A DNA stretch of 53,542 bases from Phycisphaerae bacterium. Its GTDB lineage: Bacteria > Planctomycetota > Phycisphaerae > WQYP01. This document shows, in pieces, positions 1 to 53,542 of the stretch; the stretch's first letter is position 1; every line of letters starts with the position of its first letter. Made by a program: the position numbers and the translations under genes. Below the pieces are notes generated by a model. It was not told the DNA's origin. It did not search any database and saw nothing but the letters and a program-made list of their open reading frames with translations. The stretch is taken from contig JBMFVX010000001.1 in assembly GCA_049965775.1 (NCBI GenBank), positions 9,483-63,024 on the forward strand. Direction: 5' to 3'.

Positions 1-530
1 ATTGCAGAACCTGCAAACTCGGATTTGTTTTCGGATCGCCGCCCGCACTCTCTTCAGACGGCGATCAGCCATGCGTATGCTGTGTGCGGTGATCTGCCAT
101 ATCCCGCTCCCTCCACGGGATCAAGACCGCATACCAGCGAAACCAAACTATTCACCAAACGGTCCTGAAGTGTTTTACTTCAGGGTCGGCTAAAGACCGC
201 CGACAGATTTAACTTGCGTACTTTCGGTTGCCGATCAACTTTCGATTTGCTTCGTGATCAGTTCGATCAGCACGTTCTATATATCGTCGAAACATCGCGG
301 CTTCAACACAAAAAAAGCCCAGTAAAATCAGGCTGTTTGTCACCGCCTGATAACAAGAGTCGCATAACCTGCCCCAGCGGTTTGGGTCATAAAATAGCGG
401 GTGTATATCCATGTGAGAGCGATATTTTTAGGACTGCCCGGAAATGTCAGAATGCAAGGTCCGCAAACTTCATAGTGCTCGCAGGCGAAAATTTACAAAT
501 TGCTGGCGTTGTGAAGGTTTCAGGAAGATG

Positions 531-548
531 GCCGGGGCGATCCCCGGC
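531..548 (-). terminator. GC-rich stem-loop downstream of the quinone-oxidoreductase gene (possible terminator)
   Basis: GCCGGGG-cgat-CCCCGGC, a perfect 7-bp stem with 4-nt loop, 28 nt past the stop codon at 576-578 (minus strand). No convincing U-tract on either strand, so function is uncertain. Confidence 0.3.
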
Positions 549-575
549 ATTTATGGATGGGGAGATGCTCCGCCG

Positions 576-1526
576 TTATGCCGCGTGGGTGACTTTCAGA
601 ACGATCTTACCAAAGCCGCCGCCGGCCTCGAGCATCCGATGAGCTTCGGCGGCCTGTTCCAGCGGTAGTACATGGCTGATGACGGGTTTAAGCAGCCGTC
701 GCGCCAGTAGATGTGACAATGCCTCAAGGGTGCTGCGCCTGCGCTGTAAAAATACATAGTGCAGCGAAATATTTTTGCGGTACCCAACCGCCAAGTCACC
801 TGAAGGGTTCACGATGGTGACTATTCGGCCAAGCGGACGCACCACCGGCATCGAGCGGCTTACAAGGTCTGCTCCAAAGGCGTCAAAAACAAGGTCTGCA
901 GCACCTCGCGGCGCATGCGAGCTTATAACTTGTGCAAAGTCTTCTTTGGTTCGGTCAATAACGTAGTCGGCTCCGAGCGAACGAACCAAGCCGATATTGG
1001 CCGGTGAGGCGGTGGCAAAGACATAAGCCCCTGCCGCATGCGCCAATTGAACTGCGATGCTGCCTACACCGCCGGCCGCGCCATGAATGAGAACGGTTTC
1101 GCCCAGTCGCAAGGCTCCGCGGTCCATGATGCTGTCCCATGCAGTCATGCCCGCCAACGGAATAGCCGCAGCCTCAATAAAGTCCACGCATTTCGGCTTA
1201 AACGCCACGATATCGGCAGATACGCAGTGATACTCGCTATAGGCTCCCGGGCCGGAGAAATCAGGGCTGTAAAACACAGCGTCGCCGCGCTTGTATTCGC
1301 GTACGCCGGGGCCAACGGCCTCTACAACACCGGCACAGTCAAATCCGAGGATGGCGCCGGTCGAAAACCCAAACGCTCCGGTTTGCCGAAGTTTATAATC
1401 AATTGGATTGACACCAACCGCCTGAACCTGTACCAGTAGTTGCCCCGGAGCCGGCGCAGGTTTGGGTACGTCCGCAACTTGCAGCATGGACGCGTCGCCG
1501 TTACCTGCCAATACAATTGCTCGCAT
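576..1526 (-). CDS. NAD(P)H:quinone oxidoreductase / zinc-type alcohol dehydrogenase-like protein (MDR superfamily)
   Basis: 316-aa ORF. GroES-like N-terminus (LLVQVQAVGVNPIDYKLR) and Rossmann motif VLIHGAAGGVGSIAVQLA, typical of zeta-crystallin/Qor-type MDR enzymes. GGAAGGA RBS-like sequence about 9 nt upstream of the ATG at 1526. Confidence 0.85.
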   Translation of the reverse strand: MRAIVLAGNGDASMLQVADVPKPAPAPGQLLVQVQAVGVNPIDYKLRQTGAFGFSTGAILGFDCAGVVEAVGPGVREYKRGDAVFYSPDFSGPGAYSEYHCVSADIVAFKPKCVDFIEAAAIPLAGMTAWDSIMDRGALRLGETVLIHGAAGGVGSIAVQLAHAAGAYVFATASPANIGLVRSLGADYVIDRTKEDFAQVISSHAPRGAADLVFDAFGADLVSRSMPVVRPLGRIVTIVNPSGDLAVGYRKNISLHYVFLQRRRSTLEALSHLLARRLLKPVISHVLPLEQAAEAHRMLEAGGGFGKIVLKVTHAA

Positions 1527-1602
1527 TTGATGGTTTCCTTCCGCGGAAAATAAACGGTGTTATGGGTGTCGCCGTGCCGGGGATGAGCCGTAGCCGCAGC
1601 GA

Positions 1603-2955
1603 TCAAAGCTCTTTTACCACAAGGCTTGCCAGGCTGCTGCGCTCCGGGCGTGCGAGCGTCACGTGCCCCACAAGGTCCGATGATTTAAGCTTTTCAATGG
1701 TAAAAGACAAGCCGTTGGAATTGGCATCGAGGTAGGGATTGTCTATTTGCTCGGCATCACCGGTGAGAACAATTTTGGTTCCTTCGCCTACGCGGCTCAC
1801 GATGGTCTTAATTTCGTGCGGGGTAAGGTTCTGCGCTTCGTCCACAACCATAAATTGATGCGGAATGCTTCGTCCGCGTATGTAGGTAAGGGCTTCGAGG
1901 ACGATTTTTCCCGAATCAATCATGCTTTTAAGCTTCGCCTCAGTATTGGATGTTTCACCGGAGTGGATGCGGCGATCTGTGAGAAGAAATTCGAGGTTGT
2001 CAAAAATGGGCTGCATCCAGGCGGCGAGCTTTTCGTCTTTGCTGCCCGGCAAAAAGCCAATGTCTTTACCCAGAGGCATGATGGGGCGGGCCACGAGCAT
2101 ACGCTCGTAACGCTGCTCATTGAAGGCCTTGGTCATGCCGGCGGCGAGGGCCAAAAGAGTTTTGCCGGTACCGGCGGTGCCCATCAGCGTCACCATTTGC
2201 ACATCGTCATCCAGCAGAAGGTCCAAGGCCATGGTCTGCTGCACATTGCGCGAAATAATGCCAAAGCAGGGCTTTTTGCTGCGTGTCAGCGGCAACACCG
2301 CGTCCATGCCTGGGACTGACCGAGCCAGGCCGGTTTGGCTTGCGTCGTTGGCGCTTTTAAAGAGTATAAACTCGTTGGGCGACAGGCTGGGAGTAAGATT
2401 GGCTAGCGCCGGGTCGCTCATGCTCAGGCGTTTTTCGCTGTACAGGCGATCAATAACCGTAGAATCCACCACCAACTCGCGGTAGCCGGAGTACAGTGTC
2501 TCGTAATCAACTTTTTGCGATTCAAAATCTTCGCTTTGTATACCCAAAGCATCCGACTTAATTCGCGCGTTGATGTCTTTGCTGATAAAAATGACCTGCT
2601 TACCGGCCTTTTTCAGTATCCAAGCTGCGGAAATAATTCGGTTGTCTGGGATGGCATCGGAAAGATTGGGAACCTTGGCGGCTTCCATTGCGACACGAAT
2701 GCACCCGTTATGGCCGTTCCATTTCACGCCATCGGCCAGATGGCCGCGCTCGCGCAGTTGATCCAGATGCCTGATGACCGCCCGGGCATTGCGGCCAACG
2801 TCGTTGGTGTCTTTTTTAAACTTATCCAGTTCTTCCAGCACATCGAAGGGGATTACCACCTCGTTGTCCGCAAATGAGAACAGAGCGCCCGGATTGTGTA
2901 AAAGCACACTGGTATCGAGTACGAAATATTTGGGGGTTGCATTGGTAGAAGTCAT
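1603..2955 (-). CDS. PhoH-family ATPase with N-terminal PIN domain (YlaK-like)
   Basis: The ORF track gives 1603..3102. I prefer the ATG at 2955 (MTSTNATPKYFVLDTSVLLHNP...) because GAGAAGGCGG lies 7 nt upstream. PIN-like N-terminus, Walker A GTAGTGKT and Walker B-like MVVDEAQNL in the PhoH domain. Confidence 0.85.
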   Translation of the reverse strand: MTSTNATPKYFVLDTSVLLHNPGALFSFADNEVVIPFDVLEELDKFKKDTNDVGRNARAVIRHLDQLRERGHLADGVKWNGHNGCIRVAMEAAKVPNLSDAIPDNRIISAAWILKKAGKQVIFISKDINARIKSDALGIQSEDFESQKVDYETLYSGYRELVVDSTVIDRLYSEKRLSMSDPALANLTPSLSPNEFILFKSANDASQTGLARSVPGMDAVLPLTRSKKPCFGIISRNVQQTMALDLLLDDDVQMVTLMGTAGTGKTLLALAAGMTKAFNEQRYERMLVARPIMPLGKDIGFLPGSKDEKLAAWMQPIFDNLEFLLTDRRIHSGETSNTEAKLKSMIDSGKIVLEALTYIRGRSIPHQFMVVDEAQNLTPHEIKTIVSRVGEGTKIVLTGDAEQIDNPYLDANSNGLSFTIEKLKSSDLVGHVTLARPERSSLASLVVKEL

Positions 2956-3227
2956 TAATAAACCGCCTTCTCTCATAAAGGGTTGCAGGTAGGTTATTCG
3001 CAACAACACCTTAGGGCAAGTTGCCATGGTGTCGCCATTTGTATTATCGGCTGATGCCCGGCCTCGCGAGCAAGCGCCCGGTTCGCTCGCGCTTGTGGCC
3101 AAAGGATAAAAGTCGTGCGGTTGTAGTCTCTTAATCGCTAACAGTGGTGACTAAGCTATTACACTTTGCCAGCATAAAAACTGTCAAATTGGCGGCTGTT
3201 TTGAGGAGATGTGGTTAAAGCTTCGAT

Positions 3228-3262
3228 GATCGTAAGTTATTATAAAACAATAACTTGCGATC
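3228..3262 (+). promoter_or_regulatory. Inverted repeat GATCGTAAGTTATT-N7-AATAACTTGCGATC, candidate operator of the Hsp20 operon
   Basis: 13 of 14 arm positions are complementary (read directly). It ends 2 nt before a TATAAT hexamer and lies in the low-GC divergent intergenic region between the PIN-PhoH and Hsp20 genes. Confidence 0.4.
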
Positions 3263-3264
3263 GT

Positions 3265-3270
3265 TATAAT
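3265..3270 (+). promoter_or_regulatory. Putative -10 box (TATAAT) of the Hsp20 operon
   Basis: Perfect TATAAT about 115 nt upstream of the first Hsp20 start. The -35 region is poor (ATAAAA), so the promoter class is uncertain. Confidence 0.35.
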
Positions 3271-3384
3271 ATTCGCTTTTAGGTTTTGGTACGGAGTTTG
3301 TGAGGTGTAATAGTGAGTTCAAAAATGCCCGTTGTCGAGTTGGGCCGTAAAAGTACTCGGCGTTTAAGGTCAAAGGAGATTTTT

Positions 3385-3831
3385 ATGTGGAGTCTGACAA
3401 CCAATCCGTGGAGCCCGTTGATTCAGTTGCAGTCGGATCTGAATGATGTGTTTGACCGTTCAGGTATCGCGTCTGCCCCGTGGGATTTTGATCAAGCAGC
3501 CTATCCTACCATCAATATCTGGCAGGACGGCGACAATGCCTATCTGCAAGCCCATGTGCCTGGTGTGAGCCTCGAACATATCGAGGTGCTTGTGACGGGC
3601 AAGCAGGTTTCATTGAAGGTGCACCGTAAGGCGCCTGCCGACGATACCGCCAGGCATCGCACATGGTTGCGGCAGGAGCGTGCAACCGGTGATTTCAGTC
3701 GCGTGCTTGAATTGCCCTGGGAAATCCAAGCCGACAAAGTGGAAGCCGGCCTCAAGGCTGGAGTCCTTACGGTTACGCTGCCAAAGGCAGAAGCAAGCAA
3801 GCCGCGCCGAATAAAGTTGTTGGCTTTGTAG
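3385..3831 (+). CDS. Hsp20/alpha-crystallin family small heat-shock protein (paralogue 1)
   Basis: Alpha-crystallin domain (PTINIWQDGDNAYLQAHVPGVSLEHIEV...GVLTVTLPK). Start moved from 3313 to the ATG at 3385 because AAAGGAG lies 7 nt upstream. Confidence 0.9.
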   Translation: MWSLTTNPWSPLIQLQSDLNDVFDRSGIASAPWDFDQAAYPTINIWQDGDNAYLQAHVPGVSLEHIEVLVTGKQVSLKVHRKAPADDTARHRTWLRQERATGDFSRVLELPWEIQADKVEAGLKAGVLTVTLPKAEASKPRRIKLLAL

Positions 3832-3877
3832 TGTTTGTTATTTGTAATTTTACGGACTTTAAAAAGGAGACATTACC

Positions 3878-4273
3878 ATGACCGCGGTAGACATTGAAAA
3901 AACCAATCCGGCTCAGAATCAGGTGGAGCACCTGAGCGATGCCCAGTTTGTCACGCCCGCAGTTGACATTGCGGAGGATGCGGAAGCATTTCTCTTCAGT
4001 TTTGATATGCCGGGGGTGCAAAGTCAGGATGTTGATGTGAACATCGAAAATGGCGTGCTGCTTGTCGAGGCTCGCCCCGGTGCTGGCAACCAGGATGACC
4101 GTACCTACCTGCTGCGTGAGCATAGGCCGGTAGGCTATCGTCGTAGTTTTACGCTCAATGTTCCGGTGGCGGTGAATGCCATTCATGCCGAGCTGAAAAA
4201 CGGCGAATTAATGCTGCGCGTGCCCAAAGCCGAATCGCTTAAAGCACGCAAAATTGCCGTTAAAACCGCATAA
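3878..4273 (+). CDS. Hsp20/alpha-crystallin family small heat-shock protein (paralogue 2)
   Basis: 131 aa. PAVDIAEDAEAFLFSFDMPGV...NGELMLRVPK is a typical alpha-crystallin-domain pattern. AAAAGGAG RBS upstream of the ATG. Confidence 0.9.
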   Translation: MTAVDIEKTNPAQNQVEHLSDAQFVTPAVDIAEDAEAFLFSFDMPGVQSQDVDVNIENGVLLVEARPGAGNQDDRTYLLREHRPVGYRRSFTLNVPVAVNAIHAELKNGELMLRVPKAESLKARKIAVKTA

Positions 4274-4331
4274 ACCATGCGAGAGCGTTGGTGAATGTAT
4301 TCGTCAAACCTTTACCGAAAGGAGGACGTTT

Positions 4332-4823
4332 ATGAGTATGATCGAAAAAGTTAAGCAGAAAGGGCAAAAGCTTCGTCGTCAATTGCATGAGCCGCATACG
4401 CAGTTTGATCTACGCACCGGCGTGAATCGAGCTTTTGAGCGAATGTGGCAGTCGCTGCGACACAATTCAATGGGAGGTCGCGCGTGGGCCATGCCGTGGC
4501 CCGCGATGGACCTCACAGAAGACGAACATCGCATTACATTGCGGGTGGATGTGCCCGGCATGGACGCCAAAGACATCTCGGTAGAGCTTTCCGGTCGTGT
4601 GTTGGCAATTAAGGGCGCCCGGCAAGTCGAATCGCAAAAGAGCCGCGGCGGAGTTCATCACCATGAGCGAATGGCAGGCTCGTTTTATCGAAGTGTTGCG
4701 CTGCCTGACTATGCCGATGTAAACAATATCAAGGCAAAGTTTGATAAAGGAGTGATTGAACTTCAAATTGGCCGCCTTGCCGGCTTAGGCCCCAAGCGGG
4801 TGGCCATTTCCACTGCTGAATAA
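4332..4823 (+). CDS. Hsp20/alpha-crystallin family small heat-shock protein (paralogue 3)
   Basis: PAMDLTEDEHRITLRVDVPGMDAKDISV...KGVIELQI. Start moved from 4254 to the ATG at 4332 (GAAAGGAGG RBS 6-7 nt upstream). Confidence 0.9.
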   Translation: MSMIEKVKQKGQKLRRQLHEPHTQFDLRTGVNRAFERMWQSLRHNSMGGRAWAMPWPAMDLTEDEHRITLRVDVPGMDAKDISVELSGRVLAIKGARQVESQKSRGGVHHHERMAGSFYRSVALPDYADVNNIKAKFDKGVIELQIGRLAGLGPKRVAISTAE

Positions 4824-4842
4824 GTCTTACCGATTAATCATT

Positions 4843-4890
4843 CTGGGGCAGCACTCGATGCCGAGGGCCGCCCCAGATGTGGGCTTTTTA
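4843..4890. terminator. Possible bidirectional terminator between convergent genes
   Basis: CTGGGGC...GCCCCAG 7-bp outer stem with an inner CTCG/CGAG stem, followed after 8 nt by a T5 run. It lies between the Hsp20-3 stop (4823) and the minus-strand small membrane gene stop (4916). Geometry is not ideal. Confidence 0.25.
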
Positions 4891-4915
4891 CAAATCGCCC
4901 GGTGGCTTGAGTTCG

Positions 4916-5146
4916 TTAGTGGGCGGGCGGTTGTTGATTTTTTCGTTCTGGCGGTCGCCGCTGGCCCCGCCAGCCGAAAATGGTCATGAGCAGACCAAAA
5001 ATGGTCAGAACGATGCCCCAGTCCAGGTTGCCGTTAATTTTCATACCAATGTGTGGAATGTCGTTAGGCGACACCACTCCGTAGCCAGCCATAAGCAGGC
5101 CCACCAAAAGAAAGAAAATGCCAATTGGGAGTCGCAGATCTATCAT
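4916..5146 (-). CDS. Small two-TM membrane protein, probable accessory subunit of the adjacent symporter
   Basis: 76 aa. AGGAG lies 8 nt upstream of the ATG at 5146. Two hydrophobic helices (IGIFFLLVGLLMAGYGVV; WGIVLTIFGLLMTIFGW). Same strand as the symporter stop and 46 nt downstream of it. Confidence 0.55.
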   Translation of the reverse strand: MIDLRLPIGIFFLLVGLLMAGYGVVSPNDIPHIGMKINGNLDWGIVLTIFGLLMTIFGWRGQRRPPERKNQQPPAH

Positions 5147-5192
5147 ATTTGAGTCTCCTGTAAACGCGGTGGCTTAAGCCGCCGCCGCTGCC

Positions 5193-7037
5193 TCACCAGA
5201 ACAACAAATTAAGAATGAGCGTGGCCAGCAAAGCCAAAATGCCCAAGACCAAGGGCTTGCGGTGCCACGCCAGCGTTGCGCTAACCTCGCCGCGCGGCGT
5301 AACCTGGTATACCAGGCCGGTGAGTTGTTCCACCGGTTGCTTGCGCGTAAACAGGCTTACCAGGATCGTGCTGCTGGCGCCCGCGCAGAAGGACCAAAGC
5401 GCATTCCAAAATGCGCTGGTGGTGCCGTGCTTATAAAAATGGGCCATGGGATGACCCTTCATGCACAGTATCCAGAGCGTTACCGAGGTGCCTGTGCCGA
5501 CAAGCAGGCCGATAAATCCGCCCCATGGTGTGGTGCGCGGCCAGAACATGCCCAGCAGAAATACCGCAATGAGCGGTGCATTTACAACACCGAAGATGGT
5601 TTGGGTGTAACCCATGATGCTGTTGGCGCCTCTTACCCAAAATGCAAAGCCCACGCTGATGGCCACGCCCAGAATCGTCATGATGCGGCCAAACCAGAGG
5701 TAATGTTTGTCGGAGGCATTGGGATTGATGAGTGAGCCGTAGAGGTCATAGGTAACCACCGTGTTAAAGGCCGTTACATTCCCTGCCATGCCTGACATGA
5801 ACGAAGCCATCAATGCGGTAAGGCCCAATCCCAGCAGGCCTGCGGGATAATAGGTGCCCATCATCAGCGGCATAACGTTGTTAACAGTGTGCGTGTCGCT
5901 TACAAGTTTGCCGTGCACCATTGTGCCACCGGTAACCAGGTGCGGCAGCAGCGGAATGGCCAAGATGCCCGGTAAAATGACGATAAAAGGAAACAGCATT
6001 TTTGGAAATGCCGCAAGCAGCGGGGTGCGTTGGGCGGAGTTCATATCTTTGGCGGCCAGTGCCCGCTGTACCACCAAAAAGTTGGTACACCAGTAGGAGA
6101 ATGAGAGTACAAAACCGAGTCCCAATACGACGCCGGGCCAAGTAATTTGCAGCGTATTGCCCGCGGCATGCCCGGTGCCCATCCAGGTGTGCAGCCACAT
6201 GTTGCCGGGGAGCATGGTTTTGCCCTGCGATACCTGATGCGTATCGAGCCAATGCGTAAAGTCGCCCCAGCCCGCGGTGGCTGCGGCAAGCCACGATTCG
6301 TGCATGCCCGCCGCTGCGTGCTTAACCGCTTTGGCATGGTTGGCGATCAGGCCGATGATGGTAAGCGGCGCTACGCCCAGTACAATTAAGAAAAACTGCA
6401 GCACTTCATTGTAAATGCTGGCGGTCAAGCCGCCCAAAAATGTGTAAACAAGCACCACCAAACCCGAAACGACAACGCTGGGCCAGAAGTGCCAACCTAA
6501 AAAGTCCTGCAATACCACAGCCATGGCATACATGCTTATGCCCGATATGGCCGGCGTAAAGACGGCAAACGTAATGGCATTAATAAAACGAGCGCCTTCA
6601 TTGTAGCGCTTCTTAAGAAATTCCGGCACGCTGCGCACCTTGCTGCCGTAGAAAAATGGCATCATCGCGACGCCCATAAATACCATGGCCGGTATGGCAC
6701 CCACCCAGTAATAGTTGGCGGTCATCATGCCATATTGATAGCCTGATGTGGCCATGCCCATCACTTCCAGAGCGCCAAGGTTGGCGGAAATAAACGCCAG
6801 GCCGGTAATCCAAGCTGGAATGCTGCGTCCGGAAAGAAAAAAGTCTTCACTGGTTTGGTGCCCCTTGCCCGTGATATAGCCGATAGCGATTACAAACACG
6901 AGATACACCGCCAAAATGGCAATATCTATTGGAGCCAGGTGAATAAGAGCGTGCGGTGCAGCCGCAGTCGCCGAAGCCGCGGCCGCATTTTGAACAGGCG
7001 CCATTGTGGCCGCCAACAGAAACAGGTGTTGCAGCAT
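5193..7037 (-). CDS. Sodium:solute symporter family (SSF/SLC5-type) transporter
   Basis: 614 aa, many hydrophobic segments. SSF-like N-terminal region DFFLSGRSIPAWITGLAFISANLGALEVMG. Substrate not inferable. Confidence 0.9.
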   Translation of the reverse strand: MLQHLFLLAATMAPVQNAAAASATAAAPHALIHLAPIDIAILAVYLVFVIAIGYITGKGHQTSEDFFLSGRSIPAWITGLAFISANLGALEVMGMATSGYQYGMMTANYYWVGAIPAMVFMGVAMMPFFYGSKVRSVPEFLKKRYNEGARFINAITFAVFTPAISGISMYAMAVVLQDFLGWHFWPSVVVSGLVVLVYTFLGGLTASIYNEVLQFFLIVLGVAPLTIIGLIANHAKAVKHAAAGMHESWLAAATAGWGDFTHWLDTHQVSQGKTMLPGNMWLHTWMGTGHAAGNTLQITWPGVVLGLGFVLSFSYWCTNFLVVQRALAAKDMNSAQRTPLLAAFPKMLFPFIVILPGILAIPLLPHLVTGGTMVHGKLVSDTHTVNNVMPLMMGTYYPAGLLGLGLTALMASFMSGMAGNVTAFNTVVTYDLYGSLINPNASDKHYLWFGRIMTILGVAISVGFAFWVRGANSIMGYTQTIFGVVNAPLIAVFLLGMFWPRTTPWGGFIGLLVGTGTSVTLWILCMKGHPMAHFYKHGTTSAFWNALWSFCAGASSTILVSLFTRKQPVEQLTGLVYQVTPRGEVSATLAWHRKPLVLGILALLATLILNLLFW

Positions 7038-7425
7038 GTAAAACCCCCAAACAAAAGTAATTGCACTCGCCAGATTGTTTTTAGCTCGTTTTGTCCTTCC
7101 ACTGTGCCAGTAGGCCGGCGTGGCCGCACCTGTTTAGGTGCCCAGATGCATGGGGCCGTCGAGAATTCCAGCGACAATTTTGCCTTTGCCGCCGGACATT
7201 GTGCGTTTGCGGTATAGAAAACTCCGCCATTGGCCCTGCGGGGTGATGCGCACAGGCCCAATACCAAGTTGACCGCCAAGGCCATCAATTGCCGGTATGG
7301 TAGCAGAAGGTTATGGGCCGTCAAGAAAGGCTGTTGCGTGTTTGTTTAATTGCGTCGCACGGCATAGCTGTTGTGCCATAATGTGGCGGGCCTGTTTTGT
7401 GATCGGGATGCTTAGGCCAATTGCT

Positions 7426-8142
7426 TTACATGCGGTGAATGAGCATGAGCAAGGCTAAAATGAACGAAATAAGCGCCATCGCAAAGGCGCTGTTCACCAT
7501 CCAAGTGTTGCGAATACGCGATTTTTCAACCCATTCCTGCATTTGCATGGCCGAGGTTGCGTAGCCGTCGCGAACCTGCTGGAGGCAGTCTACAGCGCTG
7601 TTGTTGGCCGCCTGCAACCGATCAATCATAATCGAGAAGCGATTAAACGCCTCGACGAGTTGGCGGTCTATCTCGTTGCCGGTTTCGATTTGCTCGCGTA
7701 TGGCCTGCAACATCTTGCTGTAGTCTTTGCCTGATGCGGTTACAGAGCTGATACTGTCGCTGATTTTTCGCTGCTGCTCGGCATGCAGGGCCAGCCGTTC
7801 GTTAATAACCTGCAGCAGTTCTGACTGCATTTTGCTGGTTTGGGGCAATGCATCCACGGCATGCGGCAGGGTGCCCAAACGGGCCATGAGTTCTTCCTGA
7901 CGGCGGGCCTGGCCGTCGAGCGAGTTTCGCAGGTCCTGTACGGTTTCCAGCAGAGCGCTGTAACTTTGCTGAAGTTTGTAGCTGCTGGGTTCGGGCATAA
8001 TGCCATTGGGGCCAACGCGGCTGAGTATATGCCGATCGGGGCCGTCGGTGCCGGTGGCGCCCAATTCCTCAAAGGTCTGGTAATCAACAACTGTTGGCTT
8101 CTGCGACCGAAACAGCGACGTTAATTTATCCATCAAAGTCAT
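7426..8142 (-). CDS. Hypothetical tail-anchored coiled-coil protein
   Basis: Long Q/E/L/R-rich heptad-like sequence ending in a single C-terminal TM (NSAFAMALISFILALLMLI-HRM). Start moved from 8169 to the ATG at 8142, because the predicted -10 lies at 8172-8177 and a GAAGG RBS precedes 8142. No family recognised. Confidence 0.6.
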   Translation of the reverse strand: MTLMDKLTSLFRSQKPTVVDYQTFEELGATGTDGPDRHILSRVGPNGIMPEPSSYKLQQSYSALLETVQDLRNSLDGQARRQEELMARLGTLPHAVDALPQTSKMQSELLQVINERLALHAEQQRKISDSISSVTASGKDYSKMLQAIREQIETGNEIDRQLVEAFNRFSIMIDRLQAANNSAVDCLQQVRDGYATSAMQMQEWVEKSRIRNTWMVNSAFAMALISFILALLMLIHRM

Positions 8143-8171
8143 GTTTGCACCTTCGCCTTTCATAGCCATCT

Positions 8172-8180
8172 ATTATACCA
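8172..8180 (-). promoter_or_regulatory. Extended -10 promoter element TGGTATAAT for the coiled-coil gene
   Basis: The reverse complement of ATTATACCA (8172-8180) is TGGTATAAT, a full TGnTATAAT match. It lies about 30 nt upstream of the ATG at 8142. Confidence 0.4.
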
Positions 8181-8256
8181 ACGATTGCCGCCAGAGGTGA
8201 ATTGCAAGATTCTGGGTGGCTTGCGATAAAATGGTCGTTATTTTGCCAAAAAGCAG

Positions 8257-10857
8257 CTATTTTTTGCGGGGGGCGGGGATTGCCTGTTCGCGGGCCTTTC
8301 GGGCGGATACTACTGCAGCGGCGGTTGCCGGCTCGTCGGGCCAGTAGTGCCTGGGGTAGCGGGCCTTGAGGTCTTTGCGCACCATATAGTACCCGGTTTG
8401 CCAGAAGCTTTTGAGGTCGCTGGTAACCTGTACCGGCCTGCCGTTTGGCCCCAGCAGGTGCAGCAGCAGCGGTACGCGGCCACCGCCGATGCGGGGTGTG
8501 TCGGCAAGGCCAAAAAACTCCTGTAACTTGGCGGCCAGTATGGGCGGGCCGCTGGAGTCATAGGTAATAGCTGCGTGATGGCCGCTGGGAAGTTGCAACG
8601 ACTCAGGCAGGACGGTGGCAACGGTGCGTTGTTGCGCCGGGCTTAGTGCATGCCAAAGGGTTGAATGCCAATCGAATGATTCCAGATCGCGACGGCTTCG
8701 TGCCTGCAGCCATAGGGGGGCGGCAAGTTCCTGTAGAAAGGCCTCGTCAAAAATCGGCAGTTTAAGCTCTGGCAGGGCGGTGTGGGCGTAATTCAAACGT
8801 TGTAGCAAAGGGCCGGCGCCTGGGTTCGCCAGCACAATCTCCCGCAGTTTGCCATGGAACTGTTCCTGCATCAGACGGGCTGATTGATCGGGCGGTGCCT
8901 CGCCCGGCGCTTCATACATAATCAATTCGCCATAACAGCTTTGGCGCAGGCCCAGCACGCGCTGGTTGGCCTGATCCCAGGTGGCAAGTTGCCGCTCTTG
9001 ATATACCGGCGAGTCGGTAAGCCATTCAGGTTGTATAGCGCTGGCCATTCGCACTTGGCCTTCGCCGCGGGGCTTATTGGGGTCAAAAGTGACATCTACT
9101 GCAATAAAAAACTCCGGTCGCAGCACACCCGATTGGGGCCCAAGTACCACGCCGCGGCCGCCAACCATAGCGGCACGTTTGGGGTCGTGGGTTCGTCGGC
9201 GGCAAACACGATCAGGAAATGCCGCCAGAAGCAGACGAAGCAGTGCTTCTCTCCTGGTTGGGCCGGCGGGAGCATCAGGCGCAGCGGGCTTGCCCAGCAG
9301 GTTTACAAGTTGCTCGGCGGTGCGGGCAATGCGTTCTATGGCGTGGGTATCTGAATTGGCAAAGCGATTGTGCCGCTGACCCCGCAGAGTGGTCTCGAGC
9401 CATTCAAAGCGGATGAGCACGTCAGAATCTTCATGGCCGGTGGGCGTAAAGGTGCCACCGGGGGCAAAGTCGCGCTCGCCAAGCATGGCGGCCAGCAAAG
9501 CTGCCGGGCGTGCCAGCCCGATGCGGTTGGCTTGATGCAGCATGCAGGCCAGTCGCGGATGCAGCGGCAGCGCCGCAATGGTTTTGCCCAGCGCGGTAAG
9601 AGAGAGGGCACTTGCGCCAGGGGTGCTCGTGGGGCTGGTGTGCTGCAAGGCCCCAAGCATCACAAGCAGATCTATTGCGGCGTCTATGGCGTGTGTGGGC
9701 GGGGGCGTGAGCCAATCAAAACTGCTGGGGCCTTTGGCATCCCACCAAAACAGGTCGAGTACGGTGGGAGCCATATCTATGCGGGTAATCTCGGGCGGGT
9801 CGAAGGGGGCAAGGAAGCGGTCTTCCTGCCGTGACCATAGCCTTACGCATTGCCCCGGCGCTGTACGGCCGGCGCGGCCCGCTCGCTGCTGCGCCGAGGC
9901 TTTGCTGATGCGAACAAGTTTAAGGCTGTCCATGCCGCGTGCAGCGTCGTAACCGGCGCGGCGCACCAGACCGCTGTCTATGACGGTTGTGATGCCGTCA
10001 ATGGTTAACGATGTTTCGGCGATGTTGGTTGCCAAAATAACCCGCGCGTGGCTGCCGGGGGCAAGCGCCTTTATTTGGGCGGCCAGCGGCAGTGAGCCAT
10101 GGAGCGGCAGCAGCGGTATACCTGCAGCGGCGGCCCAATCTGCCATGGCGCGGCGGCAGCGTTCAATTTCGCCAACGCCCGGCAAGAAAACAAGAATGCC
10201 GCCAGATTGTGCGGCGGTGCCCCCGCTATAGGTTTTCTGTACCTGCTGGGCAACCTGTGCTTCGAGCGGAAGTTTGGCATCAACGGCGTGGGTAATGTCT
10301 ACCGGAAACATTCGACCCGGTGCGGTGATGGAGGGGCAATTGCCCAAATAAGCGGTGACCGGTTCAACATCAAGCGTTGCCGACATGACAATAATGAGCA
10401 GGTCAGGGCGAATGGTCTGCTGGATTTGTTTAAGCAGGGCCAGCGCCAGGTCGCTATGTACGCTGCGTTCATGAAACTCATCGAGCACGACCGCGCCTAC
10501 GCCGGGCAGAAATGGATCGGCGAGCAACTGCCGATTGAGCACGCCTTCGGTCATGACGGTGAGCCGGGTGTTTGGGCCGCAGCGTTTTTCGAGCCGCATG
10601 ATGTAGCCGACGTGCTCGCCCAGTTGCCAGTTATTTTCCTGAGCAATTCGCTGGGCGACAGCGCGGGTGGCGACGCGCCTGGGCTGGAGCATGAGGAGTT
10701 TAAAGTTCTCGGTGGTAAGCAGGTTGCTTTTAACAATCGCCGGAGCCACGCGTGTGGTTTTACCCGCGCCGGGCTGCGCTGTAAGCACCAGCGATCGCGT
10801 GCCGCGCAACTGGGCAATAATATCAGGTATGACGGCATCAATGGGTAGGATTTGCAT
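8257..10857 (-). CDS. hrpB: ATP-dependent RNA helicase HrpB (DEAH-box)
   Basis: Walker A QPGAGKTT and a DEFHER box, followed by the helicase C-terminal and HrpB-type C-terminal regions. Start set to MQILPIDAV (ATG at 10857); the 70 codons further upstream in the ORF track are Pro/Arg-rich and look non-coding. Confidence 0.9.
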   Translation of the reverse strand: MQILPIDAVIPDIIAQLRGTRSLVLTAQPGAGKTTRVAPAIVKSNLLTTENFKLLMLQPRRVATRAVAQRIAQENNWQLGEHVGYIMRLEKRCGPNTRLTVMTEGVLNRQLLADPFLPGVGAVVLDEFHERSVHSDLALALLKQIQQTIRPDLLIIVMSATLDVEPVTAYLGNCPSITAPGRMFPVDITHAVDAKLPLEAQVAQQVQKTYSGGTAAQSGGILVFLPGVGEIERCRRAMADWAAAAGIPLLPLHGSLPLAAQIKALAPGSHARVILATNIAETSLTIDGITTVIDSGLVRRAGYDAARGMDSLKLVRISKASAQQRAGRAGRTAPGQCVRLWSRQEDRFLAPFDPPEITRIDMAPTVLDLFWWDAKGPSSFDWLTPPPTHAIDAAIDLLVMLGALQHTSPTSTPGASALSLTALGKTIAALPLHPRLACMLHQANRIGLARPAALLAAMLGERDFAPGGTFTPTGHEDSDVLIRFEWLETTLRGQRHNRFANSDTHAIERIARTAEQLVNLLGKPAAPDAPAGPTRREALLRLLLAAFPDRVCRRRTHDPKRAAMVGGRGVVLGPQSGVLRPEFFIAVDVTFDPNKPRGEGQVRMASAIQPEWLTDSPVYQERQLATWDQANQRVLGLRQSCYGELIMYEAPGEAPPDQSARLMQEQFHGKLREIVLANPGAGPLLQRLNYAHTALPELKLPIFDEAFLQELAAPLWLQARSRRDLESFDWHSTLWHALSPAQQRTVATVLPESLQLPSGHHAAITYDSSGPPILAAKLQEFFGLADTPRIGGGRVPLLLHLLGPNGRPVQVTSDLKSFWQTGYYMVRKDLKARYPRHYWPDEPATAAAVVSARKAREQAIPAPRKK

Positions 10858-10931
10858 ATCGGCGATTTTACCCGCAGATGGGCTTGTGCAAACCATGAGA
10901 ATGCTATTAAGGCTGCCGGAGAGCCTGGCGC

Positions 10932-12161
10932 TTAGGCTGTCGCCACCGTCGGCGGGGCCGACAGGACTGCCACCGGCTCTTGTGGGTGATGCAGGAGTTG
11001 CTCGTAGACGGAGCGGTAGCGGTCGGCCATGGCGGTGGGGGAAAAATAGGCGAGGGCATGCTCGCAAGCATTGGCGGCCAGTTTTTGTGGGGTGAGCAGA
11101 GGTGGCTCGCCGGCTGCGAGCGCGGCGGCTGTGGCTGCTGGTGTACGGGCTGGCTCAAGCAGGTCGAGCAGAGCGGCGGCTATTTGCTTGGGATCGTTGG
11201 GCGGGGCCAGCAACGCGGTATGGTTGTGCCGAAGGATTTCGCGATTGGCGGAGGTGTTGGTTGCGGCGATCGGCTTGGCCGCAGCCATGGCCCGCAGCAA
11301 CGAGCCTGCAGGCGCCGGTGAGTCGGGGGTGAACAAAAAAGCATCGGCGGCGGGCAGCAGGCTCTCGACGGGCAGGTCTTCGGGAGTCTGGACAAACATC
11401 TCCGGCTTGTGGCTGGTGCGAATAAAATCGGCGAGCCGCCTGTCGGCAGCTTGATGCGGTTTGTCGGTGATGGCGCTGGGGTGAATGAGGCAGGTGATGT
11501 TGGGTAAAACATGTTGAACAATGGCTGCGGCCCAGCAGGCGATATCGTGGCGATACGCAGAGCCGGGGCTTCCTCCCAAAAGAATCAGCGGACCGGCCTC
11601 GGATGGAATGTCGAGCATGGCCTTCAGAGATGCCGCGTCGGGCGGCTGCAACGGAGCGACTGGTGAGGGTTGAGGAATTGCCGGCGGCAGGTGAATAGCC
11701 TGGTGGGCTGGGCTAAAGCGAGCGGCAAGGGCCGCGGTTTGGCGGCGGCTTTGGCCGACAAAGAGCCATCGCGGTTGACGCTTTAATGCAATATTGATGG
11801 GGTTTAGAAGGCCTTGGGGCGGCAAAGTCGGCAGGGTTGCGATGCAGCCGCCGGGAGGGTGGTAGGCTAAAGCGCCCATAGAGGCAAGGCCGCCGGTGCC
11901 CCATAGCTGCACATGCGTGGGGGCAAAGTCGTGGGTTATGCGCGCAATAAAGCGCCAGGCCGAGACATCCAAACAGCCGGAACAGCGATGGTGGCTTATG
12001 ACGGCCGGGGGTAGCCCTGCGATAACCGCCGCAGTTACCAACGAACTGTGGCCCAGCGCAACGACGCTTTGTTCGCTCTGCGGCAGCAGGGCGACAAGCG
12101 CAGCGACATCGGCGAGCGATTCGTCGGGCGTTGAGGGGTCTATGATGTGCATAATGCGCAT
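10932..12161 (-). CDS. Glycosyltransferase family 4/1-like protein (degenerate motifs)
   Basis: The C-terminal half aligns by eye with the GT4 Rossmann domain (LLPAADAFLFTPDS...LLRAMAAAKPIAATNTSANREIL...LLAPPNDPKQIAAALLDLL). Start set to MRIMHIIDPS (ATG at 12161), which avoids overlap with the upstream gene. Confidence 0.55.
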   Translation of the reverse strand: MRIMHIIDPSTPDESLADVAALVALLPQSEQSVVALGHSSLVTAAVIAGLPPAVISHHRCSGCLDVSAWRFIARITHDFAPTHVQLWGTGGLASMGALAYHPPGGCIATLPTLPPQGLLNPINIALKRQPRWLFVGQSRRQTAALAARFSPAHQAIHLPPAIPQPSPVAPLQPPDAASLKAMLDIPSEAGPLILLGGSPGSAYRHDIACWAAAIVQHVLPNITCLIHPSAITDKPHQAADRRLADFIRTSHKPEMFVQTPEDLPVESLLPAADAFLFTPDSPAPAGSLLRAMAAAKPIAATNTSANREILRHNHTALLAPPNDPKQIAAALLDLLEPARTPAATAAALAAGEPPLLTPQKLAANACEHALAYFSPTAMADRYRSVYEQLLHHPQEPVAVLSAPPTVATA

Positions 12162-12180
12162 AGCGGTCAGCCTTGCGTGT

Positions 12181-13260
12181 TTACCAGAGAATATCGGAGG
12201 CGTTAAATACCGGCCCATCGGTACAGGTGAGTTTGTATACCCAATCGGCAGCTCCAGCAGGCTTATATTTAATAACACAACTTTGACATGTTCCCATGCC
12301 GCAGGCCATGGGTTGCTCGAGCGATACCATGCAGGGCACATGGTGCCGTTGGGCTACGCCGGCAGTGGCTTTCATCATGGGCGTAGGCCCGCAGCAGAAA
12401 ACGACCGTTCCGGCGCGTACGGCCGGGACGGCGGCCGCAAGGTATAGATCGAGTGCGGCCGTTACAAAGCCGCGCATGCCCAGCGAGCCGTCATCGGTGG
12501 TGATAGCGGTGGGGATGTTGCAGTGGGCAAACTCGGTGCAGCACAGGTTGGGCGTGCCCACCGGGCTGGGCTGGCTGTTGGCCTGGAGGGCCAGGGGTAG
12601 CAGGTTGCGGCGCTGAGCGCCGACAAAAGCTACCGATGCGATTTTTTGGTGGGCGAGTTTTTCGGCAAGGTAAAGCATCGGGGGGATGCCCACACCTCCA
12701 CCGACAAGCACCGCATTGGTAAGGGTTTGCGGAAGCGCAAAGCCGCGGCCGAGCGGTCCAAGCAGCGAAATGCTTTCGCCGGGTTCCAGCGCTTCAAGCT
12801 CGCGGGTGCCTTTGCCGATTACGCGGTGGATGATATCAATTTCGGCTGTGGCCGGAGCAGTATCGGATGCAGGCAGGTCGCGGCGCTGGGCGATGGAGAA
12901 TGGTCTGCGGAGATACGGACGATTGGCCAGCAGGTATTCATCATGAAATTTGAGCGGCCGGCCGATGATGGGCCATTCAAACTCGACCTGCTTGGAGATT
13001 TGCGTGGGGTTGTAGCGCTCGCCCGAAACAGCCGGGTCGGGGTCGAGGCTGGGTGCACATAAAAGCTGTACAAACTGGCCGGGTTCGCTTGCGGGAAAGT
13101 CAGGTACCTGCAGTGTCAGGCGGTAGTGCTCGTGACAGATTGAGGTGTTGGCGCGAATCAGCGCAACGTAATGCCCACGGGTTGGTGGTTTTGGTGGTGC
13201 GGCGGTGGCAGTGCTCACAGTGGTGGTGCTCCGGATCATACAACTACGCGAAATCAGCAT
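12181..13260 (-). CDS. PyrK-like FAD/[2Fe-2S] electron-transfer flavoprotein (dihydroorotate dehydrogenase B electron-transfer subunit family)
   Basis: RRPFSIA flavin motif, GGGVGIPP nucleotide-binding glycines, and a C-terminal cluster motif ACGMGTCQSC...C. At 359 aa it is longer than the PyrK lengths I remember. Confidence 0.75.
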   Translation of the reverse strand: MLISRSCMIRSTTTVSTATAAPPKPPTRGHYVALIRANTSICHEHYRLTLQVPDFPASEPGQFVQLLCAPSLDPDPAVSGERYNPTQISKQVEFEWPIIGRPLKFHDEYLLANRPYLRRPFSIAQRRDLPASDTAPATAEIDIIHRVIGKGTRELEALEPGESISLLGPLGRGFALPQTLTNAVLVGGGVGIPPMLYLAEKLAHQKIASVAFVGAQRRNLLPLALQANSQPSPVGTPNLCCTEFAHCNIPTAITTDDGSLGMRGFVTAALDLYLAAAVPAVRAGTVVFCCGPTPMMKATAGVAQRHHVPCMVSLEQPMACGMGTCQSCVIKYKPAGAADWVYKLTCTDGPVFNASDILW

Positions 13261-13304
13261 ACCGCAGGTGCCCGCGGGCGGCCATCGGTTGAGTATTTAA
13301 TAAG

Positions 13305-13317
13305 GTGATATTGTAAC
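13305..13317 (-). promoter_or_regulatory. Putative -10 region (GTTACAATATCAC on the minus strand) upstream of the PyrK-like gene
   Basis: TACAAT hexamer (13310-13315, minus strand) about 45 nt upstream of the ATG at 13260. The identical 13-mer recurs upstream of recJ. The -35 is weak (TGTCAA with a 19-nt spacer). Confidence 0.35.
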
Positions 13318-13344
13318 CTGGCGCCCTGCCTCATTTGACAGGCG

Positions 13345-14343
13345 TTAGCGTCCAATGACGGCCATGCCGGAGGGTGGGTAACGCTCGCCGGCGAAGCAGC
13401 CTTTGGGGGCGGCCGCATTAATGGCCTGCAAATCCGCCGGGGAAAGCGCAACATTGATCGCCTGAATATTTTCGTCGAGGTATTTGCGGCGCTTGGTGCC
13501 GGGAATGGGGACTATATCGTTGCTTTGCGCCAGCACCCAGGCCAGCGCAAGTTGAGCGGGCGTGCAGCGTTTTTGGGCTGCAAACTCTTTTACTTTTGTT
13601 ACAAGTTCAAGATTTTTCTGGAAGTTGTCGCCTTGAAAGCGAGGATGATTGCGCCGTACGTCATCCGGTGCAAGGTCTTCGATCCGTCGAATTTGACCGG
13701 TTAAAAAGCCTCGTCCCAGCGGGCTGTAGGGCACAAAGCCGACGCCGAGTTCGCGGCATGTTTGCAGAAGGCCATCTTCTGGATCGCGTGACCAAAGCGA
13801 GTACTCGCTCTGAACGGCGGTAATGGGGTGTACCGCGTCGGCCCGTCGCAGGGTGGCTACGGCAGGTTCGGAAAGGCCGAGAAACCGCACCTTGCCCTGC
13901 CTTACCAGCTCGGCCATGACGCCGACGGTGTCTTCAATGGGCACGGTGGTGTCAATGCGATGCTGATAGTAAAGGTCTATCGTGTCAACACCGAGGCGCT
14001 GCAGGCTGCCTTCGCAGCTTTGGCGCACATACTCGGGCTTGCCACAGATGCTGCGGTCTTTGGGGTCGGCCCCGCGGACAATGCCAAACTTGGTGGCGAT
14101 GACTACCTGGCTGCGGTTACCGCCGGCCCATTCGCGTACGGCTTTACCGACCAGCCGTTCGTTGGTTTGCGGGCCGTACATGTCGGCGGTGTCCAGGAAG
14201 GTAATGCCCGAGTAAAGGGCGTGGTGAATGGTGGCAATGGATTCGACCTCATCCCGACCGCCGTAAAAGTCGGACATGCCCATACATCCCAAACCTAGGG
14301 CGGAGACGGTTAATTTGGCACGGCCGAGTTGTCGCGTTTGCAT
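13345..14343 (-). CDS. Aldo/keto reductase
   Basis: GLGCMGMS...[20 protein letters not shown]..., typical AKR (Tas/YghZ-like) motifs. Start moved to the ATG at 14343 (AAGGAG RBS upstream). Confidence 0.9.
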
Positions 14344-14565
14344 TGTTGGTGCTCCTTTCAGGTGCATGATAATGGTTGGCAGACGGAATTAAAAACGCTG
14401 AGCAGTCGGGAAAAGATGTTTCGGAGCAAATGTGAGTCGCGAGCATGTGGCGCGAGTATTCTTGTCTGCCGGACGAGGCGCTGCGCGACCCGGGGGCGAG
14501 CGCGGACGTGGTGGATATTGGTTTTAGTTTTGGGCGTTGCAATTGAGCTTGTTGCGCTGCCGCGA

Positions 14566-15834
14566 CTACAGCTTCATATATAGCACCGCCAGCACCGTCG
14601 TTACAACCGCCAACGGCAAACCGACTTTCAGGTACTCGCTGTACCCCAGACGCACATTCAGCGGTTCGCTTTGTTCCGCGACGATCAAATTGGCGATGGA
14701 CCCCAGAAGCGTCAAATTGCCCGCAAACGTGCTCACCACCGCCAACAGGTACCAACTCGATGTCGCGTGCAGCGCAATCGCGGGCTTGAGCAGCAGCACC
14801 GCCGGCACATTGCTGACAATATTCGACAGCACCAGCGTGGCGCCTGCCAGCGGCGCATGATGCTGCAGGTTAACACCTGCCTGAGCCAAAGCGTGCAGTG
14901 CCGGTTTGAGCAGTTGATGCTTCTCGGCATCGGCAATGACAATAAACAGCCCTACAAACAGCAGAATCAGGTTCCAGTCCACCAGGGCAAATAAATCACG
15001 CGGACGCGTTTTGCGTGAAATCAGCACCAACCCGGCCGCAGCCATTGCCGCAACCGGCCGCGAAATATGCAGCCACGGCCGCGCGACCATGGCCACGAGC
15101 AAAGCGGCCATGATGGCGAGCGTTTTGCCCACCAGGCTCCAGACCACGGCCGGCTCCGGCGGCAGCGCCAGCTGTTGGGAATTGTCGGCGATAAAAATGC
15201 CCCGCCGATAAATAAGCGCAACGGCCAGTACATTAAGTACAAGGCATCCGGCGACCAATGGTGCAATAAAAACGGTGTAATGCCAAAAAGAAAGCTCGCC
15301 CGCCTGCCCTATAAGCATGTTTTGAGGGTTGCCGATGAGCGTGGCGGCAGAGCCGATGTTCGAGCCGGTGGCCAGCGCCATGAGGTAGGGTACCGGGTCC
15401 TTTTTTGCGCTTTGTAACGCGCCAATAAGCACTGGCGTGAATATCAGTACGACAACATCGTTGGCAAACAATGCCGAGAGCACAGCGGCCGCAAAAACAA
15501 TCATCGCCAGCAGCGTCCAGGGGCGGCGCGCAATGCTGACGACCCTGCACACCACCCAGGCGTAAAATCCCGCCAGCCGAAGCTGTGCGGAAATGACCAT
15601 CAGGCTGCCGAGCAGCACGAGCGTGGAAAAATCCACCGATTGCATGGCCTGCTGAAAACTCAAGCGATGAAACGCCAGCACCGCAACCGCACCCAAAAGC
15701 GCAATGCTGGAGCGATCCAGATGCGTGTAAGGAATGCTGCCGAGCGCCAGCCCGATGTAGGTTAGCGCGAAAATGACCAAGTCCGGCGAAAGGCCGTTAG
15801 GCGACGTAACGACGGCGAGAAGCATACCTAGCAC
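14566..15834 (-). CDS. ArsB/NhaD-superfamily anion permease (SLC13/citrate-transporter-like)
   Basis: 422 aa and highly hydrophobic. GSNIGSAATLIGNPQNMLI and FAGNLTLLGSIANLIV repeat motifs, typical of this superfamily. The start may be GTG at 15834 (1-nt overlap with the upstream stop) or ATG at 15825. Confidence 0.85.
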   Translation of the reverse strand: MLGMLLAVVTSPNGLSPDLVIFALTYIGLALGSIPYTHLDRSSIALLGAVAVLAFHRLSFQQAMQSVDFSTLVLLGSLMVISAQLRLAGFYAWVVCRVVSIARRPWTLLAMIVFAAAVLSALFANDVVVLIFTPVLIGALQSAKKDPVPYLMALATGSNIGSAATLIGNPQNMLIGQAGELSFWHYTVFIAPLVAGCLVLNVLAVALIYRRGIFIADNSQQLALPPEPAVVWSLVGKTLAIMAALLVAMVARPWLHISRPVAAMAAAGLVLISRKTRPRDLFALVDWNLILLFVGLFIVIADAEKHQLLKPALHALAQAGVNLQHHAPLAGATLVLSNIVSNVPAVLLLKPAIALHATSSWYLLAVVSTFAGNLTLLGSIANLIVAEQSEPLNVRLGYSEYLKVGLPLAVVTTVLAVLYMKL

Positions 15835-16673
15835 TATTTGTTGCCACCCAGCAAATTGTGCAGGGCACTGCCCACGCCCTTATTAAGTTGTTGCGTTGCC
15901 TGGCTGGCGGCCGCCTTGACGCCGCTGATGGTGCCTTGTGCCCCCTGCGTAAGCATTTTGCTCGCATCCGAAAGGCCCGAACGAAAGGCTGCGGGCAGAC
16001 GGGGGTCTTTAGCAACCGACTGGGCGATTTGCCCAAGCACCTGGCTGATAACGTCGGCAATCTTCATGGGCCGACCGTTCGGATTGGTTGGATTTGCAAT
16101 TTCAATCTTCGGAATTGGAATTGAAAGGGTCGTCGGCTTGATGCCCGGCAAGCCTTCCAGCGTTACGCTGACCAGGGTATTCGTAAGAACGATGTCATTG
16201 ATTTTAAGTGATTTGCCCGATGATGACGACGCGCTGCTCGGCTGGGCGCCGGCGGTGGTCTTCGGCTGGGCCTGCAGATTGTTCATCACCTGCTGCAGAT
16301 TGCTGCTGGTCCCTTTTTGATCAATATATACTTTAAGATCGTTGATTTTGATGCTCGGCACCACAATGGTGCTGCTCAGCAGCGAGCCGGTATTTACATG
16401 AACGCCGCAGTAACCCAGCGATAGTAGTTGCGGGTCTGCATAACCTGATGGGCTGGCAATGGTAAGGTTGCCAAGGCCGAGTTTGCCATTGAGTATGCTA
16501 AGGGATGCGTCGCCCAATGTTACCTGCGTTTGCGTGGCTTTGGCGCCCTCAACGGCGACAGCTTTACGAATGATGCCATCAATTGAAAACAGGAGAATCA
16601 CAATCACCACCAAAACCAGCAGAATGATCACGCCCAAAGTGCGACGGATACTTTTTCCTAACGAGCCAGCCAT
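15834..16673 (-). CDS. Membrane-anchored hypothetical protein (AsmA/DUF748-like N-terminal region)
   Basis: N-terminal TM (TLGVIILLVLVVIVILLF) followed by a beta-rich region (VTLGDASLSILNGKLGLGNLTIASP) and an amphipathic C-terminus. Start set to the ATG at 16673 (GGAG 8 nt upstream). The function call is weak. Confidence 0.55.
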   Translation of the reverse strand: MAGSLGKSIRRTLGVIILLVLVVIVILLFSIDGIIRKAVAVEGAKATQTQVTLGDASLSILNGKLGLGNLTIASPSGYADPQLLSLGYCGVHVNTGSLLSSTIVVPSIKINDLKVYIDQKGTSSNLQQVMNNLQAQPKTTAGAQPSSASSSSGKSLKINDIVLTNTLVSVTLEGLPGIKPTTLSIPIPKIEIANPTNPNGRPMKIADVISQVLGQIAQSVAKDPRLPAAFRSGLSDASKMLTQGAQGTISGVKAAASQATQQLNKGVGSALHNLLGGNK

Positions 16674-17413
16674 AGCAATGTCTCCAAAAAGTGCCAATAA
16701 ACCACCAACAGAGTTGCAGGCTATTATATCTGGCGGCTTAAATTTGCGAAGAGGCTGCCCAAACCATAACCGCGTTGGAGTCGCTGAACGGGTTATTGCA
16801 ATAAATATGGCGGTCGGACACTTGTATAGCCACGGCCTGGCGATGGCGGCTATGATTATGAGGCGACAAAAAAGAAGTTTATGCCGTTGCAGATTGGTTG
16901 AACACCCTTAGAGTTCCGGCATGGCGGCCATGGCTTTGGCCTCGGCATGGCTGGAACCGACAGCGTGCAATGGCCAGCACAATGAGCCAAATGGATGCGA
17001 AAGCTGGCTTGTCTGCCAAAGCTGATATGGTAGCGCCGTCGGTCGGGCTGATGCGGCCTGTGTTGGGCGCTCTCACACGAGGCATGCCAAGAGCCAAGAG
17101 CCAAAAGCTAAAAAACAAAAGCAATGATCAGTTGCTTGAAGCTCTGCGAGAGGTAACTGAAAAGATTATAGATACTGCGAATGTCTAACTAATTAGTATT
17201 TGTGCTGCGGAACGGTTGTCTGTTTGGCTAATATATTCAGCTGTTTTGGCTTATATCTTGTGTCATGGCCGATGAGTCTATATTATATTTGGTCAGCAAG
17301 ATGACTTTGACGCAATGATTTTTAACTTGTTTTGCGACAATGCATAACTGTGGAAGTTATAAAAGTTAGCGTTGCCCGGACTTGCCTTTTTCTGTGTTTT
17401 ATGGAGCAATCTA

Positions 17414-18949
17414 ATGCGAACTAAACTGATGACGCGGCTTGGTACTCTGGCCGCATTGGTAATGGTCTCGAGCGGCCTGAATGTAAGTCAGGCTGCAGCC
17501 ACCGCTGCCGAGAACGTTTCGGTGCAATGGTCCAAGGTGACTGGCGCTTCGCTGGCGACGCCTACTCTGCAGGTGGTAGTAAACCCGCTGCTGCGACCGC
17601 CCTCGCCGGTTGCGCGCCGGGCGCTTTTGGCGGTTCAACGGTTGAAGGCCGACTATGTTCGGTTTGTGCCCTGGCTGCCATATCCGCAATTGGCAGTGGC
17701 CGAATTGTATCCGCCATCGCAGGGCAAAACGTTCTGGAATTTTAAGCTGATTGATCCGATGGTGCGGGCATTCATGCATGCATCGGATGATCGCCCGGTG
17801 ATCATGAATTTCAGCACCATACCTGAATGGATGTTCAAAACAAAAAAGCCGGTGACTTGGCCAAAGAATCCGGACCAGGTGACTTGGAATTATGAGCAGG
17901 GTACACAGCTTCGCGATGCAAGCCTCAAGACGCTGGCCGGGTATTATGCAAGATTGGTGAGTTGGTATACGCGCGGTGGCCTTCGCGATGAGTATGGTCA
18001 CTGGCATGCTTCGGGCTATCACTATAAATTTGCCTGGTGGGAAGTGCTCAACGAGGTAAACTTTGAGCACCATATGAACGTTCAGGAGTATACCCGCTGG
18101 TACGATGCAATTACCAAGGCGATTCATAAAGTATCACCGGATACCAAATTTGTGGGCATGGCCATGGCTATGGGCCAAAGCGCCGGATATTTGCCATGGT
18201 ACAAATATTTTCTAAACCTCAGCAACCATGCGCCCGGCACGCCGCTCGACATGATTTCTTTTCATTTTTACGCCTCACCGCCCGCAAATGCTGCGCCGAG
18301 CCAATGGCCGAACATATTCTTTTCGCAGGCACAGCAATTTTTAACGGTGGCGAGTAAAATCGCGCAATATCGCAAAGAAGAGTCTCCGAATACTTTGCTT
18401 AACGTAGATGAGCTTGGCTCGATTTTGCCCTATGATACCGCGCCCAAACTGGTGCGCCCCATACCGCATATGTATTGGAACCTCACGGGCGCGATGTATG
18501 CTTATTTATATGTTCGGCTGGCGCAACAGGGCGTTAATGTCGTTGGCGAGAGCCAGTTGATTGGCTACCCCAGTCAGTTCCCAAGTGTTTCAATGATTCA
18601 CTGGACGACCGGCGCTCCCAATGCCCGATTCCGGGTGCTTGAATTGTTGGTGCGCAATTGCGGCCCCGGCGATAAAATGGTGCATACCAATGTCGCGATT
18701 GTTGCTCACAATGGCCGCAAGGCAAGCCAGTTGTTTGCACAGGCATTTGTAACCCCGGCCGGGGCGAAGCGAGTGCTGCTGGTAAACATGGGCGACAGCC
18801 CCAGTCGTGTAAGTATTGCCGGCGCTGCGGGTGCACAGGAAATGTGGGTGGACCAAATTACCGGTTCAAAACAGCCGGGCGCTCGTACCTTACCGCACGA
18901 TGCATTTTCGATAGGCGGACTTGGTGTGGCCGTTATTAAACTCAAGTAA
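17414..18949 (+). CDS. Secreted glycoside-hydrolase-like protein (clan GH-A, GH39/GH79-like guess)
   Basis: Signal-peptide-like N-terminus (MRTKLMTRLGTLAALVMVSSGLNVSQAAA). FAWWEVLNEVNFE resembles the clan GH-A acid/base N-E motif. Start set to the ATG at 17414 (GGAG upstream). The ORF is solid; the family assignment is tentative. Confidence 0.6.
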   Translation: MRTKLMTRLGTLAALVMVSSGLNVSQAAATAAENVSVQWSKVTGASLATPTLQVVVNPLLRPPSPVARRALLAVQRLKADYVRFVPWLPYPQLAVAELYPPSQGKTFWNFKLIDPMVRAFMHASDDRPVIMNFSTIPEWMFKTKKPVTWPKNPDQVTWNYEQGTQLRDASLKTLAGYYARLVSWYTRGGLRDEYGHWHASGYHYKFAWWEVLNEVNFEHHMNVQEYTRWYDAITKAIHKVSPDTKFVGMAMAMGQSAGYLPWYKYFLNLSNHAPGTPLDMISFHFYASPPANAAPSQWPNIFFSQAQQFLTVASKIAQYRKEESPNTLLNVDELGSILPYDTAPKLVRPIPHMYWNLTGAMYAYLYVRLAQQGVNVVGESQLIGYPSQFPSVSMIHWTTGAPNARFRVLELLVRNCGPGDKMVHTNVAIVAHNGRKASQLFAQAFVTPAGAKRVLLVNMGDSPSRVSIAGAAGAQEMWVDQITGSKQPGARTLPHDAFSIGGLGVAVIKLK

Positions 18950-19021
18950 AACAGTGCCTCTGCCGGTGATTGCGCGACCTAATTGTTTGTCCCATGCCAA
19001 AAGGCGGGCGTTGACGGTAAA

Positions 19022-20929
19022 ATGGCCTTCATGATAGGCACTTCGCAGACATTTCAGATGGTGCGCAACGCTGTGCGCATTGAAGACATCATCGGCGAGC
19101 ACATTGCGCTTAAGCCCGTGGGCAAAGAACTCCTGGGGCTGTGCCCGTTTCATGATGATCGTCGGCCCTCGATGCATGTGTCGCCGCAAAAGCAGATTTA
19201 TAAATGCTTTGTGTGCGCAGCGGGCGGCGATGTCTTCAAATTTGTGCAGAACTATCACAAGATGACGCTCGGCGAATCGCTGCGATATTTGGCCCAGCGT
19301 GCGGGCATTAAGCTGCCCGAGCTTAACGCCAACCCGCGCCGGCAGGAAGAAGCGACCATCCGGCAAAAGCTGCTGGAAGCCAACGCGTGGGCCATGAGCT
19401 ACTTTGAGCGCAACTGGCAAACCGGCGAGGCTGCCCCTGCCCGTAAATACCTTGAGGATCGCGGCCTTACAGATGAAACCATCGAGCAGTTTCACATCGG
19501 TTACGCCGGAGAGAAGTGGACGGGTTTTTCAGATGCGGCGGTGCGTGCGGGCCTCCCGCTTGATGTGCTTGTTGGTGCCGGTCTGGTTAAAAAGCGCAGC
19601 GATGGCAGTCCATTTGATATTTTCCGATCGCGCATTATTTTTCCGATCATAGACCGGTTTGATAAAGTAGTCGCGTTTGGCGGGCGCATTGTTCCGCGGA
19701 CCGACGGCGCCGCAGATGAAGGGCCAAAATACCTCAACTCCGCCGAAACACCAGTGTTTTACAAGCGCGAGGCCATGTACGGGCTTAACGCCGCCCGACA
19801 GGACATTATAAACAGCAAGGTGGCCGTGGTGGTGGAGGGCTACATGGATGTAATCGCATGTCATCAGGCGGGGGCTAAAAACGTGGTGGCCACGCTGGGC
19901 ACGTCTTTAACGGTGGAGCACGCACGGGCGCTGCGCTATCTGGCCCCGGCGGCGGTGCTTATTTTTGACAGCGACGACGCCGGCCGCCGAGCCGCCGAGC
20001 GGGCGCTGGATGTATTTATTCGTGAGCCGCTGGATGTGCGCATTGCCGCAGTGCCCGATGGCAAAGATCCGTGTGATTACTGCATGGCCCACGGTGGGGC
20101 GGCATTTAAGGAAGTTGTGGCGCAAGGCCGCGATGCATTGGAGCATCAGTGGAGTCTTTTGGGAGGTCGCATGACCGCCGCCGCCTCGATGCACGAGCGA
20201 CAGGCCGCCGCCAACCGCCTGCTTGAGCTTGTGGCCGCCGCCTTAGACTCCGGCAGCATAGACCCTGTGCGCCGCGGCCTGCTCATCGCCCGCCTCGCGG
20301 GCTTAAGCGGCATGGGACGCGAAGACATTGTTGCTCAGCTTGAACGTATTCGCTCCCGGCCGACGCGAGGCGGCGGGGCAATGGAAGGCGATTCTCAAGA
20401 GCCGCAGCAGGCCTCGTATGCGTCGGCTTATATAACCATTCCGATTTCGGCGGCTCGCATCTCCGCCGAGCGCTGGGCCTTGGGGTGTCTGCTGACCGAT
20501 CCGCGACTGTATGCGTCCGTGCGCGAAGACATGGCGGCCGGCTTGTTTATGCCGCACGGGCTTCGCGCTTTGGCGCATGCTGTTATCGAGTATTTGGACA
20601 ATGCCGCCGACGTTACAGAATGTTCGATGGCCGACTTTTTAGGTTGTCTTGATGATCAGCGGCTTGTCAACGAGGCCTTGGACGCCCAGGCCGACGCTGA
20701 AAAAGGCGAGCGGGTTGGTGATAAGCTCCTCGACGCGTTGCGCTGGCTAAGCGAACACAGGCATGAAGTGCCGCAAACGATTGGCGAAGACCTTGCCGCA
20801 TTGGCCGATCCCTCGCCTGAAACGGTCTCCAGCGGAAGCGGCTGTAACCCTGCGCTGGATCAGCTTATGTTGCCCGCTGCCAGAAAAGACACGCGACACA
20901 TCCTCGGCCCGCGGCCGCCTCGCCGATAG
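19022..20929 (+). CDS. dnaG: DNA primase
   Basis: Zinc-finger CPFHDDRRPSMHVSPQKQIYKCFVCAAGGD and TOPRIM motifs VVEGYMDVI / IFDSDDAGRRAA. Start set to the ATG at 19022. Confidence 0.95.
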   Translation: MAFMIGTSQTFQMVRNAVRIEDIIGEHIALKPVGKELLGLCPFHDDRRPSMHVSPQKQIYKCFVCAAGGDVFKFVQNYHKMTLGESLRYLAQRAGIKLPELNANPRRQEEATIRQKLLEANAWAMSYFERNWQTGEAAPARKYLEDRGLTDETIEQFHIGYAGEKWTGFSDAAVRAGLPLDVLVGAGLVKKRSDGSPFDIFRSRIIFPIIDRFDKVVAFGGRIVPRTDGAADEGPKYLNSAETPVFYKREAMYGLNAARQDIINSKVAVVVEGYMDVIACHQAGAKNVVATLGTSLTVEHARALRYLAPAAVLIFDSDDAGRRAAERALDVFIREPLDVRIAAVPDGKDPCDYCMAHGGAAFKEVVAQGRDALEHQWSLLGGRMTAAASMHERQAAANRLLELVAAALDSGSIDPVRRGLLIARLAGLSGMGREDIVAQLERIRSRPTRGGGAMEGDSQEPQQASYASAYITIPISAARISAERWALGCLLTDPRLYASVREDMAAGLFMPHGLRALAHAVIEYLDNAADVTECSMADFLGCLDDQRLVNEALDAQADAEKGERVGDKLLDALRWLSEHRHEVPQTIGEDLAALADPSPETVSSGSGCNPALDQLMLPAARKDTRHILGPRPPRR

Positions 20930-21030
20930 CAGACGTGGTATTCCGCTGGGGCTATGGTACAAAGGGCACTTTGCCGCGCCCAACTTGGCAAACGGAAGTG
21001 TTTGTTAAAAGGCTTGGCATTGTGGAAGGG

Positions 21031-22836
21031 TCAACACATGACGGCGGGTTGAGGTTTTGATGGGGTGGGTTGAAGCGGCCTGCGGTCGGAGCGGGCAATA
21101 TCCACCACGTGCAGGTCTACGCGAGGCATGCCGTTGTATGCATCCAAGTGCGGCTCTACAAGTACATCCACCTGAACGCCGGCCGCAAGGCAGGGTTCCA
21201 ATTCGCCCATTCGCCAGGCAATGCCGCGAAGCTGGCAACCATCGGCGGCAAAATGTAATTGCAGATGTGAGCCTTTAACGATGCGTGGCGGTCGAGCGAT
21301 GGTGGCGCGCGTAAGTACAAATCTTGGTCGCGGATTGCCATGTCCAAATGGAGCCATGCGATCCAGCGACTCCACCGCCCTGTGCGTAAGCTGGTTTGCC
21401 TGAACGGCGCAATCAAAGTCGAGAGTAGGAATCAACGCGTGTTTGGGAATGGTGTTGCGGGCAAAATGCGCGAGCTTCTGCTGAAACAGCGACAGATTGG
21501 TCGGCAGAAGTTTAACTCCGCCGGCGGCCGAGTGTCCGCCTCCTGAAATGATAAGTTCGCGGCAATGTTCTATGGCAACATGCAAATCAAAGCCCGGGAT
21601 GCTGCGGCCTGAACCCACGAGTACGCCGCTTTCTTCGGTGAGAATGAATGCGGGCCGATGGAAGGCATCCACCATGCGGGAGGCGACGATGCCTACAACG
21701 CCGGCATGCCATTGCTTTTCATAAAGAACAATAGCCGCGGGAAGTTCACCCGCGGCATGCACCATGTCTTTGGCGGTTTGGCTGATTTTACGCTCCACGG
21801 CTTGCCGCTCGGTGTTGCAGCGTTCAAGTTCGTGGGCAATTTTGGTGGCGCGTTCGGCATCATCGGTGAGGAGCATCTCCAGGGCGGCCCTGGCGTGCCC
21901 CATGCGACCTGCCGCATTGAGGCGCGGCGCCAGCGAAAAGCCGATGGCGGTGCCATCAATCTTTCGGTTGCTGTACCCAGCCGCGCCGATCAGCGCTTGC
22001 AATCCTACGAGCGAGCTGAAGGGCAACTGGGCAAGACCATAGCGAACCAGAATGCGATTTTCGCCCACGAGGGGCATGACGTCCGCCACGGTGCCCAGAG
22101 CCGCCAAGGCCGAAAACTCGATCAGCATGCGTCGCAGGGTTTCGGTGAGCGTAGCGGAGCGGCACAGGGCCACGGCCAACCCCCATGCGAGCTTGAAAGC
22201 CACCCCTGAGCCGCACAAATGCGCGTTGGGATAGGTGCTGCCGACAAGTCGTGGATGAATAATGAAATGGGCGGGCGGCAACGTGGCGGGTAGTTCGTGG
22301 TGGTCGGTTACGATTACTGTCATGCCGCGCGATCGAGCCAGCTCAACCGCCGCAGCGCCGGCGATGCCGCAATCTATGGTTATCAGGAGCTTGCAGCCGT
22401 TGTTGGCAGCATCCTCCACGGCCTTAAGCGACAGGCCATAGCCTTCATCAATACGATGAGGAATGTAGTAATCCACGTTGGCGCCGACGCTTTTGAGCAA
22501 ACGCCACAGCATGGCTGTCCCTGTTATGCCGTCAACATCATAGTCCCCAAAAATAAGAATGGGCGATTTGTCGCGTGCAAATGCCGCGATTAGTTCGGCA
22601 GCGGGCGTTAGATTGGGCAGCAGTTCCGGCGGATGGAGATTGCGGAATTGTGGAGACAAGAAGTCGGCGGCGGCGTTTGCGTCGCCAAGACCGCGTGCCG
22701 CCAGCAACTGTGCTACCAAAGGTTCGCATTTTAGTTGATTGGCCAGTTGCGTTAGGGCATCGGCGGGCGGCAGTTCACCGCAGCGCGGTTGCCAGAGGCG
22801 GCGACGAAAGCTGACTTTGTCTGTGCCTGAGATCAT
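21031..22836 (-). CDS. recJ: Single-stranded-DNA-specific exonuclease RecJ
   Basis: DHH-family motifs DYDVDGITG, VIVTDHHE and GGHSAAGG. 601 aa. Confidence 0.95.
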   Translation of the reverse strand: MISGTDKVSFRRRLWQPRCGELPPADALTQLANQLKCEPLVAQLLAARGLGDANAAADFLSPQFRNLHPPELLPNLTPAAELIAAFARDKSPILIFGDYDVDGITGTAMLWRLLKSVGANVDYYIPHRIDEGYGLSLKAVEDAANNGCKLLITIDCGIAGAAAVELARSRGMTVIVTDHHELPATLPPAHFIIHPRLVGSTYPNAHLCGSGVAFKLAWGLAVALCRSATLTETLRRMLIEFSALAALGTVADVMPLVGENRILVRYGLAQLPFSSLVGLQALIGAAGYSNRKIDGTAIGFSLAPRLNAAGRMGHARAALEMLLTDDAERATKIAHELERCNTERQAVERKISQTAKDMVHAAGELPAAIVLYEKQWHAGVVGIVASRMVDAFHRPAFILTEESGVLVGSGRSIPGFDLHVAIEHCRELIISGGGHSAAGGVKLLPTNLSLFQQKLAHFARNTIPKHALIPTLDFDCAVQANQLTHRAVESLDRMAPFGHGNPRPRFVLTRATIARPPRIVKGSHLQLHFAADGCQLRGIAWRMGELEPCLAAGVQVDVLVEPHLDAYNGMPRVDLHVVDIARSDRRPLQPTPSKPQPAVMC

Positions 22837-22902
22837 TCTGAGGCGTCCTTTCCGTCAGATGGCGGCCTAAGCGCGGTGGCCGCATTGTGGTTGGCAACCT
22901 AA

Positions 22903-22936
22903 GTGATATTGTAACAGTCGTGTTGCGGTGCACCAA
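22903..22936 (-). promoter_or_regulatory. Putative recJ promoter (-35 TTGGTG, 17-nt spacer, -10 TACAAT)
   Basis: On the minus strand, TTGGTG (22931-22936) and TACAAT (22908-22913). The 13-mer GTTACAATATCAC is identical to the one at 13305-13317. It lies about 70 nt upstream of the ATG at 22836. Confidence 0.35.
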
Positions 22937-22953
22937 CAACACCGTATGAAGCG

Positions 22954-23790
22954 TCAGACAGCTACAGCCATCTTCTGGCGCACACAGCCAACGGCATTTG
23001 TAAAAATCTCCAAACCATCGGCCTGCGTTGAGCCAGAGCGGCGGGTCCAAGCAGGCCCTTGCAGCAGATCGGCAAAGCGTTCAGGATGCGGCATAAGCCC
23101 GAAGACACGGCCCGTTATATCGCAAATGCCGGCAATTGCCTCCGTGCTGCCATTGGGGTTATCCGGAAAATTCGTTGCCGTGTTGCCTTGTGAATCTACA
23201 TACCTCAGGGCAATTTGGTGGTTTGCTTTCAGTGCGTTTAGCACGGAGGCATCGCGCGTGACAAAACGCCCTTCGCCGTGAGCAATCGGCAGATGCAACC
23301 TCTGGCCAGGCGTAAGCCACTTGCAAAGGGGTGATTCGGCGCGAAGGTGAACCCAGCGATCTTCAAAGCGATTGTGGGCATTGTGCGTGAGCGTTGCTGG
23401 ATGCCAGTCGCCGGCAGACAGTTGCGGCATGGGACCCGGCAGCAGGCCGGACTTCACGAGCACCTGAAAGCCATTGCATATTCCTATGATAAGCTTGCCG
23501 TCGGCGACCCACTGCTGGAGTGGTTGCTTAAGGTGATGAATAAGCTGATTGGCAAGAATCTTTCCGCTGGCAATGTCGTCGCCGTAGGAAAATCCGCCCG
23601 GAATGACCAGTATCTGGTGGCGACTGAATGCGGATGCATCGGCTAGTAGTTGATTAATGTGCAGGCGCGTGGCGCTGGCACCGGCAAGCTCAAAGGCGCG
23701 GGCAAGTTCCAAGTCGCAGTTCGTGCCGGCGGTACGCAGAATCAATACCTTTACATCGGAATTGTTTGTCAAGGGTGTGATTGCCTCCAA
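22954..23790 (-). CDS. purQ: Phosphoribosylformylglycinamidine synthase subunit PurQ (glutaminase)
   Basis: VKVLILRTAGTNCD, catalytic Cys in ICNGFQVL, HGEGRF and MPHPERF motifs. The start codon is uncertain (TTG at 23790 or TTG at 23772). No purL or purS is adjacent. Confidence 0.9.
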   Translation of the reverse strand: MEAITPLTNNSDVKVLILRTAGTNCDLELARAFELAGASATRLHINQLLADASAFSRHQILVIPGGFSYGDDIASGKILANQLIHHLKQPLQQWVADGKLIIGICNGFQVLVKSGLLPGPMPQLSAGDWHPATLTHNAHNRFEDRWVHLRAESPLCKWLTPGQRLHLPIAHGEGRFVTRDASVLNALKANHQIALRYVDSQGNTATNFPDNPNGSTEAIAGICDITGRVFGLMPHPERFADLLQGPAWTRRSGSTQADGLEIFTNAVGCVRQKMAVAV

Positions 23791-23857
23791 ATGCAGCCAT
23801 GCCCGTCATGGGGTGCCGCAGCGCGGTACACCGCCATAGCGCGGGCGGACAAGGCAG

Positions 23858-23887
23858 ATTGTAACATCGGTTGATGTTTGGTTCGAA
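23858..23887 (-). promoter_or_regulatory. Putative purQ promoter (-35 TTCGAA, 18-nt spacer, -10 TACAAT)
   Basis: On the minus strand, TACAAT at 23858-23863 and TTCGAA at 23882-23887. It shares the GTTACAAT core with the two promoters at 13305 and 22903. Confidence 0.3.
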
Positions 23888-23894
23888 TGTTGGT

Positions 23895-24929
23895 TTATAC
23901 CGCGTTGGCATATAGCGGCCGTCCACGGAGTCGCCAGACAAACCACAGAATGGCCCAAACGGCTGCCGTTATAACCACGAACCCTACACCAATAGCTACA
24001 AAATGGCTGTTAAGCGTTTGTGCCCACGAGTAGCCTGAATGGCGACCGTGTGTTTGGGGCGCCAAAAGCCCCCAGATTTCAATAGCCGCAATGCCAAAAG
24101 CCATGAGAACGGTGGTGAGCGTCATGGCTACATTGTAGTAATGAGAGCGTGCACTGGACTGTACAGCCCAGCGGCAGGCCGAGAGAATTAGAAGGCTGTC
24201 GGCCGAGTCCACGAGCGTCATCCCCGCGCCGAAGATGAGTGGAAACATCAGACAATACCATACTGGCAGGCCGTGCGCGGCAGCGCCCGCCGCGATGATG
24301 AGCACAGCTACTTCGCTGGCGGTGTCAAAACCAAGTCCAAACAGCAAGCCCACCATAAAAACCTTCCAACCGGAGTTCGTATAGCGGTAAGTCCGTCGGA
24401 AAAGCCAGGTAAGCAGGCCGCCCGGTCTTCCATGAGCATGCTGGCCCGCATTGGGTGAGCTATTTAATAAACTCCAGATGTTGGCACCACCCACCAGCAG
24501 CAAGAGGCCGGCGGAAATAACCCCGCCCAGTAACCCGCCGATGGCCATGAGGCGTGGTAAAGAAGCCTCCGCTTGATGAGCGCCGGCAATGAGTGCCAGA
24601 GCCAGCCCCAGCACCACGGTCGAATGTCCCAGTGAAAACTGCAGGCCTACAAAAGCACTGGGTCTTGCATCGGCAACCTGGCGGCGTGTAATTCCATCAA
24701 TAGCCGCGATGTGGTCGGCATCCAGAGCGTGGCGCAGGCCAAAAGCATAGGCGGCCAGCGCTAACGCAAGCAGCGCCGGGTTGGCCCTGAAAATATATAC
24801 CGTTACCAACCACATCAGTGCGCTTACGCTGGCTAGCAACATCATCATCAATAGACCTGTTCGCCGGGGCGCTAGGGCAACGGCTGCGGCCTGCGAGCTT
24901 GGCGAAATGGCTTGAAATGATGGGTTCAT
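23895..24929 (-). CDS. hoxN: HoxN/HupN/NixA-family nickel(/cobalt) permease (NiCoT)
   Basis: Signature RHALDADHIAAIDG (H-x4-D-H) and FSLGHSTVV, with about 8 hydrophobic segments. Start preferred at the ATG at 24929 (GGAG 9 nt upstream); the ORF track start at 24956 is also possible. Confidence 0.85.
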   Translation of the reverse strand: MNPSFQAISPSSQAAAVALAPRRTGLLMMMLLASVSALMWLVTVYIFRANPALLALALAAYAFGLRHALDADHIAAIDGITRRQVADARPSAFVGLQFSLGHSTVVLGLALALIAGAHQAEASLPRLMAIGGLLGGVISAGLLLLVGGANIWSLLNSSPNAGQHAHGRPGGLLTWLFRRTYRYTNSGWKVFMVGLLFGLGFDTASEVAVLIIAAGAAAHGLPVWYCLMFPLIFGAGMTLVDSADSLLILSACRWAVQSSARSHYYNVAMTLTTVLMAFGIAAIEIWGLLAPQTHGRHSGYSWAQTLNSHFVAIGVGFVVITAAVWAILWFVWRLRGRPLYANAV

Positions 24930-24965
24930 GGTTAAACTCCGTTTTTTGCGGACCATCGCAGGTGG

Positions 24966-27572
24966 TTAATCCTCGTGCTGTTGGCGCTCAATTTCAGTGA
25001 GTTGTTTTGGCTGGTGCTTGGAGCGATAAACCGCCCAGCCGATCAACACGGTGGCTGCAACGCCGATAACTGGAGCTATCCATGAGTGTGAGGACAGCGA
25101 AAATGTCGCCCCGGCTGGCAGGGCAGCCCTTTCCCATCGCCAGAGAGAGCCATCAAATGGCAACATGAGTGGAATGGCCAGCAGCGCGACCATGTTCATG
25201 ACTTTAAGCAGTGGGTTTATGGCCGGGCCGGCGGTGTCTTTGAGCGGGTCGCCAACCGTATCGCCGGTAACAGCCGCCTTGTGTCGCTCAGAACCTTTCC
25301 CGCGATTGGCGGATGGATTGCGCGGTTCATCTTCGATGGTCTTTTTGGCATTGTCCCAGGCTCCGCCGGCATTGGTCATGAATGCCGCCAGAAGCTGACC
25401 GGATAAAATCGCGCCGGCCAAAAAGCCCGCCAAGGCGACAACGCCCAACAGAAATCCAACCAGCAGCGGTGACAAAATGGCCAAAAAGCCCGGGCCAATC
25501 AATTCGCGCTGTGCCGTGGAGGTGCAAATGTAGACGACGCGGCCATAGTCTGGTTTTTTTTCGCCGCGCCAAATGCGTTCATCGCGGAACTGTTCACGAC
25601 ATTCTCGCACGATGAGGAATGCAGCCCGGCCTACGGCGCGAATGGTCATGGAACTGAACAGGAAAGGGACCGCTCCTCCAAGGAGCAAGCCCACAAGCAG
25701 TTTGGGATTTGCGACGGAGATCATACCTGAGATGGCGCGGTAAGCTTCGTCGCTGATGCGCGCATGATCAGAAACTCCACCTGTGCCAACCAAAGTAATG
25801 AACGCAGCATAAAGGCTTACCGCCGCAATAACCGCCGACCCAATCGCCACGCCCTTGGTCAGAGCTTTGGTTGTGTTGCCGGTGGCGTCGAGGTCTGCGA
25901 GCACCTGGCGGGCAGAGCGATGATTGGCGTCGCCCATGGCGGCGGCGTCGTAGCCCATTTCGCCGATGCCGTTGGCGTTATCCGCAACCGGCCCGAAAAC
26001 GTCCATGCTTAAGGTGTTGCCGGCAAGCGTAAGCATGCCAATGCCGCACATGGCAATTCCGTAGGCCACGAAGATCGGATTGGCGCCGTAAAATATGAGG
26101 CTTGTAATGCTTACGCAGCATGCAAGGATTACCGCAGCGCTGACCGAGCTTTCCATACCCACGGAAAGACCGGTAATAATATTGGTGGCATGACCGGTGC
26201 TGCATGATTTGACGAGTGATTCGACAGGCGGCTCATGCGTGCCGGTAAAGTATTCGGTGGAAACGTTGAGTACCAGTGCCAGCGTAATGCCAACGAGGGT
26301 TGCTTCTGCCGGGCGCATGTCAAGCCCGTGAATTCCAAAATTGGCCCACCATGGAGCTGCGCCGAGAAAGCTTTTGAGATGGGGAATCTGGGCGGTGGCC
26401 GCGGCGTCAAATCGCAGGTACCAGAATCCAACGGCGACAAGGCCCAGCGTGCTTAGCAATGCCCCGAGATGATAGCCACGGGTAATGGCTTTCATGGCGG
26501 ATTGACTGTCGCCCTTGCCGGCGGCGCGGACAGTAAAGGTTGCGATCATATCAGAAGCAACACCTACGGCGCGCACCAGCAGCGGAAACATCATGCCGAT
26601 ATGTCCAAAGCTCGCCCAGCCCAGAATCATCGCGGCCACCATGGTAACTTCGTAGCTTTCGAAAATGTCAGCGGCCATACCGGCGCAGTCGCCTACGTTA
26701 TCGCCGACATTGTCGGCAATAGTTGCGGCGTTTCGCGGATCATCCTCTGGAATGTCCTTTTCGACTTTACCTACAAGGTCGGCGCCCACATCGGCGGCTT
26801 TGGTGTAAATGCCGCCGCCAACGCGCATAAACAGCGCCAACAGTGTGCCGCCGAAACCAAAACCGAGCAGTGCTTCCGGCGCTCGGTTGCCGAAATACAT
26901 GAATATCAAGGTGGCTCCGAGCAGCCCCAAGCCGTCGTTGAGCATGCCGGTGACCGTACCGGTACGGTAGCCCAACTGCAGTGCCTTGCCAAAGCCGTGG
27001 GGTGCGGCGGCTGCGACCACCAGATTGCCTTCAGTGGCCATTAGCATGCCGAAGGTTCCAACGGCCATGGAGAAAAACGCGCCCATCAAAAACGCGATGG
27101 CCCGGCCGATGGGTAGATTCCATCCAGCGGCGGTATTACTGCTTGCCGTCAATACCAATAAGATGGTGATGATGCCGATCAGTGGCAGCAGCGTATAACG
27201 CTGGCGGCGCAAATAAGCCACAGAGCCTTGCCGGATGGCGGTGGCGACTTCTTTCATTTTTATTGTGCCGTGGTCAGCTCGGCGAATGATGCCTACGAGA
27301 AACGCTGCATAAAGCAGGCCTGCCACCGCAATGCCGAGCACCACAAACAGTGCGATGCGTTCGGGTGTGGTAAAGGTAGGCATATACCAGAAGCCGAAGG
27401 GATGAAACGTTTCGTGCGATGCGATAGCTGTTGGGGCGGCGTTCTGGCTGCTGGTTGGAAAGTGATGCTGGCTCAAGAAAATGTATATAGCCAAAAAGAT
27501 GATTAAAACCAGTGTCATCCACGAACTTTTTGTACGGGCTTTAAGAAATGTCGCTAATTTGTCTGCAGCCAT
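24966..27572 (-). CDS. hppA: Membrane-integral proton-translocating pyrophosphatase (K+-independent signature)
   Basis: Canonical M-PPase motifs (GGGIYTKAADVGADLVGKVE, DNVGDNVGDCAGM, GDTVGDPLKDTAGPAINPL). GNTTKALTKG has Lys at the K+-dependence position. Start set to the ATG at 27572 (GGAGAAAGG RBS). Confidence 0.95.
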   Translation of the reverse strand: MAADKLATFLKARTKSSWMTLVLIIFLAIYIFLSQHHFPTSSQNAAPTAIASHETFHPFGFWYMPTFTTPERIALFVVLGIAVAGLLYAAFLVGIIRRADHGTIKMKEVATAIRQGSVAYLRRQRYTLLPLIGIITILLVLTASSNTAAGWNLPIGRAIAFLMGAFFSMAVGTFGMLMATEGNLVVAAAAPHGFGKALQLGYRTGTVTGMLNDGLGLLGATLIFMYFGNRAPEALLGFGFGGTLLALFMRVGGGIYTKAADVGADLVGKVEKDIPEDDPRNAATIADNVGDNVGDCAGMAADIFESYEVTMVAAMILGWASFGHIGMMFPLLVRAVGVASDMIATFTVRAAGKGDSQSAMKAITRGYHLGALLSTLGLVAVGFWYLRFDAAATAQIPHLKSFLGAAPWWANFGIHGLDMRPAEATLVGITLALVLNVSTEYFTGTHEPPVESLVKSCSTGHATNIITGLSVGMESSVSAAVILACCVSITSLIFYGANPIFVAYGIAMCGIGMLTLAGNTLSMDVFGPVADNANGIGEMGYDAAAMGDANHRSARQVLADLDATGNTTKALTKGVAIGSAVIAAVSLYAAFITLVGTGGVSDHARISDEAYRAISGMISVANPKLLVGLLLGGAVPFLFSSMTIRAVGRAAFLIVRECREQFRDERIWRGEKKPDYGRVVYICTSTAQRELIGPGFLAILSPLLVGFLLGVVALAGFLAGAILSGQLLAAFMTNAGGAWDNAKKTIEDEPRNPSANRGKGSERHKAAVTGDTVGDPLKDTAGPAINPLLKVMNMVALLAIPLMLPFDGSLWRWERAALPAGATFSLSSHSWIAPVIGVAATVLIGWAVYRSKHQPKQLTEIERQQHED

Positions 27573-27772
27573 GGTCGCTGCCTTTCTCCGCACTAACAAA
27601 TGCGCGGAATGTTCCTGCGCTCGGGCGAACGCTACAGTTCGCGGCCGACGCCGGATTGGCCGCCCCGTCTCCCCAGGGCCGGCAAACGTCATTGTGGGAC
27701 TTGCGGCGTTGCGGAGCAATGGCTTAAAAGCGTCGCATGATGCGTTGCAGAGGTGCCTGTGCAGGCGTTGTA

Positions 27773-27778
27773 ATTATA
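27773..27778 (-). promoter_or_regulatory. Putative -10 box (TATAAT, minus strand) for hppA
   Basis: The reverse complement of ATTATA at 27773-27778 is TATAAT. This would give a GC-rich leader of about 190 nt. The -35 is weak. Confidence 0.3.
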
Positions 27779-28178
27779 AAAGACAAGATCACTTTGAAAA
27801 TAAGAGATCATAGCATGAACATATATATATTACAACACTATTCATATAAGGCCGTAAATAGTGATGATTCGGCGATTGGTGCTAAATGAAAACACCTTTT
27901 TGCTTATGGTGTGGCTTGATGCATAGTTGCAAAGTATGGGATTAACATAGGGAATATACCGATTGTAAATGCCGAGCGCGTAGTAGGCTGATTTCAGGCG
28001 ATCTCCGAGCAAAATTATTTCTGATCGTGGCCTTTGTCGCACGCTGCAAGACTATAGGTAAAATGCTGATGGCCTATCACAGCATTTATTGTATAGCGTG
28101 TCGGTGGATAATCCTGATGTGGTTGGATTTGCACTACGGGTAAGCTGGCTTTCGAGAGTACAGAGCGGCGTGGCTGTT

Positions 28179-28194
28179 TGTGAAAAGTTTCACG
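28179..28194. promoter_or_regulatory. CRP/FNR-type palindrome TGTGA-N6-TCACG upstream of hypF
   Basis: 9 of 10 matches to TGTGA-N6-TCACA (read directly), centred 43 nt upstream of the hypF ATG. No recognisable -10 follows, so its role (activator site, operator or coincidence) is open. Confidence 0.3.
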
Positions 28195-28229
28195 AGGCCA
28201 AAGCCGCCGGGCTCTCTTGAGGCCGTCGT

Positions 28230-30632
28230 ATGGATCGGTCCTGCACAGCAGCGGAAGAGTTGAGGCGGCGGCGCTGGGTTGTCGCAGGCTGCGTGCAGGG
28301 CATTGGCTTTAGACCGTTCGTGTATCGCCTGGCGAAGCAATGCGGTCTCACTGGCTCAGTACGCAACGATTCGCAAGGCGTCGTCATAGAGATACAGGGA
28401 TGCTCCCAGTCGCTTAGCCTCTTTCAAAAGTCCTTTGCCGCTGCACTTCCGCCGCTAGCACAGGTCGCCAGCATAATAGAAGCGGATTGCCAACCCAACA
28501 TCGCGGAGACGCAATTTTCCATTGAACAGAGCGTGAGCGGCGATGCACCAACGGCCGGTATCGCACCGGACATAGCATTATGTGAAGCCTGCCGCGCGGA
28601 AATGCGTGATCCAGCCAACCGACGCTTTGGCCACGCACTTATCAGTTGCACCAATTGTGGGCCTCGATTCAGTATTGTTCGGTCTATTCCATATGATAGG
28701 CCTGCTACAACCATGGCCTCGTTTGAATTGTGCGGCCAATGTGCACAAGAATACATTAATCCGGATGACCGTCGGTTTCATGCACAGCCCGTGTCATGCC
28801 TTGCGTGCGGGCCGCAGATTGAGTTCATGGACAACGCTGGACGCATTGTGCCGGGCGATCCTGTTGCCACCGCCGCTCATTGGCTGCTCGAGGGCCGTAT
28901 CATTGCCATAAAAGGTATTGGCGGCTTTCACTTGGCTGCGCGTGCAGATCAGCCTTTGGTGGTTCATAGACTGCGGCAATTAAAACAGCGTGATGCCAAG
29001 CCGATGGCAGTGATGGTGTGCGATGAGGCGGAAGCCGGCAAGCTTATTGACCTGAGCGACAACGGCATTGCTGCACTAACCTCGCCAGCGGCCCCGATTG
29101 TATTGGCAACGCGCCGCAGCAGAACACCCATAGCGCCCCAAGTCGCCGCGGGAACTCATCGGCTGGGAGTCATGTTGGCGTACACGCCGCTACAGCATCT
29201 CCTGTTCGATCGGCTGGGCAACATTCCGTTGGTTATGACCAGCGGCAACATAAGTGATGAGCCAATCGCCATAAATAACCAGGAAGCGTTTACAAGGCTC
29301 GGGCCTCTCTGCGACGGGTTTCTCTGGCACGATCGTCCCATTCAGCGATGTGTGGATGATTCCGTCGTTTTAGATGCCGGACCGGGGAGAGAGATCATGC
29401 CGGTGCGGCGGTCGCGGGGTTACGTACCGGCGACAATTGAGTTGGGTGGCCCCAAAGGGTGTATGGGAATTGCCTTGGGGGGTGAACTAAAAAATACTCT
29501 CTGCGCGATCACCGACGCGGGGGCGGTACTAAGCGCTCATTTGGGCGATCTGCGGCATCAGAAAGCCTTTATGAACTTTAAGAGCGCCGTTGACGATTTG
29601 CTGCAACTGTATGATGTAAAGCCCGCGTTTGTTGCGTGTGATGCGCACCCTATGTATGTCAGTTCGCACTATGCGGTAGAGTTGGCCCGGCGGTATGGGG
29701 CCAGGTTAATTTCGGTGCAGCATCACCATGCGCACGCGTGTTCGGTGTTGGCGGAGCATAACCACTGGCAAGAGGCGCTGGCCCTGGTTTGCGACGGGAC
29801 CGGCTTGGGTAGCGATGGCGGCGGCTGGGGTGGGGAGTTGCTACGTGTCAGCCCGCAATCTTTTACACGACTAGGTTCGATAGCGCCTCTGCAACTGCCC
29901 GGCGGCGATGCCGCCGCAGTAGACATTCGTCGCAGTGCCTTGGCAATTTTATGGCGACTTTACGGGGTAGATGCAAGCACTCATCCCATTACGCGACGAC
30001 TGTTTCCAGAGTCGGCCGAACGTAACATGCTTTGCACCATGCTGCGTCACAATGTGCAAAGTGTGCTCTCCAGCAGCATTGGCCGACTCTATGACGGCCT
30101 GGCGGCCCTGCTTGGCGTTTGTACGCATAACCGATTCGAAGCACAGGCCGCCATGGCCCTCGAGGCCATTGCGTATCGCCACGTGCCAACACAGGGCTTA
30201 GAGCCTATGTGGAAAATTACGCCCTGGCATCAGGAGTCAGAGCGTTCCAGGCGACAAGAGTCGCAAAGGCTCGACCTCGATTTGTTTTGGCATTACGCAA
30301 TCGAATTACTGGTGCAGGGGGCCGCACCTGATCGGCTGGCCGCCGAGTTTCACTGGCAGTTGGCGATGGGATTGGCTTCGCTGGTTAAACAGCAGGCCGC
30401 AGAGACAGGGCTAAGCACCGTGGTATTGGCGGGTGGGGTATTTGTAAACGAAATATTGCGAGACCTAGTAATTGAGAATTTGGAAGACTGCGGTTTAAAA
30501 GTGTTGCGCAACTGCGCCGTGCCGTGCAACGATGGAGGTTTGGCTTTAGGCCAGGCTTTCGTTGCGGTGCACGATCCATCGCTTGCGGGATGCTGTAAAC
30601 CCGCTGAACAGGAGTGTGCTTTATGTGCTTAG
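28230..30632 (+). CDS. hypF: [NiFe]-hydrogenase maturation carbamoyltransferase HypF
   Basis: Acylphosphatase-like N-terminus (VQGIGFRPFVYRLA), two Zn-finger pairs (CEAC...CTNCGPRFS; CGQC...CLACGPQ), then YrdC-like and Kae1-like domains. 800 aa. GAGG RBS 7 nt upstream. Confidence 0.95.
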   Translation: MDRSCTAAEELRRRRWVVAGCVQGIGFRPFVYRLAKQCGLTGSVRNDSQGVVIEIQGCSQSLSLFQKSFAAALPPLAQVASIIEADCQPNIAETQFSIEQSVSGDAPTAGIAPDIALCEACRAEMRDPANRRFGHALISCTNCGPRFSIVRSIPYDRPATTMASFELCGQCAQEYINPDDRRFHAQPVSCLACGPQIEFMDNAGRIVPGDPVATAAHWLLEGRIIAIKGIGGFHLAARADQPLVVHRLRQLKQRDAKPMAVMVCDEAEAGKLIDLSDNGIAALTSPAAPIVLATRRSRTPIAPQVAAGTHRLGVMLAYTPLQHLLFDRLGNIPLVMTSGNISDEPIAINNQEAFTRLGPLCDGFLWHDRPIQRCVDDSVVLDAGPGREIMPVRRSRGYVPATIELGGPKGCMGIALGGELKNTLCAITDAGAVLSAHLGDLRHQKAFMNFKSAVDDLLQLYDVKPAFVACDAHPMYVSSHYAVELARRYGARLISVQHHHAHACSVLAEHNHWQEALALVCDGTGLGSDGGGWGGELLRVSPQSFTRLGSIAPLQLPGGDAAAVDIRRSALAILWRLYGVDASTHPITRRLFPESAERNMLCTMLRHNVQSVLSSSIGRLYDGLAALLGVCTHNRFEAQAAMALEAIAYRHVPTQGLEPMWKITPWHQESERSRRQESQRLDLDLFWHYAIELLVQGAAPDRLAAEFHWQLAMGLASLVKQQAAETGLSTVVLAGGVFVNEILRDLVIENLEDCGLKVLRNCAVPCNDGGLALGQAFVAVHDPSLAGCCKPAEQECALCA

Positions 30633-30898
30633 CGGTACCAGCACAATTGGTGGAGCAGGATGGCTCGTGTGGAGTGGTTGACCTGCATGGCAATCGCGTA
30701 CCTGTCAACACCCTGATGACGCCGGAGGCTGTAGTTGGTGATTGGGTCCTCATCCATGCCGGATTCGCCATTGAGCGATTGGATGCCCGGCAAGCCACCG
30801 AGACATGGTCGCTTATTAACGATCTCAAACGAGCTGGCATGCCTGCAACCTCTATGGGTGACGCGGCACCGGCTGCAGCAGGAGGCGATTATGAATAA
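30623..30898 (+). CDS. hypC: Hydrogenase assembly chaperone HypC/HupF
   Basis: Start set at MCLAVPAQL (the invariant N-terminal Cys2) with CAGGAG upstream. Overlaps the hypF stop by 10 nt. Confidence 0.9.
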   Translation: MCLAVPAQLVEQDGSCGVVDLHGNRVPVNTLMTPEAVVGDWVLIHAGFAIERLDARQATETWSLINDLKRAGMPATSMGDAAPAAAGGDYE

Positions 30899-32024
30899 TG
30901 CATTGTCACATAATGCAGAACCGCGCCTGCTGCTGCAACGGCTTCACGCTGCCGCAAAGCATGTGAAGGGACGATTGGCCTTTATGGAGGTATGCGGAAC
31001 GCACACAACGAGTGCCTTCCGGTGCGGGTTGCACAGCGTGCTGCCGGCAAATGTTCGATTAATCAGCGGGCCAGGCTGCCCTGTGTGTGTTACCTCTCAG
31101 GCGGATATAGATCAATTGGTGGGTCTGGCCCGGCGCGACGATGTTGTTTTGTGCACCTATGGTGACATGCTTCGTGTACCCGGCCAGCACAGCAGCCTTG
31201 AAAAAATCCGCGGTCAGGGCGGGCGTATTGAGGTGGTCTACAGCAGCCTCGACGCGGTTGCGTTGGCCCAGCGCGAACCGCATCGGCGCATCGTATTCGC
31301 CGCGGTCGGTTTTGAAACCACCGCACCAGCTACCGCTGTGGCCATTCGCCGAGCCGAAGAATTGCGACTTAAAAATTTCTCGGCATTGGCCAGTCATAAG
31401 ACCATTATTCCAGCGTTGCGAGCGTTATTAGAGGATCGCGGTCATCTCAAGATAAATGGATTTTTGTGTCCGGGGCACGTTTCGGTGGTGATTGGCTCGG
31501 ATGCCTATGTTCCTATTGTGCAGGAGTATGGCATAGCGTGCGTGATCGGTGGCTTTGAGCCAACGCTGCTGCTTGAAGCATTAGCTTGCCTGACTGAATT
31601 AGCGGCTGAAGGCAAGGCGGCGCTGGTCAATCAGTATCCGCAGGCTGTTTCTTCACGGGGAAACGGCCGCGCCCAAGCACTGCTGACACAGGTGTTTGAG
31701 CCGGCCGACGCACGTTGGCGCGGCATGGGCGTAATTGCAGGCAGCGGATTACGCATACGCAAAGAGTATGAGCGATTCGACGCACAGAAGGTGTTTGCTC
31801 TGCCAGTGCTGCAGGACTGTGAGCCGAAAGGATGCTTATGTGGGCAGGTCATAAGCGGGCAGATTGATCCGCCGAGGTGCTCGCTTTTTGCCCGCGCCTG
31901 CACACCGGTTAATCCGATAGGTCCCTGCATGGTCAGTTCGGAGGGGACTTGTGCTGCTTGGTTTAAGTACGGCCAAAAGAGAATGGTACCCGATGGCCGC
32001 CAGACGCAGGAGTCATTTTTATGA
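30891..32024 (+). CDS. hypD: Hydrogenase maturation Fe-S protein HypD
   Basis: MEVCGTHT, GPGCPVCVT and FLCPGHVS motifs. Start set at the ATG at 30891 (GGAGG upstream), overlapping the hypC stop. Confidence 0.95.
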   Translation: MNNALSHNAEPRLLLQRLHAAAKHVKGRLAFMEVCGTHTTSAFRCGLHSVLPANVRLISGPGCPVCVTSQADIDQLVGLARRDDVVLCTYGDMLRVPGQHSSLEKIRGQGGRIEVVYSSLDAVALAQREPHRRIVFAAVGFETTAPATAVAIRRAEELRLKNFSALASHKTIIPALRALLEDRGHLKINGFLCPGHVSVVIGSDAYVPIVQEYGIACVIGGFEPTLLLEALACLTELAAEGKAALVNQYPQAVSSRGNGRAQALLTQVFEPADARWRGMGVIAGSGLRIRKEYERFDAQKVFALPVLQDCEPKGCLCGQVISGQIDPPRCSLFARACTPVNPIGPCMVSSEGTCAAWFKYGQKRMVPDGRQTQESFL

Positions 32025-33073
32025 ATACGGCAACACCGCAGCATGCTCGATTTGACGCATTTGCCGGTCCGAAGTTATCGCGCATTGTCATGGCGCATGG
32101 CGGCGGCGGGCAGCTTACGGACGCTCTTGTTCATCAGCTTATATTGCCTCGCATTGGTAATCCGGCGCTGAATGAGCTGCTGGATTCCGGTTTTACCGCC
32201 GATGGCGCAACCGCCATCACCATTGACAGCTACGTAGTTCAACCGCTGTTTTTCCCAGGCGGTGATATTGGCCGGCTGGCCGTAAGCGGCACCGTCAATG
32301 ATCTGGCGGTTTGCGGCTGTAGGCCGTTGGGCTTGGCGCTTTCGCTGATTCTGGCGGAGGGCCTGGAGCAGCGCACGTTGGACAGGGTGCTTGAATCCAT
32401 AAACCGCACGGCACAGGAGGCTGGAGTTTCGATCCTTACGGGCGATACCAAAGTGGTCGGGCAGGGGCACGCGGACGGGATGTATATAACGACCGCCGGC
32501 GTGGGCGTTCGGCGCGAAGATTCGCGTTTGAGCATGGGAGCCATTGCGCCGGGCGATGTGTTGTTGATTAACGGCGCTATCGGCGAGCACGGACTGGCGG
32601 TGATGCTGGCTCGTGAAATGCCGGAAGTAAAAAGCGTTCTGCGTAGCGATGCGGCTCCGCTCAATGGACTGCTCGAAGTGCTTCAGGACGCGGTGCCTGG
32701 TGTGGTGTTTATGCGCGATGCGACGCGCGGTGGTCTTGCCGGGGTTTGTGCGGACATTGCAGCGCGGACTCATCGGCAGATAGTTCTTGATGAAACGCGG
32801 ATTCCGGTGCGTGTTGAGGCCCTGCACGCGGCCGAAATGCTTGGACTTGATCCATTGGACATAGCCAACGAAGGCAAGGTGGTGGTGGTGGTGCGCAGCC
32901 GCGACGCGAGCGTGGCGCTTTCGGCTATGCAAAGCCATCCTTTAGGGCGCGATGCCTGCGAAATCGGTCGAGTTGCTGAAACGCGCGATGGCTTATGCGT
33001 GCTTCACACAGCCATTGGCGGTCAGCGTATTGTACAGAAACCCTATGGAGAACAGTTGCCGAGGATTTGCTAA
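32021..33073 (+). CDS. hypE: Hydrogenase maturation carbamoyl dehydratase HypE
   Basis: PurM-like fold motifs and the characteristic C-terminal ...LPRIC. ATGA overlap with hypD. Confidence 0.95.
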   Translation: MNTATPQHARFDAFAGPKLSRIVMAHGGGGQLTDALVHQLILPRIGNPALNELLDSGFTADGATAITIDSYVVQPLFFPGGDIGRLAVSGTVNDLAVCGCRPLGLALSLILAEGLEQRTLDRVLESINRTAQEAGVSILTGDTKVVGQGHADGMYITTAGVGVRREDSRLSMGAIAPGDVLLINGAIGEHGLAVMLAREMPEVKSVLRSDAAPLNGLLEVLQDAVPGVVFMRDATRGGLAGVCADIAARTHRQIVLDETRIPVRVEALHAAEMLGLDPLDIANEGKVVVVVRSRDASVALSAMQSHPLGRDACEIGRVAETRDGLCVLHTAIGGQRIVQKPYGEQLPRIC

Positions 33074-33099
33074 GCCGGTCCTCTTTTAAGGAGAAGTTT

Positions 33100-33615
33100 A
33101 TGATGCTTCATGCTCCGCCCGTAACCGCACCGCCCACCAACGACAAGCGCTGGAAGATTGTCGAAACGGTAATGCGTCGCAATGACTTTGAACCCGAAGC
33201 ACTCATCGAAAGCCTGCACAGTGTTCAGCAGAGCTTTGGTTATCTGGACGAACCGTCCATGCGTTGGGTGGCCGGCGCGCTGCATGTGCCGTTATCGAAA
33301 GTGTATGCGGTGGCCACCTTTTACCATTTTTTCTCACTTAAGCCGCAGGGCCGTCATACCTGTGTGGTATGCCTGGGAACCGCGTGCTACATCAAGGGCG
33401 GCCGTCAGCTTCTGGATGAAGTTGAGCGTCATTATCACGTTCACGAGGGCAAAACCACAGAGGATGGCGAATTGTCTGTGATGGTGGCTCGCTGCATCGG
33501 CGCATGCGGCCTGGCTCCCACCACCGTGCTGGACGGACAGGTGCTTGGCAAGAAAACAGCGCCGCAATTGCTTGCCGCGATAGATGAAAAACTCCAAAGA
33601 AAGGTAACACCATGA
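33100..33615 (+). CDS. hoxE: Bidirectional hydrogenase diaphorase subunit HoxE (NuoE-like, [2Fe-2S])
   Basis: NuoE-type motifs (VATFYHFFSLKPQGRHTCVVCLGTACYIKG ... ARCIGACGLAP). Start set at the ATG at 33100 (AAGGAG upstream). Confidence 0.9.
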   Translation: MMLHAPPVTAPPTNDKRWKIVETVMRRNDFEPEALIESLHSVQQSFGYLDEPSMRWVAGALHVPLSKVYAVATFYHFFSLKPQGRHTCVVCLGTACYIKGGRQLLDEVERHYHVHEGKTTEDGELSVMVARCIGACGLAPTTVLDGQVLGKKTAPQLLAAIDEKLQRKVTP

Positions 33616-35270
33616 AACCGGAAGAACTGGAAAGCCTCGCGCAGAAAGCTCGACAGCATGATGAGAAATTCGCTCATCACATAAACGTTTGCATGGAATC
33701 GGGCTGCACCAGCTCGCAAAGCGATGTGGTGCTCACTCAACTGCAGGAACAGACCCAAAAACGGGGATGCGCCCAAAGCGTGCGTGTAAAGGCTGTGGGC
33801 TGCATGGGGCTGTGTTGCAATGGTCCGTTGGTTCGCGTGGATGATCGGTTGTACCAAAACGTTACACCTGCCGATGCCGGCGAGATTATAGCCTCGCTGA
33901 ACGGGCCCGTTGTGGAGCGACTGATCTGCGATACACAGCACCCATTTTTCACCAAACAAAAACTTGTGGTGCGCGAAAACTCCGGTCATACCGATCCAGA
34001 GGACATTGCCGACTGCATTGGGCACGGGGCGTATCAGTCGCTGCTCAAGGCGCTTACAAGCATGAGTCCCCAGCAGGTTGTTGCCGAAATATCAGAGTCG
34101 GGCCTTCGCGGACGTGGCGGAGCTGGCTTCCCCACAGGGCTTAAATGGGCCACGGTCGCCAAAGCCGGTGGACCACGCAAGTATGTGATCTGCAATGGCG
34201 ATGAGGGCGACCCTGGTGCTTTCATGGACCGCAGCGTTATGGAGGGCGATCCGCACCGGGTACTGGAAGGTATGGCCATCGCCGCCTACGCAGTTGGGGC
34301 TGAGCAGGGAGTTATATATGTGCGGGCGGAGTATCCGTTGGCGGTCAAACGATTGAATAAGGCTATTAATCAGGCGAGGAGGCAGGACCTGATTGGACAC
34401 GAAATCTTCGGCACCAAGTTTAACTTTAATGTTGAGGTAAGGTTGGGCGCTGGGGCATTCGTCTGCGGCGAGGAGACCTCGCTCATAGCCAGCGTGGAAG
34501 GCAATCGTGGGGTGCCGCGACCGAGGCCGCCGTATCCCGCGAATAAAGGGCTTCATGGCTGCCCAACGCTGATAAACAATGTTGAAACCTACGCCAACGT
34601 ACCGGCCATTATTAACCATGGCGCTGCTTGGTTTGCAGCCATGGGCACCGAAAAGAGCAAAGGCACCAAGGTTTTTGCGCTGACCGGCAAGATCAAAAAC
34701 TCCGGCCTTATTGAAGTGCCGATGGGCATTACGCTGCGGGAAATTATTTTTGACATTGCCGGCGGAATTCCGGACGGAAAGGCTTTTAAGGCTGTTCAAA
34801 CCGGCGGCCCCTCGGGAGGGTGCATACCCGCGGCCCACCTGGACCTGCCGGTAGAGTACGAGTCGCTGATGAAACTGGGATCCATTATGGGTTCGGGCGG
34901 CATGATCGTAATGGATGAGACCAGCAACATGGTGGATGTAGCGCGGTTTTTCATGGAGTTCTGCATGACTGAAAGCTGCGGCAAATGCGTGCCATGTCGC
35001 GTGGGCACCTACGAAATGCACGAATTGCTGGATCGCATCTGCCGAGCAGAAGGCTCACCGCACGATTTGGTGCTGCTGAAGGAATTGTGCGACATGGTTA
35101 AGCAAACGAGTCTGTGTGGACTCGGTCAGTCGGCGCCCAATCCGGTGCTTAGCACACTGCGTTTTTTTGAAGATGAATATCTGACGCTCATCCAACAGGC
35201 GCAGCAGCGCCGAGATCAGGACGACCGCACCGCGGATGAACGCCACCTTGCCTTGGAGGTGTTGCCATGA
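33612..35270 (+). CDS. hoxF: Bidirectional hydrogenase diaphorase subunit HoxF (NuoF-like, FMN/NAD(P), Fe-S)
   Basis: N-terminal thioredoxin-like [2Fe-2S] region, [26 protein letters not shown], and the 4Fe-4S motif [12 protein letters not shown]...SLCGLG. ATGA overlap with hoxE. Confidence 0.95.
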
Positions 35271-35998
35271 TTACCCAAGTTAATTCTTCTGTGGAATCGC
35301 TTACCCTGCGAATCAACGGCAAAGATGTGAGTTGTCGTGCCGGCGATACGGTGCTGCAGGCTGTGCGCGATAACGGCATGGAACTGCCAACGCTGTGCTG
35401 GTTGGAGGGCCTGACTGTCTGGGGCGGCTGCCGCCTGTGCATGGTGGAAATAGCTGGCTCGCCGAAGCTTCACGCTGCCTGCGCCACCGCTTGCCAGGAG
35501 GGCATGGAAGTGCAAACTAATTCTGATCGGTTACACCGTTATCGGCGCATGATTGTCGAACTGCTGTTGGCCGAACGCAATCACATCTGTTCGGTGTGCG
35601 TCAGCAATGGGCATTGCGAACTCCAGAGCTTGGCACAAAAGCTGGGCATTGACCATGTGCGCTTTGCATACCGAAATCCGCAACTCGAAGTTGATAATTC
35701 GCATGATCGGATGCGGCTTGATCATAACCGCTGCATTTTGTGTACGCGGTGCGTGCGCGTGTGCGCGGAGGTGGAGGGTGCCCGCACCAAAGATATCAAG
35801 GGGCGGGGCGTGTTGGCCGCGGTCATTCATGATCTTGACCAGCCTTGGGGAGAGAGCGAAACGTGCACAAGTTGCGGAAAATGCGTCAACGTATGCCCAA
35901 CCGGTGCTTTGACGCATCGGGGCGTTGCGGTTGGCGAAATGACTAAAAAGCTTGCATTTCTGCCGTATTTAACCCTTATGCGGGAGGCTAATCCATGA
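35267..35998 (+). CDS. hoxU: Bidirectional hydrogenase diaphorase subunit HoxU (NuoG N-terminal-like Fe-S protein)
   Basis: [2Fe-2S] motif (C...CRLC) and 4Fe-4S motifs [11 protein letters not shown] and [16 protein letters not shown] overlaps on both sides. Confidence 0.9.
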
Positions 35999-36561
35999 CC
36001 GAGTCCAACAAAAAACCGACGGTAGCCACAGTGTGGCTGGATGGTTGTTCGGGATGTCACATGAGCCTGCTCGACCTGGATGAACGTTTGATCACATTGG
36101 CGGGACTTGTGGATGTGCTTCACTCGCCGGTGGTGGATGACAAAAAATTTCCCGCCCGGGTTGATCTTACTCTGGTCGAGGGTGCGGTGAGTTCCGAGGA
36201 GGATTACCGCAAGGCTCGCATGATTCGCGCACGCAGCGCCTGCGTGCTGTCGCTAGGCGACTGCGCCGTTACCGGCAATGTGCCTGCCATGCGCAATTGT
36301 TTCGACCGTGCCTCGCTTTTTGAGCGAGCATACGTTGAAAACGCGTCGTACCCGCCGGAGCCTGGGCAGAGGCGGGTGGGTTTGCCGGTGTTGGGTGTAC
36401 CACCCCTGAGGCCTAAGGCTGTTCCACTGCATCAGGTGATTAAGGTGGATGTGTATGTTCCCGGTTGCCCGCCGCCGGCAAATGCAATCTGGTTTGCACT
36501 TTCAGAAATCCTCGCGGGCCGGATGCCCAGCATTACCGAGGTGACGCGTTTTGGGCTTTAA
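35995..36561 (+). CDS. hoxY: [NiFe] hydrogenase small subunit HoxY (group 3d type)
   Basis: 188 aa with only the proximal-cluster cysteines ([25 protein letters not shown]), as in Hox-type small subunits. Confidence 0.9.
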
Positions 36562-36599
36562 GCCAGTGACTTGAGCATGGCTGTACAGGAGGTAAATGT

Positions 36600-38027
36600 A
36601 TGAACCGCACGATTACAATTGAAGGCGTAACCCGCATTGAAGGCCACGCCCGCATAACAATTCAGCTTGATGAAGCTGGCAAAGTGGCCGACGCGCAATT
36701 TCATGTGACGCAATTCCGTGGTTTTGAGAAATTTGTGGAAGGCCGACCTCTTACCGAAATGCCCGCCATTATGGCCCGCATCTGCGGAATTTGTCCGGTA
36801 AGCCACCTGATGGCGTCGAGCAAAGCCTGCGATGACCTGCTGGCGGTCGAAATTCCGCCGAATGCGGCTCGTTTGCGGCGCATTATGAACCTGGCGCAGC
36901 TTGTACAAAGCCATGCTCTGTCGTTTTTCCATCTATCGAGTCCAGACTTGATTTTTGGCATGGATGGCGATCCAGCGAAGCGAAATATTTTTGGCCTCAT
37001 TCAAGACCACCCCGATTTCGCCCGCGATGGTATTATGCTGCGGAAATTCGGTCAGGATATCATCGGTCTGCTGGGCGGCAAGAAAATCCATCCGGCATGG
37101 ACTGTTCCCGGCGGGGTTAATGCACCGTTGACACAGGAACATCGAGACCAGATTGCCTCCATGATTCCTGATGCGCTGGCCCGTGCTTTGAGGGCCGCAG
37201 AATATTTTCAGCGTGTGCGCGACTGTTATCCCGCCGAGGTAGATGCCTTCGCTAATTTTCCCACGATGTTTGTGGGGCTGGTGTCTGCCGATAGATTGTT
37301 GGAGCATTATGATGGCACCTTGCTGTTTTCGGATGAACACGGAGCCCCAGTAGCTGAACTTCGTGAACCGCGCGAGTACGCCTCGCTTATTGCCGAAGCT
37401 GTTGAAAAGCATTCGTTTTTAAAGTCGCCTTATTTTCGGCCGCGGGGTTATCCGCATGGTATCTATCGGGTTGGCCCGCTGGCGCGTTTGGTGTTGGCGG
37501 AAGGATGCGGCACGCCGCTGGCTGATCGGGAACTGGATGTTTTTAGGCAGCGACTTGGCCGTGCTCCACAAAGCAGCTTTCATTACCATTGGGCGCGGCT
37601 GATTGAAATTATCTATGGAATTGAAATGATCCAGCGGCTGCTGGAACATCCCGATATTTTAAGTGAGCAAGTGCGAGCCCGCGCGCGGCCCAATAAACTG
37701 GAAGGCGTGGGCATCTCGGAAGCACCGCGCGGTACGCTGATTCATCACTACCGCATTGACGAAAACGGTTTAATGCGGTGGGCCAATCTCATTATTGCCA
37801 CCGGCAACAACAACCTTGCCATGAATCGCGGTGTGCTTCAGGTCGCGCGGCGATTTGTAGATGGCAATCGTCTGCAGGAAGGTATGCTCAACCGGGTTGA
37901 GGCGGTCATCCGCTGCTTTGATCCATGCCTTAGCTGCTCTACCCATGCGCTGGGACAAATGCCTCTGCGCATTGAATTATTGACCGCCCAAGGGGAGGTG
38001 TGCGATGCGCTCCAAAGACAAGATTAG
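36600..38027 (+). CDS. hoxH: [NiFe] hydrogenase large subunit HoxH (group 3d type)
   Basis: N-terminal [10 protein letters not shown] and C-terminal DPCLSCSTH Ni-binding motifs. A tail of about 26 aa follows the His, consistent with endopeptidase processing. CAGGAGG RBS. Confidence 0.95.
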
Positions 38028-38556
38028 CCGACCGATTGAACTCGACACGCTCGTAATTGGCTATGGCAATCCAATGCGCGGCGATGACGGCGCAGGGCCT
38101 GCTCTTGCCGAGCAGTTGTCGGAAAGATTGCAGCCATGGGGCTGTGGCCGCGTGAAGTGCATAAGCTGTATGCAACTTACGCCGGAACTTGCCGGCGATA
38201 TTGCCGCTGCCCGACGGGTTGTATTCGTGGATGCAAGCCTGGACATTGCCCCGGGCCATGTGGCGATTCGACGGGTTACCCCAAAGTCGCCTGCCAGCAA
38301 TTTCAGCCATCATCTTTCGCCTGGCGCTATGCTTTATCTGTGCCGACGAGCCCTCAATGCCGAGCCTGATGCTTGGGTGGTGGCTATTGGCGTGGAGTCC
38401 ATGCAGATTGGCGACGTGCTGAGCCTGCTGGCCGCCAAGGCGGTGGATCGTCTGGCTCGACGTCTGGCGTATCGGCTGGTGCGGCCGCGCAAGCCGGCGA
38501 CGCAAGCACACCCCCCAGCGCAACAAGGTCGCCGAACCAAACGCCAGTCGTTGTAA
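38005..38556 (+). CDS. hoxW: Hydrogenase maturation endopeptidase HoxW
   Basis: LVIGYGNPMRGDDGAG motif of the HyaD/HybD/HoxW protease family. Overlaps the hoxH 3' end by 23 nt. Confidence 0.85.
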   Translation: MRSKDKISRPIELDTLVIGYGNPMRGDDGAGPALAEQLSERLQPWGCGRVKCISCMQLTPELAGDIAAARRVVFVDASLDIAPGHVAIRRVTPKSPASNFSHHLSPGAMLYLCRRALNAEPDAWVVAIGVESMQIGDVLSLLAAKAVDRLARRLAYRLVRPRKPATQAHPPAQQGRRTKRQSL

Positions 38557-38578
38557 CAACCTAACAAAAGGATAGATC

Positions 38579-41500
38579 ATGAAAAGCCATAACTTAATAC
38601 CTGTTGACGGCAATGAGGCGGCGGCTGACGTGGCTTACCGTCTAAGTGAAATGGTTGCGTTGTACCCGATCACGCCTGCCAGCGTTATGGGGGAACTGGC
38701 CGACGAATGGGCCGCGCGCGGTCGCGAGAACCTTTTTGGCTCTATTCCGCGCGTTGTGGAAATGCAGAGCGAGGCAGGCGCTATTGGCGCGGTGCATGGT
38801 GGCCTACAGGCAGGTGTGCTGTGCACAACTTTTACCGCCTCGCAGGGATTGCTGCTGATGATTCCCAACATGTACAAAATAGCCGGGGAATTGACTCCAT
38901 TTGTCATGCATGTGGCGGCGCGGTCGCTGGCTACGCACGCCCTGTCCATTTTTGGCGATCATTCTGACGTTATGGCATGCCGCCAAACCGGCTTTGCCAT
39001 GCTTGCTTCTTCCAGTGTGCAGGAAGCGCATGATCAAGCAGCCATCGCCACGTCCGCAACGCTGAAATCGCGTGTGCCATTTGTGCATTTCTTTGATGGT
39101 TTTCGCACCTCGCATGAAATTAACTGTATTGAGCCGCTTCAAGATGAGCATCTTCGCCTTTTTGTTGACCAGGCCGATATTGCCGCCCATCGCGCCCGTG
39201 GGCTTACGCCCGACAAACCGGTTCTGCGCGGTACAGCACAGAACCCGGACGTTTTCTTTCAGGCTCGCGAGGCGGCTAATCCATTTTATCAGTCGCTAGG
39301 TGTTTTGATTGAGAGCCAAATGCAGCGATTTGCGGAAATAACCGGCCGCCGGTATCAACCTTATCAATATGTCGGATCGCCGGACGCAACTAATGTAATT
39401 ATAGCCATGGGATCGGGCGCCCAGACGGTTGCGCAAACAGTTCGGTGGCTTAATAGTCAGGGACAATCCTGCGGTTGCGTGATTGTGCGTATGTATCGGC
39501 CCTTTGCCGGTTCGATGTTCGTCGGCGTCCTGCCACCCGCGGTCAAACGGATTGCCGTGCTCGATCGTTGTAAAGAGCCAGGTTCTCTTGGTGAACCCCT
39601 CTATCAGGATGTGCTTACTTCGCTCATAGAAGCCAGGGATTCAGGCTTAGTGCCCGAGATTCCGCTGGTTAGCGGAGGTCGCTATGGCCTGTCCAGCAAA
39701 GAGTTTACGCCGGCCATGGTACGAGCCATATTTGATGAGCTATCTCGTTCAGAACCTCGCAGGCATTTTACCGTCGGCATTGTGGATGATGTCACGCGGC
39801 TTTCGCTGCCCGTGCAGGAATCGCTTGACATTGAACCGGCTGATACGTTTCGGGCGCTATTTTATGGCCTCGGCTCGGACGGAACTGTTGGTGCCAACAA
39901 AAACTCCATCAAGATTATCGCACAGGAAACGGGCCGCAGTGCCCAGGCATATTTCGTCTACGACTCGAAAAAATCGGGCGCGCTGACGGTATCGCACCTG
40001 CGCTTTGGTCCAAGTGCCATATGTGCACCGTATTTGATTAATCAAGCTGATTTTATTGCATGCCATCAGTTTGAATTTTTAGAAAAGATGGATATTGTCG
40101 AGCATCTCAAACCCGGAGGCGTTGTGCTCCTGAATGCCCCCTGGTCGTCTCAGGATCTTTGGCCGCATCTGCCCTTGGAAGTGCAGGAGGCGCTTATCGC
40201 ACGGCGGGCGCGTGTATTTGCGATTGACGCCGGGGCAGTTGCCCGTGAAGCGGGTATGGGGCGGCGTATCAATACGATCATGCAAACTTGCTTCTTCGCG
40301 ATATCCGGTGTTTTGGCACGCGACGAGGCGATTGCCGCAATCAAGCGAGCCATAAGCAAAACCTACGCCAAGCGTGGCGACGAGGTAGTGCGCCGAAACT
40401 TTGCGGCAGTTGATGCAGCTTTGGCCAAACTCTACGAGATTGCTTTGCCTGCAAAGGCCGATTCTACCTTGCATCAAACAGGCTATTTCCAGCAGGCAAT
40501 GCCGGAGTTTACCGCTCGCGTGCAGGCCGTAATGATGGCGGGCAAGGGCGACAGCCTGCCGGTGAGTGCTTTTCCGGTGGATGGCACATGGCCAACCGGC
40601 ACCACCCGTTGGGAAAAGCGCAATATTGCAGAGGAGATTCCGGTTTGGGAACCCACGCTGTGCATTCAATGCAATAAGTGCTCTTTTGTCTGTCCGCATG
40701 CCGCCATACGTGCAAAGGTCTGCGTATCCGAAGACCTTGCCGGAGCACCGGCTGGGTTTCTCACTGCTGCGTATAAGGCACCTGACTTTAAAGGCATGCG
40801 TTACGTGCTTCAGGTTGCCCCGGAAGACTGCACCGGTTGCGGCCTGTGCATTCAGATTTGTCCCGCCAAAGATAAAGCCAACCCGCGCGTTAAAGCGATC
40901 GGCGCCATGCCGCGGCTAAACGTGCTGGATCGCGAGAAATCGCGGTACGACTTCTTCCTCTCGTTGCCGGAGGTTGACCGCACTGCCATTACACGGCTGG
41001 ACGCCAAGACCAGTCAATTCATGCTGCCCCTGTTCGAGTATTCGGGCGCTTGCGCCGGTTGCGGTGAAACTCCATACATTAAACTGCTCACCCAACTTTT
41101 CGGCGATCGGCTGGTCATAGCCAACGCCACCGGTTGCTCGTCTATTTATGGTGGAAACCTGCCTACAACGCCCTACACCCACGACGCAAAGGGCCGAGGG
41201 CCGGCATGGAATAACTCTCTCTTTGAGGATAATGCCGAATTCGGGTTGGGGCTTGCAATGGGCACAGGTGCTCGCACCAGCCAGGCAAGACGTCTTTTGC
41301 AGGAGCTTACACCTGTGCTCGGCCACGCGATTGTAAATGAACTGCTCTCGGCTCCGCAGTCTACCGAGGCGGATATAGTTCAACAGCGGGATCGCGTAGA
41401 GCAATTACGGCAGCGGCTGAAAACGGTTGCTGAACCGGCAGCCAGGCTCCTTGAAACGTTTGCCGACTATCTGTTGGAAAAATCTGTTTGGATTATTGGC

Positions 41501-42187
41501 GGCGATGGATGGGCTTATGATATCGGCTACGGCGGCCTGGATCATGTGCTGAGCTTGTCGGAAAAGGTTCGCATTCTGGTTCTGGACACTGAGGTGTATT
41601 CCAATACGGGCGGCCAAAGCTCCAAGAGTACGCCCATCGGCGCGGCGGCCAAATTTGCCGCACTGGGCAAAGCCACGCAGAAGAAAGACCTGGGTCTTAT
41701 GGCAATGAGTTACCGCCACGCCTACGTGGCGAGTGTTGCTTTTGGCGCTAACGACAATCAGACTGTCAAAGCATTTGCGGAGGCCAATGCGTTCCCCGGC
41801 CCGGCAATTATTATTGCCTATGCGCACTGCATAGCACACGGATACGACTTGCGCTTTGGTTGCGAACAGCAGAAGCTCGCCGTGGACAGCGGCATTTGGC
41901 CATTGTATCGGTACGATCCACGATTGATAGGCCAAGGTAAGCCGCCGCTCCAAATAGACAGCCCGGTCGTTCGCGCGGCTGTCAGTGACTATCTTCGCAA
42001 CGAAACACGCTTTGCCATGGTGGAAAAAATTGACCCGAAGCGCTTTCATGAATTGGGTCAGGCTGCGGCGCGCAACACCACAGAACGACTAGCTCTCTAT
42101 CACGAACTCGCACGTATTGCTTATCCGGCCGGCAGCAATGGCAGTAACACCGATGAAAAGGCGATTAAAGAAGGAGCTCCATCATGA
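38579..42187 (+). CDS. nifJ: Pyruvate:ferredoxin (flavodoxin) oxidoreductase, single-polypeptide type
   Basis: 1202 aa. Ferredoxin-domain motifs CIQCNKCSFVCPHAAIR and CTGCGLCIQICP, TPP motif GGDGWAYDIGYGGLDHV. AAAGGA RBS 22 nt after the hoxW stop. Confidence 0.95.
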   Translation: MKSHNLIPVDGNEAAADVAYRLSEMVALYPITPASVMGELADEWAARGRENLFGSIPRVVEMQSEAGAIGAVHGGLQAGVLCTTFTASQGLLLMIPNMYKIAGELTPFVMHVAARSLATHALSIFGDHSDVMACRQTGFAMLASSSVQEAHDQAAIATSATLKSRVPFVHFFDGFRTSHEINCIEPLQDEHLRLFVDQADIAAHRARGLTPDKPVLRGTAQNPDVFFQAREAANPFYQSLGVLIESQMQRFAEITGRRYQPYQYVGSPDATNVIIAMGSGAQTVAQTVRWLNSQGQSCGCVIVRMYRPFAGSMFVGVLPPAVKRIAVLDRCKEPGSLGEPLYQDVLTSLIEARDSGLVPEIPLVSGGRYGLSSKEFTPAMVRAIFDELSRSEPRRHFTVGIVDDVTRLSLPVQESLDIEPADTFRALFYGLGSDGTVGANKNSIKIIAQETGRSAQAYFVYDSKKSGALTVSHLRFGPSAICAPYLINQADFIACHQFEFLEKMDIVEHLKPGGVVLLNAPWSSQDLWPHLPLEVQEALIARRARVFAIDAGAVAREAGMGRRINTIMQTCFFAISGVLARDEAIAAIKRAISKTYAKRGDEVVRRNFAAVDAALAKLYEIALPAKADSTLHQTGYFQQAMPEFTARVQAVMMAGKGDSLPVSAFPVDGTWPTGTTRWEKRNIAEEIPVWEPTLCIQCNKCSFVCPHAAIRAKVCVSEDLAGAPAGFLTAAYKAPDFKGMRYVLQVAPEDCTGCGLCIQICPAKDKANPRVKAIGAMPRLNVLDREKSRYDFFLSLPEVDRTAITRLDAKTSQFMLPLFEYSGACAGCGETPYIKLLTQLFGDRLVIANATGCSSIYGGNLPTTPYTHDAKGRGPAWNNSLFEDNAEFGLGLAMGTGARTSQARRLLQELTPVLGHAIVNELLSAPQSTEADIVQQRDRVEQLRQRLKTVAEPAARLLETFADYLLEKSVWIIGGDGWAYDIGYGGLDHVLSLSEKVRILVLDTEVYSNTGGQSSKSTPIGAAAKFAALGKATQKKDLGLMAMSYRHAYVASVAFGANDNQTVKAFAEANAFPGPAIIIAYAHCIAHGYDLRFGCEQQKLAVDSGIWPLYRYDPRLIGQGKPPLQIDSPVVRAAVSDYLRNETRFAMVEKIDPKRFHELGQAAARNTTERLALYHELARIAYPAGSNGSNTDEKAIKEGAPS

Positions 42188-43206
42188 ATCTGTCCTGCAG
42201 TTATATGGGATTCCAATTGACGAGTCCGCTCATACCGGGTGCTTCGCCCCTGGTGGATGATCTTGACACCGTTCGACGGCTTGAGGATGCCGGCGCGCCG
42301 ATGATCATCATGCACTCCATATTTGAAGAGCAACTGGTGCACGAACAACTTTATGTTAACGAAACCATTGAGTACCCGGAAGAGTCTTACAGCGAGGCGG
42401 CGACCTATCTGCCCCGGCCTGATGATTTTCGACTTGGGTCGGAATCGTATCTGCGGCAGCTTGCCGCAATAAAGGCCGCGGTGGATGTACCGGTCATCGC
42501 GTCGCTGAATGGCCGAACGCGCGGCGGCTGGATCAATTATGCGAAGCTTCTGCAGCAGGCCGGCGCCGATGGAATCGAGCTTAATATTTATGAGATGTCG
42601 CTGTCTGCCGAAAGAAGCAGCGCACAGGTGGAGCGCGAATCGCTGGCGGTAATTAAAGATGTGCTGTCAGCAGTGCATATTCCGGTGGCTGTGAAGCTTT
42701 CGTCATTTTATGCAGCTCCGGTTCACTTTGCGGCGGCGGTTGCAGCCGCCGGCGCAAAGGCTGTGGTCATTTTTAATCGCTTTTACCAGGCCGACATAGA
42801 TATCGAAAATCTATGCCTGCGCCGGCAACTCAAATTGTCAACTTCTGACGAGCTTCTGTTGCGGCTAAGGTGGGGTGCGGCTATCAGCAGTCAAGTTGAC
42901 TGTGATCTTGCCATTACCGGGGGGGTGCAAACCGCGACCGACGCAATAAAGTGCGTCATGGTCGGAGCCGAGGCGGTACAGGTTGTCTCGGCACTGCTGG
43001 AGTTTGGGCCGGAGCATCTGGCGCAGTTGAACCGTGGCATTATGGAATGGATGGAATCGCACGAATATTTGTCGCTTTCTCAGATGAAAGGCTCCATGAG
43101 CTTGCCGCGCTCGCCCGAGCCTGAAATTTTTGAGCGTAGCAATTACATGCGAATTCTTCAGGGATGGAAGGGGGCGGAGGCCGGTGCCGATCAGTTTTGG
43201 AGCTAA
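42184..43206 (+). CDS. Dihydroorotate dehydrogenase-like TIM-barrel flavoprotein (function unknown)
   Basis: DHOD class-1-like fold motifs (GADGIELN..., ITGGVQTATDAIKCVMVGAEAVQVVSAL). After ELN, however, the canonical S-C/S-P-N catalytic loop is replaced by IYEMSLS. ATGA overlap with nifJ. Confidence 0.8.
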   Translation: MNLSCSYMGFQLTSPLIPGASPLVDDLDTVRRLEDAGAPMIIMHSIFEEQLVHEQLYVNETIEYPEESYSEAATYLPRPDDFRLGSESYLRQLAAIKAAVDVPVIASLNGRTRGGWINYAKLLQQAGADGIELNIYEMSLSAERSSAQVERESLAVIKDVLSAVHIPVAVKLSSFYAAPVHFAAAVAAAGAKAVVIFNRFYQADIDIENLCLRRQLKLSTSDELLLRLRWGAAISSQVDCDLAITGGVQTATDAIKCVMVGAEAVQVVSALLEFGPEHLAQLNRGIMEWMESHEYLSLSQMKGSMSLPRSPEPEIFERSNYMRILQGWKGAEAGADQFWS

Positions 43207-43208
43207 AA

Positions 43209-43625
43209 ATGCACGAAATGTCGCTGGCGGTTGACCTCATGGAACTGGTGAAAAGGCATGTGCCGGCGTCGGCTTGTCTGATGACGGTAACGGTGCGTAT
43301 CGGCCCGATGCACGGTGTTGTCGCCGAGGCCCTGCAATGGGCATGGAGTGCGGTAAGCAGCGAGACGACTTGGCCGAAAGCCAAGCTTGTTATCGAAACT
43401 CCGCCCTGGCGTTTGCGTTGCCCTCGCTGTGGTCGTTTGTGGGAGCCGACGACCGTGGACGAGCACTGTACCTGCGGCGCGGTGCATGCCCACATCGAAG
43501 GCGGCGATGAGTTCACTTTGGTTTCAGTTGATGTTGCGGACTTTGATGAATCGGTCGAAAATCAAGCCCACTGTGAGGTTGAGGCGCCTTCTGCATTGGA
43601 TACCGTTGTAAAAGGTGATATGTGA
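43209..43625 (+). CDS. hypA: Hydrogenase nickel-insertion protein HypA
   Basis: Starts with MHEMSLA (conserved Ni-binding N-terminus). Zn motif CPRC...CTC. Start set at the ATG at 43209, 2 nt after the preceding stop. Confidence 0.85.
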   Translation: MHEMSLAVDLMELVKRHVPASACLMTVTVRIGPMHGVVAEALQWAWSAVSSETTWPKAKLVIETPPWRLRCPRCGRLWEPTTVDEHCTCGAVHAHIEGGDEFTLVSVDVADFDESVENQAHCEVEAPSALDTVVKGDM

Positions 43626-44272
43626 AGACAATTCCCGTAGTCGAAAATGTGCTCAAACTTAACGACGAAGTCGCCTTGCTCAATAGACGACAATTCAGGC
43701 AGGCGGGCGTGTTTGTAATAGACCTTATCGGCGCACCAGGTTCTGGTAAAACTGCCCTGTTGGAGGCCACGCTTAACGCTCTTGTGGGCCGATGTCGTGC
43801 GGGAGTTATCGTCGGCGATCCAGCTACCAGCCGCGATGGTGAACGACTGGGTTGCCATTGTGAACAAGTTGTGCAGGTCAATACCGGGCATGGCTGTCAT
43901 CTTGACGCCAATCAGGTGCGTCAGGCGATGGGGCGGCTGAATGTGGCCGAGCTTGATTTACTGTTCATTGAAAACGTCGGCAACCTGATTTGCCCGGTCG
44001 GTTTTGATCTCGGGCAGAATGCCAAAGTGGGGCTTTTCAGCGTGAGTGAAGGTGACGATAAGGCCGCCAAACATCCACATCTGGTTCTGGCCGCTGATGT
44101 TTTGCTGCTTAATAAAATGGACCTTCTGGAGCATGTGTCGTTTAACCGCGACCGGTTCCTTGAGGATATCCGGCATCTTCGTGCCGATGTGCAGGTTATT
44201 GAGTTGGCGGCCACCAAGGGGCTGCTTGCAGAGTGGATTGACTGGCTTCTTTCTCGCTGTCGGGTCCGGTAG
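43622..44272 (+). CDS. hypB: Hydrogenase nickel-incorporation GTPase HypB
   Basis: GAPGSGKT P-loop, ENVGNLICP metal/switch motif, NKMDL. GTG start overlapping the hypA stop (GTGA). Confidence 0.9.
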   Translation: MKTIPVVENVLKLNDEVALLNRRQFRQAGVFVIDLIGAPGSGKTALLEATLNALVGRCRAGVIVGDPATSRDGERLGCHCEQVVQVNTGHGCHLDANQVRQAMGRLNVAELDLLFIENVGNLICPVGFDLGQNAKVGLFSVSEGDDKAAKHPHLVLAADVLLLNKMDLLEHVSFNRDRFLEDIRHLRADVQVIELAATKGLLAEWIDWLLSRCRVR

Positions 44273-44371
44273 GTGCTTGCACTGGCGACAATCGCAAAAC
44301 GACCCGCCTCTAAAGCCATGGTAGAACCTGATCCATAGAATCGGGTATTATCGTAGGCCTTAAGGAGTGCT

Positions 44372-45934
44372 ATGACCAAACGGGTAGTTATTATAGGTTC
44401 GGGGCCGGGTGGGTTGGCGAGCGCCATGCTGTTGGCCAAGGCAGGATTGGACGTAACCGTATATGAGCGTTCAAATCAGGTAGGAGGGCGAACAACTGCC
44501 CTGGAGTTTGACGGCTTTCGCTTTGATGTTGGGCCAACGTTCTTTCTGTTTCCGCAGGTGCTTGAAGACATCTTCCGGGCTTGTGGTTACGATTTGCGGC
44601 GCGAAGTTCCCATGCGGCAGCTTGATCCGCAATATCGGCTGATCTTTGAACAGGGGGGGCGGATAGATGCTACGCCTGATGTCGCTCGCATGCGATCGGC
44701 TATTGCTGCAATTGCTCCGCGTGATGCCGAGAATCTCGAGAGTTACCTGGCTGATAATCGGGCCAAGCTGGCGGCATTTACGCCGTGCCTCGAGCGACCT
44801 TACGAGTCCTGGCGCGATGTGCTGACACCGCAAATGCTCAAACTTCTACCGGTCCTGCGCCCATGGAATTCGGTGGATCGTGAGCTGCGCCGATATTTTT
44901 CCGATGAGCGAGTGAGGCTGGCCTTCAGTTTTCAATCCAAATATCTCGGCATGTCGCCTTATAAGTGCCCGGGATTATTTACGATTTTGTCGTTTTTAGA
45001 GTATGAGCACGGCGTATTTCACCCGTTGGGTGGTTGCAGCGCCATTACCCGCCGCATGGGCGAGCTGGCCCGACAACTGGGTGCTAAAATAGAAACAGGC
45101 GTTGCGGTTGAAGAAATCGTATTTAACGGCGTTAAGGCCGTAGGCGTAAAGACCACGTCAGGCCAAGCGCCGGCAGATGCCGTTGTGGTCAACTCTGACT
45201 TTGCTCAAACCATTCGGCGGCTTATACCGCAGGCCTTGCGCCGCCGCTGGTCGGATGATCGCATCGCCTCGAAACGCTATTCCTGCTCTACGTTTATGAT
45301 GTATCTGGCAATAGACGGAGCTTTGCCGGAATTAGCGCACCACAACATTTTTTTGGCCGGTGATTATCGGCAGAATCTTCATGATATCGAGCAGGGGCAT
45401 GTGCTCTCAACCAATCCGTCATTTTATGTGCAAAATGCATGTGTAACAGATCCCTCGCTGGCCCCGGACGGTTGCAGCACCCTTTATGTGCTGGCACCGG
45501 TATCGCATCAGCATCGCAATATCAATTGGCAGCAGAGCGGAGAGGCGTTTCAAAGGCTTATGTTTTCCCAGCTTGAGAAAATCGGACTTAAAAATATCGC
45601 AAAGCGCGTTCGGGGGCAGCGTCTCATTACGCCCGATGATTGGCAGGAGAAAATGCATATTTTTAAGGGTGCCACTTTTAATTTAGCGCACGACTTCGGC
45701 CAGATGCTTCATTTGAGGCCGCATAATCGTTTTGAGGAGGTGGAGGGGGTTTATCTCGTGGGTGGAGGCACGCATCCGGGCAGCGGCTTGCCGGTCATCT
45801 TCGAGTCGGCCAAGATTTCATCGCGTTTGCTGCTTGAGGACATGAATGTGGGGTCGCGCTGGCATGCCATGTCGCGTAGTGTTGGCGAACCTGCGGTACC
45901 GCAGACCTTCAGCGGAGCGGCTATATCCACTTAA
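44372..45934 (+). CDS. Phytoene-desaturase-family (CrtI/CrtN/CrtP-like) FAD-dependent oxidoreductase
   Basis: [36 protein letters not shown] dinucleotide fold and the C-terminal [18 protein letters not shown] motif, typical of the CrtI family. AAGGAG RBS. Confidence 0.85.
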
Positions 45935-45945
45935 AGGCAGCCTCG

Positions 45946-47415
45946 ATGTTGGGTGGCAAAATCAGCTCTACCGGTGACTGTATGCCCAGAAGCGGCATGG
46001 AGCAAGGCCTTGGCTCACGCGCCATAGCAGCCGCTGACTGGGCCGAGCTGCCTGTGCAACGTCGGCTGATGCTGATGCGACGGCTTCGAGAGCGCATTGC
46101 AGACCAAAGCTCGCAGCTCGCGGCCGTCTGCAGTCCACACACCGGCCGAACCCGTCGTGAAAGCCTGGTTGCAGAAGTTCTTCCTTTGGCGGATGCCTGT
46201 CAATTCTTACAAAGTTACGCGCGGCGAATTTTGCGACCGCAGCATTTTGGCCGCCGCAGCGGACCCTGGTGGCTTGGCGCTTTATGTGGAAGAATAGAGC
46301 GGCGCCCGTGGGGACGGGTGTTGGTTATTGGCCCATCAAATTATCCGCTGCTATTGCCAGGCGTGCAGGCAGTGCAGGCTCTGGTAGCGGGCAACGAGGT
46401 GATCGTTAAACCCGGTCGTGGCGGTCGCGCGGCCATGATGGAGTTGGGGACGCTGCTGGAGAAGTCCGGCTTGCCAGCGGGCTTATTTACTGTTCTGCCG
46501 GAAGATATTTCATCCGTAGACGAGGCTCTACGGGCTGGCGTGGACAAAGTTGTGCTTACCGGTTCGCTTGCAGCCGGTAAAGCCATCTTGCAAAGACTGG
46601 CACACACGGTGACCCCCGCAACATTGGAACTCTCCGGGTGTGATGCCGTGTTTGTTCTGGCTGGAGCCAACGTTAAACTCGCTGCACGGGCCATTGCTTT
46701 TGGGCTGACTTTTAATCGCAGCGCCACATGTATGGCTCCACGTAGGTTGTTTGTGCATGACTCGCTCGCCGGACCGCTGGAAGAAACGCTCTGCGAACTG
46801 TTGCGTCAAGTCGAGCCGGTGACACTTCCCGGCGGACCTGCAACTGCGGGGGCCATAATAAAAGAATCGCTGAAATGTGGCGGCCGGCTTGTTGCGGGGC
46901 ATCTGCACGAGGATGGTTCAATCCAATGCCCATGTGTGTTGGCGGACGCGACTGCGGACATGGCCATGATGACCGCTGATGTCATGGCTCCGATTGCGGC
47001 ACTGTTACGTTTTGACAGCCTGGATTCAGCAGTGAAGGACGCGGATAAATGTCCTTACAAATTGGGAGCGTCCATCTTTGGTCCGCCCGACGCTGCCCGC
47101 GATCTGGCACGGCGACTACCGGTTGGCGTCATTACCATCAACGATCTGATAGCCCCGACGGCGCACCCGCGTGTAACGCTCGCGGCTCGCGGCGCCAGTG
47201 GATTCGGCGCAACCCGCGGGGCCGAAGGTCTGCTTGGAATGACGACCCCCGTCACCATTATTGAACGCCGTGGCCGTTGGCTGCCGCACCTGGCTCCACC
47301 ATTGCCCAGCGATGAAAACGTGCTTCAAGCCATGTTAAAGATACGCCACGGCGGAAATATGCGAGTGCGTTGCCGGGCGGTTCTGCAGTTTATAAAAGCT
47401 GTTCGCAATCGGTAG
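45946..47415 (+). CDS. Aldehyde dehydrogenase family protein
   Basis: GPSNYP, KPGRGG, LELSGCD (general-base Glu region), catalytic-Cys region NRSATCMAPRR. Starts 11 nt after the CrtI-like gene. Confidence 0.85.
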   Translation: MLGGKISSTGDCMPRSGMEQGLGSRAIAAADWAELPVQRRLMLMRRLRERIADQSSQLAAVCSPHTGRTRRESLVAEVLPLADACQFLQSYARRILRPQHFGRRSGPWWLGALCGRIERRPWGRVLVIGPSNYPLLLPGVQAVQALVAGNEVIVKPGRGGRAAMMELGTLLEKSGLPAGLFTVLPEDISSVDEALRAGVDKVVLTGSLAAGKAILQRLAHTVTPATLELSGCDAVFVLAGANVKLAARAIAFGLTFNRSATCMAPRRLFVHDSLAGPLEETLCELLRQVEPVTLPGGPATAGAIIKESLKCGGRLVAGHLHEDGSIQCPCVLADATADMAMMTADVMAPIAALLRFDSLDSAVKDADKCPYKLGASIFGPPDAARDLARRLPVGVITINDLIAPTAHPRVTLAARGASGFGATRGAEGLLGMTTPVTIIERRGRWLPHLAPPLPSDENVLQAMLKIRHGGNMRVRCRAVLQFIKAVRNR

Positions 47416-47596
47416 CCTAACGGGTTGGCTGCCCAATATGACGATCCTTTTACCGACGTTGTTCTTTATGTTGATAGATTTCAGATATTGTGAGGCACTT
47501 CAAGACCTTAAAAAACGCCTAAATTCTGACAGTGTGAAGTATAATGCCTTGGGTTGGCAGAGCGACGATAATTTTAATGAGGTTTCGATAGATGGG

Positions 47597-47624
47597 TTGC
47601 GAATTTTCGCAGTATTTCGATAAT
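47597..47624 (+). promoter_or_regulatory. Putative promoter of the M42 peptidase gene (-35 TTGCGA, 16-nt spacer, -10 GATAAT)
   Basis: Hexamers read directly at 47597-47602 and 47619-47624, about 45 nt upstream of the GTG start at 47670, which has a GGAG RBS 7 nt upstream. Confidence 0.35.
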
Positions 47625-47669
47625 GCAATAAAGTGCGTTTGAGCCACTACGTTTTTTTGGAGCGATACC

Positions 47670-48698
47670 GTGGAGTTTTTAAAGCTATTGTCAGAAACGC
47701 CGGGGGTGCCCGGCCGGGAAGAACGTGTGCGTGAGGTTATAGCACGCGAAATTGAAGGCCTATTTGACGAAACCCGCGTAGATGCCATGGGCAACCTGGT
47801 GTGCATAAAGCGGGCTACTCGTACGGCGGGTAAAGGGCCGGCGCAAAAGGTTATGTTGGCTGCGCATATGGATCAGATCGGCTTTTATGTCAAACACATA
47901 GATGACAAAGGCTTTGTACGCGTGCACAACGTCGGCGGGTTTGACCCGCGCAACCTTTTGGCGAACCGGGTTTTGGTGCAGGGTAAAAAAGATATGCTCG
48001 GCGTAATGAACCCCGCCGGAAAGCCCGTGCATCTTGCTACCGAGGAAGATCGCCGCAAGCAGTATCAAATTCCCGACTTTTTTGTAGATTTGGGGCTTCC
48101 CGCCAAGAAGGTAAAGGAACTGGTAAGTGTGGGCGATCCCGTGACGTTGGTGCGGGAGTTTTCAGCCATTGGAGATTATGCCTGCGGCCAAGCCATGGAC
48201 AACCGCGCTGCGGTATGGGTTTTGGTACGGGCTATGCAGCGTCTGAAACGAAGCTCATATGATATCTATGCAGTGTTTACGGTTCAGGAAGAAGTGGGGC
48301 TGCGCGGCGCCGGGCCGGCAACTTTTGGCTGTGAGCCGGACATAGCCATAGCATTGGATACCTGTCTTGCGTGTGACACGCCGGGCATTCCTGAAGACCA
48401 GGCGGTGACGCAGGCGGGCAAAGGCGTCGGCATCAAGGTTATGGATGGAGCGTCCATAAGCGACCGGTCCCTGGTGGACAGCTTTGTAAGCGTAGCTAAA
48501 AAAGAAAAAATTACGTATCAGTTGGAACTTATGCCTGTGGGTGGTACCGATGCCGGCGCTATGCAGCGCAGCCGGAGTGGGTACAAAACCATAACAATAA
48601 GCGTTCCGACGCGTTATATTCATACGGTGACTGAAATGGTGCACCGCGACGACTTGCATGCGGCCCGCGATCTGGTTGCGGCATGGCTTGCACAGTAG
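47670..48698 (+). CDS. M42-family metallo-aminopeptidase (FrvX/CelM-like)
   Basis: LSETPGVPGREERV, AAHMDQIGF and FTVQEEVGLRGA motifs. 342 aa. Confidence 0.9.
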   Translation: MEFLKLLSETPGVPGREERVREVIAREIEGLFDETRVDAMGNLVCIKRATRTAGKGPAQKVMLAAHMDQIGFYVKHIDDKGFVRVHNVGGFDPRNLLANRVLVQGKKDMLGVMNPAGKPVHLATEEDRRKQYQIPDFFVDLGLPAKKVKELVSVGDPVTLVREFSAIGDYACGQAMDNRAAVWVLVRAMQRLKRSSYDIYAVFTVQEEVGLRGAGPATFGCEPDIAIALDTCLACDTPGIPEDQAVTQAGKGVGIKVMDGASISDRSLVDSFVSVAKKEKITYQLELMPVGGTDAGAMQRSRSGYKTITISVPTRYIHTVTEMVHRDDLHAARDLVAAWLAQ

Positions 48699-48764
48699 GA
48701 GGGCTGGTTGGCCCGCGAAGGTTCTGCGGCAGGCCCAATGCGACATAACTGGAAAGGCACGCCG

Positions 48765-50861
48765 ATGAGCATCAAATTCGAAAAAAATCAGCTTTCCAAC
48801 TTTGACGCGACCATGTCGTTGGAATGGTTGAGCGCAAACGGTCTTGGCGGTTACGCCTCAGGTACGGTGGCCGGTGCCAACAGCCGCAAATACCATGGCT
48901 ATCTGGTGGCGGCGGCGCATCCACCAGTCGGGCGGTATGTGCTGCTCTCGCGTGTGGAAGATACCGTGCAAATAGGCGACCGCAAATATCCGATTGCCAC
49001 CAATGAATTTCCGGACTGCATAGACCCCAAAGGGTGCGAAAATATCGTTTCCTTTAACGTTGCGGCCGGCCCGACATGGACGTTTCAATGCGGTGATGCA
49101 ATTGTCGAAAAAAGCATTACGCTGGTTCATGGTCAGGATGCAGTGATCATTCGCTATCGGCTTATTAAGGCTCCGTTCCGAGCGCAGAGCGTTCAGTTAA
49201 AAGTTCGCCCACTGCTGGCTGGGCGCGACTTTCATGCGACTATTACGGCAGCCAATCGGCCCGGATGGTGGCTTGACGAAACCGGCGGGCATCGCGATAT
49301 GATGCTGTTGAAGTGTCATGAATGTCCTCTGCCGGTGTTTATCAGTCATAATGCCGATCGCTTTAATGCCGGGCCGTGCTGGTGGTACAACTTTGTATTT
49401 CGACAGGAGCGCGCACGGGGTTATCCTGACCGTGATGACCTTTGGACACCAGGGCAGATTGAGTTTACCCTTAGCATCGAAAAGGCTGCGACCATCATCG
49501 CCGCTACCCGGCCCACGCCGGTTACACTGGCCGAAGAACTGCTTGCCCGGCAAACCGCCCGTCATCAGATGCTGGTAACGCAATTTTCCGTCGCGGCGCC
49601 CGATGACGATTTTATTGCGCAGCTGAGCGCGGCAGCCGACCAGTTTTTGGTTCGGCGCGGCACAAGTGCCCATGGCGTTGAGAAGATGTCGGTTATTGCC
49701 GGCTATCCATGGTTTGAAGATTGGGGTCGCGACACCTTTATCAGCCTTCCCGGCCTGACACTGGTTCGTGGCGACGCCGAAGCTGCCCGCGGCATACTTG
49801 TGGCTTTTGCCGATCATATAGCCGATGGTCTTACGCCGAACCGGTTTCCCGATAAGGGCAGCGAGCCTGATTACAACACGGTGGATGCGTCTCTATGGTT
49901 CGTCCAGGCCGCATACCAGTATTGGCGTTATACCGGCGACGAAAAACTGCTGCGCAGTTACCTCTATGCACCGCTCTGTCAGATTATTGAAAAATACCGC
50001 GATGGCACCCGTTTTGGCATTCGCATGGATACCGACGGTTTGGTGCGTGCCGGCCAGCAGGGTGTGCAACTCACCTGGATGGATGCAAAGATCGGCGACA
50101 AAGTTATTACCCCCCGCTATGGCAAGCCGGTTGAGATAAATGCGCTGTGGTTTAATGCGCTTAATATTATGGCGCTTGTGGCCGGCAGCGCCGGCGATTC
50201 AGTTCGAGCAGGGACGTTTTCGACGCTTGCCCAAAAGACCGGCCAGGCATTCGCGCAAAAGTTTTGGAATCCGTCTGCGGGTTGTCTGTATGATGTGCTT
50301 GGCGATGATGGCAAGCCCGATGCGGCGGTTCGTCCCAACCAGATTATGGCCGTCAGTCTGCCCTTTTCACCCCTTGCGGCGGGCCAAGCCAAAGAGGTTG
50401 TTGCTGTTGCTGAGCGACTTTTGCTCACTCCATTGGGAATGCGTACCTTGGCTCCAGGCTCGATGGGTTACTGCGGCCGATACGAGGGCGACCAGAACGC
50501 GCGCGATCACGCATACCACATGGGCACGGCTTGGCCGTGGCTTACCGGCCAATTTATTACGGCTCTGGTTCGCAGCCGGGGAGGCTCGGCCGAATCGCGA
50601 CAGCGCGCCCGCGAAATACTCTCGCCATTTGAAAATCATCTGCGGCAGGCGGGGCTTGGCTCCATCAGCGAAATTGCCGATGGCGACGCTCCGTGGCTTC
50701 CCCGCGGCTGCATAGCCCAGGCGTGGTCCGTCGGCGAAGTGCTGCGAGCGTACTGGGAAGATGTGCTCGGCAAAGCCCCAGCTTGGCCGCATGAAGCGGC
50801 AGCCAGCAAGATTGCGGCAAAAACCGGTGCCAAGCAACCAACTTCTGCGGTGGTCGGATGA
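48765..50861 (+). CDS. Glycogen debranching enzyme (bacterial/archaeal GDE-type amylo-alpha-1,6-glucosidase)
   Basis: N-terminal GDE_N-like region (EWLSANGLGGYASGTVAGANSRKYHG) and the C-terminal (alpha/alpha)6 domain motif AGYPWFEDWGRDTFISLPGL. Start set at the ATG at 48765 (GGAAAGG RBS). Confidence 0.9.
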   Translation: MSIKFEKNQLSNFDATMSLEWLSANGLGGYASGTVAGANSRKYHGYLVAAAHPPVGRYVLLSRVEDTVQIGDRKYPIATNEFPDCIDPKGCENIVSFNVAAGPTWTFQCGDAIVEKSITLVHGQDAVIIRYRLIKAPFRAQSVQLKVRPLLAGRDFHATITAANRPGWWLDETGGHRDMMLLKCHECPLPVFISHNADRFNAGPCWWYNFVFRQERARGYPDRDDLWTPGQIEFTLSIEKAATIIAATRPTPVTLAEELLARQTARHQMLVTQFSVAAPDDDFIAQLSAAADQFLVRRGTSAHGVEKMSVIAGYPWFEDWGRDTFISLPGLTLVRGDAEAARGILVAFADHIADGLTPNRFPDKGSEPDYNTVDASLWFVQAAYQYWRYTGDEKLLRSYLYAPLCQIIEKYRDGTRFGIRMDTDGLVRAGQQGVQLTWMDAKIGDKVITPRYGKPVEINALWFNALNIMALVAGSAGDSVRAGTFSTLAQKTGQAFAQKFWNPSAGCLYDVLGDDGKPDAAVRPNQIMAVSLPFSPLAAGQAKEVVAVAERLLLTPLGMRTLAPGSMGYCGRYEGDQNARDHAYHMGTAWPWLTGQFITALVRSRGGSAESRQRAREILSPFENHLRQAGLGSISEIADGDAPWLPRGCIAQAWSVGEVLRAYWEDVLGKAPAWPHEAAASKIAAKTGAKQPTSAVVG

Positions 50862-51070
50862 TTGTGCCGGCTCCTGCTCTGCCGGTTAACCAATCAGTAA
50901 TTTGCCGGCGTGGAGCGGCAGGCGTGAAGCAAGCGTTCAAACAAGCACTTGGCGTTAAACCATAAGCCAAACGCTGGCGTGAGGAAGCAATGCTGCCGTT
51001 AAAGGCATTTGCTTTGGTCGCGCTGCCAAGACTCGCGAAAATGAAAATGCACTTGAGTTCTTATAGTGAC

Positions 51071-52168
51071 TTACATGATCGCCGACGTGGTTGCAGCAGG
51101 TAGTTCGGCCGGCTCGCCACGCTGATAGTGGCTGCGCGTAGCACCATTTGGGGCGATGCTGCTCTTGAGGTCGCAGGCATGCGCTTCGGCCCCTAAGCCG
51201 AAGTCCGATTCCACCAATTGCTGAATCTCGTTCATTTCGTTCGGCGAAAGCAAGTCGCCATCGCAGGCGGCGGCAAATTCGCGCAAATCCGCTTCGGTCA
51301 GAATATTGGGTTGTGCGCTTACCATAGCCGGCCAGGTAAGCAGCCACTTAAGCGCCAACTGCCCCATGGTGCATTTGTGCCGCTGCTGAATGTGCCTGAG
51401 TTTCTCAACCTTTTTGAGGCCGTAAATAAGCCAGTTCCGATCGCGGAACTTACGATGATCGTCAAACTTCTGATCAGGCGTGTACATATCCTGCAAAATG
51501 CCTGAGCTATGCGGCACGCGGCTGATAATGCCGCCATGATTAATTTCAGCGGCAATTTCGCAAAACTCCCGTCCCGGGTGCTGCTCGAGCATGTTGAAAA
51601 CGGTTTGAACGGTGGCAACCTTCCATTGTTGAAGCGCCAAAACGCCTTCTTCGCGCCAGCCGATGGCGGGGCCAAGCGCTACGCCCCAATGACGGATTTT
51701 GCCCTGGGCTTTGAGTTTTTCTAACGCGGCGGGCAGTTCGTCGGTCATGTGGCGAAGCTTAAGATTATGCGCCTGCCAGAGGTCAATGTAATCGGTCTTG
51801 AGCCGACGAAGCGATTCTTCCAGGGCTTTGGCGATAAATGCGGGTGAAAAATCCTGGCGGCGTTCCATATGCGATCCGGGCGTGCCGGGGTCGCGGTAAA
51901 AGTCGTAGCCAAATTTGGTGGAAAGGACCATGTTGCTGCGGCCTGCATAGGCGATGGTGCCTACCATAAGCTCTTCCGCGCGGCCGTTGTCGTAGGCGTC
52001 GGCTGTGTCAAAAAAGGTTACGCCTAAATCAAACGCCAGATTCTGCAGGCGAACGCCCTCAGCGGCATCCTGCGGGCCTTTACCCCACATAAAGCTGCCA
52101 TAAATAAAGTTGCCAAACGACAACTCCGACACTTTCAGGTTGGTTTGCGGAACAACACGGTATTTCAT
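51071..52168 (-). CDS. Aldo/keto reductase
   Basis: FFDTADAYDNGRAEELMVG and other AKR motifs. 365 aa with a C-terminal extension. Confidence 0.9.
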   Translation of the reverse strand: MKYRVVPQTNLKVSELSFGNFIYGSFMWGKGPQDAAEGVRLQNLAFDLGVTFFDTADAYDNGRAEELMVGTIAYAGRSNMVLSTKFGYDFYRDPGTPGSHMERRQDFSPAFIAKALEESLRRLKTDYIDLWQAHNLKLRHMTDELPAALEKLKAQGKIRHWGVALGPAIGWREEGVLALQQWKVATVQTVFNMLEQHPGREFCEIAAEINHGGIISRVPHSSGILQDMYTPDQKFDDHRKFRDRNWLIYGLKKVEKLRHIQQRHKCTMGQLALKWLLTWPAMVSAQPNILTEADLREFAAACDGDLLSPNEMNEIQQLVESDFGLGAEAHACDLKSSIAPNGATRSHYQRGEPAELPAATTSAIM

Positions 52169-52334
52169 AATGGCCTCGCCAAAAACAAGCGGCGTTAACC
52201 TAAGCCGTAACGCCTCCTTGGATAGTATCAGCTTTTGCCGCCCGCGTTAAGAGCTTCAGCGGCAATCGGTGTAATAGAAAAACCGAGGCATTGGCGTTAC
52301 GCTAACGAGTGGCATGGACACGATTTGTTTTGCA

Positions 52335-52348
52335 GCCTTGCGCAAGGC
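52335..52348. promoter_or_regulatory. Perfect 14-bp palindrome GCCTTGCGCAAGGC upstream of pgm
   Basis: Read directly. It ends 38 nt upstream of the pgm ATG, in the divergent AKR/pgm intergenic region. Could be an operator or a 5'-UTR hairpin. Confidence 0.25.
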
Positions 52349-52386
52349 GGCCCATGCCGCACAACCCGAAAACACAGGTGATAGAA

Positions 52387-53542
52387 ATGAATATAAACCC
52401 ATCGGCCGGCAAGCCACCCGAAGCCGCAAATCTGGTAGACATTCCGAAGCTCATCACGGCGTATTATGCTGATCGGCCGGATGTCTCTATTCCGGAGCAG
52501 CGCGTGGCCTTTGGCACCTCGGGCCATAGAGGCAGCTCGCTGGAGGCGGCATTTAATGAGTGGCATATTCTGGCGATCACGCAGGCCATATGTCTGTATC
52601 GCGCTGCTCATGGCATTTCAGGACCACTGTTTATGGGAATGGATACGCATGCGCTATCTACCCCGGCCCATGCCACCGCGATTGAGGTGCTCGCCGCCAA
52701 TCATGTGCAGGTTATGATTGCCGACGCGGCTCTTGGTACGCCTTACACCCCGACGCCGGTGGTGTCGCATGCAATTCTTAATCACAATCGCGGGCGTAAA
52801 ACGGGCTTGGCGGATGGCATTATTATTACCCCGTCGCATAATCCGCCGCTCGACGGCGGGTTTAAATACAATCCGCCGACTGGTGGGCCTGCGGACAGCA
52901 CCGTCACCAACTGGATTCAAGCCAAGGCCAACGAAATACTGCAAGCCGGCCTTGCGGGCGTTAAGCGCATGCCTCTGCAACAGGCGCTGCGTGCCGCTAC
53001 AACCCAACTGTACGACTATCGCAGCGGTTACATCGCGGAGCTTGACCAGGTGATTAATCTGGCGGCTGTATCTAACGCGAAATTGCGAATGGGGGTAGAC
53101 CCGCTGGGTGGGGCGGGGGTGCATTATTGGGCGCTTATTGCCGAACGCTACAAGCTCGACCTTACCGTGGTCAACATAAATGTGGACCCGACATTTCGAT
53201 TCTTGACTCTGGATTGGGATGGTCAAATTCGCATGGATCCGTCATCGCCGTATGCTATGGCCAATCTGATTGGTATGAAGGACCGCTTTGATATTTCCTT
53301 CGCATGCGATACCGATCACGACCGTCATGGCATTGTGGCCCGCAGTTGCGGACTGATGCCGCCCAATCACTACCTTTCTGTTGCGATATGGCATTTGCTG
53401 CTGCATCGGCCCCGGTGGTCCGGCAAGGCGGCCATCGGCAAAACGCTGGTGAGCAGCCGCATGATTGACCGTGTCACGGCCAAGTTGGGCCGGCGTATTT
53501 GCGAAACGCCGGTAGGCTTTAAGTGGTTTGTAGACGGCCTGC
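52387..53542 (+). CDS. pgm: Phosphoglucomutase, alpha-D-glucose-phosphate-specific (3'-truncated by the window edge)
   Basis: Not in the ORF track because it has no stop. I translated frame 1 from the ATG at 52387 to the window end without a stop: MNINPSAGKPPEAANLVDIPKLITAYY..., FGTSGHRGSS, active-site IIITPSHNPPLDGGFKYNPP, Mg site DTDHDRHG. It closely parallels E. coli Pgm as I remember it. Confidence 0.95.
   Translation, partial: MNINPSAGKPPEAANLVDIPKLITAYYADRPDVSIPEQRVAFGTSGHRGSSLEAAFNEWHILAITQAICLYRAAHGISGPLFMGMDTHALSTPAHATAIEVLAANHVQVMIADAALGTPYTPTPVVSHAILNHNRGRKTGLADGIIITPSHNPPLDGGFKYNPPTGGPADSTVTNWIQAKANEILQAGLAGVKRMPLQQALRAATTQLYDYRSGYIAELDQVINLAAVSNAKLRMGVDPLGGAGVHYWALIAERYKLDLTVVNINVDPTFRFLTLDWDGQIRMDPSSPYAMANLIGMKDRFDISFACDTDHDRHGIVARSCGLMPPNHYLSVAIWHLLLHRPRWSGKAAIGKTLVSSRMIDRVTAKLGRRICETPVGFKWFVDGL

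Follow-up and report, generated by a model that had tools for sequence, protein, structure and literature searches.

A gene for a dihydroorotate dehydrogenase-like TIM-barrel protein forms a two-gene cassette with nifJ inside a hox/hyp cluster

The acceptors of pyruvate:ferredoxin/flavodoxin oxidoreductase (PFOR, encoded by nifJ), flavodoxin and ferredoxin, are typically acidic proteins. In Euglena and Cryptosporidium, PFOR is fused to a flavoprotein reductase and the fusion is a pyruvate:NADP+ oxidoreductase (PNO). Another kind of gene has been reported next to nifJ. In Synechocystis, sll0741 (nifJ), sll0743 and sll0744, the last annotated as 'DHOD (fumarate)', form one transcription unit, and this sll0741-sll0744 unit is transiently induced alongside hox under microoxia (PMC11368403). 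In Propionibacterium, PFOR is flanked by a dihydroorotate dehydrogenase (DHOD)-like gene that is co-transcribed and co-regulated with it, and the pairing was discussed (PMC7650540). The nifJ/DHOD-like pairing has thus already been noted in these two bacteria and is not new as an observation, while our literature search found no biochemical study of it. In Microcystis, the DHOD-like gene ranks with the genes most strongly induced at night. Here we analyzed such a pair in a window of 53,542 nucleotides (the whole stretch of DNA examined) from a Phycisphaerales metagenome-assembled genome.

A nifJ cassette between hoxW and hypA

The genes are arranged in one cluster in the order hypFCDE-hoxEFUYHW-nifJ-X-hypAB, where X is the DHOD-like gene (Table 1). 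An earlier note, made from the sequence alone, had placed this gene between hoxW and hypA within a hydrogenase cluster, and HMM searches agree, with hoxEFUYHW upstream and hypAB downstream. The small ORF after hypF starts with MCLAVPAQ, which we take to be the typical N-terminal motif of HypC, and the real start of hypD is probably downstream of 30735. The nifJ product has the complete domain set of a PFOR (Pfam POR_N, PFOR_II, POR, EKR, and Fer4), with the 2x[4Fe-4S] domain at aa 688-765, and it matches the Moorella thermoacetica PFOR (6CIN_A) full-length, over residues 9-1178. The ATG of the DHOD-like gene (42184-42186) and the TGA of nifJ (42185-42187) overlap by 4 nt as ATGA. Its stop codon TAA is at 43204-43206 and the ATG of hypA follows 2 nt later, at 43209, with a GGAG read from the sequence 7 nt upstream. 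The overlap and the 2-nt spacing described before therefore agree with the coordinates.

Table 1. Features of the hyp/hox/nifJ cluster and of the DHOD-like protein (window positions)
Feature	Position	Strand	Evidence and remarks
hypF (carbamoyltransferase, [NiFe] maturation), first in cluster	28230..30632	+	Pfam HypF_C_2, zf-HYPF, Acylphosphatase, Sua5
hypC-like small ORF	30614..30898	+	Putative; assigned by N-terminal motif
hypD	30735..32024	+	Pfam HypD, 463 bits
hypE	32021..33073	+	Pfam AIRS and AIRS_C; between hypD and hoxE
hoxE (diaphorase 2Fe-2S subunit)	32995..33615	+	NF005747 HoxE, 231 bits (cut-off 224)
hoxF (NAD(P)H/FMN diaphorase subunit)	33612..35270	+	Pfam Complex1_51K, NADH_4Fe-4S
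hoxU	35267..35998	+	NF005745 HoxU, 371 bits (cut-off 333)
hoxY ([NiFe] hydrogenase small subunit)	35995..36561	+	Pfam Oxidored_q6
hoxH ([NiFe] hydrogenase large subunit)	36600..38027	+	Pfam NiFeSe_Hases
hoxW (hydrogenase maturation endopeptidase)	38005..38556	+	TIGR00072, 73 bits (cut-off 47)
nifJ (single-chain PFOR, 1202 aa)	38579..42187	+	TIGR02176, 1687.6 bits (cut-off 911)
AAGGAG Shine-Dalgarno-like motif within nifJ 3' end	42171..42176	+	7 nt upstream of DHOD-like ATG, read from sequence
DHOD-like gene (NF005741 family, 340 aa)	42184..43206	+	ORF, HMM, AF2 model, Foldseek
Acidic family-specific insert, aa 45-90 (46 residues)	42316..42453	+	Invariant S45, F47, E48, E49, E71, P77, Y89
Loop after strand 4, ELNIYEMSLSAERS, aa 132-145	42577..42618	+	E132 and N134 kept; E137 at DHOD catalytic Cys/Ser position
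Signature FNRFYQADID, aa 197-206, after strand 6	42772..42801	+	F197, N198, R199, Q202, D204 invariant, including distant Bacteroides homologues
hypA	43209..43625	+	Pfam HypA, 78 bits
hypB	43622..44272	+	TIGR00073, 223 bits (cut-off 121)

Family and active site of the DHOD-like protein

The 340-aa protein is not a dihydroorotate dehydrogenase but a member of the stand-alone FMN-type TIM-barrel family NF005741 ('dihydroorotate dehydrogenase-like protein', PRK07565), which is curated but uncharacterized in NCBIfam. It matches this family with 398.1 bits against a cut-off of 303, and residues 1-328 cover profile positions 2-329 of 335. All models of true DHODs, the equivalog cut-offs of which are about 270-330 bits, scored below cut-off. 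The best of them was NF005574 (85 bits, cut-off 269), while TIGR01037 gave 70.6 bits (cut-off 270) and the class 2 models gave at most 26.5 bits (cut-offs of at least 200). The PreA model NF006183 gave 68 bits (cut-off 335). Pfam found neither a Fer4 match nor a C-terminal 2x[4Fe-4S] or NAD(P)-binding domain. No cysteine is conserved across the family, the commonest being position 310 in 51% of the sequences, and neither Pfam nor cysteine conservation points to an Fe-S cluster of its own. No pyr genes were found in the hyp/hox/nifJ cluster or near the DHOD-like gene in 80 relative loci. A PyrK-like ORF (12181-13260) does occur in the window, on the opposite strand and 29 kb from the DHOD-like gene, and PyrK-like homologues occur near the cassette in only two of the 80 loci (L023 and L040). 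The earlier suggestions that the protein belongs to this NCBI family, that it is probably not a DHOD, and that it has neither Fe-S motifs nor an adjacent PyrK are all borne out by these results and by the active site.

The motifs quoted earlier (GADGIELN, ELNIYEMSLSAERS, and ITGGVQTATDAIKCVMVGAEAVQVVSAL) were each found in the translation. In a HMMER alignment to PyrD of Lactococcus lactis DHOD B (1EP1_A), 'IELNISCPNV' is opposite 'IELNIYEMSL'. In DHODs the catalytic base in the loop after strand 4 is a Cys (class 1) or a Ser (class 2), within N-x-S-C/S-P-N. The Cys of 1EP1_A, catalytic in DHOD B according to published work, is aligned to E137, and thus the DHOD catalytic residue is absent. 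The E137 column is variable across the family (Y, H, D, L, or S), and Y136, a possible substitute proton donor, is L or H in some members. When judged over 81 sequences from at least 12 phyla, the invariant residues were S45-x-F-E-E, N109, W116, E132-x-N134, E150, K171, F-N-R-x-x-Q-x-D (197-204), S219, W230, and R318. All of them are present in the window protein and are also kept in a distant Bacteroides homologue. Of the residues kept in the family, N134 is aligned to the Asn of ELN in 1EP1 PyrD, K171 to the Lys of VKLSP, and G246-G247-V248 to GGV, and from DHOD structures these are presumably FMN-binding positions. The conserved pocket is enzyme-like, which suggests that the protein acts on a substrate as a reductase and is more than an electron carrier.

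The family-specific insert has a net charge of -9 in the window protein (family median -8), and the family as a whole has a median pI of 5.1 and a median net charge of -13. The insert presumably replaces the DHOD loop between strand 2 and helix 2 that holds Lys43 and Asn67 (L. lactis DHOD A numbering), an equivalence assumed rather than aligned. An AF2 monomer model had a pLDDT of 77.9 with a confident barrel; pLDDT was below 50 at insert residues 48-83 and also low at the C-terminal helix (residues 313-328), which bears the invariant R318 and Y321. Poorly ordered but conserved elements of this kind would be expected at an interface or in a lid. The best Foldseek matches of the model were domain IV of pig dihydropyrimidine dehydrogenase (DPD, E 1e-15) and class 1A DHODs (TM about 0.67). 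Pfam and Foldseek both point to a DHOD-type FMN TIM barrel, in which a flavin would be expected to bind.

Conservation of the pairing with nifJ

The comparison covered the DHOD-like genes closest to the query (43-58% identity), from 80 genomes at species level in at least 12 phyla. In 78 of them nifJ precedes the DHOD-like gene in the same orientation. The intergenic distance has a median of 11 nt, with 13 overlapping pairs and 31 pairs separated by 1-15 nt. Such adjacency in independent genomes is far above chance, and the earlier expectation that it might be conserved elsewhere was confirmed for these relatives. Because these 80 loci come from the query's nearest relatives, adjacency in remoter branches is under-sampled. 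There is no third conserved neighbour, the commonest family being present at four of the 80 loci. nifJ and the DHOD-like gene are a two-gene cassette, which here is set inside the hox/hyp cluster. The cassette occurs mainly in lineages with a largely aerobic, microaerobic, or phototrophic lifestyle, among them Acidobacteriota, Verrucomicrobiota, Planctomycetota, Gemmatimonadota, Cyanobacteria, Methylovirgula, and Phenylobacterium. Plasmids of the last two genera likewise carry, according to their annotation, a DHOD-like gene after nifJ. Away from nifJ, the DHOD-like gene has fermentation genes as neighbours and is beside pfk and hypD in Acaryochloris and beside ldh and ppsA in Stanieria, and a distant branch from Bacteroides and Parabacteroides keeps the family signature with no nifJ adjacency.

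Most nifJ genes sampled outside the relatives have no DHOD-like gene, and some adjoin genes for known acceptors (flavodoxin or NfnAB-like). In Rahnella a flavodoxin gene is directly downstream of nifJ, and in Enterococcus NfnA/NfnB-like genes are directly upstream. The DHOD-like gene was absent at the nifJ loci examined in Sporomusa, Fusobacterium, and Monoglobus, and for E. coli, Azospirillum, and Aeromonas it was found neither beside nifJ nor elsewhere on the record searched. GltD-like genes are near the cassette in three of the 80 loci and on two plasmids only, and the GltD-like proteins from L085 and L086, used as tblastn queries, gave no match in the window. When linked and unlinked PFORs were compared, no residue or indel followed the presence of the partner; a 6-aa insertion that follows the second Fe-S motif also occurs in the PFORs of E. 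coli, Azospirillum, and Aeromonas, for which the record searched gave no DHOD-like gene.

Proposed function, alternatives, and known systems

We propose, with a probability of about one half, that the DHOD-like protein serves as an FMN subunit and draws electrons from the Fe-S chain of PFOR, by analogy with the FMN barrel in DPD. The acidic barrel would dock onto PFOR, and its FMN would accept single electrons from the chain of three [4Fe-4S] clusters, much as the DHOD-fold FMN domain of DPD receives electrons through an Fe-S wire and PyrD of DHOD B receives them from PyrK. The reduced FMN would then pass electrons to a two-electron acceptor in a pocket of invariant polar residues (E48, E49, N109, N134, E150, K171, N198, R199, Q202, D204, and S219). 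The acceptor might be fumarate or another small carboxylic acid, NAD(P)+, or O2. If so, PFOR would have an electron exit without free ferredoxin in hypoxic or fermentative metabolism. More tentatively, PFOR and the barrel might together be a new two-subunit, ferredoxin-independent pyruvate:acceptor oxidoreductase, a DPD-like wire built from separate proteins, in which electrons would go from the distal [4Fe-4S] cluster to FMN and then to a specific metabolite or NAD(P)+. Such an enzyme would be a new exit for pyruvate-derived low-potential electrons in hypoxia, used by cyanobacteria, Akkermansia, propionibacteria, acidobacteria, and planctomycetes, and it would give a function to NF005741, which comprises at least 1640 clusters when sequences are grouped at 50% identity.

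However, the set of invariant polar residues would also fit an enzyme with a substrate of its own, for which free ferredoxin, flavodoxin, or NAD(P)H would be equally possible donors. The protein might be a free-standing fermentative reductase that works in the pathway of PFOR without being wired to it, for example reducing fumarate to succinate (the second half-reaction of class 1A DHODs), with co-expression serving stoichiometry only. The pocket residues N109, N134, N198, R199, Q202, D204, E48, and E49 are kept in Bacteroides homologues that are not adjacent to nifJ, the fumarate-reducing class 1A DHODs are among the top structural matches, ldh with ppsA or pfk are the neighbours where nifJ is not adjacent, and no fusion to PFOR was found among the best 150 family representatives. 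We nevertheless regard such a reductase as rather unlikely, because a median gap of 11 nt, with 78 of 80 loci linked and no other neighbour kept, is tighter than usual for pathway partners. Moreover, the protein lacks an NAD(P)-binding domain and a cluster of its own, the class 1A proton-donor Cys is missing, and Y136 is not kept in all members. A role as a protection or maintenance factor of PFOR seems improbable. Such a 'safety valve', as the earlier note called it, would pass electrons to O2 or another oxidant, or re-reduce or repair the enzyme, and would shield radical and Fe-S chemistry through oxic/anoxic shifts. It would agree with the mainly aerobic, microaerobic, or phototrophic lineages of the cassette, with the lack of the gene at the nifJ loci examined in Sporomusa, Fusobacterium, and Monoglobus, and with the transient induction of the Synechocystis operon on entry into microoxia. 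But the taxon sample is skewed to relatives of the query, the facultative or aerobic E. coli, Azospirillum, and Aeromonas have close PFORs with no DHOD-like gene on the record searched, and no sequence feature indicates O2 chemistry.

The position between hoxW and hypA and the co-induction with hox in Synechocystis might suggest a partner of the Hox diaphorase or hydrogenase, an electron relay that links HoxEFU to another carrier. L030 (Phycisphaeraceae), L069 (Gloeobacterales), and L076 (Chloroflexota; in the order nifJ, DHOD-like gene, hoxE, hoxF) likewise have the cassette next to hox genes. These are the only three of the 80 relatives with hox genes near the cassette; the other 77 have none within 8 kb, and the DHOD-like gene travels with nifJ and never with hox alone. 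Therefore, the protein is a partner of PFOR rather than of Hox, and a Hox relay is very unlikely. The earlier note had suggested a redox partner in the pyruvate/H2 network; the PFOR side of this suggestion stands, while the hydrogenase context is local. Least likely of all is a genuine dihydroorotate or dihydropyrimidine dehydrogenase with PFOR as its redox partner. Pfam DHO_dh does match at 47 bits, above its gathering score of 27, relatives are labelled 'DHOD (fumarate)' in JGI annotation, and N134 and N198 are aligned to the Asn of 'ELN' and of 'INT' in 1EP1 PyrD, which we take to contact the pyrimidine ring in DHOD structures. Yet all PyrD and PreA equivalog cut-offs were missed by about 185-270 bits, the catalytic Cys/Ser column is variable, the Lys43/Asn67 loop is presumably replaced, there is no C-terminal Fe-S domain of the PreA/DPD kind, and the 80 loci have no pyrimidine genes nearby.

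The putative FMN subunit of PFOR can be compared with several known systems. Like other NF005741 members, the protein matches the HMM over its full length, falls within the usual size (about 330-340 aa), has the invariant motifs, and is encoded immediately after nifJ. Probable further members are the gene flanking PFOR in Propionibacterium freudenreichii and P. acidipropionici and Synechocystis sll0744, the latter judged by its annotation and operon position. The place between hoxW and hypA is rare among the loci of this family, and the GltD/NfnB-like gene adjacent to the cassette in Propionibacterium and on alphaproteobacterial plasmids is not found here. DPD (bacterial PreA/PreT), with domain IV as the best structural match, serves as the working analogy, since its FMN barrel is reduced via the [4Fe-4S] chain of other domains. 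However, identity to DPD is about 18%, the catalytic C671 of pig DPD is missing, and neither a C-terminal 2x[4Fe-4S] domain nor a neighbouring PreT is present; in our proposal, PFOR would supply the Fe-S wire. The closest solved relative by sequence is the class 1B DHOD of L. lactis (1EP1, profile E 4e-16), a PyrD-PyrK heterotetramer. Both systems would combine a small FMN barrel with a separately encoded Fe-S partner from an adjacent gene, but here the catalytic Cys is missing, the orotate-binding loop is presumably replaced, and the partner would be PFOR instead of PyrK. Like nifJ-nifF, as in Rahnella, the cassette has a putative flavoprotein acceptor encoded beside PFOR. The DHOD-like protein also shares an acidic character with the usual acceptors of PFOR. 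Compared with nifJ-nifF and PNO, the predicted fold here is a TIM barrel rather than a flavodoxin or CPR fold.

Gene layout and conservation of the pairing with nifJ

The ORF map reproduced exactly the layout described in the earlier note, in which nifJ, the gene for pyruvate:ferredoxin/flavodoxin oxidoreductase (PFOR), is followed by an overlapping ORF for a dihydroorotate dehydrogenase (DHOD)-like protein and then by hypA. As read from the sequence, AAGGAG lies 7 nt 5' of the DHOD-like start, within nifJ, and GGAG lies 7 nt 5' of hypA. The cluster has the order hypF, hypC, hypD, hypE, hoxE, hoxF, hoxU, hoxY, hoxH, hoxW, nifJ, DHOD-like gene, hypA, and hypB, and its genes all lie on the same strand, overlapping or separated by no more than some tens of bases. 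A promoter and terminator scan of 27700-44700, which is uninformative for a planctomycete, gave nothing above shuffled expectation and no intergenic terminator. Just upstream, back-to-back with the cluster, are two genes whose products are a nickel permease of the NicO type and an H+-translocating pyrophosphatase of 917 aa; the NicO-type transporter plausibly supplies nickel to the [NiFe] hydrogenase. The CrtI-family phytoene desaturase-like gene (523 bits, TIGR02734) and the aldehyde dehydrogenase gene directly 3' of hypB have no relation to the hydrogenase cluster and form its downstream boundary.

Coordinates of features in the window and in two comparison loci (L092, L093)
Feature	Coordinates	Strand	Remarks
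Hsp20 genes and zinc-dependent alcohol dehydrogenase gene	576-1526, 3313-4823		
Orphan PyrK/NfnA-like ORF	12181-13260	-	FAD/[2Fe-2S] protein, 359 aa
Aldo-keto reductase gene	13345-14367		flanks the orphan ORF
NicO-type permease and pyrophosphatase genes	23895-27719	-	
hyp/hox/nifJ cluster	28230-44272	+	
nifJ	38579..42187	+	1202 aa
Six-residue PFOR insert	about 40874-40891		PFOR residues 766-771
DHOD-like ORF	42184..43206	+	340 aa; ATG overlaps nifJ TGA (ATGA)
hypA ATG	43209	+	2 nt past TAA of the DHOD-like ORF
CrtI-family and aldehyde dehydrogenase genes	44372-47415		
NfnA-like and NfnB-like pair, Enterococcus	L092 1-1468		directly 5' of nifJ
Flavodoxin gene, Rahnella	L093 5070-5603		directly 3' of nifJ

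When one genome from each GTDB species was scanned, at least 582 relatives were recovered, and the best 80 (43-58% identity) were examined. They come from Acidobacteriota, Verrucomicrobiota (including Akkermansia), Planctomycetota, Gemmatimonadota, Cyanobacteria, Chloroflexota, Ignavibacteriota, Bacteroidota, Myxococcota, Nitrospirales, Propionibacteriaceae, and Proteobacteria. The survey for nifJ adjacency suggested in the earlier note found a same-strand upstream nifJ in 78 of these best 80 relatives (97%; tblastn with the window proteins). The median gap between the nifJ stop and the DHOD-like start among them was 11 nt; the gap was zero or less in 13 loci, 1-15 nt in 31, 16-100 nt in 22, and more than 500 nt in 3. 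The pairing with PFOR is conserved and tightly spaced. All-against-all ORF clustering of the 80 loci revealed no third conserved partner, the commonest family being present in 4 loci. Embedding in a hydrogenase operon, as the earlier note described it, holds for the window but not as the general context, since hox genes were near the nifJ/DHOD-like cassette in only three of the 80 relatives (L030, L069, L076). Because no other neighbor is conserved and hox is rarely near, the conserved unit consists of nifJ and the DHOD-like gene; placement of this pair inside a hox/hyp cluster is a recurrent yet rare arrangement.

A second sample was an independent annotated collection of plasmids and mis-filed chromosomes, where nifJ was present on 41 records and the DHOD-like gene on only 10. 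Adjacent pairs were found on plasmids of Methylovirgula and Phenylobacterium, preceded by a gene for an NfnB/GltD-like Fe-S flavoprotein. E. coli (ydbK), Azospirillum, Sporomusa, Fusobacterium, Listeria, and Monoglobus have nifJ without the DHOD-like partner. The DHOD-like gene also occurs apart from nifJ, beside pfk and hypD in Acaryochloris and beside ldh and ppsA in Stanieria. Hsp20 and zinc-dependent alcohol dehydrogenase genes, present in the window, are also beside the DHOD-like gene on Acaryochloris pREB4 (L081), and a zinc alcohol dehydrogenase gene lies 5' of the cassette in Phenylobacterium. These shared neighbors may point to a 'hypoxia island' gene set that recurs, or they may be coincidental.

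Family assignment and predicted fold

The DHOD-like protein matched the Pfam DHO_dh model weakly (47 bits). Over its full length it scored 398 bits against NF005741 (PRK07565, 'dihydroorotate dehydrogenase-like protein'; cut-off 303), the family that the earlier note had named for comparison, and this score makes it a secure member. It missed all true PyrD and PreA models by about 185-270 bits, in agreement with the view that it is probably not a dihydroorotate dehydrogenase. No solved structure of a close relative was found; the best by sequence was the PyrD of Lactococcus lactis class 1B DHOD (DHODB), with E-values of 1e-6 for the single sequence and 4e-16 for the family profile. The absence of the canonical catalytic loop was also confirmed: IELNISCPNV of L. 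lactis PyrD, whose Cys is the catalytic residue according to published studies of DHODB, aligned with IELNIYEMSL. An alignment of 81 sequences from at least 12 phyla was used to examine conservation. The catalytic Cys column is variable (Y/H/D/L/S/E), and no conserved Cys was found across the family alignment. The catalytic base of DHODs has been lost, and their orotate-binding loop appears to be lost as well. Invariant residues are S45, F47, E48, E49, E71, P77, Y89, N109, W116, E132, N134, Y136, E150, K171, F197, N198, R199, Q202, D204, S219, W230, G247, G261, A262, R318, and Y321. A Bacteroides homolog with 32% identity keeps most of them; Y136 is not universal, being L in this homolog and H in Phenylobacterium. 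The family is acidic throughout (median pI 5.1), and over half of its net negative charge sits in a 46-residue insert.

The TIM barrel is confident in the AF2 model (mean pLDDT 77.9), and residues 48-83 of the insert and the C-terminal part are poorly ordered, yet family-specific and conserved. Foldseek ranked domain IV of pig dihydropyrimidine dehydrogenase (DPD) first (E 1e-15, about 18% identity), followed by class 1A DHODs (TM about 0.67). The model thus predicts a DHOD/DPD fold, in which residues aligning to FMN-site positions of DHODB are retained. Searching 1.84 billion representatives with a profile gave 1640 clusters (50% identity) at E <= 1e-30. Each of the best 150 representatives is a stand-alone protein of 270-420 aa, and no Rosetta-stone fusion with PFOR was found among them. 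Metagenomic relatives are mostly named 'dihydroorotate dehydrogenase (fumarate)' in JGI annotations, a name that finds no support in the sequence evidence.

Partnership with PFOR and possible function

PFOR is central to anaerobic and hypoxic carbon metabolism and to biological H2 production, and its acceptors are usually held to be ferredoxin or flavodoxin. We aligned 59 PFORs with the DHOD-like gene beside nifJ and 9 without it (neither adjoining nor on the same record), and no residue or indel cleanly separated the two groups. In the ferredoxin-like domain, a six-residue insert (DKANPR) directly past the second [4Fe-4S] motif was present in 59/59 partnered PFORs and also in those of E. coli, Azospirillum, and Aeromonas; it was missing in Firmicutes, Fusobacterium, and the nif-type PFOR of Rahnella. 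The insert and K700/K766 are common to Azospirillum and partly to E. coli and Aeromonas. Since unpartnered PFORs also have them, they are clade rather than partnership markers, the insert being the mark of a PFOR sub-clade.

The family is already curated and widely annotated, and earlier work has remarked on its pairing with nifJ. Literature searches found no biochemical characterization of the protein within the library covered. In Synechocystis, sll0741 (nifJ), sll0743, and sll0744 ('dihydroorotate dehydrogenase (fumarate)') form a single transcription unit, which is transiently induced together with hox at the onset of microoxia (PMC11368403). In Propionibacterium, GltD-like and DHOD-like genes flank the PFOR gene and are co-transcribed with it, and an Nfn/Fix-like bifurcating complex was proposed without biochemistry (PMC7650540). 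Co-expression with PFOR has thus been shown in these two organisms. The Microcystis gene is in the group of the strongest night-induced genes.

In the reading that we favor, which is about as likely as not, the barrel would bind FMN and dock on PFOR, with the C-terminal helix and the acidic insert perhaps serving as contacts. The Fe-S chain of PFOR would pass electrons to it, much as an Fe-S partner feeds the FMN barrel in DPD or PyrD, and its invariant polar pocket would reduce a two-electron acceptor. The most novel possibility, to which we give a probability of about 0.35, is that PFOR and the DHOD-like protein form a ferredoxin-independent two-subunit pyruvate:acceptor oxidoreductase. It is somewhat doubtful that the protein is instead a free-standing fermentative reductase using diffusible carriers, and improbable that it protects PFOR by draining electrons from it in organisms exposed to oxygen. 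A partner of Hox is unlikely because hox adjacency was found in only 3/80 relatives, and a true DHOD or DPD is very unlikely because the membership tests failed.

A partner that accompanies nifJ in 97% of the cases sampled, and in a dozen phyla, indicates a missing piece in the use of these PFORs. The interest lies in the function of a partner so faithful across phyla and model organisms and so often misannotated as a fumarate-dependent DHOD; carriers include the model, medically or industrially relevant Synechocystis, Akkermansia, and propionibacteria. The misnaming can distort metabolic reconstruction of pyrimidine synthesis and fumarate respiration.

Other electron-transfer genes and comparison with DPD

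Rahnella and Enterococcus lack the DHOD-like gene and have, beside nifJ, a flavodoxin gene and an NfnA-like/NfnB-like pair, respectively. Thus, electron-transfer partners commonly fill the slot beside nifJ. The orphan PyrK/NfnA-like protein of the window is extended by about 120 aa at its N-terminus, and its score falls short of every PyrK and NfnA cut-off (134 bits vs 314). No PyrD or NfnB gene lies beside its ORF, which is also flanked by a weak glycosyltransferase-like ORF. Its sole homologs in the compared loci are NfnA-like genes of two Holophagaceae MAGs, upstream of nfnB-like, nifJ, and DHOD-like genes. It was rejected as the partner, since it is not a conserved neighbor of the cassette.

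A GltD/NfnB-like gene accompanies the cassette only in L023, L040, L056, the two alphaproteobacterial plasmids, and Propionibacterium (from the literature). An obligatory partner of this type, as in the DPD-like PreT plus PreA arrangement, was therefore rejected as a general rule. Since an NfnA-like gene accompanies it in L023 and L040, and an NfnAB-like pair is beside nifJ in Enterococcus, the GltD/NfnB-like protein may simply be a ferredoxin:NAD(P)+ oxidoreductase. In the three-gene cassettes (L085 1716-3356 and L086 1670-3340 on the Phenylobacterium and Methylovirgula plasmids, and also L023, L040, and L056), the gene preceding nifJ and the DHOD-like gene encodes Fer4_20, Pyr_redox_2, and a C-terminal 2x[4Fe-4S] domain. 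Among solved structures, this protein is closest to NfnB-type modules from bifurcating enzymes (9BOV, 8OH5_C, 5JCA_L). Together with the DHOD-like barrel it contains all the domain types of DPD, but they are distributed differently.
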